Shown: piece after piece, positions 1 through 64,000 of the stretch
Numbering within the stretch: the stretch's first letter is position 1
How the letters are laid out: each line of letters begins with the position of its first letter
NCBI GenBank assembly: GCA_907165135.1
Contig: OU015567.1
Coordinates: 4,278,001 to 4,342,000 of the forward strand
Source of the DNA: Oikopleura dioica
Taxonomy: Eukaryota > Animalia > Chordata
Direction of reading: 5' to 3'
Length of the DNA: 64,000 nt
The notes under the pieces: generated by a model
The model's input: the letters and a program-made list of their open reading frames with translations, nothing else
What the model was told of the DNA's origin: nothing
Databases searched by the model: none
Program-made: the position numbers and the translations under genes

Positions 1-1962
1 TTTTCGAAACCGACTTAGGTTTTCCCGCCGAGCCCAGCCTTCATAAATGCAGTTAAATCTGGCTCAAAGGGTTCAAAAAGTGAGGAAACGGCACTTGAGA
101 TAATCCGGTAACCTTTGAGCGACCCTAAACAGTTTGCACAATACCAACTTGTAAGGCTTTTTCGAGGTCTTTGAAGCTTTTGTGTTTCTCTTAAGAATTA
201 TGTGGGATGAAAAATTTCTAAGGAAATCCGAAAAAATGAGGAATAAATTAAAGATGAAAGTGAATTTGCAGCGGATTTATGCAAAGAGTGAATGTTTTTA
301 AACAATTAATTCAAAGCCCGCGGAATTTGTCATTTGTGATGTCGCGAGCTCGATTTTGTTCAAACAAAGACGTCGAAAAGCTCAACACCTGGAAAATCCA
401 ATTCCAGATCCTTATTTTTATAATCAATCTTTGTCAAAAAACATCCTGCAAAATAAAACATATATGCATAAAAATTCATCAAACAAAAAGTAATTTTTTT
501 ATAAATGAAAAAATAATTTGTTATTTTATTAGAAATTAATCAGAATAACAATAAATAGGGGAAGTACTGATTTTCTTTTTCAATCTTTGAGTCCAAATTG
601 AAGCTGGAGCTGACGAATTCTTCGAGCTCGGATGCCACCATCGGAGACTAAAAAATCATAATTGAGGTTGAGTTCGGCTGACAATCTAACCAGAAATGAT
701 AGTGCGCTCTCGAACAGCAAGCCCAAGACTCAATTTCGGCGCATCGAGAGAGCAGTACGTATACGGCTGGCGAATTTCGTCCGAGTTTCCACAAGAGCAC
801 TGGAATCCTCCGAGTGGAAGACGGATCACTTTCTACAGAAACTTCTATAGAGATCTTATTGTACTAAAAGTTGCTTACGAAATTATGCTCGTCATGCTTT
901 GAATGCATAAAACAAGCGGGGCAGATGTACATGTTGCCGTTTATGTCACAGTCCCGGCAGAACATGACCATGTCACCACTGTTCAAAATAACATTGCAGC
1001 CTAAACTCAGTTATTCATCCTCAGCATTCAACTTTTTAAGGATAGTACCTCCCATTTTCAAGAATTTTCCAGAAATCTCTTGAAGCTCAAATGAGCTCGA
1101 ACTTTCCGACTAAGAAGAATATATAAACGCCCTTTTCCTACATTCAGGAAAAAAAGAACTTTCGAAAACACCTTGATATTTAATCACGTGTTCCAAAATG
1201 CGCAAAGGCATTCAAAAAGAAAGAATCATAAAATGATAACAAGACCCTTAAAATCGCTAAATTTGCAAGTTTCTCCAGTTTTGACGATCTTAAGGGTATA
1301 GACATCGATTTTTGTCGGATCTCCAATTTTTATTCTGACCACATTGCATCTTGCATCTTGTGCCCAAGCAGCTTGATGAGCGAGTACTTTTTCGAGCCCC
1401 AGAATTAAGCCTTTCCGTGTGGTGAAAATATTAACCTAGGCAAAAATAATTACCGCACGAAAGTCTCACGATACCGCGGCTCAAGGTACGACCCAAAACC
1501 AAACGTTCATTTCGACGAAACAAAATGTGTTTTTCGAAGTTAAGCCTAATGCAATCTTCGTCCGATAAGGAAGATTTGCTTTGGAGTAGGGTCAACGCCC
1601 GAAAAAGTGAAATTTCAAGCAAAAAATTTGTTTTCAAAAAGTGAGACTTTGACTCATTATCTCCTTTTTTCTGATTATTTCTTCAGCCAACTCGGAGTAC
1701 GTAAGTCGCTGGCTCGCGTAACTAACCCTTTCAATCGTAAAAACTAACACTGTCGTCAGGCGCCCTGTTCTAAAATCAATTTCGCACGGCTCCATTTGAC
1801 CAGATCATCGCGATTCTCGAAAAAGGATTTGCAAAGGAGCAAAGTTATCACAAAAACCAGATTCCAAGGAAAATCATTTAATCTTGATCAGCTTTACAGC
1901 GAATTTTTGAACTCTTCAATTCAGTATTATCAATCAAAAATGTCATGAGAACGGGTCGAAAA

Positions 1963-2118
1963 CCTGTGAAGAAAACCTGAGTCAGGGTCCCAGAAAACTG
2001 TTCATAAAAGCCGCATATCGGCTTATTTTTCAACGAAGCCGCGCAGCGGCTTTGCAAGAATTCAAGATAGAGATCAAGAGGATTATTACACAGACCCAGA
2101 CTCAGATTTCTACACAGG
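1963..2118. mobile_element. 156-bp MITE-like element with CCTGT(G/A)TAGAAAACCTGAGTCAGGGTCC-type terminal inverted repeats and internal AAGCCGC..GCGGCTT hairpins
   Basis: Imperfect inverted termini. A copy of the same length is at 10737-10892, a shortened copy at 56107-56198, and partial copies near 4.2, 9.9-10.0, 11.3-11.4, 29.2 and 44.3 kb. Confidence 0.7.
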
Positions 2119-5100
2119 TTTCTGTCCTCTTTCTCCTGAAAGCCGACTTCTCATAAGAAAAGTCCAATATTGAAATAATTTCTACAGATTCTTAACTCCG
2201 CAACTGGAATCAAAGCCACGTCAACTCTAAGGGCCAACCGATGGTGGATAAATCGGCGATTCACCAATCAGTGGCGGGCGTCATGATGACGTTTCGACAA
2301 TTTTCGAATTCCAGTTGCGGAGTTAAATTTTCTTTTAAAACCTGGATTTTCTCCTTTCTACCTAATGCTTCGGATATAAACTCCCTCTTTCTCCGAACAC
2401 ATGCTCCTCCAGCCGATTTTCCTAATTCACGTAACTCCACCCCACTTCTAGCGTCACTTGATAATCCCATTGCTGCAAATACTATCGGAAACGGCCGCTC
2501 CTATCTCTTCCCAGCCCGCTCGCGCCACCTAGTCCGTCGCTATCGTCAGCGCGAGAGTCTGACTCTGTCGCGATCGCTCAGACTTTTCCGCTCAACAGCG
2601 CCACCGCCGGAAAATGGCCGCGCTCAAAATTTCCTGCTGATTTTCTTCTTTTCTAAAAAATACACTTTTTTGAGTAGAAAAAGACACTTATTATATAACA
2701 GAGAATTCGCAAATAGAAAACTAGAGATTTAACCTGTTTAACCCGCCGCCGCAGAATTTTCGTCTCGCCCACGTCGTGTTTAATTTTATAAATTTAAGTC
2801 GTTATATATTTTAAATAAGGAAAAATGTGTTGCATCACGTGGGACAGACAGAAAACAATCTGGGCGCTAAGAATTCTATCAGAAGTGCTTTTCTGCTCAG
2901 GAATGGTATCTGTTGTTGCTGCCTTCACGCTTGGGGTAAGTGAGAATTTCCAAAACACACGATTTTGACGACAAGATTTTGGACTCGAGTTATTTGGAAA
3001 ACCAAATTTTTTGATACTTAGGAGCACATCAAAATATTTGAGTTGAGGGCCAAAAAACGGTGAATTTTGGTCTGAAAATCATTCATAAACAAGAGAGTCG
3101 GGGCTTTTATACAAACAAAGCCGCAACGCGGCTTTGCAAAATATAGCTCCATGTTATTTTTTGTTTTATTGATTGGTCAAAAATTTGTTTAGTTTTTGAT
3201 CAAAATTTTCGAATTTTTGGTGAAAGCTAAGATACCCTTATTTTCGACTCATGCAACCTTAAAATAAGGGTATCTCAACTTAAATTCTATGAAAAAAGTC
3301 ATGTCAAATCTGGATTGTAATATTACCCAGGATAGAACTTTTATTGCACATCATAATTTTTTATGCAACATCCAAGAATGCCATCCCTCCCGAAAACAAA
3401 AATAATTCTTCATTCTTCAAAATTATGGTTTGAAAGTGGCAATCCGTTAGAACTCTCGTTCAGCTGCCACATTGTGCCTATCTGCATAATTCCGCCAAAT
3501 TCGATCTTTTCTTTCAATTTTTTTGCAAATTGAAACTTTGAAAACTTTCGAAAGAAAGCCCAATTCATCTTTTACCACGTAAGAGGTGCTCTAGAACGTC
3601 TCCGGCCGCGGTTTTACCCGGTGCGAAATTTCTGATTGCGCTGATTTATGGTTTGATTAATAGTTTTTTGAACAGTGTCCAGATTTGGGGCGATTAACTC
3701 GCCGCGACCAGAGTTTGGTTTCTCTGACGAGGGAAGAAAGAGGCGCAGAAATTCGAGAGATTAGATAGTCCACAAGATTCGCGAGATTATCTAATTTTTA
3801 ATGATGCTTGGAGAAAATTGAATTGAGCTTTTTGATTGAAAAATTTAAAAAAAAAATATTTTTTTGAAAAAAAATGCAAGAAGATAAAAATTAAAAAACT
3901 TTCCCAGCAACAAAATCGCAGCGAAAAAAATCTTGGCTCACTGAAAAAAAAAGATTCCAAACGAACATTCTTTTGGCGGAGAGCTCGGTTTTGGAGATCC
4001 GCGAGTTAGAACACGTTGAGCCAAGAGGAATGCATATTTTTGCGAAAGGGTCTTATTTCGGAATTTGCGCCTCGAAAAGGTGAAAATGGGAAAGTGGCCC
4101 GACGGTCGGAACTTGTGCCCGGGCGGGATTCCTTGTTTTTCATTTCTATAATTATAAGTTGGACTCAGAAACCTGTGTAGAACCCTGAGAAAGGGGTCTT
4201 TAAGATCTATAATAACAAGCCGCAAAGCGGCTTTTTTTTAATACGAAGCCGCTTAGCGGCTTTTCAAAGCAATATTTACAGTGATTTAAGGGTACTACCT
4301 TTGATTTCCAGAATAATGAAAAAATTCCGTTCATTCGGGCAATCGAAGGTAGTACCCTTAAATTCAATAAGCGTTAAGTTCTTGCGAAGCCGCTTTGCGG
4401 CTTTCCATTCAGGATTTTTTGGACCCTCATCTGGTTTTCTATATGGGTTGCCTAGTCCAGAAGTCACGTGATAAAACAGGCTTGAAGGGAAGAAATTATT
4501 ATTACGATAATTCTAAAATAACCATTTTTGGATAAGAGCACGTTGCTTCCGTATTTTCAATATTTAGCGATAAGCAAGCTAATTCAAAGGCTGAAAAAAC
4601 TCCGTCTTTTTTTTCGAAAAATTTGACTCTTGAACTCGGGATTTCTAGAGCTTCAATCATCCCCTCTTTTTTGAAAAACCTCCAGCTTGAAAAATACACA
4701 GGGCTTACGTAAGCTCTAAGAACAATATTTTCTCAAAGCGGTAAAAAACGCGCACGAGCGTGATAGTTAACAGATTTGATAAGCGTTTTAGAGCTCTAGT
4801 AACGGATCTTTGAAGTTGATATCTGATGGAAAATTTACTTTCCAACCCTTCAAAAAAGTAGCTTCAATTGCCGAGTATCTGCAAAATCGGAGTTTTCAAC
4901 TGGAAAATTATCCAGCTATCCGAATAATTATATCTTTGTTTAAGGGTACTCTCTTCGATTTCCAAAAGTACCAAAATATCTGTCAGTTCCTGACTCAGGT
5001 TTTCTTCACAGGTTGTCGAAAATTTTCTTTTAAAATAATGTTAATTTCAACAACTTAAAATAACAAGAAAAACATCGCGAAATCGTCTTTTTGACCAAAA

Positions 5101-6009
5101 TTTCTCGTCAATAAGTTGTCCAAATCGTTGATTAATTACTAATTAGTTCGTTCCAGTACATATATCAACCAGTGGATCAATGTTTTTTCTGGTCTATACA
5201 ACCTGCCATAAAAATACAACAGAAGTCGACAGGACGCTGCCCAATTTTAGCAGAAATTTGCGTTCCCCGATAAGAGTAGAGTTAAGGGCACCCCGTGAGA
5301 AAATATTTTGTAACTTGTCAAGAAGATAATGGAACAAGAAAACAGAAAAGAAAAGGTTCATTTTAGAGAAAAAAGCAATCAACAAAATATGCAGATTTTT
5401 TCTTGAGAAAGAAAAACGATTGCATAATTAAAAAAAAAATTCTCAAAAAAAAATCCGAAAATCATCATTTTCTGAAAAAGAAATGAAAAAGGCAAACAAA
5501 GCTGTTTAGTAAACAAAAAGATTCTGACGGGAACGGGGCTCTGAACTTTTGGCAATGTGGGAAGCAAAAGGTCTTTCCGAGAAAATTAACTGTCCATGTA
5601 AATGGAATTTTCGACATGCCCAGCACCGCCCGTTCCAGCGTTAATTCGGCGGGAAATTGTTATAAAATAGAAGTTTTAAGGACTTGCTCAATTAACAACT
5701 TTGGCTCAAATCATGAAAGTGCTCTAAAAGTAAGCTCAGAAGGTAAAGAAGCCGCAAGAATTTATCCAGCGGCGCGGGGCTAGAAACGCGCAACCACAGC
5801 ACGAAACTGATAAGAAAAAGGAAAGAAACCGTAGTCGCGGGAGTAGTTATATCACTCGTCAGTAATCCCTGGTTCGCGCATCTAAATCCGCAGCCGAGCC
5901 CAACAGCTGAGAGAGGCGATAAACGGACAAGTACAGCTCCAGTAACAAATTAGCTAACAGATAGGCTGCTTTAACTTTTTAGGCGATGGATAATTGAGGC
6001 GACACTGGA

Positions 6010-6208
6010 AAAGTCGGCGAATGTCACCGAATATCGCAAAATGTCGCAAAATGTCGCCAAATGTCGCTGAATGTCGCTGAAGATCACCAAATGTCGCTGA
6101 GTGTCGCCGAATGTCGCCCCTCATTTTCCGCGACATTCGGGAATATTTTTCGACATTCAGTGACATTCGGCGACATTTTGCGACATTTGGCGACATTCTG
6201 CGACTTTC
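6010..6208. repeat. Fold-back 10-bp minisatellite (ATGTCGCNRA units followed by inverted CGACATTYNG units)
   Basis: About 10 units at 6010-6118 and about 7 reverse-complement units at 6129-6208, read directly. Confidence 0.9.
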
Positions 6209-7188
6209 CTAGGGCGCACCGATTATTGGATCATTAAAATGAGAATTTATTTCATGTTAAAATTGGCCTTCTTGTACAAAGAGATTTATTTTTGGAAATA
6301 TGTAATTTTCCGTGAATTTAAGTGAAAATCCTTTTGAAGCATGAAATCTTCTAGCCTCTTGTAAAAATCTTGGCTCTTTTAAAAAAACCCGATTTTGTAT
6401 TTTTCGTGTAGAAGGGATTTTGAAAACTCGATCAAATCGTGCCAAAACTAAGCCTGTTACAGGAAACCGCACTCCATCAGCGCGCGTGACGCAGGCTTTT
6501 TGCAACTAGTTTTTTCAAACTAGAAAAAGAAAAGCTCCAGAGCTGGTAAAAGGATGCTGGAAACACGATTTTTGCGATTGATGAAATTGAGTTAGATTTT
6601 CGCGACAACGCCAATCCCGGCGGTGTTCACGAATTAGATTTTTCGGGGATACGTGGGCTTTCGCTGATTTCGCGCTCGTGAATTTTTTACTGAAATTTTT
6701 GAAAAATTTTGATTTGACAAAATTACTATACAAATAACGAAATGACTCAAAACTGACAAAAATAGCCTCTAAAAATAATGTTTTCTCCGATCGAAATTAA
6801 AGAATGCGCTGATTAACCAACCTTCTGGCCACAAAATGCTTTTCGATTTACACATTTAACTGGCGAGAGTAATTTTTCGAATTCGACGAGCACGATAATC
6901 GACAGCGATCAAGCCCCAGCCGACCACAGTGACTCGTGCTCTTACGCCGCCCGAGCCGCGAAAAATAGTTTTCGCCAAAACCAAAACTATTTTTTCTAAA
7001 CGGAGATTATCCGTCTTGCTTAAACCTACAGTGGCTTCTTTGTTAATTTCAAGAAAGCCCTTGTTTGGGGCAAAAATTGAGATAACTGACGTGTTCAATG
7101 AATTTTTGAATAAAAAAGTGAAAGCATTTATTCCAAAAGAAAACAGAACAAGAACCTCTTGACGCTTTTGAAGCTCTAGAATCAGCGA

Positions 7189-8061
7189 TCAATCTTCTTT
7201 TCCTTCGTTTATAACGACGTGCTTCTTCAACTGGCTTCGCATATCCACCTGTTTGCCCTTGTTGCCAAGCAGAGTCTTCATCATTTGAGCGACAGTGACC
7301 TTTATTTTCGATGAAAAAGAGCGAATTTAACAATTCAGAAAAGAATCAGCACTTTCTACTTTTGGATCGAAACATTCCATTTTATGTAACAACCAGGGCT
7401 TAAAAAAGCTGCTGTGGGAAATCTACATCTAAAAGAAGAAGCATGTCTTGGTTAGCTAATCGCCCTGTTATCACCGATTCCTTGACACGTTTCAGCGCTG
7501 GCTTCTTGAATTTCGCTAAAAAAGCTGCAATTTTTCGTTTAAAAATATCAAAAATGATGATTCATCATCGAGGAAAGGGGTTAGGGTTAGAATGAAAGAG
7601 GGGTTAAGGCAAATTAACCCCCCGCCGGCGGTGTGGATCAAAATTTACCTTTGATATCCTGAATTCGTTTCTGGAGCTCTATAATTTCCCTTGCTTGTTT
7701 TTCATGTTTCGTCTCGAGATCGTACTTGTTGTCGTCGCATTTGTCGCACATTCCTTAAAACCGCCCGTTTTAAAAATTTTGAATTTCCGGACTCCTTTGC
7801 TAATTCCCGAATTAATCTTTCGACCCCGCCTTATCTCTCTCCTACCGTGCAAATCTCGGCAGAGCTGTTTCAGCGCTTCCTCGTCCAGAGAATCTAAAAG
7901 AAAAAAGGATTTGAAAGTTGAAATAATTGAAAAAGGGGCTTACCAAGATCGGGGAAAGCTGGGACTCGCTCGGCAAGAGCAGCTTCTCGTTTCGCCTGAG
8001 CTTCTTGTTCTCGCTTGGTGGCTTCGTCGAGGGCCCATTTGATCAAGGAGCATTTCTTCAT
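7189..8061 (-). CDS. TNNI: Troponin I (multi-exon; 5' end uncertain; short C-terminus)
   Basis: Spliced translation ...AKREAALAERVPAFPDL|DSLDEEALKQLCRDLH|GMCDKCDDNKYDLETKHEKQAREIIELQKRIQDIK|AKFKKPALKRVK|VTVAQMMKTLLGNKGKQVDMRSQLKKHVVINEGKED*. This matches TnI hallmarks (LAER.P, LC..LH, YDLE, KFK.P.L.RV, MM..LLG) and the introns are phase-compatible. Confidence 0.85.
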
Positions 8062-9426
8062 GGGGTTTCGTAAAAATGGATTTATGAAATCTACTATTCC
8101 GAAAATTCTCTAATAGTCTTAAAATTATATTTTATTTATTTGTTATTTTTAAAATTTTATTCATGAAATTTATTAAAATATGAATTTTATTATTCAAAAA
8201 TTTTGTTAAGAAATAATTTTTTATTATATAAAATAAACAATCGATTCCAAATTCTTATTTTTGATTTTCGAAACCTTCCAATTGTTGCATCCTCAGCGGC
8301 GAAATTCGCTGGTCGTATGGCAAACTCATCTTTCTTCTTCCCGCCATTTTTTGTTCTTCTTTTTTCTTTTCTCCCTAAAAATCTTAGTGACCAGCATCTG
8401 GATGTTTTATCTTTTTCTTCCAATTTTCGATGATTGGACTGATCATCTCATGATCGAATTTTTCACAATTTTTGGAATCTTTTTTGTAAATTTATTTTTC
8501 CATTTTTAGAAAAAAACTGGCAGCTGCTGATCCACTTTTCTAAGTCGGATAGCTGCTCTGGGTTTTAAGGAGAGGCAGGCTGCGTCTTCTCTAAGCTGAG
8601 GCATAAAAAATGAGGGATTATGAATAAAGCCGCGAAAGTGGTGGAAATCATTTACGCGTCTTACGAGTGGTAATTAGAGCTGAGCGTGAGAAGTTGCCCG
8701 AGATGATAGCTAAGGGACTCTACTCTCGAACTCACGTGGCTTTTTCGACTCACGTGTATACATTTATAGAAACCTTGAGATTTCTAGAGCTGATCAAATC
8801 GGGATTATTGGTCATAAAAGTGGGTCAAAAATTTTGACTCAAAACTATCAATCGAGAAGCCGTTTGCGGCTTCGAGCGAAACAACGGTTAAAGCCGCACA
8901 AAGCGCGGCTCATATTTTGCTTCTCGAAGCCGCAAGCGGGTTTTTGACTCGAAATTTCGACATATTTTACGAAAGACATAATCTTACGAAAATATCAAAA
9001 AGTTAAAATACCTTATGAAAATCTCTCTTTTCCTCCTCAAAAGGGTCAAAATCGAAGTCCTTTGCCGCGCGGCGGCAATAAAGGAAGTTGCTAGGTTTGA
9101 GCTATAAACACCTGCTGCTGGATTAGGCTGGTTAAAAATCGTTTGACTCCTCCGCAAGATCACGAGTAAATTTACTTCTTCGACGTTTGGCGACAGTATT
9201 AGGACATATATCACTCATCGCTTCTCAATTATTTTATTGGCCCTTTTTTCTGTAAAAATTTGGGATTAGGGTTATTCTAAGGTTTAAAATTTGAGGGCTT
9301 TTGAGGCGAAAAATGGGTCGAAATTAAATATTTTGAGTTAAAAATTTCAGTTTTTACAAAAAATTGCTCCAAAATTATTTTTTAATTTTTTAGAATTTTT
9401 TTCCAAAAATTAACAAATTTATTTTA

Positions 9427-12017
9427 GCAAGGATCCTGGAACGTCTACTCCCTCGTCGCCGGCCTCTGCCTCTTCCTTTTCGCCGCCATCTGCTTGGCCT
9501 CCAGCTTTTGTATACAGTAAGTTTGAAGTTAGCCCCTTGAATTAGAAGAATACTGATCGTTGCGAATTTAGAATTCAAGACTCGAAATCTGTTCATAAAA
9601 AGCTGCGGCGAGTTTTTTCCGAAAATATCTTCCTCCGTTTATTTGTCAGAACGGTGAATTTCTCACCACTAGAGATTCAACACGGAACCGAAAATTGCTA
9701 CCTCACGTGATTCTTTTCGAGGCTAGAATTGTATATCTAACCGGTTTGATTTTTTCTCCTTCCGTTGTTGACTTTTGTTTCCATTAGAAATAAGTTTTGA
9801 TATTTATTTGAGACCTAAGACAGGTCTGAAAGTTTCCAAATGAAAAGCCGCGTAGCGGCTTTTTCAAAGACGAAGCCGCGAAGCGGCTTTATAAGAACTT
9901 TCCGTTCCTGAGTCAGGAATCCTGACTCAGATTTTCTACATTTTGTTTTTCCCATCAATTTTGTAGAAAAACTGAGTCAGAATCTAAAAGCTATGATAAA
10001 AGTTGTTACTCAAATCCTGACTCAGGGTTTGAACTCACAGGTTTCTGCGCTCATTTTCGGTGAGAGTTGTGTCTAAAATCCACTTTCACGGGTGGTTGAC
10101 TTATGCCACGTGTGTCGGAAAAAGAATGCAAGAAATGTTCTATTTTTTATCAAAAAATTCCCCACCTGCTCTTTTCTACTCAACCTTTTTTCTTTCCTTT
10201 ATGAATTTTTTAGTGATAATTTTTTTGGAAAGGATTTCTGGAAATTATGACTTCTTCTTGTCTTGTCCGACAAAAAGAATCAACCGCGAAAAAATGTCCG
10301 ACAAGAATCAGATAATCAAGATGAGATTACCTTAGTTCTCATTTCTCATTTTGCAATTTTTGAATTCAAAAACTGATCTTAGAAATTTTCGATTCAAATT
10401 TGTAAACTTCGATCTTTGGCAAATTTCATGGCTAGTAAGACTAAGTGATTCAATTGCGGAAAAAGCAGGAAACCGATCACGTGATTGCCGAGATTTCTAG
10501 CGACGAGCTTCTATCAAAAATTAATCCAAGAGCCAAAATAGTCCTTTGATTTCTTGTTGCGCCAACACACGTTTTTTTGGGAGTCCCAAAATTGAGGGCG
10601 AAATCGGCGTAAAAATCAATCCCGGATTGGCCGAATTCCGGTTTTCCGAAGAAATCGCAGGAAAAGTTCGTCTTTTTCAAGTTGATCTGACCGAGATCAG
10701 CCCAGGTCAAGAATGGGTAAAAGTAAGGCTCGGTTACCTGTATAGAAAACCTGAGTCAGGGTCCTTAAAGAGCTTGATTGAAAGCCGCATAGCGGCTTTT
10801 CTAAATATAAAGCCGCAAAATGCCTTCGGCAAAATGACCAGTTGAATGTGTCGCGAAGTTTTGAGGACCCTGACTCAGGTTTTCTACACAGGTTTCCGAG
10901 CAAAAAACAAAAACAGTAAAACGAGACAACGTAAGACTAAGACGCTCCAGGTGAAAATTAGTTGCACAAATCGTGAATTTTAATTTCGCCTCTGAGAGTT
11001 TCCACTCCAAAGTCGCCGTTTCTAAAAAGAGCGGCGACATTCGACATTGTCAAAATTGAAAATTGCGACTTTGAGATGTTCTAATTTTCAAAATTTCGTT
11101 ACCTTCCTCGCGCGGAAATTAAGGGGCTCTCGCTGTTTTCGCAACATGAACAAATTGACGGTTGGAGAGATGCACAAATCGATGATTAATGGACTTTTTA
11201 CGCGATGGATTGTGTATTAGAAAGATGTTCATTTTCTGTCGTTTAGATGCTTTTATGAAAAAAGTACAGAATCCTGAGTCAGGTTCATAAAAATTTTTAT
11301 TGAAAAACCGTAAAATCGACTTTTGGCAAAGCCGCTTCGCGGCTTAGTTTTTAAAAAGAAAGCCGCTACGCGGCTTTTCATTAAAATTCTCTTGACTCAG
11401 GCTTTCTATACAGGTTCTTGAACCTGCTTTTTTGTTCTCTAACCCTAACCCTAACCCTAACCTCAACTAAATAATGAATGAAAATTCATTGCAAGAAAAT
11501 CGAATTTTTCAAGCATTTTCAAAGAAATTGTTTTTGTCAAGTCATGTTTTTTCTTGACAAATGCGCGTCAGAATATTTTCAAACGAACACGTGATTACAA
11601 AAACTTGAGGCTTACCTTCTAACGCAGCTATCTCGGTATCTTGTCCGCCCAAATCATTTTTGTTTACGCTCAAACGAAAACAAACCTCGTCCCGCATTCA
11701 ACAGCTTCTCAAAATAAGCTTTCTAGAGCAGAAAAAAACCACAGAGGAGGATTTTCGGAAGATTCGTTTTTTGGCAAAAGTGCTTTTGAAAATAATCAAA
11801 TTCTTTTTTCAGCAGCGACGAAGCAAAAACAATGAAAGAGCCGGTGCGAACAATCACACTCCCCTCCGGCGCCGACTTTGAATCTTCCTTCGTCCAGTCC
11901 GTGATAAACGGACATCGCTTGGAAAGCGCCGATACTGGAAAACACAAGTTCCCCTCGATGAAATCAATCCCTGTGGATTCCCTCGCTACAGACACAGACA
12001 CGGATAGATATTTTTGA
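9427..12017 (+). CDS. Probable exons of an uncharacterised membrane-protein gene (model incomplete)
   Basis: AG/GT-bounded exon encoding a TM segment (WNVYSLVAGLCLFLFAAICLASSFCI, ~9430-9517), a coding-like exon at ~10550-10715 and a terminal exon at ~11810-12017. That they belong to one gene is not established. Confidence 0.35.
10737..10892. mobile_element. 156-bp MITE-like element (same family as 1963-2118)
   Basis: ~28-bp inverted termini CCTGTATAGAAAACCTGAGTCAGGGTCC / GGACCCTGACTCAGGTTTTCTACACAGG. Confidence 0.75.
11440..11462. repeat. Interstitial telomere-like (TAACCC)3-4
   Basis: taaccctaaccctaaccctaacc read directly. Confidence 0.7.
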
Positions 12018-13427
12018 CTCGAATTTTTCAGCAAGCAGGAAAATTATAAAAAATATTCAAATTTTCATTAAAATAAATTATTTTCAAAAAAAAAAAAATC
12101 AAAAGAGGAAAAAGCCGCTTGCGGCTTTTACGAATTCTTCAAATAAAGAAACGCCGCGTGCGGCTCTTATTTTTAATGCTCAGTTAGAGCATTATTTTTT
12201 CAGTTATTTTGGAAGGCATCCTTTTCTAAAAAAAAAGCCGACTTCCCTTTATTAAATTGTTGTTTATTTTATTTTTGCATGGCATGTATCATTTCAATGC
12301 AGCGATCAGAGTGCGCAGGAAGCAAACAGGAAATCCCAGCTTTCCGTCACAGCGCATTCTTCCCCCGAGTGCAAGGGGTCCAAACTGCGCTTGATAAATA
12401 AAAATTCCTGATTTTCATCGGGAGAGTGGAGATTCTCCACTGGAGAATTATCCGTCAAGATCTATTGTCAATTTTAATAGTTTACTTCCTCTCTGAATAG
12501 TTTATTGCTGATATGTTATCGGAGACATTAGAACAAAAATGAAGACAATTTTCCGATCAAGAAATTTCGATCGTAATCAGGGACCATTATTTCTAAATTA
12601 TCTGATTATTCATTATCCTGATTATCTCGCTCATTCAGATAATATTTGCCTTTGTCCACTTTTTTTCTACGATTTTCACCAAAGATGTAGATTCAGTCCA
12701 TTCTTTTTATCGAATTGATACACATACCATGTGAGCTTTCTTTTTCAACTTTAATATAATTACTTTAATTATCTACCAGATAATTTAACATGATCGACTA
12801 TGCAAAACATTCTTTAGTGATACAAACAAGCAATTCTAAAATATGATGGACATTTATGTTGATCAAACTTCAAATAGAAAAGTTGTTTCGAGCATTTTTG
12901 AACAAGTCATTTACTATCATATTTTGAAAACATATATTTTGGGCTCTAAAATGAACAACTTTCGTCGTATTTTTCCATTGAAAAAATTGAAAAACAGATT
13001 TTTGAGAATAATTTACAGCCCTTTACATACGGGTTTTAAATTAGATTTGATTTTATTTAACAAATTTTTGCTTAAAAAATCAACCTAAAAATGTTAATAT
13101 CGAATCTAAAACCCTTTGAAAACAGGACAGGGTCTTAATTTTTTTCTTACTCGTTTATTTTCTCAAATCAAAGATCGTTTTTTCAAGGAAAGATTTTTTT
13201 TATTGACCCCCTAAAGAAATGGGCTAAACTTAGTTGTTTTAAACCTGGAGCATTTGAGCTTCGTCGATTTTTGACTCGCTGTTGATCATTTCAATTAGCC
13301 CATTGAAAGTTATCCAAATGTTGCTTCCAAAGCACGTCGCGCGAAGGTTATTATCATCTCATTTTTGTCTTCTCTAGCCCCTTATTTTCCTGAACCTCAA
13401 ATCTAAACAAAGCTCTAGAACGACCGA

Positions 13428-13772
13428 ATGGAGGTGATCAACGAAGATGACCAGATGAGCAATGCTAAGACAGCTTCTAAGTTGTCGGATTCAGGTTCAA
13501 AAACGCAGAAAAATCGCGAAAAAAGGCAAAAGAATGGAAATAAAATGGATTTTTCTAGCGTCGGATGAAGGATTCAACTCGGGAAATCAATCACCAGAGC
13601 CAGAGGAAAGTTCCAGAAGACGAGATCGAAGAAGAAATTTCAGAGACGGTGAGAAAGCTCAAAATAAGTCCATTTTTCGGATCAAAAATGACACTTTTCT
13701 GGACCGATTTTTTCAGAGTCGAAAAAGCGCCGCCGAAACCGAAAGGACAACAACCCAATTTCAAAGATCTAA
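13428..13772 (+). CDS. Small 3-exon basic low-complexity protein (~75 aa), with decayed copies at ~15.6 and ~42.1 kb
   Basis: MEVINEDDQMSNAKTASKLSDS|ASDEGFNSGNQSPEPEESSRRRDRRRNFRD|ESKKRRRNRKDNNPISKI* with GT-AG introns in phase. No family recognised. Confidence 0.4.
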
Positions 13773-14489
13773 GCTCCTGTTTGATGATTCTCTTCCATGA
13801 TTCCAAAACTGGAAAAACGAAGAGCAGTAATTATCTTCTCCAAAATGTACAATTTCTACTTCTACTACTCGACAAGCAGCTAACTCGCACCAATCCAAGC
13901 AACGAAAAATCTAACTGTACATTATTCCTCTAAAAAGTATTTGATGAAAAACAAAGAAAATTTCATCAATTTTCTGTAATCAAAAGTGATCGCCTCTAGA
14001 ATATCGAGAAGGCATCGAATTTCTAATAAAAGTTTAATTATTCTGTACCATAAAAAATACTCTTTCGTGTTTTTGAACTCGTAGTAAGGGTACGCTAAAG
14101 GGCTCTTTCTTTTTTTGCGAACTGGCTGTTATTTATTTGCTCGAATTATTGAGCAATTTGAAACTGTTAATTTCACGCTTCGTAGTCTTTCTGGTGCTAA
14201 AGAGTCGCGATTATATCTGTTAGATTCCGGTGAAATGTAATTAAATGTTTTCCAGAATTAGTAATTATGAACCAAGAAAAAGCCGAGGGCGATTTTTATT
14301 CTCAATATTTTTATGCAGATTATGCAGAGCATTATTATTTCAGCTACTTTGAAAGACACATTTTCTTTAAAAAAACGGAATACCCTTTTAAGAATCTTGG
14401 TTATTTTATTTTCGCGTTCGATTATCATTTCAATGCAGCGACCAGAGTGTGCAGAAAGAAGGCAGGAAATCCGAGCTTTTTTCCCCAAC

Positions 14490-16679
14490 AGTTTTTGAAG
14501 GACAAAAATTACCTTATTTTCATCGGGCTAGCGTATTTACGCTTAAGCAGCTATTCCCTTTTTTAATTGTTTACTTCCTATCAATATAGTCTATTGCTGA
14601 TACATTATCGTATATAATTATCTCGAATATATTTTACATTAAACCATTCAGGTAGAAAACAGGGACTTCTAATGTTCAGTTATCTTTGAATTATCTTGTC
14701 ATTCTCCATTTCTTCTTCTATTATTTTTATATATTTATCGCAAATATTATCGCTGCAGTCTATGTTATAACCGCATTGATACACTCATCATGTGAGTCCA
14801 TATCAAACGCGCTATGAAATATCGAGAGCTTACTTTTTCGATTAGTCTCCGTTTGCCAAAGTCGCCGTTTGCCCAAATTGAGAAAACGGCGACTTGGGCA
14901 AAAGGCGACATTGGCGAACAAGACCACTCTATTTTTTTAAATTACAGTTGGTTTCCTATTTTCCGGAGTCCACTTTTCCGGACAATTTTCAGATTTTAAG
15001 GCCTTTGAGTGGGACACTGCAAAATCGACGATGGTCCAATTTTCCGGACTTTTTTCAAATTTTATTGAGAGGTTATAATTTTTTTTGGGAAAATAGAGGC
15101 AATCGACGGCTGAATTAAATTCTTTTCGGGCGCAAGTGGACCTTGTTGGCGAGATTTCCATCAATTGTCAGAAGCTAAAAGTTTACTCCGTGGTAAATCG
15201 ACTTTTAGACTGAAAAATGTCTGTTTCTCGAAAAAATTTAAGTAAACTTGGTGGCACATGCATTTTTATCCGGTGACAGTCACCGGGTGACCCATTTTTC
15301 CGGACATTTTTTCGAAGACCAGGGGACAAAATTTGTCCGGAAAAAAGGAAACCAACTGTACATATAATAACTGCAATCATCTGTCAGATCATTTTACAAA
15401 CAAGCAATTAAAAAAAATAGACATTTCAATTAATAAATCTTCAAATAGAAAAGTTGTTCCAAGTTTTTTTGAACTTATCACTGACACATTACACTTATCA
15501 TAATTCTGGTGTTTTATTTAAAAAAAATATATTGACATTTTTATCTCTTTTCATTCGTTTGAAAACTGAGAAATAGTAATCAACGAAGATGACTAGATGA
15601 ACAATTGCACAGCTTTAAATTTGTCAGAAAATGAAATAAGATGAAATTTTCTAGCATCAGATGAAGGATATAAGTCGGGGATCAATCACCAGAGCTAGAA
15701 AAAAGTTCCAGAAGACGAGATCGAAGAAGAAATTTCACGACTAGAGTGCGACTAGAGGCAGGAGAGACTAGAGGAGGCAATTAAACTGTACAATTTGCGC
15801 ACATTTCTTTTTTGATTGAAGGCGTCTTACGAGACGGTAATGAGAGGAGCTCAGCCTGTCGTAAGAGCTGCCCCCTATATCGATAGTATAGCATGCTCTC
15901 TAGCACCGAGAAGATTATGAAGCGTAAAAATAACAGTTCCAGAAAGCTATATAAATCGAGATCCCTGAACCTTCCAGCACAGACAATAACAGTCAGTTGA
16001 AAAAAGAGCCTTTTCAAAGGAAATCTTTTAAATCCGGTCAAAAATGATGAAATCAATGCTCTTTGGTCTCTTTGCCGTCGGATCCGCTTCTGTCGACCAT
16101 TTCGGCAAGATCCGAATGCCTCGATTTGAAAAACTGGTCGGTTCGGAGGTCGATTTGGCTGGCCCGATCGCCGTTGACTCGGAAAAAGACTGTACTGACC
16201 TCTGCCGCGTTGCATCGTTCTTTGCCAGTCCGACACGACAATACGATGCCTACTGTGATTTTGCGGATATCTACGCTGACGGACAATGCTTTCTCTCTGA
16301 AATTCCAACATTGCAAGAATTCATCGTCGACAAAACTGGCTCCCGTGCACTTTCCTGCCGCGCTCTTTGCTCCTTCATGTCCGACTGCATGGTTGTTCAG
16401 ACCGAGTCAAAAATAACGCGACGAATGACCTCCCGAACTTGCTCCTTTTTCAATGGATACGTCGAGGTTCAACGAACCAGGTTTCCCGTCGAAGTCGAGA
16501 TGAAACAGACCATGTTTGAAAAATACATCCAAATGTGAACTGCTGACCATATTTCCCCTGTTCTGTTCTCTTTATTTCATTTACTATTCTACTTCTATCT
16601 TATCTTATTATCTTACTTATCTGAGTAAAGTTATCTCATGCAGAAAATCGCGTTTGCCAAATTCACCCTGTCAACACAA
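14490..16679. repeat. Copy 1 of a ~3.3-kb tandem segmental duplication (continues at 27983-28050 after the LTR element)
   Basis: Near-identical to 29630-29954 plus 41807-43170. The PAN-gene ATGs are 26,493 bp apart; subtracting both insertions leaves ~3.3 kb. Confidence 0.85.
16044..16538 (+). CDS. Secreted 164-aa protein with two PAN/apple-like Cys modules (copy 1)
   Basis: Intact intronless ORF with a hydrophobic N-terminus and two Cx3C...C...C modules (DCTDLC...YC...QC; SCRALC...DC...TC). TATATAAA lies upstream at 15948-15955. Paralogue at 42537. The domain call is by cysteine pattern only. Confidence 0.7.
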   Translation: MMKSMLFGLFAVGSASVDHFGKIRMPRFEKLVGSEVDLAGPIAVDSEKDCTDLCRVASFFASPTRQYDAYCDFADIYADGQCFLSEIPTLQEFIVDKTGSRALSCRALCSFMSDCMVVQTESKITRRMTSRTCSFFNGYVEVQRTRFPVEVEMKQTMFEKYIQM

Positions 16680-16952
16680 TAGATAGTGTCCTTCTCTTAA
16701 TGTTCTGTCTGGATGATGCCTGAGCTGCTTTGGTCTGTAAAAAGGGATCAACTGACTGTTTCCGGTTCTATTGTTGTATTTGCTTGTGTGTAAGTGGACA
16801 GTTTGTATATAGTAATTGAATGACTGTATAACTGACTGACAGCGTTAGATGGTTGGCAGAGTCTTATATAGAGTGGTGGTTGCTATGTGTTATTCAGTAA
16901 GATGTTGTCTTGGTTACAGTTCAGAATAGATCAGAGTTGGGACACTACTGTA
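16680..16952 (-). repeat. 3' LTR (273 bp)
   Basis: Identical to 27710-27982 except one T/G difference (16731 vs 27761). Abuts the polypurine tract. Confidence 0.97.
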
Positions 16953-16964
16953 TCCCTCCCCTCC
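16953..16964 (-). other. Polypurine tract GGAGGGGAGGGA
   Basis: All-purine 12-mer immediately upstream of the 3' LTR on the minus strand. Confidence 0.9.
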
Positions 16965-17308
16965 TGTCTAATTTTGAGAGCATAATTTAACTGAAGGAAG
17001 GGGTGGTATTTAACATTACTTCTTTGCTTCATTTCTTCAATACATTTCTTTGCTTCTGCTGTTGCATCATTTTAGTAGCGTAATAAGTGACTGAGTAAAT
17101 ATATGTACACGCAGTTTTCAAGTTTCATTTCAGTACATAGAATTTTTAGCGATAGTAGAATAAAATTTTTTTTTTTGTAGTTTTTTCGGTTTTTTGTAGA
17201 TTTTGATTTTTACATTGATTGATTATAAAGATTTTTATCTTAGATTTTTTCATGAATTTTATACTTTTTTTTTTTTTTCTTTTGATGTTTTCTTTTTGCT
17301 GTGACTCG

Positions 17309-18281
17309 TTAGATGTTGTAGCTTCGTGGTTGTGGTTGTATTGGTTGTGCTTGTACTGGTGTGTTAATCGAGCTGACACAAGGTGTGCCGATATGCTGAT
17401 TCTCTAATTGTGATGTGAGTTCCTCGATTCGCTTCTTCAAATCCATTATAACATAATCTTTCTCGTCGTGTTTGTACGTGATATTGTCCGATGTAATAAT
17501 TAGCTGTTCGATTCTTGTTCTAGAAGTGGCGATGAGTTGTGCTTCCAGTTGTTTTCCAGCATTTGCCTTCGCTAATACTGTGCCGCTTTCGATTGCATCG
17601 CCTTCTTCATGCAATATTTGCCATTGCATGTTTTTAAATCGTTGAGTGTCTTTTGGTTCCAATTGATCTTCTTTCTTCCACTCACTATCTCCCCATTTTT
17701 CCCAACTCTCTGATTTCCAAGAGTGTTCGTTGGGGGAATTTCCCCATACCTTATCAGTTCTGGAACTGGTGACTTGGGAGTTCCAGTGGCTGTTTTTCGG
17801 GTAAATCTTTCTCTTGTTCATCTTTTTGTTATTTCTGAAAAACTTTGAACTGATTTCTTCTTCTGAGCAGTATCGTGGCTTCAACCGTTATATATATATA
17901 CTTGTATTGACTTTGTTTCCATGGCAGACTGTAGTTCTTCTTTTCATTCGTGATTTCCGTTGAATTGTTCTTGATTTCCCTTCCTTCGTTGATTGTTGAT
18001 CGCCGCGCTTTTTCCGCAGTTGGTTGCTATCGTCGATTTCCGATTTCCGCTTCAATTGTCCATCGTCGTTGCGTCGATTTCCTTTTTCCATTGTTCGTCG
18101 TCGCCGCGCAGATTTCCGTTTCCCATTGTTCGTCGTTGCTCCGTTTCCAGGTGGTGACATCCGCTTTGGTTCCGTTCCGGTGTTGACTTCTCCATTTATC
18201 GTCAAGACTTCTTCCGTTCTGTTTCCAGGTGTTTCCATTGTTCCATTGCTCGGTGGCCGCTCTCATCAGTCCGCCTAGCAA
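17309..18281 (-). CDS. Accessory ORF(s) of the LTR element: Trp/Lys/Arg-rich repeats plus a C-terminal coiled coil; broken in this assembly
   Basis: ORFs 18027-18281, 17888-18238 and 17309-17884. The last two share a frame and are separated by one TAA at the end of a (TA)n run. Repeated DEQW/WKR(K)S-like units, two WG dipeptides and a DLKKRIEELTSQLE heptad. Confidence 0.55.
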
Positions 18282-18364
18282 CGCCGACTGTATTTAAAGT
18301 GATCAAAATCTGTCGATTCATCAAATTTTGAAGTTTAAAAATTTGTTGAAATTTTGAAACCATT

Positions 18365-18829
18365 ATGCAAAGAGAACTTTTGCGCAAATTTTCCGAGTTC
18401 GAGATCCCGCGTAATCAGCAAGAGGTCGATATTCGCAGTTCGTTCCGGGCCACTGGATTTACCATTCTTGGGGGCATCTCGTCGGCGGATGAGGTGATTT
18501 GCTTTTTGGAGGCAGTCTTCTGTTGGGATGACTATCACGAATCTTTTGTGATTGCAGAGGTATTGACGCACAACGAAGATGGGTCCTATTCCCGCCGGTA
18601 TCGAGTCTGCCCCTATGGTTTGGCGGATTCTGTAATTACGTCGCTTCTTCTTGGTCTTGGTGGAGCATGCTGCATCAATTTTACAAGGTCCAATTGGCAT
18701 AAGATTTTAGACTACTCCTTTTTCAAGGAACATTGCTATTGGTTCAATCTTCAGAGAGAACTGGGAAGTGATTTGATGGCTGCAACATACTCCACTGACT
18801 TGTTTCGCCAGCTTTCAGTCTACTTCTAA
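18365..18829 (+). CDS. Antisense accessory ORF (154 aa) inside the LTR element, function unknown
   Basis: ATG-initiated, globular-looking composition in otherwise AT-rich DNA, followed by AATAAA at 18905-18910. Confidence 0.65.
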   Translation: MQRELLRKFSEFEIPRNQQEVDIRSSFRATGFTILGGISSADEVICFLEAVFCWDDYHESFVIAEVLTHNEDGSYSRRYRVCPYGLADSVITSLLLGLGGACCINFTRSNWHKILDYSFFKEHCYWFNLQRELGSDLMAATYSTDLFRQLSVYF

Positions 18830-19320
18830 GCCCTCTGTTTCTTTTGTTTTTTCGTAGAATATAGAATATTTTTGAACTGGTGTTTTACAGTTATTTGCAG
18901 GAAAAATAAATTTATGCATTTGAAGGTTAACAGTACTGATTTAGAATGGGTAAGCATTGAACGGGTAGGTAGTTGTTACTGTAATTCGTGTGAGGTTAGA
19001 GAAGTGTAATTCTTGGTACAGTACTTTTTTGCATTAAGCATAGCTAAGTATGAGTGACATGATAGGTACGACTGTAATAATGTGTTAATTACTGTAATTA
19101 ACGTGAGATAAGCAATGTGAAATTTGTGGAGAATTCTGATTTTCAGGTAAATATCAAGGGTATTACTGTAGTTATTCTGGTGGTTACTAATGAGTAGATG
19201 GCGATTTACAGTGTGTTAGCAGGGTTACAGTATTTTGGCCTTTCGGCATCTTTTTTCAAAGAAAGTAGTTATAGTGGTTCTTCTTATCGGAACATCTTTT
19301 GCTTTCTTTGTGTGACTGTA

Positions 19321-21751
19321 TTAAAATTTTATCTTCGCTTTTCTAGAGCGTGATCTAGTTCCTAGTCCTGTGAGTTTATTTGTAGAAGTTAAACAGCATT
19401 TCAGGAGGTTTTTTAGTAGGGTTAATATAATGATAAGTATAATGATGATAGTAGTAGCCTTTTCAATTTTTCCAAAATAATATTTTATTTTTGAGTGATG
19501 CTGAGATGGTATCATATTCATGACTTTGTTATTAAATAAAGGTAAAATTTGATCGTCTTGGTTAAAAAAGTTTTTTCCAAATTCAACGGGTGTAACTGTG
19601 ATATTAATGTTGGTAGGTTTTTGTTTTTCAAATAAGCTAGCGGGCAAGAATAAGGAGGGATAACAGTCTACTAAAATTTCTTCGCCCCTTATTTTATCCG
19701 CGCTTATGAAATTTCGACCTTTAAACAGCTGTAATTCATTTGCGATATCATTTTCTTTTAGAATGATCTTTGATTCTTTGTGTGTGCTGATTAATATACC
19801 TCTTTTCGCAAGAGATATGTAACAAGTCTCTTGCTGTCCTTTGATTGTTAGTGGGTAGCATGTTATTGGAAGATCACTTTTGGAGTTAATCAGAGCTCGA
19901 GCGCAAATTCTTTCATGTGAATCATTGTTTAAATTTGTAAGCTTACATGATATTATATTTGTTGATTCGGAGCAGTGCTTTGCTGTGATTATTTCCATTA
20001 TTTCTTGATTTAAAAATAAAAATTCTGGAATTTTCGGCATCAGATAATCATTATTATTCTCTAATTTCGGTGCAACGTTCATACGAATTGGTAGGAATGA
20101 ACTTTTTTTCAGCTAATGGAATCTGCATGAAGTATCGAAAAACTAATTTATACGCTATTTCTGCATCTTTGAAAATTCCGATTAATTGAACTCGATTTTT
20201 GTTAAATAGATATAAACAGCTCGTTGTTATGTAATTTTTTGCCGAATTCAATTTTTTACATTTATTTAGAAAAGCGTTCAGAATTGTTGTGTCGCTTATA
20301 TCTATTAGCTGATTTATCCTCATTAAGAATTTTTCAATATTTGCATTTACTATTTGACTAATTGTTGATTCTATTATTTGTGATTCTAGCTTACATGTTT
20401 CTTCAGCGATGACAGTTTCGATGGCAACTGTGTTACTTTTGATATGCTCTATGTCTTTCTCCATACTTCTAATTTCTTCCTCTTCTTTTTGTTTAAGTGA
20501 ACCTCGGTATAAGTGTTCCATTATAAGTCCTCCTATTAGTCCTGATGCAACTGCTACTGCTTGTCGTTTGCCACGTCTTCGTGCATTTATAGCTTTAGGG
20601 TCGATTGAATACCATCCCCAATGGGTAGTGAGCTGATATGTTGGGAGGCCTTCTTTTTGGAGATAATTCTGGAAAATATTGCAAGCTTCTTCTGCCAATT
20701 CTATATGTACTACAAAGTACATGTTCTGTTTGCTCATTGGTTCGTGGGGAAGCGGGCATGTAATGCTGAAGTAGTCATATGCCATTACTGTGCAGTGTTT
20801 CCCATACATGGCCGTATCTATGTAGTCTTCTTCCATTGCTTCTTTTTCTTCGTCCGATAAGTAAATTACTTTGATATTATACTCGAGATTGTTTTCAAGC
20901 CAATCGTGGCCTTCTTCAGTGTTGAGCCAGGCTCTTTCTTCGTCGTTCATACTCATATGGATACCCACCTCTTCGATAAGCATTTTGTTTTTTACTACCA
21001 TCCAAAAGACATTTGTTGGTTTGCATTGAAGTCCTATTTTTTCTAAATCGCTTTTTCCCGAGTTCAACACATATTCCTTAAAGATGTTGTGTGTTGTCAC
21101 ATTGTTGACGGAGTTGAATGGTGTCCATTTCAGATTTCTTCGTATTAGTCTGTAACCAAAATTGTAAGTCCTTCCTGCTGGTAAGTAGTTTGTGATTATC
21201 GTTTCTATCGTATTATTTACTTCAGTTCCTCTGAGTGTGTAGGGTAGTGAAATTAATGGATTTCTGTCATCTTGTTTGACAGTTTCTATTGAGCCATCTT
21301 CGTATTGTATTTCTGGCAATTTTGGTGGTTCTGCTGTTGGTTTTGGGCTGCTTCTTCCGTAAACTTCTTCATCATGTTGTAAATTTGTATTTTCAAGGAA
21401 TGTGTTAAATTTTTGAAGTCCTTTTGCTTGAAGTCCTTCGTGCTTCGCGTGAAGGTCGTTGCAGTGGTAGTTTTCGCACGTAAAATAATTCTTGTTGTTT
21501 CGCAGTCTGTCTATGATACCGTGGGCTATGAGAACGTTGATTGATTTGTAATCTTCAGGGTCTTTGAGGCAACTTTTAATGTCTGGTTCTGATACATGTG
21601 GGAACTCTATGTGAAGATTTACTTCTGTAGTTTTCGAGTCAATTTCTATAATTAGATTTTTGTCTATGGGTTCTACAAGGGTATATGTCGCGTTATTATA
21701 AAATGCATTTATGGGAATACATAAGATGAGTTGTAGTATTATTATTTTCAT
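19321..21751 (-). CDS. env: Envelope (class I fusion-like) glycoprotein; one frameshift at an A7 run near 20105
   Basis: Signal peptide MKIIILQLILCIPINA, furin-type site RRRGKR followed by the hydrophobic QAVAVASGLIGGLIM and a heptad region, and C-terminal TM ATTIIIILIIILTLL with a basic tail. Removing one A joins ORFs 20054-21751 and 19321-20082. Confidence 0.88.
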
Positions 21752-24700
21752 TGTTTGTAGTTAACTATCTTTCTCTGCCTTTTTCCTCTCCTTGGATGTT
21801 CTCTTGTATAAGGTCTCTCTCCCTCTTTATTTTTCTGGTTGATGATATCTATCAATGATTTAAACTGGCTGCTGTCTGCTTGTAACTCGGTGTTTCTATT
21901 AGCTTTTCCGTTTGGTTGCTGAGTTACGCTTCCTTGTTCCATTGTCATTGACTTTTTTGTCGTACTTCCTGATGTTTGTTCCTTTTCCATTCGTCTCACT
22001 TCTTGAATATTGTCCTTGTCTGGAGTTGCTTCCTGATTTCCATGGTGATTTTCTTCGTCTTCCGATGTTTCTGAGTCGATTTCGAGGAATTTCGGAGTAT
22101 ATCCTTCTTTGTTGTTTTCATCTTCTTCTGTTATCTTTTGGATTGGTAATGGTATTCCAAATTCATCTTTTAGTAGTCCAACTTCTTTTAGTTTCTCTTC
22201 TGTTTCCTTATTCAGCTTTAGTCGTCTTAGCATTTTCTCATTTCTGAAGATCTTCTGTCCAGTTAGAAGATTTTCTAACTTTACAGATCCTCTATTATTT
22301 TCATGGCAAAAGTAAGGTCCAGTTGTCTTCTGACCGTGTCCTAACGGGCTGTAGTCCATGGTGACAACGACTTGTCCTCTTTTTATTTCATCTTTGTTGA
22401 TAGTTCCTTGATTTTCGATGTACTTTATATATTTGTCATTGCCTACTTCCATGTGATACTTCATTAAGTTGCGGTTCCATATTTCTCTTGCTTTTTGCCG
22501 ATCATCATCGCTCAAGTCAGAATATTTTTTCTCCAAGTCTAAATTTGTTCCGAACGATAGAATGTGGTGAGGCGTGATGTTTGTTAGTATTTCCATAGGT
22601 GTTGCCCATTTGAGATTTTCTTTCGGCTTCGAGTTTAGACTTCCAATCGCAAGGTTCAAATGCTCCACGTCATTGAATCCTTCTTCTTCTGCTAGTTTCT
22701 GTGTTGCTAGTATGTGTTTTCGAAAAGGTTTGTGAGTTCTTTCTACTGCATTTCCTGGTGCATTTAAAGGTGTGATTGTGCTATGATAAATGTGGTGTTG
22801 CTTCAAAAATTGTCTAAATTCTGCTCGAAATTCTGGACCATTGTCCGTTAGGACTTTCGTCCCTTCTCCTAGGCAATAACGAAATATGAAGATAAGCATG
22901 GCCTTTTTAACGCTATGTGTTGTTTTATCTTGTATTGGAATTGCATCGAAAAGTTCCGTGAATTTATCTAGTAGACTCAGCGCAAATGGTACGTCCGAGT
23001 TTCTTTTTAGAACAATAATATCTATGCAAATTTCTTGAAATGGCCTAATTGATGGAATCGTTTTTCTACTCGAAAGTTGTGGCGTTCGCCTTTTCCGCAT
23101 TTGGCATATAAAACAATTTTGAACGATTTGCCTCATTATTTTTGATTTTTTATGGACATGAATTTTGTTTTTTGTGAGCAACTTGTTAAGTGGTTTTTCA
23201 CTACTGTGTCCAAAACTGTAGTGAAATGTTGTAAGTGTTATGAATGCTTGTTCTTTTGGTAGAATGATTTTAGTTTCCTTATTTGGGAAGATTTTGTGTA
23301 ATATTCCATCGATGTTTTCGTATTGGGCTTCTCCTATTTCCCATATGAGTTTTCCATTTGATTTTCTGCGTACATCAATGCAGAATCCATCTTGTTCCTG
23401 TGCTGCTTTTATTTCTTCTTTCGTGAATGAAATAGTACTTGGATGTTTGAGTTTGACATCTTCCAGTATTTTAATATTATTTAGCTTCTCTTCTGGTAGT
23501 ACCGCATTTGCCCATTTTGTTATATCTGCTGCTTCGAACGTCGATGTGTTTGTGATTGCTCTGCTAAGTCCATCCACGCAGTTGATAAGGCTGCTTTTTG
23601 CTGATACATATCTAATTTCTAGATTTGGCATTTCCATAATGCACGCGAGTGCCTTGCGAACTCTCGTTACCGGTTCTTTCTTTGCTGTCTCGTTATTTTC
23701 CAATGTCATAAGTGATTTATGGTCGACAAACGCGTAAAGTTTCCTCCTTGTATCGATAAGATCTTTGAAGTACGTAAGTGTTTCATCAGTCCGACCATTT
23801 CCCTGTTCCTCGATGAGTCTAGTTGTAAGTGTTTTGCAAAAGCTCCCGATCCATAAGCAATTGGCTTTATATTTTTAACTTCTTCGTCATTGACTTCGGC
23901 TAGTCCGTACATGCAACCATAGCCAGTTAGTGAACTGTCGACGGCTATAATGTATGATTCTCCTATTTGAGGTAATGCATGAAAGAGTTGATTTGAATTT
24001 CTGATGTTTTGTTTCAATTTTTCTACCGCTGTGTTGACTTTTTCAGATCCTTTGAATTTCTTGTTCGAAACTTCATCCATTAGGGGTTTTAGAATATTCA
24101 TTGCTCTTGGTATGACTCTTGCGTAGAATTGCACAGATCCCAAATACTTCTGCAAATCTTTTTGTGTTTTCGGCGTTTCTAATTTGATAAGTCCTTCGTA
24201 TTTTGATTTGATCGGTTTTATTCCTTCACTATTTAGTCGAAATCCTAAGAATTCTACTTCGTTCGTTCCAAATTTGCATTTGTGTATATCCAAGATGATG
24301 TCGTTGTCCAAAGTTGTTTTGAGAAGCCATTCCACAGCTAATCCAAGTGTTTTTCAACTGCAATGAGAATGACGTCATCCAGATAAGTTTCTATTCGAAA
24401 GTCATTTTCAAATCGTCTTGGTAGCTCGTAGACTTCATGGATGAATTGACTAAAGCATGCTGGTGCTATTGAAAGTCCTTGTGAGCACTTTTTGTATTGA
24501 AGTAGTTTCTTTGGTGTCGGAAATGCTGTGTATTTGCGGTCTTCTGGAGCGATTGCAAGGGTAAAGTAACCCGACTTCATATCTACACTGATAAATTTGA
24601 TTGGTGATTTCGGGTGCGCGCGTTGAAGATCTCCAATATTTATCGCGATGCTATGAAATAGGCTTCGAATGCTTCGTATCGGCCATTGAGGGACGTTTAA

Positions 24701-25891
24701 CAGTGGGTTTAGCCATAATCTGAAGTTCGTGACCAATCGATATTTGTTGTTCTTTTTCTTTATGATCATCGATGGTGATGTCCATGAACTGTTGCTGTGT
24801 TCGAGTACGCCGCTCTTTACCAATTTCTCAAGAAAATCCATAATTTGGGACTCCTCGTTATTTGGGAATTTGTAAGGTCTTCTTGATTCTGGACGTCTAT
24901 TTTCCATGTTCTCATTGAATTCTAGCTTTATCAAATAGTTTTTGTTGAATCCCACATCATTCTCTTGTCTCGCGAACACAGGATGGTATTTTCTCGTTTT
25001 CTCCAGAATTTCTTCTTTTATTTCCTCTTCAACTTCTGCTTCTCTAATTTTTGATTCTATAAGTGTTGCCATGTTATTTTGCCTTATCAGATTTGTCCTT
25101 TGTCTCTTCCATGACTCGTATTCTCTTGAGTGTTGTTCTAGTTCCGGTCTTGATAACATGTCTGCTCTTATGAGAGTGTTAATTGTTTCCAATGTTGAAT
25201 TATTTTCTGCGATTTCTCCAAGAATAGTTTTTTCTTCAATGATTATCGATTTCCAGCTTTCATTTATTCCATATAATGTTTTGCTTTCTCCATTAAGTAC
25301 ATCGAATTGTATTCCGCATTTTTCCATATCTTTGCTTTTGTCGATAAGTACCTCACCTTTTATGTTTTCATTTATTTTCAGGGAAAAACTTTCTTTTGGA
25401 CCTATGATTACTGAGGTCTTGTTAGTTATTTCGTTCTTATTCTTTCTTCGAGTGGTTTTTACTACGATGGTATCTATTTCTACTATTTCTGTTATCTCGT
25501 TAATCTCTAGTGGATTGAGTTCAATATTTATTCTCGAAAAGTTAATGTCCAACATCCTTATTAATGGGTAACCTAATATACAGTCGAAATTCAAGTTGGC
25601 GTCTGTAAGAAATAGTTTCGCCTCTGGTACTTCTAGATCCAAGCACGGGAAATAAATATTAGGCGTAATGTGATCTGATATTTTATCTAAGATTTTTCCA
25701 TCTCCTCCTTTAATTATGAATTTTTCACATGAGTTTGTTATTGAACTGTGACCTATGTTTCTTCTTTTTATTAAATTAAGTGATGATCCAGAGTCAAGCA
25801 AAGCGTTTACATTTATATTTACATTTTGATTAAGTTTTATGATTATACCGATAACTGGTAGTCCTTGATTTCTAGGAGCTGTTTCGGTCAT
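21748..25891 (-). CDS. pol: Pol polyprotein (protease, RT, RNase H, integrase); two single-base frameshifts (~24340, ~23780)
   Basis: LLDSGSS (PR); VDMKSGY and YLDD (RT); VDSS, NRE, VDHKSL and DGLSR (RH); HHCC, CIDI, TDNGPEF, VERTH and a GPY motif (IN). Confidence 0.95.
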
Positions 25892-27667
25892 CTCTTGAGT
25901 TTCCTCGATGGTTGTCCTGGTTGTATTGTCTCAATGCTGGACAGATCCTCACAGGATGATTGCCTCCACAGTTATAGCATGATATTTCACGTTGCTGTTG
26001 GTTGTATCTCGGATTTCGGTTGTTTTGGTAACCTCGATTTTGAGTTCTTGGCTCAAAAGTCTCCTTTTTATTTTCTTGCTTGTTGTAATTCTGTACATTG
26101 TAGCCCTGACTACCTTTCTTCTCCCATTTCCTCGTGTTGCTATGGTTTTGCTCTCCGTTGTTGTCGAACTTCCTCTGGTTGTCATAGAACTTTCTTTCCG
26201 GCTTCCTTCCTTGATATCCGCCCCTATTATTCGGATAACTATTGTGTGGCTTCCTGTCTTGTGTGGAATTCTTTCCTTCCTGTCGATTGTTGTAATATTG
26301 GTTGCCGGTTTTACGATTTTTATTGTGCCTTTCAATCAGATTGTTCACTTGGTCGATGTTTGAATGAGACAGGAAGTCTTCGGCGCTTTTGATCAGTTGT
26401 TCACCGGAAAGGTTTGAGCTGAGTTGCGCAAATACGCGATCTGTCGTAATTTTCTTCTTAAAGTTCATATCAACGTAGCTTCTGACGGCTCTTTCGTCTG
26501 GGAATAGTTTCAAGCATTTCATTTCCATGTTCTTGTAGAATCCTCTTGGCGTGTCTTTGTGTGGATTGAATACTGTATTTTCGATGTCGCGCATTCGTGC
26601 TTCAGAGCTTTTCCTTGTTATGGTGTCGATAGCACTTTTGAACCTTTTCAGGGTTATTTTGTGATGTTTTTCCTGGTAATCCGTCAGGAGTGATATGAGA
26701 CTTTCCTTAACTCCTCTGTTGTCAATTGCTGACAAAAGGATGCTACTGATTCTTTCTTCTTCAAGTTTTTCTTTAGTGTAAAGTCGTATTTGAAATAAGC
26801 TTGATTTGTACCAGTTTGGTAGGTAATCAATCTCATCGTTCTGAGTGAATTTCGTCAGTCTAATATCTTTAATATTTCCTTTTGAATTTCCCTCTGTGTC
26901 GATGTTATTTACTTGTTCTCCTTCGATGGTTGACGGGTCATCATCGCTTTCTTCGCTTGTATAGTCTGTTTCACTGTCTGATGTTGATTGTTGCATACTA
27001 GTTAGATTCTTCAAATTACTTCCTATTTTATTTATCGCTTTTTTAACTCTTCCACTTGCTGATGACTGGTTTTGCTCTTCTTCTGCTTCGACCTTCATTT
27101 CTTCTCCTTCTTCGTCTTCTTCTTGGACAACTGATATTTCTTGTTCTTCATCATATTCTTCTTCTTCGTCAAAAAATTTGAAGTTGCTTATTTCTTCTGG
27201 GTGCTTACGCTTGTTCCAAAGAATGTTCATGTGGTTTTTCAGGGCTCTTGAGTCACATTTGGTCTCTTCATTAAAGGCTTTTATAGTTGATACGTTTTCT
27301 TTAGCGTGTTCCACTACTTCGCTCCAATCATAAATTTTCTCTTCTGTATGCTTTTTCAACCAGTCGATTGTTGGACATGTGAGAACGCAGTAAATCTCGT
27401 CTGTTTCTTCTTCACTTATTTCCTTTAGTGTGAACACCGCCGCGATCGCATGAACTTGTATTTTCGTATTGGACGAAAATCTTTTCTTGAAGTATTTTTG
27501 TATCCTTCCACATTTTGATCCGCATTTTTAATTTTTAGTGCTTTGCATAGATGGATAATGTGTCTTTCTGGAATTGTCGTTGGTTTGATTTTTATTGTAT
27601 TAATTATGTTGTAGGTACTTTCGTTATTTTCTATCCTTGTGCTTGACAGCAAGGTTTTCTCCTTCAT
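25872..27667 (-). CDS. gag: Gag; probable single frameshift between ORFs 27425-27667 and 25872-27437
   Basis: Position directly after the PBS and a C-terminal zinc knuckle CYNCGGNHPVRIC. The gag frame stays open ~90 nt into the upstream ORF. Confidence 0.85.
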
Positions 27668-27694
27668 CGTTGCACGTAGGTTCGTTTCTCTTCT

Positions 27695-27706
27695 CTTCAG
27701 TCACCA
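27695..27706 (-). other. Primer-binding site TGGTGACTGAAG (first 7 nt fit a tRNA-Trp 3' end)
   Basis: TGG start 3 nt inside the 5' LTR boundary. The tRNA identity is an inference from 7 nt only. Confidence 0.6.
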
Positions 27707-27709
27707 AGA

Positions 27710-27982
27710 TAGATAGTGTCCTTCTCTTAATGTTCTGTCTGGATGATGCCTGAGCTGCTTGGGTCTGTAAAAAGGGATCAACTGACTGTTTCCGGTTCTA
27801 TTGTTGTATTTGCTTGTGTGTAAGTGGACAGTTTGTATATAGTAATTGAATGACTGTATAACTGACTGACAGCGTTAGATGGTTGGCAGAGTCTTATATA
27901 GAGTGGTGGTTGCTATGTGTTATTCAGTAAGATGTTGTCTTGGTTACAGTTCAGAATAGATCAGAGTTGGGACACTACTGTA
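27710..27982 (-). repeat. 5' LTR (273 bp)
   Basis: 272/273 identical to the other LTR; followed by the PBS. Confidence 0.97.
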
Positions 27983-28103
27983 ACAAGACTTTTTCTCCCT
28001 TGCCGTCATTTATGCCAAGTTATTAAAAAAATATTAAAAAAATCTTGCAAAAATAGTTCTTAAATTACATGTAAAGGAAAAAGTCATCAAAAAGGCAATT
28101 TAA

Positions 28104-28762
28104 GGGGGAGGTCGACGAGAATCGGGATTTCCGTGACCAAAAATGCGGAGAAACCCGATTAGATAGGAAAATTCTGACTTTTCGGATTGAAAGAAAAGGG
28201 TTTGAAAAATTAACCGGCGAAAAGCAGAAAAAAAAAATTTTGAAAAATATTTCAAAAATTAGGGTTGAAGTGGGGGTGTCTCTTGACCAAAAAATCTCGA
28301 AAACTGAGTTTTTTTTCTTCATCAAATATAATTTATAAATAGTTTAGACCCTTAAAAATTAACCGGCGATCAAAAAATTAAGGAGTACTTTCATAAAAAA
28401 ATTTTTCTTATTGATTAAAAATATTCGATTTTCGTCAAAATATACATTTTTGCCGATTTTTTCATGGAAATTTGTGCGAAAATCACAAAGACTCGGATTT
28501 TTTTTTAAATGATTAGTCAGAAATCATTTTAAAACAATGCCTTGTGCATGATAATCAGTTTCAGATAGTTTTTGGACGAAATCACCAACCAATTATTTTC
28601 AAGAAATTTCAGTTTCGGGACTTAAAATCGAAAATTTTACATTAAAAAGTTAACAAATTGAGAAAAAGCTAGGGACCAAAAATACTCCTTTTCTATCGAG
28701 GAATCCAAAAATATAATCAAAATTTTAAAAAGGTGAAAAAAAATTTCTCGACGACCTCCCCC
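28104..28762. mobile_element. TTAA-flanked non-autonomous DNA element with GG...CC termini (Kolobok-like)
   Basis: TTAA on both sides; TIR GGGGGAGGTCGACGAGAA / TTTCTCGACGACCTCCCCC. A second TIR element (GGGGGTAGAACTAG) abuts it at 28767-29148. Confidence 0.75.
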
Positions 28763-29968
28763 TTAAGGGGGTAGAACTAGATTTTGGGAAAAACCGTGAT
28801 TTTCGGGAGGCACTTTAAATAAGAAAAACCTGTTTTTACTTATGATTACGCAATTTCCTCAAAAACTGGCTGAACTATCTTAAAATGAAATTTAAAAAAT
28901 TTGGCTAGTCACGTGACTCGATAAATTTGACGACGCGAATACGCTAAAATTGCGATATTTGAAGAGGTGGGTTGACGTTTCGCTCTCTAGCGCCAAAATG
29001 TGTTGACGAAAAAAAATTTTAAGAAAAATGTTGTTAGATCTAAGTTTGTTCTATCAACAGCCGAAGAGAGAATTTGAAAATCTAAGCTCTCCTGGCTTTG
29101 AGCGCCGGTCTAGAATCGGCTATTTTCGAAAAACCTAGTTCTACCCCCCAAAAAAGAGGACTTTTTTTACTTTCTCATCCAAGGCTTGACATCCAAGCTA
29201 ATTAATACCTGACTCAGATTTCTACACAGATCGCTGAGCCCATAATCAGAACAAACAATATCTTTTTTATAAGCTTGCTTTTCGCAAGTCATTCTATTCA
29301 GATGAATTTGTGGCCTTTTCTCTTCAAAAAGGGTACGCTGTCAAAGAAAAACGACAAAAAAATCAAACAAGGAAATTTTAAAAGAGCAAATCTGTCTCAA
29401 AAAAACAAGAAAGAAAAAATGTTGAGAGAAAATATTTTTCATTTATTCAAAAAAATATTTTATCTACTAGTACTTCTCGTTGGTTTCTTACTTCTTTTTC
29501 AAAACTCAAAATATCTTAATCCTTTGAAAATTGAGTTAACCTCAAACAAGGTAGTAAGCTTTCAACGGTTGAATAGAGCTAAATCAATCAAATAATAAAA
29601 TTTTTGTTTGGGTCTTCTTTATTTTCGCATTGGATTCTCATTTCAATGCAGCGATCAGAGTGTGCACAAAAAATGCAAGAAATCAGAGCTTTTTTCCCCA
29701 ACAGTTTTTGAAGGACAAAAATTACCTTATTTTCATCGGGCTAGCGTATTTACGCTTTAGCGGCTATTCCCATTTTTAATTTTTTACATTATATATTTTA
29801 TAATATATTATACATTAAACAATTCAGGTAGAAAACAGGGACTTCTAATGTTCAGTTATCTTTGAATTATCTTGTCATTCTCTCTATTATTTTATATACT
29901 TATCGCAAATATTATCGCTGCAGTCTATGTTATAACCGCATTGATACACTCATCTTCTGAGATCTTGA

Positions 29969-32885
29969 TCTAGAGGTCTAGAGAAATTAGCTGAAGTTAC
30001 CCAACCGTTCAAAGAAATAATTGTTGCACTAAAACCCGATAATCCTAGAAGATCGCCTTTAGCTTCTGCCTACCTCAAACATACTTTTGCACTTGAGGAA
30101 AGGCTCCTATGGCTCGTGAATCCTGCCATTAGATTTACTAAGAAAAGGAAGGTTATAGCTAGGTTAAGGAGATGTATTTATCAAATGAAATTACTAACGG
30201 CGAAAATTAGACAACTTGATAAAAAGATGTTAACGCTTGATAATGATACCATCTCCACAATAATTACGCAGCAACAAGCGTGGAAGTTGGCCAAAAGATG
30301 GATTAAAAACCCCACGGCGGGATCGTTCAAAAAATCTATCAACGGAATTGCTGACGACCTTTTAGCGTTGCAGCTCAACACCGTGCCGCCAAAAGAGAAC
30401 GTGCGAACAGAGTCCACCCAATTCTCCCCGACGCAGAGAAATTCAGGATTCCAAAGGTCAGTTTTAGAAAAATTGGCCCATACCCGGCGTTCATCAACTT
30501 CTATAAAAGTTCGAAAACTAAAACTATGGACTTAAGAGGTGTATCGCGTGGCATGGCGGAGAAATTACCTCTCCAAGCGTTCTCGAACTTGGTCCTCGAG
30601 CCATTCAAGGATGGTACTTCCAAAGGTAAATTTATTAGCGATTGGATTGAGAATAAAGTTACGCCTTTACTGAAGCCTAATGGCTCCCCCAGACCTATTA
30701 CGATTACGCCTTGGCCTCTCGGGCTCCTAGAAAAGGCTTATAGTGAAGCCTTTATCATTTTCATGGAAGATAAAAAAATAGTTCCTTCGCAGCAGTATGG
30801 TTTTCGTAAATACCGTAGCTGCGGCGGAGCGGCTTTTGAAGCAGCGTTTGCCGTAAACTGCCTTAGCGGCGGCGAAAACAAGGAAGGTAGGTCGCAGACC
30901 TTCCCTTGTACGGGCATGATCAGCTGCGATGCCAAAAATGCGTTCGGGGTGGTCCCTCATGATAAGTTCCTAGAGGCACTTAGGGGGATCGCCTCGAACG
31001 CATTTGTAGAATTTATTGCCGCGTATCTGGTACGTAGCTTTAGGGCGGTCCTGAACGGATTCGTCAGTGATAAAAAGGTGCTTCCCCCTTGGGGACTGCC
31101 GCAAGGCAGTTCCCTCTCGCCTCCCTTTTATATTTTCTATTGTTCGACCTTTAACAATAGTTTAGTAGTCGATCGGGAGGATTCAAGCACGAGGATGGAT
31201 CAAGAAGTTGACGATCTGGTCAATGAGCAAAGCTGTAATCGAGAAGATCATCAGCTTCTAGAGCTCTCTCTAGCTTCAGGTGACTTGCTTATGAAAATGG
31301 GACGCAGAAAATGCGATCACCAAATCAGCATGTCCACGGGCATCTCACTCTCGTTTGCAGATGATTACATCCTTCTAGTGAATGGCTTCACCATCTCCAG
31401 CACTCTCAGATCTTTGGCGAGCTCTGCGAACTTGGTCCTGGATGAAATGCAAATATCCGGCATCAAAACGGCGCCGCACAAAAGCAACTTGATTATTTTT
31501 GGTAAGTCCGAACCAATCAGTCAAGACGCTCAAGTGATTAATAGCTGGTTCACAAATGATAAGGGGGAAAAGGGTATCATCATGGATGGTACTTTTGTAA
31601 AGTCTTCGGACAAAACTAAATACCTGGGCATTTGGGTGGAAAATAAGAACGGTCGACTCTCTTTTGATCTACACCACAAGGTCACGAGAGGTCGATTCAA
31701 AGCCATATCAGAGCAGATAAGTGTTATTTTTCATACAATGCCACTAAATATGCTTGCAAACATTGTCAGAGCGCAAATGGGCGGAGTCCTCCTTCACGGG
31801 AGTGACTACATTAACCCACCTGACCGAATGACTCTTGATAGTATGCAAAAGATCTACTCGAACACGCTCTGGCAAAAGAGGTCTCTGCCCTACTTTCTCC
31901 TAGACAAAAGTTGGAGTTGAAAGATAAAGACAGGCTAGCCTTTGAGGCTTTTAAAATGCGTTTTTACGACAAATACTTCAACTTTTGTCCTGAGGAAAAG
32001 TATTGGGCAGTCTTTCTAGCTGGGCAAATCCCTTTGCATTTCATGATAATGAAGCAAGGGATTATGAGCATTTATAAAAGTTTTCGATATCAGATACCGG
32101 AGCTACCAGCCAAATTGGTTAGGTTAGGACTTATGATCTGCGATCGTTTCGGCGATCCAATTTGTCCCTTACCGGAGGTCTTTTTATCAGAACGACTTAA
32201 AAATCAATTTATGAATAACTCCAGATTCGGTAAAAATAGAGTCTCCGGAATTCTGCTTAGAAAAGAACTTGAACTAATATTTCTGGCACAAGATTTCTAC
32301 CATCGTTTTGTCGATCTATTGGACACTGACACAATCGAAATTAGGTTCATCGTTCCCAAAAAGGACCTGGAAAACCGTTTTAAGATTGATAAAAAAGCTT
32401 GGCCTTGGTATCTAGCTGAGGCATTCAATAGTCTGCCGAATTACACGAGGAAAATGTTCGTTAATTTCAACTTTCCAAGTGTACTCAAAGACACAATCAA
32501 GAACACACATTTCCACGAAGGTTACACTTTCAAGTGTGATGCCTGTACTGGGCCAGTCAATGTATTATTCGAGGAAGGTATCAGACTTCCCTTAGTACTA
32601 AACAGCCCGGACGATTGGGACCTAAACAGTTATGACTACAACACAAGGAACCAACTTGCGGCGGGTACTGCTGCACTTATTGCATGGTTCTCAATGTCAA
32701 AAATTGACCGCCTAAGAATTGAATCGCCTCTGCTTTTCCACCAATTTTATATCCAAATGTGTAAAATTTCTCTACAGAAGGGCTTTGGTGGAATAATAAG
32801 TGGTCTTCTTTACGATAAGAATTTTAGGCATGAGATTAGGGAAATTATCTGGATTTTTGATAAGACAGCGTTTAAAGACCATTGA
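29969..32885 (+). CDS. LINE-type reverse transcriptase ORF (endonuclease end missing); two -1 frameshifts (~30.4 kb, ~31910)
   Basis: QQYGFRK, DAKNAFGVVPH, GLPQGSSLSP, FADD, KYLGI, thumb-like EAFNSLP and a late H...CxxC. The N-terminal part resembles the APE-RT linker, and the frame is open to within 14 nt of the insertion boundary. Confidence 0.9.
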
Positions 32886-32937
32886 CCCAAACCGCTCTAC
32901 CCTAGGCACTCTCCGATAAATTCCGACTAAAGACAAA

Positions 32938-34296
32938 ATGGCTAACCCATTCTTTTAGCGACGAGTTTTGGCGCTCAAAGACTTTTGGCGGTCAAACAAT
33001 CAATCGCGCCCATTTTCTGCGATGAAATTGCCCTGTTTTCGACACGGACAAAAACGACCTCGCTCTGGCCGCCTTTCATCCTAGCCAGTCGTTTCTTCAC
33101 GAAAATGCTCGACGATAAACCGATTACTCCCTCCGGCCTAATTGACTCTAAACCCTGTCCACCTCCGAGCATGAACATGTTCTGCGAATCTGACTGTCGG
33201 CTGATTGATCGCTATGCAGCCCGTTACGATGAATTCTTTCAAAATGGGTTAGAAGTCGTCAGATGGATTCTCGGAGAGCCAATATTCAAAAGGTTCCTGG
33301 TAGGAAAATCTGAAGACGAGACTCGAAAATGGGTTGAGTCATGGAAAAAGGCCTGATCTTCAAACTCCACGACCCGACAATTGGCTTGCCAGCATGGTCC
33401 TATCTCAACGAAGCATGTGACTCCCTTCTAGGGAGCATCCTGTTGAGAGATGAACCGAAGGGAGGTTACACACCTTCCTTTGACGCTCGGCTCGCAAAAA
33501 TTGCTGGTAAACTCCTCTGCGCAACATATGAGTGTGGAGAAGGCGCCCAGTTAATCGATCTCGCGCTGCTGTCGAATGACTATCAGCTACTGGACGTTCT
33601 GCATGCAATGTGGCAACTGAACCCAATCCGCTGGAAGACAGAACAATCGATTCTTCTGCGTCCATCCGGCTGGACTTCGCTAGATGCGATAAACAGCGCG
33701 GGTTTGGTAGCACAAGCAATATCCATTCATTCTGAAGTATCCGGACTAGCGGTTGAAGCAATGGCATGCATAGCCTGTCACCCAACCTCATACGAAATAA
33801 TGAAATGCCGGGATTTGGCAGAATACTCCTTGGCAGACAGCGGACTCAAGAATGCCTCCAAGAAGTTAGCAGAAAATGGGCTTGTTAAGCCAAAAAACGA
33901 GCTCGCGACAATCTCCAAGTTCCTCGATATCGGAACTACGCAATGTAAAGCAGTTTCGGATGTTCTCGAGGAAAATCTTGGGATCACGTTATATGACCTT
34001 ATTTCCGAAGCAATCACCTGTACGGCAAAGAACGCTTGTTCCTGTGGCAAAGTCATCGCAACCGCGGCGAAAGCCGACGAGGACTACATGGGGATGGCCT
34101 TCTTCACCGTCAAAAATGGCTCACTGAAGTGGTGCATGACATTTATGTAAATGAAGAAAATGGGAAGCTTTTTAAGCTAAACCTTCTTCAAAAAGTAACG
34201 GAGCGTAAGTGCAAGCTACTTCATATACACTGCATGGTTACTAAACTCACCAAAAGCTACAGCTTCCAAAATCCTTCGGGCCGATTGTCCAATTAA
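32938..34296 (+). CDS. Cargo ORF 1, intronless, ~450 aa after repairing three homopolymer deletions; unknown function
   Basis: ATG 52 nt after the RT stop. ORFs 32985-33356, 33341-34150 and 34036-34296 overlap in successive -1 frames, and each join can be made at a C or A run. Confidence 0.65.
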
Positions 34297-34334
34297 AAAT
34301 AGAAGCGATAAATCAAGCTTCCATTTATATAATA

Positions 34335-34963
34335 ATGGATCTTGCCAAAAACTGCGTCAAAATCGCCCCTCCAGTAACTCACGCCGATTTTGTCATTAAA
34401 AACGTAGCAAAAAAGCACAGCCCGTCCTCAGACAAACCTATTACTCTTCAATCTTTCCCTGTAGTCAGACAGAATTGGTTTTCATAACGCCGCAGAACTT
34501 GAATAAAGAACTTGAAAGAGTTCGGGAAATTTCTAAGCTAAATTTGCAATCAGCACTTAAGAAAATCAATGAATCTGCGCGTGATTATGATTTCCAGATA
34601 TACCAGACTTACTCATGTCTCTCAATCTTTTATGATCATCAATTGAACCAAGTGGCAGCGGATCTCCTCTCAGCGCCAGACCTAAACGGGTTGGCGAATC
34701 GGGAGGGATACTCGGCCTCAGACTTTCGGCATATTGATTTTCATAAGTTAGCAACTGATCTTAAAAAGGCAAACAATAAAACCTGCCTTGGAGCATCTAA
34801 ATTTAATCAGCCCTTTTCAGAACCGATCTGTGAACCAAGGGAGGTCACAGACCTTCATCGGTTCCTGGAAAGTCACTGTAACGCCGATGCAAATCTATCC
34901 CAAGAGCCAGAAGAATGCAATCTTTACGATTCTCTCCCTTCACTCGATCTGGTTCAAGACTAA
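34335..34963 (+). CDS. Cargo ORF 2, intronless, ~210 aa after one repair; unknown function
   Basis: ATG 38 nt after the ORF 1 stop; -1 join into ORF 34475-34963; followed by a pyrimidine-rich UTR and AATAAAATAAA at 35306-35316. Confidence 0.6.
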
Positions 34964-35537
34964 CAAAGACCCTTTGAATAGCTGCCTTCGTTAACTCGTA
35001 AGTCATCTGCTGTTCTTTCATCTCAAGTGGTTATTCTTCCCCTATAAAGTCTACTCGTTTGCGCTTTTATAAAGCGTCGACAACTCCGCAAGACACCTTT
35101 TCAGCGTATTTATATTAAAAATCCACCGTGTTATCTCCTTGGATTACACTCATTCTCGCGTTTTGTTATAAAAATCTCCTTCCGTTAATACAATCTCTTC
35201 TTTTCTACTCTAGTTCTCCTCAGCTTTATCATGCCCTGCTTTTAATCGTTTTGTTTACTACACAATCACACCGTTTACTAGATTCATACTCTCCTGTTCT
35301 TGCTCAATAAAATAAAACTTAATGATCAAGCGATTTCGCTGACTGGAATTGTTGGATTACGCAACAAAAACTAGTCATCTTGATAAGTCGTTGACAAATC
35401 TTATTTCCAAGTTAGAAGTTTATTTAAAATTTGGAAGCAGAACAGAGGCAAAATTGCAAAAACAGGAATCTTAAGTGTGATGTTCACTTGGGAAGTTATG
35501 TTTCTCCAAGTAAAGTCGTGGTAAAACTAGCCTTAGC

Positions 35538-38500
35538 TTAGTTTGGTATGGTAAGTGTGGGCCCTTCCTTAGAGTCGACACCAGTTGTCTCCAGGAGTAA
35601 GTATCGGGCACTCAAAGCCAGTGGGATATCGTGTGCGAGTGATATTAAATAACTTTGTCCAGAGCTAGAGTAGTAGAAGGTATTTGTAGCGTTGTAGAGA
35701 CGTGCACGTTTCTTTCGTTTACCGGATCCAGGCTTTACGTAGAAGCCAGCGACGACGCAGCAGAAAAGCGGCAATAGTCGCTGTAAGTCCATAAAACTCC
35801 AACCCAATTCTTCCAATTGCTCCAGAAGAGTTGAGCGAGGCACAGAGTCTTTATATCTTCCCCCAGGAGTGTACGCTGGACCAAGATCCCCTATAATTCG
35901 TTCAGTAAATAGTGAGCCCCTATTTCTCGACTAAACTGTAAGGATACCTACCTCTCACAAGATCTGCCAAGGTCTGTTTATGCAGCTGCCCATGGGTAGT
36001 TTCGATGTCGGGGAACAGGTGATCCCACTGGGATTGTTTCTATTTTCAATTCAATGAGAATCAATGGAGGATTAAATCTTTTACCTGTAGTCCTCCAGCC
36101 TCTGCTTCCCTGACTTTTAATTGCTGCAGTTCGGATAGCAGAGTGCGCATTGCGTCCTGGTTAGCCTGACAAGAGTTATCCGTACATAAGGGCACGGTAC
36201 ATCCGCGCACTTTGGTCGGGTATAGGTGAGGCGAAAGGCCATAGCGAGTGAAGTCGACAAACTGAGTCTCGGAACGGTGCAATGCTTGAACGAAGGATCG
36301 TAGGGCGGATGAGCGGGAATCCCATGACATGCGAAGTTGAAATGGATTCTGACCACTTGGCAGAGCCATACGGAAACAATTAGCCTCGCGGAGATACTCA
36401 GAGTTGAAAAGAAGTGGCCCTTCGTCAGTCAGTTTGGTGATGCGGTCAGAAAGAGCTGTTTGAAAGTCGGAAATATTGCTAAAATAAAAGTTAGAAGCTT
36501 AAAAACTTTGCTATTGGCGAAGGTAAGGGCTTGACCTACCTTTCAGTTATGCTGCTAATGGTAAAATCCGATTCGTAAGCAGTAGGGAGAAGTCGTTGTG
36601 GCACGGGTGAAGTTGAATAGCGAGTTGGGAACAATTCGTTTAATGTAGATTTCTCGCTCGAGCTGTACTCAGGGCTGGAGACAATCATAGCGCGGACGAA
36701 ATGGCAAAAAGCGGAAACTTGGTCATCAGTAATGTTGGTCAATCGGAGATACAGATCGCCGTTTGAAGGAGAATACATTACTTCGAATCCAAAATCAGCT
36801 AGTAGTCCAGCTAATCGGTTAAGGTCGCGGCAATACCGAATAAACTCCTAAGAAATATTAATAGGGATCAGGTTTAACAAGATGCAAAATTAAAATGTAA
36901 TCAAGCTTAAGTACCTCAGCATTCTGTTCATTCTTCATCACATCTGGGAAATGCAGGGACAAATATTCACCGAATACGGGTAAAAGCGGGCTGATACCGC
37001 ACACAATGTTGCCTGTCGTCATCCCTGCCTTTTTCAACGATTCATGAAGGGGGGCAGCCAAGATATTGTGACAATGAACACTCCGTTCCATGGGGATCAA
37101 TCTTGAGTTCAAATGAGCAAGGCCAGAAAATGAAACAGTCTCGCGTGCAAGGCGAAGCTGGGAGGTAGCTTGAAGATGGTCGAGTCGGGTTGCTATGACG
37201 TGGAGTTGAGTAAGACTGGGCTTAAATTAGGATTACTTGGAGAAAAACCTTGCTTACGCTGAGTTGTAGACGCCACACATGATGGTCGAGTGGCGCATTA
37301 AGCAAGCTCCACTCAATTGGCAAGGCGGATAGGTGCAAGTTGCAACAGGGCCTCCTGCTCGCTGATAGTTGTTTGATGGGTCAGTTGAACACCAGGTGAT
37401 CGAATCGCTTTGGAGAGCATACTGATTCACGACCTCAGTTTGTAGTTGATAGAGAGGATGTTGATAAAAGAAGTATCCAAGAGCCTTTAAAAAGTGCTAA
37501 TAAGATGTCGCTAGGAAGGTAATAGACCTACCTTGCGCAAGAGATTGAGAGCGGACCCACCGGTGAAGCCGGCGAAATGGAGATTGTGCGCCTCAACTTG
37601 TAACTGGAGATCCGTCAGCGGGGAAATCATTAAGATATGATTCAAGTAATCCGTTGACATAAATAACTTCTGACAAAAGATTGAGGCCCCCAAGAAATCC
37701 ATTCGGTCATGTAAAGCACTTAGCTTTGTAGTGTAGAGAGCGGATACGTCGCCTTGAATGGTAGGATTGTATGAATCCAAATCGGTAATCTGTAAAATGT
37801 CAGCCGGGATCGCGAGCAATTGATTGTTTAAGATCTTTTGGTAGGCGAGAACAGAGGCTCTTTTCAACTTTTCGGTTAGAGTCTCAGCCTGAGGATGGCT
37901 TGGGGTCTGGGCATGTTCTCGTTTTATACGCGATTGGGCTGATTCAACTGTTGCGTCCAATTGCTGGATCAGTGGATTTTCATGAAGTCCAGATGAGCCT
38001 GAGAAGCAGAGAATAGTGTCGTTGGTTGCCACCAGACCATACTCTGGCTTGTTAGTAATCTGTTCTTCATCATCCATGAGGGTTGTCAAGGGGTGATTGG
38101 CCAAAATGTCGGGCTTAAACGAAATCGGTGCTGCTTCCGGGATATTACTTTCGGCTGTAACTGATTGAAGCCGGTTCTCCAATAAATCGAGTAGCAGAGT
38201 TGAGCTTGCTGCTTGATGCCCAGGACGGACTGCAGGTAGAGGGCCGCTGTTTTCATGGACGGAAGTCGAGTGCCTAGTCGCTCTTGCTGGATCTCGGCGG
38301 AGGATGCTGGTGACGGGAATGTCCGTAGTAGGAAGCGCGTCAGTGGTTGAAATTCCGGTCTGAGTGGTGAGTAAGCTCAGCAGAGCGTTCTCATCTAAAA
38401 CATGTCCGTCAAAAGAGGAAATACTGAGCAGAAATTAAAAGAAAGGTAGGTCACTTACCTTCCTCAATTAATCTGAAAACTCGGGGACGAGATTGTCCAT

Positions 38501-41149
38501 CAGCAGTGAAGACCATGTAGAGTCGACCACCACGTCGGATAGTAGCATTCATTAAGGAAGATGAATCGCTGCTGCCATTGTCTGAAGGAGATGGTGGCGT
38601 GGAGTGATCTCGAGCACTTGACTCGTCATTTGCTTGAGGCTCCGGGGCATCATTACCGGGGGGAGAATTACAGGGCGGATTTTGTTGCGAACTGTTTTCT
38701 TCAGTGATTTCCTGGGTGGCTTGTTGAGCAGCTTACTCGCGAGCCCTTGCGGCTCTTCTTTCCGTAATATACTCTTCGTACAGTCGGTGAAGGTCAGACA
38801 GATCCTCTTCGCGGGGAATATAGAATGGAGATTCGACAGCAGTTATGGACAACTCGGAAATATTCTTGACTCGGTCGGGATCTACTTTTGAGTTGAGACA
38901 CTTGCTATGGGGCTATAAACTAAAGTACCTTGGAGGGTCAAAGCTTGCAGAAAGTCCACAACGTCTTCTGTTTCCAGTTTGGTTGGGGATAGTTCATAAA
39001 TGCTGTGGATGATTCCTAATTCCGTCAAGACTTCTCGAGCCTCGGAGGAAAGGTTCAATACCAGGCGGGAAACGCGAGGAATCGCAGTTTGCTCGGTTGG
39101 TTCGGGAGAGTCGAGATCAGCAGGGTTCAAAGTCCTATCGAACTCTGAGGCAGTTGTGCACTGTTGCTGAGAAACATGTATGGCGGATAAAAGCACTTGC
39201 TGATAAGCGCTTGTAAATGATGGTGGTCTAATGACCTTTCGCAAGCCAGTAATATAACAAGTGCTGATGTCGTTAGTACACCCTTTGATTTGAAACGGTC
39301 GCAAGCTAAATAAAAAGTAATTAACGGAAGGGCAAAATCACAGCAGGAAGGTCGAGGACCTACCTGGTCTCTTGACGTTTGATACATCTGGCGTGAGCGA
39401 TCACGTCGGAATTTGTTGCTGGCTGTAAAGTTTGCTGCAAAAATGCGTCAATGGTGCGTGCGAAAACCAAGAGCAGGTCATTCACCAGTTGTGAATAGGT
39501 GCGTGATAAGCGCTCTTGAACCATGTCCTCGGTGTCTTCATTACGGGTTATCATTGCTGCCATGATCCTCTGGATTGTGCTCAGGACCAATGAGTGGAAG
39601 TAGCGGCGACCGTCGTGAACAAGGTTACCGTAAAGGCAAAACATCGAGTATAGTAGGCGCTCCACATCCGTTGCAGTGAACTTCTGGCACTGAGTGGTGT
39701 AATAAATCGCCCACTGGCCAAAAACAAGCTGAAAAGAGGGGATTGATCCTGGAAGTCTTTAAAATTAAAATTATAATTAAAAATGAATTAGGGAATTTCA
39801 ATTGTGTTAAAGTGTCAAAATTTTAAAGCTCTGTAAGCTTTATAATTTACCTGAAAGAAAATCTCTACGAAAATTCGCACGGAGGTCGAATCAGGGGCGC
39901 TGGGTTTCCATCCGGGAGGCAGACATGTTCTTTTCCCAAACCTGTCGAACTTAGTCTCGCCAAGCAAGGTTGGTAATCCATCTCCCTTCGTAGAGGAGAT
40001 GATCTTGTCGCCAAGGGAGACGGTCCTATCCTTGGTGGAATGGGAGTCGCGAACCTGTGCGTATAGGTCTTCGACAACAGCCAGTGAAGGCGTCACGAAG
40101 TTATCAGAGTCGTCCGACTCGCTGGCGTCGGTGGAAGCTGACTCTTCTTCTAAGAGGAGATTAATTAAAGCCCGAAAACTAGTACTATTCTTCTCTAAAT
40201 TAAAGTTATCTAAGAAAAATTTTGTCCAACGACAGATAGGGACAAACGAAAAATTAATTATTACAAATTTTACCAATAATTATATTGTACCTAGACTATC
40301 AAAATTTCACTAACCTTGAGCCTCAGGGGTCCTTCAAACTTTCCTCGTTTGGAACGTGTTACGCGTTGGTTAGGACCAGGTACTGGTCGTGGCTGCCTAC
40401 GTCGTCGGTTCCTCTTGCGGGGAGTTGGGGTCGAAATTGATGATAGCCGAAGGGTACGTATAGGAGTACTCTCAGTGACCTCTTGAAAGGAGGGAATACT
40501 CTTTTCGCAAGTAGGTCGAGGATCGGAGATGGGCTTGAATGGGGCTAGGGCCTCACCAGTCGGTTCATCAACGTCCATCTCTTGCTCGTCTTCGGAAGGG
40601 GTTTGCGGACGGCCGGAAACTGGAGGAGCAATGAGAGCCGTAATCTGCTCCTCGGTGTATTCAGCCAAAACCTGAATACAGTTAGTTTCCGTGAAATCTG
40701 TATTATAGTTTGGTTAGATTGTACTACTACTTCTCTTGAAGAATAGGTAGGTCTCGGACCTTCCTCTACTTTAGAAACTTTCTCATGTCACTTTCCGAAA
40801 TTGTGACTGGCTTCAATAGAAGCAAGTAGCGGCTCAGAAATTACTATACCAGGAGAAACAAGCTAAGTGATCCTGGATTAGAAAACTCAAGAAAAATTCA
40901 TGAAAATACCAAAATAGGCAAGTGTCATACTTCAAATAAAACAGGGTTGCGCATGAAATGATAAATCCTGATTGAAGTTGAACCCGGATCCAAAATGGCG
41001 TTGACAAAACTTACGGAATAAGGAGATGACACATCCAATGGGTCGGAGTGCGGGTACACTGCGACCAGTCGTGCGGTCCTTCGTGGTACTTGAAACCCTT
41101 CAAGGCCAAATTCCAGAGTTTCTTCGTCGTTTGGGAGTTGGGGGTCCAT
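35538..41149 (-). CDS. Antisense multi-exon cargo gene(s) inside the LINE-type element; roughly 1,400-1,600 aa if a single gene; unknown function
   Basis: GT-AG introns joining ORF-track frames exactly in phase: 40672-40930, 39306-39363, 37485-37531, 37216-37257, 36848-36914, 36479-36539 and 36040-36084. Further introns at ~39757-39850, 38424-38458 and 35920-35951 need a nearby 1-nt repair. One in-frame TAA at 38733-38735; the junction near 40.2-40.3 kb is unresolved; AATAAA on the minus strand at 35419-35424. Confidence 0.8.
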
Positions 41150-41779
41150 GACGTCCGGATAAATTAGCGCTCTGCTAATCGGGATGCCAAAAAATGAACT
41201 GACTCGAGTTTTTGGGAAATCGGACTTGTAAACAGATCCTCAACAACATTCTAGAAACGAGGTCACGTGATGGAGACTGGTCCATGGGGTTCTGATTAAA
41301 TCCAGCCCTTGACCCTGGAAATGCAAACTTGAGCATCTCAATAATAACCCATTCTAGAGAAAAACCTGTCTATTTTTATTTTATTTATTTTTCAAAATAC
41401 CCAAATAGATTCTAAAAAATCTTTGATTTTTAAGTTTATCTTAACTTTGCAATACCTTCTCTGCAAAATTGCAGCTACATTGGACAAGGCCCTTGAATGC
41501 GGATTTGAAGGTAGGTAAGGTACCTACCTTCATCTCTACTCCTCTTGGGCCAGCAGAATAGAAGAAGATGAATCAATCCAATCAACTGGGTACCGCGCAT
41601 ACTTTTCTCCCGCTTGGCTGGATGATCCTACTCTTCTGCCTTTCTACGCAAGCATATTTTTCATTCATTCGCTATGAAATCATTATTTTTATATTTCTTT
41701 ATTTCTTTTGTTTCTTGTATGTTCTTTCTTTTCACTTGCACTGTGTTACAGATTATTGTTCTTCTTACAATTATCTTTG

Positions 41780-41807
41780 AATAAATAATCAGAAAAAAAA
41801 AAAAAAA
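41780..41807 (+). terminator. Polyadenylation signal and retroposed poly(A) tail
   Basis: AATAAA at 41780-41785 and A15 at 41793-41807, directly joined to the resumed host sequence. Confidence 0.85.
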
Positions 41808-42536
41808 TGTGAGTCTATATCAAATGCGCTATGAAATACCGAGATCTTATTTTTCGATTGGTCTCCGTTTCCCAAAATCGCCGTTTGCCCAAATTGAGGA
41901 AAGGGCAACTTGGGCAAAAGGCGACTTTGGCGAACGAGACCACTCTTCTTTTTCAACTTACATATAATAACTGCAATTATCTGTCAGATCATTTTACATA
42001 AAAGTTTCCGCCGAAAAAATTTTTTGTAGTGATACAAACGACTAGTTTTTGAAACAAGCAATTTAAAAAAAATAGACATTTGAATGAATAATTGCTAACA
42101 CAACTTCTAATTTGTCAGAAAATGAAAGAAGATGAAATTTTCTAGCATCAGATGAAGGATTCAACGCGGGGATCAATCAACAGAGCCAGAGGAAAGTTCC
42201 AGAACACGAGATCAAAGAAGAAATTTCACGACTAGAGTGCGACTAGAGGCAGGAGAGACTAGAGGAGGCAATTAAACTGTACAATTTGCGCACATTTATT
42301 TTTTGATTGAAGGCGTCTTACGAGACGGTAATGAGAGGAGCTCAGCCTGTCGTAAGAGCTGCCCCCTATATCGATAGTATCACATGCTCTCTAGCACCGA
42401 GAAGATTATGAAGCGTAAAAATAACAGTTCCAGAAAGCTATATAAATCGAGATCCCTGAACCTTTCAGCACAGACAATAACAGTCAGTTTTAAAAAAAGA
42501 GCCTTTTCAAAGGAAATCTTTTTAATCCGGTCAAAA

Positions 42537-43031
42537 ATGATGAAATCAATGCTCTTTGGTCTCTTCGCCGTCGGATCCGCTTCTGTCGACCATTATGGCA
42601 AGATCCGAATGCCTCGATTTGAAAAACTGGTCGGTTCGGAGGTCGATTTGGCTGGCCCGATCGCCGTTGACTCGGAAAAAGACTGTACTGATCTCTGCCG
42701 CGTTGCATCGTTCTTTGCCAGCCCGACACGACAATACGATGCCAACTGTGATTTTGCGGATATCTACGCTGACGGACAATGCTCTCTCTCTGAAATTCCA
42801 ACATTGCAAGAATTCATCGTCGACAAAATTGGCTCCCGTGCACTTTCCTGCCGCGCTCTTTGCTCCTTCATGTCCGACTGCATGGTAGTTCAGACCGAGT
42901 CTAAAATAACGCGACGAATGACCTCCCGAACTTGCTCCTTTTTCAACGGATACGTCGAGGTTCAACGAACAAGATTTCCCGTCGAAGTCGAGATGAAACA
43001 GACGATGTTTGACAAATACATCCAAATGTGA
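42537..43031 (+). CDS. Secreted 164-aa PAN/apple-like protein (copy 2)
   Basis: Near-identical to 16044-16538. The true start is the MMKSML ATG at 42537, not the 42384 start in the ORF track. Confidence 0.7.
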   Translation: MMKSMLFGLFAVGSASVDHYGKIRMPRFEKLVGSEVDLAGPIAVDSEKDCTDLCRVASFFASPTRQYDANCDFADIYADGQCSLSEIPTLQEFIVDKIGSRALSCRALCSFMSDCMVVQTESKITRRMTSRTCSFFNGYVEVQRTRFPVEVEMKQTMFDKYIQM

Positions 43032-43303
43032 ACTGTTAACCATATTCCCCCTGTTCTCTTCTCTTTCTTCTGAATTAACATATATAAATCTGAAAATAAT
43101 ATTTGCCAAATTAACCGTGTTTACACAAATTTTTTTCTCTCTATTTTGCCGTCATTGATGCCAAGTTAATAAAATAAAAAAATCTCATAAAAATCACTTC
43201 TAAAAATGTCATTTCGGGCGATTTCGGCCCAAAGAAGAGGACTTTTTTAAATTCTATCATCCAAGGCTCGCCATCCAAGGAGGCTTATTAATGTAAGCTT
43301 TAA

Positions 43304-43972
43304 GGACCCCCCCCATCAAGATGAAAAAAGTCAAAATTTTCAAAATTTTTTTGCTTTTTTGGGTAGTTTAGACCACAAGGAAGAACTTTTATTCAGAAAA
43401 TTTTTTTGATCTTATAGAAAATTTTGGCAGAAATTGACTTCAAAAATTGAAAATTAACATTTTACATTTCATAAAAATCTTTAGTTCGCTATTTTTTAAT
43501 GGTAATTAAGGGTATACCAACCATCAAAACTATTTCTATAATAAACACTAGTATAAAAACGTTATTCAGGGCAATTAAGGCAATAATTACTGAAAATTTA
43601 AATCTGGAAATTTGACTTAGATTCGACTTATAAAATTTTAAAGGGGCTGTCCTCCTTAAGTTCGTAGACAAAAAACTCTCAAAAAGCAAACGGTCGTAGC
43701 TTAGGGCCTTAACTTTACCATGAAAAAAAATTAAGGGTATACCCCAACGAAAACCCCAAAAAAAAACGTTCACTAAGCAACTTTACCTTTAACGGCCTTT
43801 AACGGCCTGTATAACCTTAAATTTGGCATCGAGAGATCATCTTAAGGGGAACGGTTGCAGTAGAGGGTTCGATCTAAAGGATGCAATTAAAATTAAGGGT
43901 CTAGCTAAGATAGTTTTGGAGAAAAACTTCCACTAAGATGCCCTATTTTCGCGATTCTTGATGGGGGGGTCC
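43304..43972. mobile_element. TTAA-flanked non-autonomous DNA element (Kolobok-like)
   Basis: TTAA on both sides; TIR GGACCCCCCCCATCAAGA / TCTTGATGGGGGGGTCC. Confidence 0.75.
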
Positions 43973-44723
43973 TTAAGGGTGTTTTTCCTCATTTTTCGCC
44001 AAAAAGTCCAATTTTCCAACGCGATTTTGAGGGTGTTAGAGTCGAGATAGACCCCCAAAAAATGAGGCCTCAAACTCGTTTTTTGACCCGTAGAATCCAT
44101 TTTCGGGGTCAAAATTTTGAAATTCCGAAAATTGATTTTTTCGAAAATTGTTGACGGGGGGGGTCCGAAATGAGAAGCCGCGTAGCGGCTTTTTACAATA
44201 CAAAGCCGCGAAGCGGCTTCGTCTTAATTCTAGAATATATTCAAATAATTTATTTTATAATCAAAATCAGATTTCTACACAGGTCGTCGGCCCCAAAATC
44301 AGAACAAAAACCATCATTTTTATAAGCCTGTTTATAACAATTATTTTTCCGATTGATTCTGAGACCTCTTCTCTTCCAAAGGTTATTCTGTCAAAGAATA
44401 ACGCCAAAAAATCAAACAAGGAAATTTCAAAAGAGCAAATCTGTCCCAAAAAAATCGAGAAAGAAAAAAATGGGGAGAGAGAATATTTTTCAGTTACTCC
44501 AAAAAATATTTTATCTTCTTCTTGTTCTTGTTGTTTTCTTGGTTCTTTTTCAGAACACAAGATATCTTTATCCATTGAAAATTGAGTTAATCTCGAACAA
44601 GGTAATAAGCTTTCAACGGTTGAATAGAGCTAAATCAATCAAATAATAAAATTTTTGGTTGGGTCATAAATTCTCGAGTACTTAAGTTTTTACGTTTTAC
44701 CACATTACCTTTTTCGTAAAAAA

Positions 44724-47700
44724 ATGAAATTTTCGCAAAATTATTCCCTGATTTTCAGTCATCTACTGATTGTACTGTTTTATTTGATTGTAAATCAAGG
44801 ATATCTTTCGAATTTAATCGATGATTTCTCCGAAAAAACGGATTTTTTTCAGGAAGAAACTTTTCAAACTGAATCAGTCAGAGAATTCGCGAAGAAAAAA
44901 TTAAAGGTAACATATAAAATCGACTTTTATTGACTCAGTGAAGTCCAGTTATGAAATTTTGCTCAGGTATGTAATTTTAGATTTTCAAATATTGAAACAG
45001 CAGGGACCGAAAAATTGAATATTTTTTTTACTAAAAAAAACATGCGGATAATTTGTCAATATCCTCGGGCTGAGAATCTTAGCTATAAAAGCTTTTTACG
45101 CAAAACTATCTTTAATAGTCTGTAATTTTGAGCCTCTCCGCTGGAGAATAACTGCATTTTAGCGACTATAAGTTCGAAAAATAAATATATTTTGATTCTA
45201 AGTCTAGTTTTGATTGTTCTTTTTTACCTGACCATAATTAAAACAGAAATTTCGACGCTTATCCATGGAATTTTTCAGGAAGAGAATATTTCGAGCATCA
45301 AAACCATCTCTCTTGAGAGACAAAAAGAGGGAGAAGAAGAAATAGTCAAGAAGAATCAGGTTGAATAGTCGTCAAGAAAGGGGTACTTAAGTGCTATTTT
45401 AGATGATTATTTACAACCGCGTCCCGAAATGCGGGTCGACAACGACTCTTGCGATCATCGATTCTTTGAAGAAAAAGCTCAAATACAAAACTTTTAACGA
45501 CATTGCTCCTAAAATGTCTCACCGAATGAAAACCGATGAAGAAGAACTCGGTAAACTCGCCTCATCTAAAAACTTGCCTTAAACCAATTTTAGCGCTGAT
45601 AAGGAAAATAACGCAGCTAGAAAAGCCAATGATCTACATTCGGCATGTATATTTCCTCGATTTCGACCGATTCGCTGTCGAAAAGCCCCTGTACATCAAC
45701 ATCGCGAGAGATCCTGTTTCGCATTTCATCTCGAAGTTTTACTACCATCGAAATGGATTCGCCGGGGAGAAGAAGAAGAACTACGAAAAGTGGAAATATG
45801 AAATGCCGGACGATCAACGATCAATGACTTTAGAAGAGTGTGTTCAAACTGAAGCAACGGAGTGCAAACGACCTTTTTTGAGCCTTATTCCTTTCTTCTG
45901 TGGCCATTCGAGGTATGTATTGAGATGTTGACTGTCATGTTAATCGATGTTCATATCGGTGTGAAATGTGTCTAATAACATGGGAGTAAGCCACATAGTC
46001 TCAAGAAAAAGCTAGGTATTGATCCTTCAAAATTAAAATTATTCAAAAACCACGTGAATTATATTCATTCAGTTTGTACCATGGTCCATCATCCTGCATA
46101 GGGTCCGGCATGATCGGAGGACCTAATTTTTCAAAAGCGAAAATCTTATAGTGTTAAGAAAAAAATCTGGTGGGAATTAAGGGATTCGAATACGGCGAAA
46201 AAAATGATAGTGCCAATATTCTAATTCACCGTCGGAATCGCCGATTTCTCTCGGTTTTTCATACTTATAATGGCTGCACAAACTTCTCTTTTCCAAATTT
46301 TGATAAATTCAGCCCTAAAAATCACAAATCTGCATAAAAAAATCCGTCTCAGCCCCGTTCCTTGATTTTTAACTTTAAGGGCTTGACGGCCCTTCGGGCC
46401 GTCTCAGCCCCGTTCCTTGATTTTTAACTTTAAGGGGCTTGACGGCCCTTCGGGCCGTCTCAGCCCCGTTCCTTGATTTTTAACTTTAAGGGCTTGACGG
46501 CCCTTCGGGCCGTCTCAGCCCCGTTCCTTGATTTTAACTTTAAGGGGCTTGACGGCCCTTCGGGCCGTCTCAGCCCCGTTCCTTGATTTTAACTTTAAGG
46601 GGCTTGACGGCCCTTCGGGCCGTCTCAGCCCCGTTCCTTGATTTTTAACTTTAAGGGGCTTGACGGCCCTTCGGGCCGTCTCAGCCCCGTTCCTTGATTT
46701 TTAACTTTAAGGGCTTGACGGCCCTTCGGGCCGTCTCAGCCCCGTTCCTTGATTTTTAACTTTAAGGGGCTTGACAAAGGCATTTAACTCTGAGGTGATC
46801 AATCTCAGTTTTGTCCCCAACCCCACCCACACCCGTTTGCATAAAAATGAAAATAATTCCTATTTCTTAGTTTGTTATGGTTATCATCTTAGAAACCTTT
46901 TGTTTTTCTTATAACGAAAATTAAAATTTTTCAATAATTATGAAAAAAATCATGAAAAATTATGAAAAAAAATATTGATTTTAGGGGAATCGATCTCACC
47001 ACCTCTTGCTTTTCAAGCGAGAGCGCTAACATTTGAGCCACCAAGGGAGGATCCTGGCAGTTATAAAAATCGCTATGCGGAGCTGACCAATCAGAGCGCA
47101 CTTGGCTCTCCATTCAAATTTTCATTAAACTCCTGAAAAGGGTTGAATCGGAGGTTTTTGGAGAATCAGTGACCTGAATTGAATTCCTTGGTGTCGAATT
47201 AGTGGAATCGTGAATTTTCATTGAAATTAAATTTTTGGTCCTAATCATGCCGGACCCTAATCCTGCAATTTTCTTGCCTCAGTAATTTTGTGGCCCATCA
47301 AAAGGCTCCTCTAAAAGAGCTTTGATGGTGATATCCGTGGTTGATAATTAAATATATAAAAATTATCTCTCATGATAAAGTTTTTGGTACTTTAGTTCTT
47401 ACACACGTGATAAAATTGAGATAAGCCCGTTTTTGAAACTCATTGTTTTTTCAGTATTTGTCTGAAACGAGGAAAAGAAGCAGTAGAAATCGCGAAAAAG
47501 AACATTTTAAAAAGCTATGCGATTGTTGGAGTTACGGAAGACTTACCCAGCACGATGAGAGCCTTTGAAATTGTCGCTCCTGAATTTTTCAAAGGAGCAT
47601 ATCACTTGATTGAAGAAAAAGATGATAAACTTCATGAAAAGTAATTATTTCTTCTTCTTGTCAGTCTTATCCTCAGAGTCGGCTTCGTAGAGTCCAGCCA

Positions 47701-47895
47701 TCAAAGCTTTTCATGAGCCCAATTATCCATTACCAGTCATCTCTTAGAACGAAAACTGCTGACAAAGAAGAAGCAACGCCAGAATCGCTCGAGTACTTGA
47801 AGAGCAAATTATCCCGAGAATATGAGCTGTATAATTTTATCAAGAAGACATTTTACGAAAGAATAGAAGAATTTAAGAGAAGCGGACTTTGGTAA
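44724..47895 (+). CDS. Heparan sulfate 2-O / uronyl 2-sulfotransferase-like protein (multi-exon; first exon tentative)
   Basis: IIYNRVPKCGSTT PAPS-binding loop (45403), YINIARDPVSHFISKFYYHR, LIPFFCGH, YAIVGVTEDL and EYELYNFIK. Confidence 0.85.
46344..46775. repeat. 55-56-bp minisatellite x8 in a sulfotransferase intron
   Basis: Unit CCGTCTCAGCCCCGTTCCTTGATTTTTAACTTTAAGGGGCTTGACGGCCCTTCGGG; copies differ only in T- and G-run length. Confidence 0.95.
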
Positions 47896-48454
47896 TGATG
47901 TTGTTGAAGATCCAATTGATGAAACTCGAAGATAATCTACGAAAATACCTTTTCTGGTTGTTTCAGAAATAAAACTGGTTTTTTTTATCATTTTTATCGC
48001 TTTATTGGGAGTTTTCACGATTGACTAAACGTTTATTTGTCGCTGCTTTAGTAAAATTAATATTGCTGCATAATTTCTGCGCCATAATTTATGATAAATT
48101 GGTATCAAATAAATGAATTAAGACGGGTCTCTTTGACAGAATCGCGTAGACAAGCAATCAACATAATTTGAAAAATAAGCAATTCAACCGTGTTAATAAC
48201 TGTTGTTTGTCGTTTAGTCGATGCTCAAAAACGTAGATACAGTGTCTCGAATGCGTATTATGCCGATTTATTAGAGCTTTTTCGTCGAGACCATTATTAT
48301 TATGTGAACATTATGTATTCAAGGCTATCGATAGCAGCAACAAACTTCAAAGCTCAGCCTCGATTTTCGATAGTTATCAAGTGGAGGTTACCATTGCCTT
48401 ATGCAAGCAGCTCTGAAAATAACGAAAGTACATTGTTCTAAAAGCACTCATCCC

Positions 48455-49266
48455 TAGGCTTATAAGATGAAAATTCGGCCCTTTTTTCTAACTTAGTTTA
48501 GGGGTCGTATGACACAGTTTTAGAAAGCCCAGAGCCTAAGCTTTCATTTGAGCACCATATCAAGGGGTCTGGGTCATGCCCGCAAGGCAATTTATTGGAC
48601 CGGAAGTTCCGAAATCGGCCCAAGAACTCTTCAATAGGATTTTTGAGTGCCGGTAGTCATTCGAAATGGTTCGAGAATAGGTGCGTTAGAAAGCTCAGCG
48701 TCTGAGCTTTCTATAGAGCCAATAAAATACTGCTGCCATGCCACCTAGTGGCCACTAGGAGCGCTAGAAACTCGAATTCTGCCCTGGAAAAGGGATTTTT
48801 ACACTAGAAAATGTTCATTTGGTCGAAATTTCAGGCTTCTATTTTTGAGTAAAGGCTTCTTAGCCCTGGCATGGCGTTTAACGGTGGTCAAACCGTCCGG
48901 TTGAGACGAAGATTATTGCGCTTCCTCCCTAAAAATCCTCAAAGGTCACTATTCTAGCGCCTCTAGCGGCCACTAGGTGACAGGGCAGCAGTATTTTATT
49001 GGCTTTTTAGAAAGCTCAGACGCTGGGCTTTCTAACGCACCTACTCTCAAGCCATTTGGAGCCAGTACCGGCAACCAAAAATTCGATTGAAGAGTTTTAG
49101 TGCCAATTTCGGAACTTCCGGTGCCATGAATTGCCCTGCGGGCATGACCCAGACCACTCGATATGGGGCTCAAATGAAAGCTTATCTTCTGGGCTTTCAG
49201 AATATGTGTCATATGACCCCTCAACTGAGCTAGAAAAAGTGGCCAAATTTTTATCTAATAAGCCTA
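48455..49266. mobile_element. 812-bp non-autonomous hAT-like fold-back element
   Basis: 8-bp TSD CTCATCCC (48447-48454 and 49267-49274), TAGGCTTAT...ATAAGCCTA ends and ~315-bp imperfect inverted arms. Confidence 0.85.
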
Positions 49267-49513
49267 CTCATCCCGCCATTTCTTCCTTCTCGATAACTTA
49301 ATTTTATCCAGTAGTTATCCATAAGAGTTTATCCAGGAACTCTTGAGATTGAAAAAATATTTTTCTAGGAAAATTAATATCGTCGCTTTTGTACTGAAAA
49401 TAATTCTGAATAAAATAACGCGAAATTTTCTTATAAAAAATTTATTCAGGAGAAAAAATTCTGAATGTCGTTCAAGTTGTAAAAAAGTAATATACAGATA
49501 AACATCAAAATTT

Positions 49514-50215
49514 TCAGCAATACTTCTTATTCATCTTTTCGAGCCATTGTGGCCATCTCTTCAGCGGTCGCTTCTTGATTCCATCTTTGCATGCGTAGTT
49601 TTCTGTCCAAAGCTTTGCTACGTCCTCAACCAGCGTAGCTTGAGTGCAAAGGTCGGTGGAGTTGGAAGCGGTCGCCACAAAGTCAATGAAGTCGGAGCCG
49701 CCGTATTTCACCGAATCGTAAGGCTCCACGCAGCTCAGCGAATCGTCGTTTGTAGCGAAAATCCGATCGAGTTTGGAATATCGCCGAGTGAAGAAGCGGT
49801 CGGTTCTGGTGCCGAGGGCTTTTAGGGGATTGACAAAATTTAAATAAAAAAAAAATATAAGAAAATTAACAAAATTAACAAAAATTGAAAAAAATAACAA
49901 AATTGAAGATTCTTAATTGCCAATCATTCCTAAAAGATCCATCATTTCCATTGCAAAACTATGGATTTCAGTCCTCGCTTCTGTTCCGGTCATCACTGCT
50001 GGCTTCGTCGTTGTTGTCGTCGTTGTTGTTGTAGTGGTCGTTGTGCCGGATGTCGTCGTTCCAGAAGTCGTCGATGTGAATGTCGTATAGCTGACCGTTG
50101 TGTGGGTTGATGTTGTCGACTCAAACGTCGTTGTTGGGATGAAAGAAGTAGTTGTTGTTGGAAGATCTGTTGTTTGTCCGTTGACGAGAGCTAAAACGGT
50201 GAAGAAAAGCTTCAT
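49514..50215 (-). CDS. Secreted Thr-rich (mucin-like) protein with a C-terminal Cys-containing domain, 2 exons
   Basis: Signal peptide MKLFFTVLALVNG, a poly-Thr tract, and a second exon ...ALGTRTDRFF...KMNKKYC*. Confidence 0.7.
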
Positions 50216-50366
50216 TTTTAGCTCGTTCTTGTTTTCTCTTTTCGAATTTGGTGCTTCCTTAATTTTGGACCGGGCAATTTATAGAGCGGTGCTTTAGCGC
50301 CCATTCCCGTTATCGACAATATGAATCCCGAAAATTCTCTTATCAGAGGGCTTTCTACGGACTTAA

Positions 50367-51054
50367 GGGATCCCCCCCCCGATTTCGACAACTTTGACTC
50401 CGAACTACTTTTTTTAGGGCTGAGCTTTTAACATGTATGAGGCCTCATTTTGAAGCCCGTTTCTTAATGAAGAAACTCTAGTACAGAAATTAATTTTCAT
50501 AAAGGGAAACACCATGAAAAGACGGGCTGAACACATTGATACTCACGAAAAACCCCATTTTGGGCCATTTTCAAAATCGAACTAGTTTTTTCTGCTCTTA
50601 GATAGAGCCCTAAATCAATAACAACTGTCTTCCTTGATCTCTGATCTACAATCTCTAGTACAGGCATGTGATTCCGTCAAGGATTGTAGAATTTTTCTAA
50701 ACAAGAAGTTTTTTAACTGATTTTTGCCATTTTTTGAGTTTCTTTGTTCTCTAGCGCCTTTGAGTGGTTAGATATTTTATTAAATCTAATTTTTTCTAAT
50801 TCAGTTTTCTTTAAGCTTTCTAAAGAGCCCTTATTCATCTGATTATGTCGACTTTCAAAAGTCGAAAAAATTGCGATTTTTTTCTAAGTAAAACTTTTCG
50901 TTAAAATAAGCCATTTTCAAAGCTGTGTCACGGCTTACCACGTGACGGACTTCCTTTGACATAATATATGAAAATGATCGTCAGACAACGGAGATTCCAA
51001 AAATATATCACATAAAAGCTCTCGATGATATTTTTCAAATCGGGAGGGGATCCC
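50367..51054. mobile_element. TTAA-flanked non-autonomous DNA element (Kolobok-like)
   Basis: TTAA on both sides; TIR GGGATCCCCCCCCCGATTT / AAATCGGGAGGGGATCCC. Confidence 0.75.
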
Positions 51055-51273
51055 TTAAGCGGCCCAGAGACCAGCGGACGGGCTCGGTTCCGGATTTATC
51101 TACTACAGCGAAAAGGACTTACCGGGAATGTGCTGATACAAGGCGATTAGATACGTTCGCACTGAGATTAACCGTGAATAGATCATTCTTAGGGATTCTC
51201 TGTCGACCAGTTCTTCTAGAACTATTTTTGTTCGCCGGTTAAATCACATTTTTCTTATAAAAAAAGAGAGAAA

Positions 51274-51984
51274 ATGAAGGTTTTTCTGTTAATTTTTGCG
51301 TTTTCTTTCGCATCGGAGTCCGTTAAAAGCTGCAAAGATTTGGAAGTTTTGGAGGAAAATGGCGGAGGTAGAAATTTTTTAGTTTGAAAGCCTCATTTTT
51401 TTTTTGTAGAAATCGACGGAAAGGACATTTTAATGATGAGACAAAAATGCCGCGTGGACAAAAAATACGAAGAAAGTCTGTCGAAGGGGAAGATAAGACG
51501 ATTACTCAGCTCCGTGGTTACTTCTCTTCAAGAACTTCGAAAAGACTTCGTGGTAGCACTTACTTTAGTGACAGGTTTTTTAATTATAAATTTTAAGCAT
51601 ACAAGACGAGTAGAATGTGGCCATTGGGAACAAGTGAAGAAAATTTCGGAGATTTTGTTGAAACTCGACGACAAGGAAATTCCCTCAATTGATCAGATTT
51701 TTCCTTCTTGATTCCTTTTTGATGAAAATATGAAGTTGATAGAAACGCTGCCAAAAATGCAAGATGATCCGACAGACCAGATCCTTGGCCTTGCGAATCT
51801 GCTCATACACATGCACCAAACTCTTGAAGAGAAAAATTGCGCCCTCTCTGGACAAGTCGACCTCAAATTGGAAAAAGGATATTTGAAGAAACTTGTTCAA
51901 AAATTGCATGAAAGCCAAGGCGAAAATGAAAACATGAACGACCATTTTCAGGAAAAGTCATCAAAATTATCAAAACTTTTATGA
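51274..51984 (+). CDS. Small secreted, probably coiled-coil protein (multi-exon), unknown family
   Basis: Signal peptide MKVFLLIFAFSFASES followed by GT-AG-separated exons matching ORFs 51433-51711 and 51730-51984. Confidence 0.55.
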
Positions 51985-52339
51985 AAAAGAAAAACTCCAT
52001 TGAAACTTCTCAAAAGATACGACGAAAGAAGAATAAGCCAAAATTCGGAGCCTTCAAGCAATTTCTTCTTGTTGTATTTTTGATTATTTGCGCGATCATT
52101 GGGTTTTTCGCTTATAAATGCAACAAGTAAGAAAATTTGAAAAAAAAATTCTTTCTGCATTGCCAACTTATTAAAGGTTTATTTTGTAATAAAATATATT
52201 TGTTTTTTTTTGTTTGCAAAAATTATCATGAAAAGGTGTTTTTCTTCTTATGCAATTTCAGTTGAGTAAAAGTCGATTTACTTTAGTTGCAACACGGATC
52301 GTCCCTAATCAAATATTGTAAAAGCACTTAAAATTATGC

Positions 52340-52877
52340 TTACACAGGCTCCACTGCTCGATCTTTGGACCAGCCGAAGGCGAAATATCCGAGAGCAAAG
52401 CCAAGGCAGGTCGCGAAAATGAGCCAGGTGTTGAAGTACATCACGGCGAGCATTAGAGTGTAGGAGATCCAGACGTTGACAAAGTGGAGGAGGGAAGCTC
52501 CGATGTGGCCAGGGCCGAAGATTCGCGCGATGATTCCTTCTCGTCGTTTTTCGCGCTTTCCGGTGGCGATGTTGTGCTCGAGAACCTGAGTTTATTTATG
52601 ATAAATTATTGTTTTTTCGATAATATTTAAGATAAGTTGCGAATGGAGGTCTTTTGTCACATGAAAAAAGGAACCTTCTGTTAACAGACTAAATTTTTCA
52701 CTACGTTTGAACCTTCAATCCTTCGTAGAAAAAGGCCAGGAAGAAGAGCGCAAATCCAGCTTTCATGTGATCGTTGGAATTGTGCAGCATCCAGTCTTTG
52801 AAGAGAAAGCCGTGGATCATTCCTCCTTCGTGGAAGTACATGATCATTCCGTGATCCCCGTGACCGCCGTGATCCAT
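52340..52877 (-). CDS. SLC31A1: High-affinity copper transporter CTR/SLC31 family, 2 exons
   Basis: His/Met-rich N-terminus MDHGGHGDHGMIMYFH, FYEGLK, LLHFVNVWISYTLMLAVMYFN (MxxxM) and GxxxG GFALGYF. Confidence 0.88.
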
Positions 52878-53339
52878 CTTTTGTTTTTGAAATTTTTAGC
52901 CTCTCTTGTGATGATTTTCAACAAAAACAAGCTGTTTTATAGTATGTGGTTAAATATTAAATCTTTTTCTGGCCTTGAATAGTTGTTTGACTTACGTATG
53001 TTTTCCATTTTCTTGACTTCGAAATCAACCCAGGGTCATGAAAGATGTTTGACTTAAGAAAATATCCCGTTATATAACATGACCGAGTTTCTAGTCAGGA
53101 ATCCCTCGACCAATAAATTATCGGCGATAATTGACAACTCAACATCTCTCAATGAGGAGACCTCGTTCTTGTTGCGCAACGGAACCCTGCTAACAAGGGT
53201 CTGCTGGAAGTCAATAAAAAGACTCTTATCTTGACTTGATCCTCACATAAATTCTGCAAATAGTACTTCCGCATCACGAGAAATGGCCTCGATAAACAAC
53301 CAAAGAAAGAAGCTTTATTTTAAATGTCAGCAGAAAAAT

Positions 53340-54944
53340 TCAGGAAAGCTTGCCATCCCAGGGAATAATCGGATAACCAGACGCATATTTTATCGATCCT
53401 TTTTGGTACACATCTCCTTTGCTTGGCTTCCAAGTCAGAACCTTCTTCGCCTCAATTTGCATCGCTTTCTGTTCGTTGCACATTTCCCATTGCTCCACCG
53501 CTCCACCTGCTTTGTTTAGTTCCGATAGTTTCTTCGCTTCTGAGATAGCGGTTTCCGGAAAATTAATGCTCTCAGGGTCAGATTTTGTTTTCCGATGAAG
53601 CGTTTCTACTTCGCTGGGGGAGAAGCCAAAGACGATGAAATCTTCGTAATAGGCTCGGTACAAGCGCTCGAAAATTTCTGTCGGAAGGGATTCGAAAGCG
53701 TCATCGAAATTTGAGCGGTGCGCTGATTTGTAATCTTTTTTAAGCTCCTCTAGGTCATCCACATCTTGTAAAGACTGAAATAAGGTCTTCAAGTTTGAGA
53801 TTCTCAAAAAATATAGAAAAAAAATTTTTTGTGAGATTTTTATGGTTCTTCGAAATTTGAGCTTTTTCCTGATGGCAACGAAAACTTTTGCTTTTCAGTC
53901 ATTCCATTGATCAAAAACGGGAGTTCCTCGTGCACATTTTCCAAATGCAAAATCTTCTCAAACTCAAACATGCACGGCGAGCAAAAATACCAGAAACTCC
54001 TCCAGTGCCAATTTCTGAACGAGTCGTCCATGTCGTCCATTGACAGATATTTCGCGAAATTCTCAAATGTTGCGTTGACGAGTTTGTCTTCAGGGACGCT
54101 GGTTTGGAAGTATTTCAGGGTTGGCCAAAGTTCGCTGAGGTATTTTTCTTCTCGATCTTTTACGTCATCTGGGCGAAATCCGTGCTTTTCCTAGAACTGG
54201 AAATCAAAAGCGAAATTAAGGTAGGAGCAAATTTACTTTCAAAGCTTCGATGAAATTTCCAGTTCGAAGTTTGTCTCCCCACGCTGAATACAACCGCTCA
54301 AAAGGATTCCGAACGATCGCGAATCGCAAATATTCGCTAAATTTATCATTTTTGTCGAGATAGTCTAAAGTCGTAACGGCACGATGATGAAGCTGCTTGT
54401 ACACCAAGGGGGCTTCGAAATCATCAGCGGTGCCGTTTTTGTAAGCCAATGGGGCGAGCGCTTTACTTAGCTTTTCATTTTTTGTTGAAATCAAGGAAGA
54501 AAATATGAAAAGAGAAAATCATCTCCTTTCCGAGTCGACGATTTTGATTTTGAAATTCAAAAAAGCCTTTCCTCGATGAAACGAAGTCGTTCCACATTTA
54601 GGCACAAGACATGCTAGAATTTTGTTGTCGGCAAGATCGAAAAGGGAACGCGAAAAGCCAGGAAATCGCGGCCCACATTCAGATGTCTCTTCGACATCTT
54701 CTAGAGATGCTTCAAGATCATGAACTTTCTTGTGGAAATCGAGGAGTTCGGAAAAACTGGAATTCTTCGATTTCTTGAGTCTGTAAATTTCGCCTTTAAC
54801 AGAACAACTTCTCTGTAGTATTTTCTTTCTTCTTTCAAACAACTTCTCTAGCCGCGAATTTCGCAAGTAGATCTTTAAAAAATTGAAGCCAAGAAAAGCG
54901 AGTAGGAATCCAAAAGCGTACTCCAATCGACGCTTTCGGATCAT
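53340..54944 (-). CDS. Carbohydrate sulfotransferase (CHST8-14-like, Sulfotransfer_2), multi-exon
   Basis: N-terminal TM, CLVPKCGTTS, FAIVRNPFERLYSAW, HWRSFWYFCSPC and LYRAYYEDFIVFGF. Confidence 0.88.
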
Positions 54945-57900
54945 GGCTTTTTGGGTTGTTTTTCTTGGAGAATGAAGATTTGAAAATCCTGCACGTAAAA
55001 TGCCTTCAGGCACGATCGATTCTAGATTCCTTCTGTCGTACTTTAAAGGTCGTTCACTGAACTTTCAGTCGTTCTCAAAAGCGCAAAAATATTTTTTCAC
55101 CAAGAATATTTCTTAGATAAGGGGTCATTTTCAGGTTAAAGAATCATTTTGCGTATCAAACCTTCCAATCTCGAATCGTTCTATAAACGTACAAAACCGC
55201 AATCTCATGTTCTCCTTGTCTCCATTTCATTCCTTCCCTATGACTAGCCAAAGCGCTTTCTCCCAAAACTCCACGGCGGTGAAAGTTTCAAGTGCCCGAG
55301 CTCCATTATCGCCTCCGTCGGGAGCAAAATTCTTCCCATTCGGTAATGCTCCTAATAATCATGTTTCTTCGCCTTATCAGCCGTTTCGTTTGATTCGGTT
55401 TTCGCGAAGTTCTGACTATAAATAACGCAGTTTTGGTTCCTTGGTAAAACAAGCGAACATTGTTGTTGGCAAAATTGGATGAATACGCGGATCCGGATCG
55501 GGAAAGGGAGAGAAAGGGAGTACCAAACTTCCGAGTGAAAATATGATCAGGAGATTAGTAAGAGATGATAGCATTCGCCAGGTTTTCCGTGATAACAAAT
55601 TGACGAATTAACCACGTTAGAGGACTTTTTCATCAAAAGCAAGGACATATGGACCATATGATATGGTCCATATCATATGGACCCTTCCTCTTAAATACAG
55701 TAAGCAAACTGAAGTACCAGACCCCCTGCTCCAACCGAATTAGGAACGAGCCTGCCCAATAAGCCGGAAACTACTGATACTAACAGTTTATTATCTTCTC
55801 GCTGAGAGCGGTTGCAAAAACGAGGCTAATCTTTGGCGCAGATCGATTTCAGTGAAGTGAAAAAATTTAGTAGCTTGACCCGGTATCGCTCGATATCTGC
55901 TCAAATAAAATCGCAGGAAGTAGGATTTTAATCTCCCACGGTTTAATCACGGCCAAGATCGGTTCCGGGCTGATGATGAGATATTTCCGTTTTGGCTCGA
56001 GTACTTCTGAGGGCTCGAGCGTATAAATGAGAAATGGAAGAGCCAATTAAGGGTGTCAGTAAATTAAAGGATAAAAAGAAAGAATCTCTCTTTCTTGACT
56101 CAGAAACCTGTGTAAAAACCTGAGTCAGGGTTTTGAAAGAGTCTTTTTAGAGACGAAGCCCTCTCTTACAAAACCCTGACTCAGGTTTCCAACACAGGTT
56201 GCCGAACTCAACTCTACACCCTTAAATCTCCAATTCCTTTTGGCAATTTTTGTCTTGGAAGATGCTTGATTCTAAAATGTCACCGAAAATGTTTGAAACC
56301 CAGTGTCTAAAACAAAATGTCTCCAAGACTTCCTTCTTTTCCAAAATAAACAAAATCGTTTCAAAATTCCAATTTTGTTACTTTGATCAAAGCGTTTTCG
56401 CCGCGACTTGGCGCGTTCTAAATTCCGTGGCGCCGATCAAAGTTCTCCGGCACCATAAATGACCCCACGGGGCCATTTTAACCCGCCGCCGCGAGAATTA
56501 ACCTACTGTATCACACGCGTAATTATTACACCGGTACCGACGGGAATGGATGTTAGCGGAAATATAGGGATTTCGGAATAAAAAGACGCATTTTTAACAA
56601 AACTAACGAAACAAAGCATGAATATCGAATAATAAGATTTTTACTATAATATGATTCAAACTATATAAATAATTTTTCTTATAATACGAAAAAACCTTCA
56701 TAGTTTTTATATTTCCTTTTTAGAAAAAAACAGAAATTGCAAATAGAATATTCCTGAAAAACCATAAATATAATATCATTCGTGGTTGTATATACTTTTA
56801 TAGAAAAGAAGTATTGATGAGAAAAAATTAGAATGACTAAGTCTTAGAATCCCGGCGTGCTTTTAAATGAATATTTAAAGCAATTGCTTAACCCCACATC
56901 TTAATTTACTGATTTCGGCGATTCGTTTTCATCATAAAAATATTCTTTCACAATCATGTCTAACAATCTTCCTAACAATACCCCTTCCTCAAATATCCAT
57001 GTTTACCAATTTTTTCATCACCCGATCTATCAGTCCATTGTTTCCCTCATTTCCCCTCAATTTATGATTAGTATGTGTGCCAAGTGGCTCCCCTCCTAAA
57101 TCATTATCAACCTCCCGGGTTACCATTTTTTCGAAGGGATGAGCAAATAGCACCGTAAATAGTCATTTGACTTGGAAATAAACATAAGAGCATTTTTGTT
57201 ATTTAGCCTCTCGACCGAAATTTTAGGCGATTCTTGAATAAGGGAATCAGGGCCACTTGAAGCAATCTTCAAATTTCAAATTCAACAATTTATTCCACAG
57301 AATCCAATTTTCCGCCTCAAAATCTCCATGTTGAATATTTAAAGAAGGCTTAAAACCAACTATATATCAAAGAAAAGGGGCGTCTGGCAGATGGATGTCC
57401 GAAGAAATCGAATTTCGTGCAAATTTGTACTCTTAGTTCGGCATATGTTTCTGCTTTATTTTATTTGCCCGGTTGCATCATTCTTAAACGGAGTCAGGGG
57501 CACTTGAACACAGCGTCCGAAGATCTGACTCCATCCACTCTTCGCGCTGGCTGGTACTCGAGCAGGGTTGATCAACCAGAAGTGGATCAGGATATTGCGA
57601 CTTTTAAGCACTTTCTGGCAGAAAAAAGTGAAGAGCCCAGTTTAGAATTTTGGCAAACGGAAAAAGTACCAAACCGAGGGGACGACGCTCCTCCTCACTG
57701 ATGTTTTGAGTGCGGGATATTGCCACTTTCCGGGATCAAGAAAACGAGCGTTTCCGGCGGGGAGAAGAGGGAGAGCTTGAACTTGGGAAGAGTTTGTTTG
57801 TAAATAGTTTAATTTGGAATCTTGACCTTCAAAAGAGCTCGGAAATTGGGAGAAACCGAAGTGGCATAGACTCTATGCCGCATAGAGTCACAAAGTTGAT

Positions 57901-59316
57901 AAATTAATTGAAAGGTAAAGAAGCTTTGCGGCTTCATTAAAAAAAAGCCGCTGCGCGGCTTTTGTCGAGGCTTTTCAAGAACCTGACATTGTAGGTTATT
58001 AGATAAATAGGTGGGTACTTAGATAAATAGGGTTCCTGGAAGCTCTCAATCATTTTCTTTGTAAGTTTGGCAAGTGGTGAAGATTTACGATTTGTACTCA
58101 AACTCGTCAAAAAAAAAGTAGCATCGCTCTAAAACTGGCCTTGGCGCGGCTCAACGGCGGATTGTGAGAGACAGATCAAACGAGCGCGCCGACAAGTTGG
58201 ATTGATCCCATAAAGGCCACGGCTCAGCCAGGGCGAAATTTATTTGCGCTACTTTCGAGCAATGCAAATTTCAAAAAGCTATTAGGCAAATTTTAAAAAA
58301 ATAAAAAAAAAGAAACAAAAATAACAAAATTTTCTCAAAATAAAAATTTTGGCAAACTTTGAGCAAAAAAATGCAATTTTAAATTTCAAGTCCACCAAAA
58401 TGCTCCAAGACGCGAGCAGCACTTTGATATAAATATAAACACACCTGCGGCGAGAAGAGCTGCTCATCAACTCGCCACATCAAAGAAATAATATATTTTC
58501 AATGGACTAGAAAATCCACGGTTTGAAACTTCTTCGTTTCAGTTTTGAAAACAAACGGCGTCAAAATCAGAATCCACCGAATCAAAGTGTGATTTGAAGT
58601 TTTTTGAAGGGGAAGTTTTGTAAATAGCTTTTTTGAACCTCTTCGAAATGAAACTTTGTTTTCAGCTCATTTTGCGTTTTTCTCAATTTTTTCAAGAAAT
58701 ATGAGTTATCACGATAAGTTGAACCCAAAAAACTTTTTTGTAATTCTATTAAAATTCTTTGCTCTTTTATGGTTTTTCCTGATCAGAAGTCATTAGGAAA
58801 AAGATCTTCCTTCCATCTTTTATTAAAATTTTCAACATCCAAAAATCTTCGTCAACAGAGAAAAAAGCCTCAGTAGTCGGATATTTCTGACAAAATGGCC
58901 GGTTTTGGTCTGTTTTTTGGCAATATAACCCCTCACAAACCAACCGCCCAGGCCATTTTTAGATTTCTTCATCACCAACTGCAGAAATCGAGCCGAGAAG
59001 ATCAGCTGAGCGCGCTGAAAGCCGCGTAAAATCGCACGCGCGCGCGTGTTTTAGCGCAAGTTTTGCGCCGCAGTAACTAGTTGGCGCTCTGGAGCAGCGC
59101 ATGCGCCGCCGCACCAGCGCTCAATTTTCTCTCCTTCTCCAACTTCCGAATAACGCCCCGTGTTGAACTAGGAGTTAGAAAATCAAACTTTTTGAATCAA
59201 CAACTAAGAAGAAAGAATCTTTTCAATTTTTCAGCTCAGAACTTTCAAATAAGAGAGAGAAAAAATAACGAAAAATAGAGATTTTATGAAGAGCTGAAGT
59301 TTCCACGAAATCGAAA

Positions 59317-62300
59317 ATGAAGATCATCAGCTTCCTTCTTGGGCACATTTCTTTGGCTGCCATGTGCCCAAAGAAATGCCAGTGCCCGGGGCAAAATGGT
59401 CAAAACGGCCCGGATACGGCGTTTTGTCTGGCAAGGAATGGGGTTTGAACAAGTTTAAAAATTTAAAATTGAACCAATCTCCGAGTCAAATCGACAAGGG
59501 AAATAACAATATTCGAAAGAAGAGCATAAAAGATTCAAGAAAAGATATCAAGTGCGTCTCAAGATCCACTCAAGGTGATGGATCTTGTTCTCCAGCGTCA
59601 GTTTTAACACGTGCTCTCTTTGTCAACCATTTTGTTGCTTTGTTCAAAAAACTCGATCAAGAACCAATTCCAAAAATGAATTATTCTTAATAAAAATTTT
59701 ATGCTCCATTTCAAAAAAATTAATAAGAAATTTCATAGAAAAACTGTCCACCTTTATTTTTCATTAAAAGCAGCCGCTCGCGGCTTTTTTGGGTAGAAAA
59801 AAATTTGCTTTTTTTCAAATACTCTTTTTTCCCACAATTTTAACCCCTTGACAGCACTGGTTTTCCAGACATCTCCCGCTCCCCCGACTTGAAAGATCTC
59901 TACATTGGAAACAACCTGGAAAAGCTCCCTCCCTTGGCAGACCAGCTTCCTAACCTCCGCCTCCTGCACCTCGAAGACAATTTGATCACATCCCTTTCCG
60001 ACTCCTCCCTCCCGCTGAGTCTGAACGACTTGACCCTCGACGGAAATCTGTTAGAAAAAATCGACGTGGGAAGTCTACTCGCTGATCATCCTAATCTGAA
60101 GCGGATCTATATTTCGAGGGTAAGTCTTTTTTTTTCAATATTGAATCAATTTTCTGAAGAAAATTTTTTTGATGATTGAATTTTTTGATGAGTTTTATTT
60201 ATTGATTTAGGACCAGAAATAAAAACGTAACACACTCAACTATAACTCGTAAATACTTCAAGTTTCCCCACCCTTCAGCAAAAAAAATCTCCCGTTCTTT
60301 ACGAGCGCGATCTGTCAAAATCATTTTCGCCAAATAATAACCGTGTAATGGGGCGGCAGGACGGGACGCGTACAAGCCCATATTTCTGTCAGTTTTTAGT
60401 TATTAGCGGATAAAAACGGTCATTTTCCGAGTCGTTATTGTTGTCTCTAACGATTCTTATTAATCGAGAAGCCGCTTGCGGCTTCGAGTATACAAACTAG
60501 CCGCTCTTAGCGCGGCTTTTTTTTTCAGAACTCGAAGCCGCATGCGGCTTCTCGATTCCTAACAACCGGATATCCATGACATAAGGATATCTAAAGGGAT
60601 ACCCTTAAGAAAATAAGGAGCGAAAAATCTGTTTAGAAATTGATAAATCGCGATTTTTGGCGAGGGATGACTGTGCAGCTGAAGTAAATATTTAGCGCAG
60701 ATTATACAACTCCCAACTTGCGAGTTAGTCAGCGTATAAGTAGATGGACTAATCAAATCAGAAAGGATAATTAAATGCATTTGTTTGACAGAAAACGTCG
60801 GGAAGAATTTAACGCGAAAAAAGCTTAAAGTTTAAATATTTGAGACTCTTTTTTCTATACTGAAATTTTGTAAATATAATATAAGGAAGTAGGGTGCGGT
60901 CATGAGAAAACCACCCTCGCTCAAGCTCTCTTGACATTATCCTAAGGCATCTTACTATTTTGACTCCTTACTGCGGCGGCGAGACAAATTATCCCAAATC
61001 GAAGCCATTCGGCCATTCATAATTTCGCGTGAAAGGGATTTTCTGAATAGTTTATGGCCTCGCTCTGAAAAGACCTTGCGTTTTAATGATTTTTAATGTG
61101 GCCAAATTAAACTTGAAAGCTTCTTTCTCTCTGAGAAAAACGGTAAAAAAGAACGGTTGAGTCACAATAGCCTGCTGCTTGTTCTTCTTATCAGTATTAG
61201 TGCTCAAGCGCGCAAAATAAAAATTTCGAGCGATAAAAAAACGAGCGCCCGGCCGAGAGGAGCATCATCCTCACTATCTTTTTGTAAGTTGTATTTAAGA
61301 TACAGCTTGGATAACAAGGGTTTTTTAACCGTACCATTCGGGGGTTGATTTTTATCAGAAACCGCGCCTCGCCCCGTACGCCCGTTATCATTTCTGCCCG
61401 TTTATTTGGCCGAGTGACTGCCCAATCGTGAAGAAACGTTCATTTTTTTAAATAAAGATAATATATAATACAGAACTTGTCAAAATATTTAAAATTTCTT
61501 TTCTTTGAAAGCGAAAATAGTCAAAATACATCTTTTTTTATAAAAAAAATCCTCGTGGCCTATCAAAAACCTCGAAATTAAATTTGAACCAATCAAAACT
61601 CACTATTTTAATTTTTAATAAAAATGTTTTTTTTTTAAATAATTTATTCATTCTTTCCAATTTATTTCTTTCTGTTCTCAAAACTGCCACTTTTATTGAA
61701 TTAATTATGCAGCCACATGCCTCAGGGCAAGACAAGATGTACAGTAAGCAGAAATCAGAAATCCGGAGAAATTCATTCTCTGAGTGGCTTAATTGGCCTC
61801 CATACCGTGGCGTACTGTCAGAGTTTTGAATAAATTATTTCCAAAAAGCTTGGCCGCGTGCCTAAGCCAACGGCCTCAGGCTCCTACTGTGTGCCCGAGG
61901 ACAAGATTTTTTCTTCATGAAATGGGCGATAAACAGTTTTCTGACAGCTAGTATCATAATCATTATCCGCCCAAAAATATGCAGAAAATATCCTTATCAG
62001 AGCAGACCTATCCTCTTATGCTCTCCTCATCCCCTGCTGAGCTTTTTCTGATAAAGGCTCATTCTAATCCGTTTTCCTCGATTTTTTTTATGAGCCTAAC
62101 AGCTGAAGCAAATAAGAAACGATTTCCTCCGCGGCAATTGAACCTTTATTAGGGCTCGGAAGGACGGGGGAATTGGCACGCAAAGGTTAAGGGTGTCATC
62201 GACGATATAGTAAAATTAGCGAACTTTTGGCGGAGCACGCTCACTTAGACTTTTCACTCACTTGGACTCGCGCTCATTCTAACCCGCGCTCATTTGAACC

Positions 62301-63404
62301 CGTCGGTCCAAGTGAGATTTTGGTTCAATCGAGCGCGAGTTGAAGTGAGCTTTACATTTTGCGTGGGCGAGGGTACTGTATTCTCAGTGGACAGTCTTAC
62401 GATAGTTTTTAGAATTCGTTTTTTTTTTAATTTTCATAACTGCGGAGTAAGAATTTTTTCTGAAAACTTCCAACCGTTAGTAACAAGAGCCTTTTGTCAA
62501 TAGGAAGTAACATACCTGAAAAACACTGAAAAAGATTGAACCAGTTATATTTAATGCATAAACGTTATAACTTCAGTTAAAAGTAATCATGAATCCAAAT
62601 TTTATATTAATCTGTAAAACGAAGGTTAACATTTTCCAGGAATTCATTAAAAAGAAAAAGATTATATAATTCTAGAGCAAAAATAACTTTCTAGAGTTTA
62701 TAAGTCAAGTTTACAAGTGGGCAACCGAAATTTTGTTCTGTTTTGCAGAGACTAAGTCTTGTAGACAACAGACACCTGCAGGAATCCAAAATTATAAAAA
62801 TCTCCAAATTATAACCCTTTAAAATTGTACAAAATTATTTGAGAGTATCAAAATGATACTGCTATCGAAAAGCAAACTAAAATATTTCTCGATCATGTCA
62901 CCCGGTGAGAGTCGCAGGATTCATTTTTAAATTCTTTTTTTTTTTTAAGAATTTTTTTAAGTAATTTTTGCACTCATTCTAACTCCTCACTCTATTCAAC
63001 CAACACTCTAATTGGCCGACGAGTTCAAACGAGCGAAGAGTTAGAATGAGCGCGAGTCCAAGTGAGAGAAAAGTCCAAGTGAGTGCGCTCCACTTTTGGC
63101 AGGAGCAAATATGGTTATTTATCCGGCTCAAATAAGGTCTAAAAGCGACTCCATTAGGAGAGGCTTCCCTTTCATCCACTAAAAAAACCTGCTTTATTCC
63201 CAAGGGCCAATCAGATCTTTTGATTTGAAATTTAGCTTAAAACTGACTAACAAAATAATTTCAGAATCGTCTTTCAACCCTTATCGGCGAATTTAAAAAT
63301 CTTCCTCAACTAATCGAGCTGAAAATGTCCGACAATTCTCTCACAAAAATCCCCGATTTCCGAAAAGTCCCGAGCCTGGTCCTTCTTCACCTCGCCAATA
63401 ATCT
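59317..63404 (+). CDS. Secreted/cell-surface leucine-rich-repeat protein (partial; probably continues beyond the window)
   Basis: Signal peptide plus CPKKCQC LRR N-cap, an exon at ~59870-60119 (LPNLRLLHLEDNLITSL...) and an exon at ~63267-63404 (LPQLIELKMSDNSLTKIP). Confidence 0.8.
62232..63091. mobile_element. ~860-bp element with ~90-bp imperfect terminal inverted repeats, in an LRR-gene intron
   Basis: CACTTGGACTCGCGCTCATTCTAAC... at 62.26 kb is mirrored by ...GTTAGAATGAGCGCGAGTCCAAGTG at 63.04 kb; no TSD identified. Confidence 0.6.
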
Positions 63405-64000
63405 GTAAGTACTTTAAGCTAAAGTGTTTTGGAGTAAACAGAAAACTTGTATGGCCTACTTTGCATTGCGTATTACATTTACAAACATGGAGTTATTTTG
63501 GAGATAAGTCGGGTGGATAAGCTCGAGAACCGTAAACTGACCCGGGTGTATCAAAATAACTAGAGGGAGAGGATGATATTGGAGGTGGGAAGGGATTATA
63601 AAGAGGGGTTGGAATTATCGGGATTTTGAGGCTGTTTTTAAGGGTCCTCCCTTCATTTTTAAAGATTTTTAAATGAAAAAGGGTTCAGATTTTCTGAATT
63701 TTGAATGTTGTTATTTTCATATTTATGTTTTTTTCTGAGCAAGCGCTGCAGATGGAATATTTTCTAGGGAATGCTTAAATTGGCGTGTTGCCCCGCATGT
63801 TTTAAATATTTTAGCGTAACACGTGTAATTCTGCCTGTTCCAGTGACCCATAACAATGACGACATGGGTTTTCGGCCTTGGCTCAATTTTCCTTTCTTTA
63901 TCAATGATACCTTCTTAAATCGTTTCTAGCGGCAGAAGCTAGATTGGTAGCAAAAGCGAACTCCTCCTTCTGCTTCAAAACGGAAAGCGATAAGGTCCTC

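Follow-up and report, generated by a model that had tools for sequence, protein, structure and literature searches.

The insert and its genes

The window, by which we mean the whole 64,000-nucleotide stretch analysed here, is internal to chromosome 2 (chr2) of Oikopleura dioica OKI2018_I69, on a chromosome arm at 4.3 Mb of 16.2 Mb. In this region an 11.85-kb block (29955/29962 to 41806) splits a sequence that has an uninterrupted paralogue at about position 14790. The left flank (29618-29961) aligns with 14405-14796 at 83% identity and the right flank (41807-41962) aligns with 14790-14946 at 89% identity, so that the paralogue is continuous across the point where the window holds 11.85 kb. Overall, both flanks are 83-95% identical to the empty paralogue, and the junctions match the paralogous site base for base. 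The alignments at both sides bear out the initial annotation, which had described an insert of this size in a host sequence with an intact copy at 14781-14798. The features of the locus are given below, where "second copy" stands for a locus about 0.6 Mb away on chr2 (L002), which holds CAG5110494.1.

14781-14798, + strand: paralogue of the target site, uninterrupted; the two sites occupy separate units of a local tandem duplication
29955-29961, + strand: left junction TTCTGAG, from the alignment with the empty paralogue
29962-41807, + strand: inserted unit, very probably a 5'-truncated LINE copy (remaining ORF2, ORF3, convergent antisense gene, 3' terminus and poly(A)), delimited by the empty paralogous site and by tblastx colinearity with the second copy
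29969-32885, + strand: ORF2 remnant in three frames, recognised by RVT_1, motifs and 52-60% amino acid identity to an uninterrupted 892-aa ORF of the second copy
29969-30400, + strand: ORF2 piece, linker after the endonuclease
30397-31908, + strand: ORF2 piece, reverse transcriptase (RT) domain
31905-32882, + strand: ORF2 piece, C-terminal domain with a conserved HxH...CxxC motif; stop codon at 32883-32885
32952-34147, + strand: ORF3, conserved sense accessory gene with a core of about 390 aa; tblastn identity of 39-40% to residues 25-411 of ORF3 in the second copy
34148-35300, + strand: non-conserved tail and spacer past the ORF3 core; coding-looking run at 34400-34960 with no counterpart in the second copy
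35306-35311, + strand: internal sense poly(A) signal AATAAA, 3' of ORF3; about 100 nt separate it from the antisense gene's own signal
35419-35424, - strand: poly(A) signal of the antisense gene (TTTATT on the + strand)
35538-41149, - strand: antisense gene CAG5110698.1, 1408 aa and 14 exons in the GenBank model; ATG at 41149-41147, stop codon at 35540-35538
41150-41792: 3' region of the element, being the sense 3' UTR and, on the other strand, the presumed promoter or upstream region of the antisense gene
41793-41807, + strand: poly(A) tail A15 (A17 at the equivalent point of the second copy)

The insert ends in AATAAA (41780-41785), seven bases and A15 (41793-41807), as the initial annotation had read it, and the final A may be derived from the target. 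Seven bases of the empty site (14790-14796) align on both sides of the insert. On the left the match is 5/7, TTCTGAG at the junction against ATGTGAG, which is present once in the empty paralogue and again directly after the poly(A). The junctions therefore possibly carry a target-site duplication, at best a degenerate one of 7 bp. Self-comparison of the window revealed no further copies of the insert and no terminal repeats, long or inverted, linking its two ends.

The ORF2 remnant is broken by two frameshifts, near 30390-30397 and near 31905, each in an A4 run. Pfam RVT_1 matches the window at 30526-31917 (E 8.5e-12), and the LINE-type RT motifs QxGFRxxRS, NAFG, GLPQGSSLSP, FADD and YLGI are present. 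The RT is highly divergent, and a PDB sequence search, profile query included, gave no match to it. Aligned with a 655-aa endonuclease ORF in the second copy, the insert begins at a point that corresponds to residue 590, in the linker past the endonuclease domain. The window copy, being 5'-truncated, lacks this domain. The initial annotation had placed the start inside an ORF2-like RT frame; it falls in ORF2 indeed, in the linker rather than in the RT domain.

Downstream of RT, two sense ORFs had been proposed. They proved to be a single ORF3 (32952-34147), whose frame shifts within an A5 run at 33345-33349 and which is continuous over 621 aa in the second copy, and the coding-looking sequence at 34139-34960 is not conserved between copies. 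ORF3 has no match in Pfam, NCBIfam or PDB, and an AlphaFold2 model of its core was unusable (mean pLDDT 38.1). The paired internal poly(A) signals that follow ORF3 are arranged in the same way in the second copy.

On the opposite strand, the large spliced gene of the initial annotation was confirmed by GT-AG introns, phase-consistent exons, a poly(A) signal of its own and its annotation in GenBank. The introns are mostly about 42-67 nt long, with three longer ones near the 5' end of the model. The reading frame contains an in-frame TAA (38735-38733), bypassed in the GenBank model by a 48-nt intron that is missing from the homologue. An antisense exon searched against 1.84 billion representative proteins retrieved two relatives, itself and CAG5110494.1 (27% identical, same chromosome), and no stand-alone homologue or host paralogue of the gene was found in this set. 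A Pseudomonas Ig-like protein (P0003, E 8e-4) was rejected as spurious, with six short matching stretches only. Sequence searches of Pfam, NCBIfam and PDB gave nothing credible for the antisense protein, the upstream ORF of the second copy or the N-terminal extension, and the AlphaFold2 model of the antisense C-terminal domain was likewise unusable (mean pLDDT 39.6). In word-indexed protein searches, neither the RT piece nor ORF3 nor full-length P0001 brought up any protein other than the query. Exact-sequence look-ups of the window ORFs and of the endonuclease and RT ORFs of the second copy returned no record, and metagenome scans with the RT and antisense C-terminal alignments gave no confirmed relatives.

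The last 40 or so nucleotides before the tail are conserved with the second copy and end in AATAAAYAATCAG. Both 3' ends share a terminal motif, AATAAA-N7-A15 in the window and AATAAA-N7-A17 in the second copy. No conserved RNA fold was found at the 3' terminus, and no Rfam family, hammerhead included, was found in 29000-42500. A match to the terminal motif at 1664-1683 (- strand) was considered fortuitous, having neither a poly(A) end nor upstream similarity.

A second, anciently diverged copy

The comparison of the family is made on two copies, the window insert and the locus holding CAG5110494.1, where this gene is convergent with an RVT_1 gene (E 2.3e-10). By tblastx, window positions 29978-41807 are colinear with positions 4236-16128 of the second element; there is no similarity beyond, and the flanks are unrelated. 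Order and orientation are the same in both, with RT followed by ORF3, the antisense gene, and then the same 3' terminus and poly(A). Between the two copies, amino acid identity amounts to 52-60% in RT, about 41% in ORF3 and 27-38% in the antisense gene. The homology of the antisense proteins spans almost their whole length, and seven introns of the gene occupy identical alignment columns. This layout in so divergent a copy indicates that the forward and antisense genes are part of the element and did not come along by chance.

Nucleotide identities at codon positions 1/2/3 are 0.64/0.74/0.39 for RT, 0.52/0.65/0.29 for ORF3 and 0.47/0.58/0.32 for the antisense gene (876 codons). Third positions are saturated between the copies, and these values show both that the lineages are old and that all three genes have been under coding constraint. 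The pure A15 and A17 tails, together with window flanks 83-95% identical to the paralogue, indicate insertions far younger than the split of the lineages. From the shared architecture, the saturated third positions and the unrelated flanks, we conclude that two long-separated lineages each transposed the whole module.

The second copy extends further at its 5' side. It has uninterrupted frames of 892 aa (RT), 655 aa (endonuclease) and 621 aa (ORF3), with one frameshift at the APE/RT junction. In the window copy, homology places three frameshifts, and the antisense gene has one in-frame stop. All four placeable frameshifts of the two copies lie in A4-A5 runs. Pfam matches to the endonuclease ORF are weak (Exo_endo_phos_2, E 1.2e-3, 19.2 bits for a cut-off of 27.4; Exo_endo_phos, E 0.024), and by eye the motifs ANLG, LSE, GGDFN and IDH (N, E, D-N, D-H) are found in the expected order. 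A further ORF tightly abuts upstream and is still open at the edge of the locus. No target-site duplication was found within this locus, whose edge falls short of the 5' end of the element. The additional, putative APE-like endonuclease ORF and the open upstream ORF give the element a full length of at least 13.6 kb, in line with the more than 13 kb that had been guessed from the window, and probably of more than 16 kb.

Nature and origin of the unit

We conclude that, with high probability, the insert belongs to an autonomous APE-type LINE family of O. dioica that has kept its accessory genes, and is a 5'-truncated copy of it, dead on arrival. Pieced together from the two copies, the conserved unit comprises ORF2 (N-terminal extension, putative APE-like endonuclease, RT and C-terminal domain), ORF3, the convergent antisense gene and an AATAAA-bearing 3' terminus. 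The antisense gene of the family is predicted to encode about 1400-1450 aa and to contain some 13 short spliceosomal introns, with a poly(A) signal and, presumably, a promoter region of its own. The data support a stable gene-carrying family, the reading favoured from the outset, in that the second copy carries RT, ORF3, the antisense gene and the same terminus; this support does not draw on the earlier arguments from composition and missing MITEs. The initial annotation had named beforehand the outcome that would speak for a one-off event, namely a single-copy cargo and other RT copies ending near 33 or 35.3 kb. The opposite was found, the only other homologue of the cargo gene in the protein libraries adjoining a homologous RT and ORF3.

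Several other routes to the same arrangement were weighed. An ordinary LINE ending near 33-35.3 kb could have read into about 6-9 kb of host DNA including a gene on the opposite strand, in a one-off, long 3' transduction. The cargo does look host-like, with its convergent pair, whose separate poly(A) signals are some 100 nt from each other, and its short introns of the O. dioica type, and the internal sense AATAAA after ORF3 might be the end of a shorter element. We nevertheless hold such a transduction to be highly improbable, since a second element with only 27-60% protein identity is homologous block by block, with order and orientation retained, and has the same terminal motif and poly(A), and the search of 1.84 billion representatives found no stand-alone homologue of the antisense gene. 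The saturated divergence also excludes the second copy as the parental host locus of the window copy, and L1 transductions seldom exceed 1-3 kb (PMC6431247). Both loci are on chr2, about 0.6 Mb apart, and O. dioica genomes are heavily rearranged (PMC11067885), which could suggest an old segmental duplication, at the DNA level, of a region with a dead LINE fragment beside two host genes. This is very unlikely, because the similarity ends exactly at the poly(A) tails with unrelated flanks beyond, the tails are pure A15 and A17 despite saturated third positions, and the window copy both interrupts a site with an empty paralogue 83-95% identical to it and is 5'-truncated relative to the second copy. 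We give least credence of all to an artefact of the Nanopore-based assembly, by which a LINE fragment was fused to an unrelated gene region. The frameshifts in A4-A5 runs, all four of the placeable ones, are typical of Nanopore consensus errors and make some base-level error plausible, but the same joined architecture is found at two loci of very different sequence, and both junctions match the paralogous empty site base for base.

The origin of the cargo may have been an ancient capture, now fixed, in which 3' read-through in the common ancestor once took up the antisense gene, and perhaps ORF3, from the host; the cargo would since have been a selfish hitch-hiker, or useful to the host rather than to the element. 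Such an origin is compatible with the main explanation of the present-day unit. In its favour, the gene is built like a host gene, with introns and with a promoter side and a poly(A) signal of its own; the internal sense AATAAA may mark a former 3' end; and no domain ties the cargo to known transposon proteins. On the other hand, coding constraint held through third-position saturation, in otherwise short-lived copies, is hard to explain if the cargo is useless to the element, and no host paralogue was found in the protein libraries. We regard this capture as a real possibility, though a rather doubtful one.

Two further classes of element were discarded. An LTR retrotransposon with an antisense ORF is contradicted by the lack of terminal direct repeats and of any rve or RNase H match in the insert, and a Penelope-like Terminon by the LINE-type RT motifs, the poly(A) end, the absence of an Rfam hammerhead and the internal chromosomal position. 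Flanking LTRs and an integrase both occur in a neighbouring element at 16670-27982.

For the gene-carrying LINE family, we infer the following cycle. The sense transcript would read past the internal poly(A) signal after ORF3 and through the complement of the antisense gene, to be polyadenylated at the terminal signal, and target-primed reverse transcription from the poly(A) tail would then copy this RNA into the genome. The antisense gene would be expressed separately from every DNA copy. Its introns would survive each round because the sense RNA carries them as their reverse complement, invisible to the spliceosome. ORF3 and the antisense protein would serve the element, and one might speculate on a role in RNP assembly, in nuclear steps or in countering host silencing. 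A bolder proposal, for and against which we are evenly balanced, is that of a LINE of 16-20 kb with four to five genes, including the sense ORF3, probably a very large upstream ORF, and a permanent, self-promoted convergent gene of about 14 exons. Its antisense protein would be needed for, or would regulate, the element's own retrotransposition, and its introns would be protected by orientation. Such a 16-20-kb unit would be the largest and most gene-rich non-LTR retrotransposon known to us.

Relation to known retroelements

LINEs are usually 4-8 kb long and are viewed as minimal elements that hold one or two ORFs and end in a short 3' UTR. The O. dioica element resembles APE-type LINEs, taken as a class, in its LINE RT motifs, a putative APE-like endonuclease N-terminal to the RT in the fuller copy, AATAAA and poly(A), 5' truncation and lack of terminal repeats. 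It differs from them in its size of at least 13.6 kb, a conserved ORF3 after ORF2, a conserved convergent gene in the 3' part, with about 14 exons and a product of about 1400 aa, and, probably, a large upstream ORF. No LINE known to us has a multi-exon, conserved antisense gene as large as this. Antisense ORFs of natural retroelements, such as primate L1 ORF0, HTLV-1 HBZ and those of some plant Ty3/gypsy elements, are small or come from LTR elements or retroviruses. In the engineered indicator cassettes of L1 assays, an antisense, intron-bearing gene with its own promoter keeps its intron through the RNA step. The O. dioica element, with a backward gene and its introns inside a retroelement, would be their natural counterpart if the bolder proposal holds.

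Among the APE-type LINEs is Odin, a non-LTR family reported from Oikopleura (PMC4122922, PMC8008620). According to the OKI2018_I69 paper, Odin is nearly absent from that assembly. As in L1 3' transduction, sequence past a first poly(A) signal would be carried on a read-through polyadenylated RNA. L1 transductions are one-off events, differ between copies and usually span less than 1-3 kb (PMC6431247), whereas here about 6.5 kb past the internal signal, ending in a conserved terminus, has kept its coding sequence and the positions of its introns in two anciently diverged lineages. The Terminons, giant Penelope-like retroelements of bdelloid rotifers (PMC6431247), are likewise RT retroelements, of tens of kb, with several accessory ORFs and copies often 5'-truncated. 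Their RT is of the Penelope/Athena type, they carry hammerhead ribozyme motifs and they attach to telomeres, in contrast to the LINE-type RT, putative APE-like nuclease and poly(A) end of the O. dioica element. In Adineta vaga, intron-containing host genes are dispersed by Penelope elements, an antisense template having been noted as explaining intron retention (PMC3846280). There too a retroelement moves a gene with its introns kept. The A. vaga genes are single host genes moved in trans between Penelope terminal repeats, and the O. dioica gene would be a permanent antisense component of a LINE. A 2019 review of giant eukaryotic transposons covers giant LTR elements, endogenous retroviruses and Penelope-like Terminons and includes no giant non-LTR element (PMC6431247).

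The setting of this element is the most compact free-living animal genome, in which LINEs had been considered almost gone. Its ORFs are now annotated as ordinary genes, which matters for larvacean gene counts and repeat libraries. If our interpretation is true, RNAs of at least 12-16 kb are within the routine reach of target-primed reverse transcription, retroelements have a simple natural route to carry spliced genes, and two orphan proteins are conserved only within a transposon, their function being open to testing.

Insertion site and neighbouring repeats

The 11.85-kb insert (29955/29962-41806) was proposed in the initial annotation to split a host sequence of which an uninterrupted paralogue lies elsewhere in the window, and self-comparison of the window confirmed this. 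The left arm (29618-29961) aligned with 14405-14796 at 83% identity, the right arm (41807-41962) with 14790-14946 at 89% and, farther right, 42084-43069 with 15597-16576 at 95%. The flanks left of 29955-29961 and right of 41807 are thus a diverged copy of the continuous sequence 14405-14946, so that the paralogue can be used as an empty site. The same self-comparison revealed no other insert-like sequence within the window. At its 3' end the insert carries AATAAA (41780-41785), followed by seven bases and A15. Seven bases of the empty site can be aligned to both sides of the insert, the left copy agreeing at only 5/7, which makes a target duplication possible, albeit unproven. The whole block was inserted as a single unit with a poly(A) end and is 5'-truncated.

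The site lies in a unit of ~3.9 kb duplicated in tandem (14405-16669 plus 27983-29617, versus 29618-29961 plus 41807 to about 44665; 83-95% identity). Each duplicate was struck by a different large retroelement, and the 'empty site' of the LINE is available for this reason. The other unit is occupied by an 11.3-kb LTR retrotransposon (16670-27982, minus strand) whose 283-bp LTRs (16670-16952 and 27700-27982) share 98.6% identity and which has RT, RNase H and integrase matches. Three ORFs downstream of its integrase (17309-21751) had no Pfam match, and its layout fits that of the env-carrying Tor (Ty3/gypsy) elements of Oikopleura. Directly 3' of the LINE insertion site lies a palindromic, MITE-like segment of ~85 bp (41856-41940; paralogue 14845-14929), which in the paralogue matches its own reverse complement at 74%. 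The window further contains a 55-bp unit repeated 7.8 times in tandem at 98% identity (46344-46775), and two inverted-repeat pairs of 85% identity, one of 315 bp (48455-48769 / 48952-49266) and one of about 100 bp (62232-62333 / 62990-63091), either of which may mark the termini of a small DNA transposon.

Coding content of the window copy

Pfam detected RVT_1 at 30526-31917 (E 8.5e-12), and the RT translation contains the usual non-LTR motifs.

Features of the window copy (window coordinates, strand, description)
29969-30400, 30397-31908, 31905-32882; +; ORF2 remnant in three reading frames
32952-34147; +; coding region after ORF2 (ORF3)
34139-34960; +; coding-looking stretch, open in shifting frames, unconserved
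35306; sense; internal poly(A) signal AATAAA
35419-35424; -; poly(A) signal of the antisense gene
41149 to 35538; -; antisense gene, canonical GT-AG introns mostly of 42-67 nt, phase-consistent exon junctions

The spread of ORF2 over three frames indicates two frameshifts in this copy. The frameshifts placed by homology, here and in L002, a second locus on the same chromosome (chr2) with a divergent copy of the LINE, all fall within homopolymers of four or five A (window, near 30390-30397 and 31905 and at 33345-33349; L002, about 20650). Either real slippage mutations or errors of the Nanopore consensus could account for them; since the assembly is Nanopore-based, some are possibly of the latter kind, and the frameshifts may overstate how damaged the copies are. 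The window copy starts at a point corresponding to residue 590 in the 655-aa endonuclease ORF of L002. It therefore lacks the endonuclease and all upstream parts, which makes further movement of its own impossible.

When the largest antisense exon was compared with 1.84 billion representative proteins in a full HMMER scan, three matches were obtained. Two are O. dioica OKI2018_I69 chr2 proteins, CAG5110698.1 (g5074; 100%, 1408 aa), the GenBank product of the window gene, and CAG5110494.1 (g4893; 27% identity, 1266 aa); the third, a bacterial protein, was judged spurious. Neither ORF3 nor the antisense protein of the window matched Pfam, NCBIfam or PDB sequences. The antisense gene contains an in-frame TAA (38735-38733), which the GenBank g5074 model excises by a 48-nt intron that has no equivalent in the homologue; the homologue residues matching it lie in a low-complexity region and are probably coding. 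The antisense protein has a mostly helical predicted structure, acidic and Ser/Pro-rich stretches, basic clusters and no transmembrane segment, and carries a conserved cysteine motif in its C-terminal third, which is its best-conserved part.

The fuller copy at L002

L002 lies at 3.71-3.74 Mb of OU015567.1, the window copy at about 4.30-4.33 Mb. At L002 the gene for CAG5110494.1 is convergent with a gene bearing an RVT_1 match, and the locus has four tightly packed ORFs on the sense strand of the element.

Sense-strand ORFs at L002 (in order)
22591-25090; -; upstream ORF, 832 codons, open at the locus edge; in GenBank the end of a 1899-aa product
655-aa ORF; overlaps the upstream ORF by 17 nt, ATG to stop
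RT ORF; 892 aa
ORF3; 621 aa, begins 24 nt after the RT ORF

The stop-free runs of the first two ORFs overlap by 32 nt. The 1899-aa product gave only faint Kelch matches, and the GC content of the upstream ORF (0.45-0.49) is like that of the element, compared with 0.34-0.39 in the 3' flank. From its abutting arrangement, strand and composition, this ORF probably belongs to the element, of which it may be the first gene. Pfam matches of the 655-aa ORF to the endonuclease/exonuclease/phosphatase fold were weak and below threshold (E 1.2e-3 and 0.024); the expected catalytic motifs are present in order, after an N-terminal extension of about 290 residues. L002 has its endonuclease and RT ORFs in two frames, whereas a single frame crosses the same junction in the window, so that the ancestral ORF2 was probably continuous, at about 1550 aa. 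Measured from the beginning of this ancestral-type ORF2 to the poly(A), L002 spans 13.6 kb, bearing out the earlier expectation of a full length above 13 kb, and the unit including the putative upstream ORF measures at least 16.1 kb.

In tblastx comparisons the insert was colinear with L002 from window 29978 to 41807 (L002 element positions 4236 to 16128), with zero similarity outside these limits. Both elements end in AATAAAYAATCAG (AATAAA(T/C)AATCAG), then A15 or A17, then unrelated flanks. In both, a sense AATAAA follows ORF3 at about 100 nt from the antisense poly(A) signal, and seven introns of the antisense gene occupy identical alignment columns. The DNA could be aligned in the RT only (63% identity). 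Nothing in the C-terminal third of the L002 ORF3 corresponds to the window stretch at 34139-34960; conservation between the lineages thus does not extend to the end of ORF3.

Identity between the window copy and L002 (region; amino acids; nucleotides at codon positions 1/2/3)
RT; 57-60%; 0.64/0.74/0.39
ORF2 C-terminal domain; 52%
ORF3; about 40%; 0.52/0.65/0.29
Antisense; 27% (N-terminal 800 aa), 38% (C-terminal 360 aa); 0.47/0.58/0.32 (876 codons)

GenBank annotates the element ORFs as ordinary genes (window 30227-34150, +, and 35538-41149, -; L002 10001-15090 and 15962-20280). The sense models (539 aa and 927 aa) are chimeras of RT pieces spliced to ORF3 pieces, and the g4893 model skips, within a 747-nt 'intron', two homologous antisense exons (L002 13039-13317 and 13368-13655; 44-46% identity).

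Persistence, mobilisation and known systems

As judged from the codon positions, the RT, ORF3 and antisense blocks are each under coding constraint in their own frame. The near-saturated third positions place the two copies in lineages separated long ago, whereas the pure poly(A) tails and the window duplication arms, still 83-95% identical, indicate that the whole module transposed far later than the lineage split. That each lineage transposed the entire module excludes a one-off 3' transduction as well as an old segmental duplication. Two lineages have kept the same gene order and orientation, the capacity to code, the positions of introns, the internal poly(A) signals and the terminus, and the independent second copy supports the initial preference for a stable family with accessory genes.

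By established LINE biology, the sense RNA would ignore the internal signal, read across the complement of the antisense gene, be polyadenylated at the terminal signal and be reverse-transcribed at the nicked target. The antisense introns would be kept because they are reverse-complemented in this RNA. The internal signal could yield a shorter mRNA for translation. Our working guess is that ORF3 and the antisense protein both serve the element. Alternatively, the antisense gene may derive from the host, taken up in a single read-through event and then kept, an account of its origin that is compatible with the present-day unit.

The element has the features of an APE-type LINE, except that its endonuclease match is weak and the candidate target duplication agrees at only 5/7. 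Odin is a non-LTR family described from Oikopleura (PMC4122922); LINE/Odin is almost absent from OKI2018_I69, in which unclassified sequences make up 44% of repeats (PMC8008620). Penelope elements are able to spread host genes together with their introns, and an antisense template would, according to the authors, explain intron retention (PMC3846280). A literature search, with the likeliest sources outside its coverage, turned up no LINE reported to carry a conserved antisense gene of several exons. Giant eukaryotic transposons named in a review are giant Gypsy-like elements, foamy-like endogenous retroviruses and Terminons, non-LTR elements appearing there with short 3' transductions only (PMC6431247). 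If the upstream ORF of L002 is a very large first gene, the Oikopleura element would be 16-20 kb long.

Follow-up and report, generated by a model that had tools for sequence, protein, structure and literature searches.

LINEs are usually depicted as one or two intronless ORFs. Odin, a non-LTR retrotransposon exclusive to Oikopleura and of unclear origin, is almost absent from the O. dioica assembly used here, according to the sections of the two reports considered (PMC4122922, PMC8008620). The plant elements Retand, Grande and RIRE2 carry aORF-3R, a coding gene in antisense orientation that lies between pol and the 3' terminus; it is described as lacking homologues beyond the elements, its own promoter has been demonstrated for Grande gene23 and a nuclear regulatory role has been proposed (PMC7264820, PMC11963269), while the word "intron" is absent from the text considered of PMC11963269. 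Extra DNA may also be acquired by 3' transduction, which for L1 is described as typically under 1-3 kb and derived from a near-identical source (PMC6431247). Penelope-like elements and Terminons are reported to keep introns, and some are large with several ORFs (PMC8557442, PMC6431247). Antisense promoters are described for HeT-A and TART, with conserved spliced antisense RNAs in HeT-A (PMC5537684), and HTLV-1 encodes the antisense nuclear protein HBZ (PMC11963269). We analysed a 64,000-nucleotide stretch of Oikopleura dioica chromosome 2 (the window), in which an intron-rich gene lies in reverse orientation within a retroposed element (Table 1).

Table 1. Positions, in the window, of the insertion, its genes and its signals (a slash within a motif marks the junction; introns are given as donor/acceptor).
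Feature	Position	Strand	Basis or remark
Whole insertion, 11.85 kb, LINE-type, 5'-truncated	29955-41806	+	bounded by empty paralogous site
Empty paralogous target site (CATC/ATGTGAG)	14789-14790		within duplicated host segment
Truncated ORF2-like frame with reverse transcriptase (RT), 972 aa	29969-32885	+	Pfam RVT_1, E 1.3e-11
Two splices in RT frame: 30457-30536 (80 nt), 30626-31165 (540 nt)	30457-31165	+	GT..AG joints, one run X3 contig
Second sense ORF, 673 aa stop to stop, without known family	32946-34963	+	continuous with four gaps as N
Splice in second ORF, 616 nt	34205-34820	+	GT..AG joint in run X3
Internal poly(A) signals, two AATAAA, past pyrimidine-rich 3' UTR	35306-35316	+	sequence
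Terminal AATAAA (41780-41785) and 15-A run (41793-41807)	41780-41807	+	sequence
Antisense gene, about 1,500 codons, 12 GT-AG introns	35538-41149	-	splice-phase model, public gene model, family profile
Introns 1-3	41014/40672; 40314/40193 or 40310/40150; 39850/39729	-	GT-AG
Introns 4-6	39363/39306; 38928/38882; 38458/38395	-	GT-AG
Introns 7-9	37531/37485; 37257/37216; 36914/36848	-	GT-AG
Introns 10-12	36539/36479; 36084/36040; 35951/35891	-	GT-AG
In-frame TAA, likely a nonsense change, or removed by 45-nt GT-AG intron 38736/38692	38733-38735	-	present in run X1
Conserved Cys cluster 1 (C-x14-20-C-x4-C-x4/5-C)	37258-37400	-	alignment A1
N-P-F ... H ... C-x4-C-x4-C-x2-N cluster, predicted zinc site	36160-36345	-	alignment
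Antisense poly(A) signal, about 115 nt past stop codon	35419-35424	-	sequence
Predicted promoter and 5' UTR of the antisense gene, with perfect donor palindrome near 41503-41531	41150-41792	-	sequence only
Seven short hairpins pairing a strong 5' splice site (AG/GTARG), near 30887, 36523-36539, 37531, 38446-38458, 39363, 40747 and 41511-41527	30885-41531		motif scan and shuffles

A single LINE-type insertion

The boundaries of the element were obtained from a duplicated host segment around an empty site, in which 14405-14796 matches 29618-29961 and 14790-14946 matches 41807-41962. Because the flanks of 29955-41806 join without a seam and match this paralogous empty site, the interval is a single insertion. 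Its target-site duplication amounts to 0-1 nt against the empty paralogue, i.e. none; such duplications vary among non-LTR clades. In run X1, possibly the source of this DNA, the whole insertion lies in one unbranched 11,905-nt contig beginning 30 nt ahead of the 5' junction. From 14 nt inside this junction onwards the RT frame is open, with its first Met at codon 73, and ORF1 is absent. It contains the motifs QYGFR, GLPQG, FADD and KYLG, a pattern that we take to be LINE-type. No Pfam match to an endonuclease (APE or REL) was obtained in the portion of the frame present, and an N-terminal APE, if any, would lie in the lost 5' part. With its RT domain, 3' poly(A) and no terminal repeats found, the insertion is a 5'-truncated LINE-type (non-LTR) retrotransposon. 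On a comparison by description, it probably belongs to the Odin family; the near-absence of Odin from the assembly fits the single-copy, highly divergent RT.

Pieces of the second sense ORF gave no match in Pfam or PHROG searches, and its single-sequence fold was unusable (pLDDT 36). Six one-base frameshifts interrupt the sense frames as assembled. They are assembly errors, since the two gaps in the RT frame are absent from run X1 and the four in the second ORF are filled there; with these set aside the sense ORFs are intact, which indicates a young insertion. Our search for a near-identical donor locus found none in run X1 (the unbranched contig, only one contig placed at ≥80%), in the 90% cluster (n=1) or by two word searches, although such a locus may be polymorphic or have been lost in filtering. 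A word search with the RT returned no relative, and the related copies that we detected are diverged RT pieces in run X3. Pieces of all three genes in that run differ from the window to a like degree (35/235 letters in the RT frame, 37/204 in the second ORF, i.e. 82% identity, and 43/223 in the antisense gene), as would be expected of a sister element. The sense frames, held in the preliminary description to be intronless, are indeed continuous, but in run X3 three GT..AG joints on the plus strand reveal that the sense RNA of the element is spliced in some transcripts.

Anatomy, family and selection of the antisense gene

A first 12-intron model of the antisense gene gave exact phase at 10 of the 12 joints, nine of them consecutive. 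The chance of 9/9 phased joints is 5e-5, an optimistic figure since the sites were chosen near ORF ends. Introns are poorer in GC (0.22-0.41) than exons (0.45-0.54), and all splice sites are intact. Introns 7-9, already proposed in the preliminary description, are all GT-AG and join minus-strand frames in phase, and the 1-nt repairs that it had invoked at three introns proved unnecessary with intron 3 and either of the two alternative end pairs of intron 2 as placed in Table 1. Its 259-nt intron (40930/40672) is in phase but is an alternative to intron 1, whose donor is used by the public model g5074.t1 (P0001, 1,408 aa); this model also contains nine of the short introns and the 45-nt intron across the TAA. 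With this optional intron our model is stop-free and encodes 1,495 aa.

The in-frame TAA is real, because neither substitutions nor indels are listed for run X1 across 35500-39745, with the reservation that X1 is possibly the source of the DNA; this comparison leaves 39746-41806 (introns 1-2 and the tail) outside read coverage. The TAA had been suggested to split the locus into two genes, which is unlikely, as the models of seven related genes (CBY10610 plus six representatives at 50% identity) are each a single protein of 1,266-1,524 aa. Paralogue P0002 aligns to both sides of the TAA, with a higher score when the codon is read through (87) than when the 45-nt intron is spliced (63). From the sequence comparison, either this copy has likely acquired a nonsense change or the TAA is removed with the intron.

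The product, first described as unrecognised, has a family. Full phmmer searches returned 8 further clusters at 24-32% identity, every named one from O. dioica; since only 50%-identity representatives are returned, orthologues of other paralogues may be hidden. Within this same scope no ordinary orthologue was found. Word searches with the protein gave only itself or nothing, the family surfacing only with full phmmer. Five of the genes are from Okinawa (chr1.g3838, two on chr2 including chr2.g4893, PAR.g11948 and XSR.g13923) and three from Bergen (CBY34785, CBY19115 and CBY10610); they are mostly 21-33% identical pairwise and form no close Okinawa-Bergen pair in the family tree. When the window was searched with a family profile from which this protein had been left out, 8 of its exon frames matched at E≤1.3e-7 and no other sequence did. 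The antisense protein has no Pfam, PHROG, PDB-sequence, phage or Atlas match, and across the 9 family proteins no transposase, integrase or other Pfam match was obtained. One candidate, L001, was dropped as a 16-aa chance match within a stop-filled frame.

Six residues (N1175, H1198, C1224, C1229, C1234 and N1237) are invariant in 9/9 alignment rows. The diverged antisense piece in run X3, which covers the cluster containing them, has 25 of its 35 listed changes at third positions and keeps the residue in 45 of 54 codons. A dN/dS of about 0.10 was measured between the antisense gene and this copy, a check named in advance. Judging from these codon changes, the antisense frame is under purifying selection in the diverged copy. 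The model of paralogue P0004 (mean pLDDT 56) was compared with the IF3-C/Alba/Smr-like fold; its best match was SirA-like (Z 8.1, rmsd 2.4, 69 aligned), followed by Smr (Z 7.9, rmsd 2.2, 73 aligned), at a background typically of 7-8, and neither the PDB nor the viral libraries yielded a Foldseek match at E≤0.001. P0004 (805 aa open, on a Logan contig of 2,671 nt) might have represented a spliced mRNA, but we do not count it as such, since its first residues diverge from CBY10610 like intron read-in; it may be a genomic exon.

No minus-strand (CT..AC) joint was seen among the three joints listed in run X3, whose contigs carry no strand. Two pieces identical to the window run through introns 5 and 8 unspliced, which in such unstranded, patchy contigs is compatible with sense read-through. 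Diverged contigs stop matching 5-6 nt into introns 3 and 11, and intron positions are therefore shared. The hairpin-donor motif occurs in 13 copies in the element versus 2 in about 50 kb scanned outside, with a shuffle mean of 2.2 and, of 500, a maximum of 7. Shuffles of individual donors gave p values of 0.003-0.98, mostly non-significant alone, so that enrichment holds only for the set. As the RT frame and the antisense gene contain it alike, the motif appears to be a signature common to the two parts that the internal poly(A) site separates. Rfam returned two weak matches far under threshold, and no hammerhead ribozyme was found at E≤1.

Origin of the gene

We favour, with a probability of about 0.65, the reading that the antisense gene is a fixed accessory gene of a LINE, probably Odin, and long-standing rather than freshly captured. 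Full-length sense RNA would include the RT, the second ORF and, in reverse, the antisense gene, extend to the distal poly(A) site and be copied into DNA; the antisense introns would survive copying because they are backwards on the sense RNA, hence unspliced. A promoter near the 3' end of the element would drive a separate spliced minus-strand mRNA. As it is the 5' end that LINE copies lose and the gene lies at the 3' end, truncated copies would still deliver it whole. This reading is supported by the single insertion against an empty site and its AATAAA and poly(A) end, by the lack of a near-identical donor together with pieces of matched divergence for all three genes, and by a dispersed, deep family, selection, shared intron positions and the shared hairpin motif. 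Against it count the unseen minus-strand joint, the pieces unspliced across introns 5 and 8, the internal AATAAA pair, the absent target-site duplication, the TAA, the background-level fold and the orthologues that a listing of representatives may hide. The separately transcribed passenger gene of the preliminary description thus stands as to location in one retroposed insertion, selected frame and lack of an ordinary orthologue, but no spliced minus-strand mRNA was seen in the runs.

The most serious rival, which we still consider improbable, is 3' transduction, as known for L1 (PMC6431247): transcription of a LINE that ends near 35.3 kb would have continued past its own poly(A) signal into a neighbouring, convergent host gene, a member of a fast-evolving family, as far as the following AATAAA. 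One or a few rounds of retroposition of the whole would have followed, the introns surviving as antisense. The AATAAA pair at 35306/35311, which follows a 3'-UTR-like stretch and was bypassed for a distal tail at 41780, speaks for it (the insertion contains 12 sense AATAAA in total), as do the dissimilarity of the two 3' ends (score 20) and the premature TAA. Against this reading stand the donor search, which found no near-identical locus, the matching divergence of the three genes in run X3 and the hairpins on both sides of the internal site, and the 6.5 kb involved is well beyond the 1-3 kb given as usual for L1 (PMC6431247). We think it distinctly less probable that an independent mobile unit, either a non-autonomous element or a DNA transposon carrying the gene family, entered the 3' end of the LINE, or that two insertions hit one site; the scatter of the family resembles that of a mobile gene, and 35.3 kb is a possible end of the RT part, but 35.4-41.8 kb is bounded by no terminal repeats or duplications, the family proteins lack transposase or integrase matches, and the single poly(A) tail is at the far end. 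That the gene rides unexpressed in a pseudogene copy, any antisense transcript acting as RNA in self-silencing, accords with the real TAA and the lack of a spliced junction in run X3 but is hardly credible given the low dN/dS against the sister copy, the invariant Cys/His residues and the intact splice sites.

If the accessory-gene reading is right, orientation alone lets a retrotransposon keep ordinary spliced genes long term, and the element is a natural equivalent of the retrotransposition indicator cassettes used in the laboratory, intact even from truncated copies. The hairpins would let the long genomic RNA escape splicing, and some Oikopleura "host" orphan genes (five in the Okinawa assembly) would be transposon genes, the linkage to elements perhaps extending to the whole family. 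As to function, we tentatively suggest a zinc- and nucleic-acid-binding nuclear regulator acting in trans, in anti-silencing or in the control of transcription or RNA handling. The composite picture of a chordate LINE family with a fixed, ancient, reversed dozen-intron gene for a zinc-binding element regulator, and hairpins masking donors on both strands, we hold at somewhat under even odds. The locus offers a new protein family, a system for asking how a 12-kb element RNA avoids the spliceosome, and a tractable animal for studying the persistence of a low-copy element in a very compact genome.

Comparison with known elements

No description of this antisense gene appeared among the papers listed by our literature searches; supplements and Repbase may already describe the structure of Odin. 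Odin shares the host, and the sections considered of its reports mention neither extra ORFs nor an antisense gene (PMC4122922, PMC8008620). Like L1 3' transductions as described, the insertion carries additional sequence between its ORFs and a distal poly(A) tail, but this amounts to 6.5 kb and includes an entire gene under selection, for which our search found no source. The Penelope-like traits sought in the insertion, i.e. a Pfam GIY-YIG match, terminal repeats (pLTRs) or a hammerhead (E≤1), were not detected; in contrast to Penelope-like elements and Terminons as reported, it has a LINE-type RT and a poly(A) tail, and its retained introns are all antisense. A LINE with a protein-coding gene of many introns in antisense is not described in the passages considered on HeT-A/TART and HBZ (PMC5537684, PMC11963269). 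With aORF-3R, as far as those reports describe it, the insertion shares an antisense coding gene 3' of the RT and under selection; the plant genes are plain ORFs in LTR elements, whereas here a non-LTR element carries a gene with about 12 introns and a product of ~1,500 aa.

The antisense gene within one insertion

A host segment is duplicated in the window, and its copy at 14.4-16.6 kb lacks everything in 29955-41806, its two flanks meeting without a gap; the antisense gene thus sits within one insertion. The insert ends 3' in AATAAA followed by 15 A and begins 5' partway through a reading frame, and no target-site duplication was found by comparison with the empty duplicated site. In the short-read run X1 it was recovered as a single unbranched contig of 11,905 nt, with six extra single bases relative to the assembly. 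Once these were read as N, a 972-aa RT frame and a second sense ORF were whole; the sense ORFs look broken because of assembly errors, and the insertion, decayed in appearance only, is young. Its RT motifs are of LINE type, and an additional sense ORF downstream of RT is unusual in a LINE. This second ORF had no family match, while the RT frame matches Pfam RVT_1. A candidate family for the element is Odin, named as the Oikopleura-specific non-LTR element in a review (PMC4122922). Both retroelements of the window, this one and an LTR element that is probably a Tor element, are situated between or inside the host-segment copies.

Features of the window
Feature	Position	Strand	Remarks
Host segment, two copies	14405-16576; 29618-29961 + 41807-43069		
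Gene in host segment	16032-16538; 42378-43031		~165 aa, signal-like start, weak PAN-domain match
LTR retrotransposon	16670-27982	-	LTRs 99% identical, ~283 nt or more; gag, RT, integrase, env-like frame
Frame in LTR retrotransposon	18350-18829	+	159 codons
Second sense ORF	32946-34963	+	673 aa, ~620 aa from first Met
Single-A omissions in assembly A runs	30390, 31905, 33344, 34111, 34267, 34408		X1 contig comparison
Host gene exons	44900-46000	+	Translation resembles heparan sulfate 2-O-sulfotransferase; upstream piece duplicated at 29214-29614
Tandem array	46344-46775		55-56-nt unit, ~8 copies
Long inverted repeats	6005-6212; 48455-49266; 62232-63091		MITE-like or fold-back

The antisense gene has an automatic model without name or function, since the sole database protein matching its largest exon at 100% is P0001 (Oikopleura dioica OKI2018_I69 chr2 g5074.t1, 1,408 aa), alone in its 90% cluster. 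As the preliminary description had noted, exact phase is kept where introns join the minus-strand frames. In our first model this held for 10 of 12, the first intron and a run of nine consecutive short ones (42-67 nt); introns are richer in AT than exons. One-base repairs had been invoked for three more. The two that seemed to call for repair in our model are accommodated by other canonical splice sites; for intron 2 the candidates are 40314/40193, 40310/40150 or a one-base error in a stretch that the reads leave uncovered. Intron 3 taken as 39850/39729 has a strong pyrimidine tract, and this choice is backed by a diverged contig of run X3 that loses its match at 39734 and by the alignment to the relative P0002, which runs through both exon ends. 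A profile of relatives that omits P0001, although P0001 was part of the alignment supplying its rows, matched eight exon frames (E ≤ 1.3e-7), located both before and after the in-frame TAA (38733-38735), and nothing else in the window, which argues for one gene rather than the two into which the stop had been thought to split it. The TAA is also present in X1, a run that may be the source of the window DNA. It is either a nonsense change or spliced out with a 45-nt intron (38736/38692), as in the public model; alignment scores to P0002 (87 read through, 63 spliced) favour a nonsense change.

Relatives, selection and predicted fold

The product had been called unrecognised, which still holds for its name and function; phmmer on 1.84 billion representatives (E ≤ 0.001) gave nine matches, the protein itself and eight relatives at 24-32% identity. 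All named relatives are from O. dioica, four further Okinawa genes (chr2, chr1, PAR, XSR) and three Bergen genes, the others being nameless: two fragments (one representative and one cluster member) and an 805-aa frame. In the tree of eight gene models (last 620 residues) the end branches are long and no Okinawa gene pairs closely with a Bergen one. This is more in keeping with a mobile family, diverse and low in copy number, than with a host gene, although closer orthologues of other paralogues may sit unseen within 50% clusters. Common to the members are a disordered N-terminal part, in many cases including a basic stretch, and ~550 C-terminal residues that contain two Cys clusters. The fragments P0011 and P0009 terminate as if by intron read-in, P0009 doing so where the antisense gene has intron 11, so relatives are likely to bear introns too. 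The Bergen-type paralogue P0004 / CBY10610 may run ~800 codons intronless where the antisense gene has six introns, which, if real, implies intron gain or loss inside the family. Structure prediction, proposed earlier for the spliced protein, was performed on P0004: the model (11 alignment rows, mean pLDDT 56) contains a small alpha/beta sandwich whose similarity to the SirA, Smr, SepF and Alba folds reaches Z 7-8, a background level, so that nucleic-acid binding is only a lead.

The DNA label of X3 is a guess; the run behaves as RNA would, all three of its listed joints being GT..AG. Of its 19 aligned pieces, 11 are near-identical and eight diverged; individual details are given for eight of the 19. 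Diverged pieces cover the RT frame, second ORF and antisense gene at 81-85% identity, and this equal divergence suggests a sister element carrying all three, its pieces lying on separate contigs. A dN/dS among copies had been suggested earlier; in the diverged antisense piece it is ~0.10, with 25 of 35 listed differences at third positions of the antisense frame (binomial p 5e-6) and the residue kept in 45 of 54 codons, figures that come from one contig with 40 of 116 differences listed. The plus frame sharing those third positions has five stops. A reversed multi-intron gene under selection lies within one LINE-type insertion that also holds an RT and a second ORF.

Splice joints and donor hairpins

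The preliminary description had looked to spliced minus-strand reads, and no antisense junction was seen among the three X3 joints listed. All three are sense-strand, two disrupting or removing the RT core and one inside the second ORF; the sense RNA is therefore exposed to splicing, and the sense ORFs, described earlier as intronless, are so only as open frames. Introns 5 and 8 are still present in two X3 pieces that match the window exactly, and diverged contigs extend into introns 3 and 11. These pieces fit sense RNA through the reversed gene, the predicted copying template, and also pre-mRNA or DNA; they lend no support to a spliced antisense mRNA.

The element has 13 copies of the strong donor heptamer AGGTARG, versus two in ~50 kb scanned outside (500 shuffles: mean 2.2, maximum 7). 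Short hairpins, seven of them distinct, hold 11 of the 13 copies, and among all AG|GTR sites 11/44 were hairpin-paired inside the element versus 4/83 outside (Fisher p 0.002, palindromes counted twice). On the sense strand, the RT frame contains one such hairpin, within a region spliced out from another donor. From their sequence, the hairpins may mask splice sites.

A reversed gene as proposed element component

The LINE with a reversed multi-intron gene is a real and unusual structure. The earlier idea of a retroelement with its own spliced passenger gene is borne out for gene content and selection, and not for antisense junctions. Introns that lie antisense to an RNA are known to survive its retroposition. 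The main rival is 3' transduction of a host gene by the LINE, which an internal poly(A) signal in the insertion favours but for which X1, the 90% cluster and word searches gave no donor locus. We propose instead that the antisense gene would be a fixed component of the LINE family, with a promoter of its own predicted in 41.15-41.8 kb. By analogy with Grande gene23 and retroviral accessory genes (PMC7264820), its product might be a nuclear regulator working for the element.
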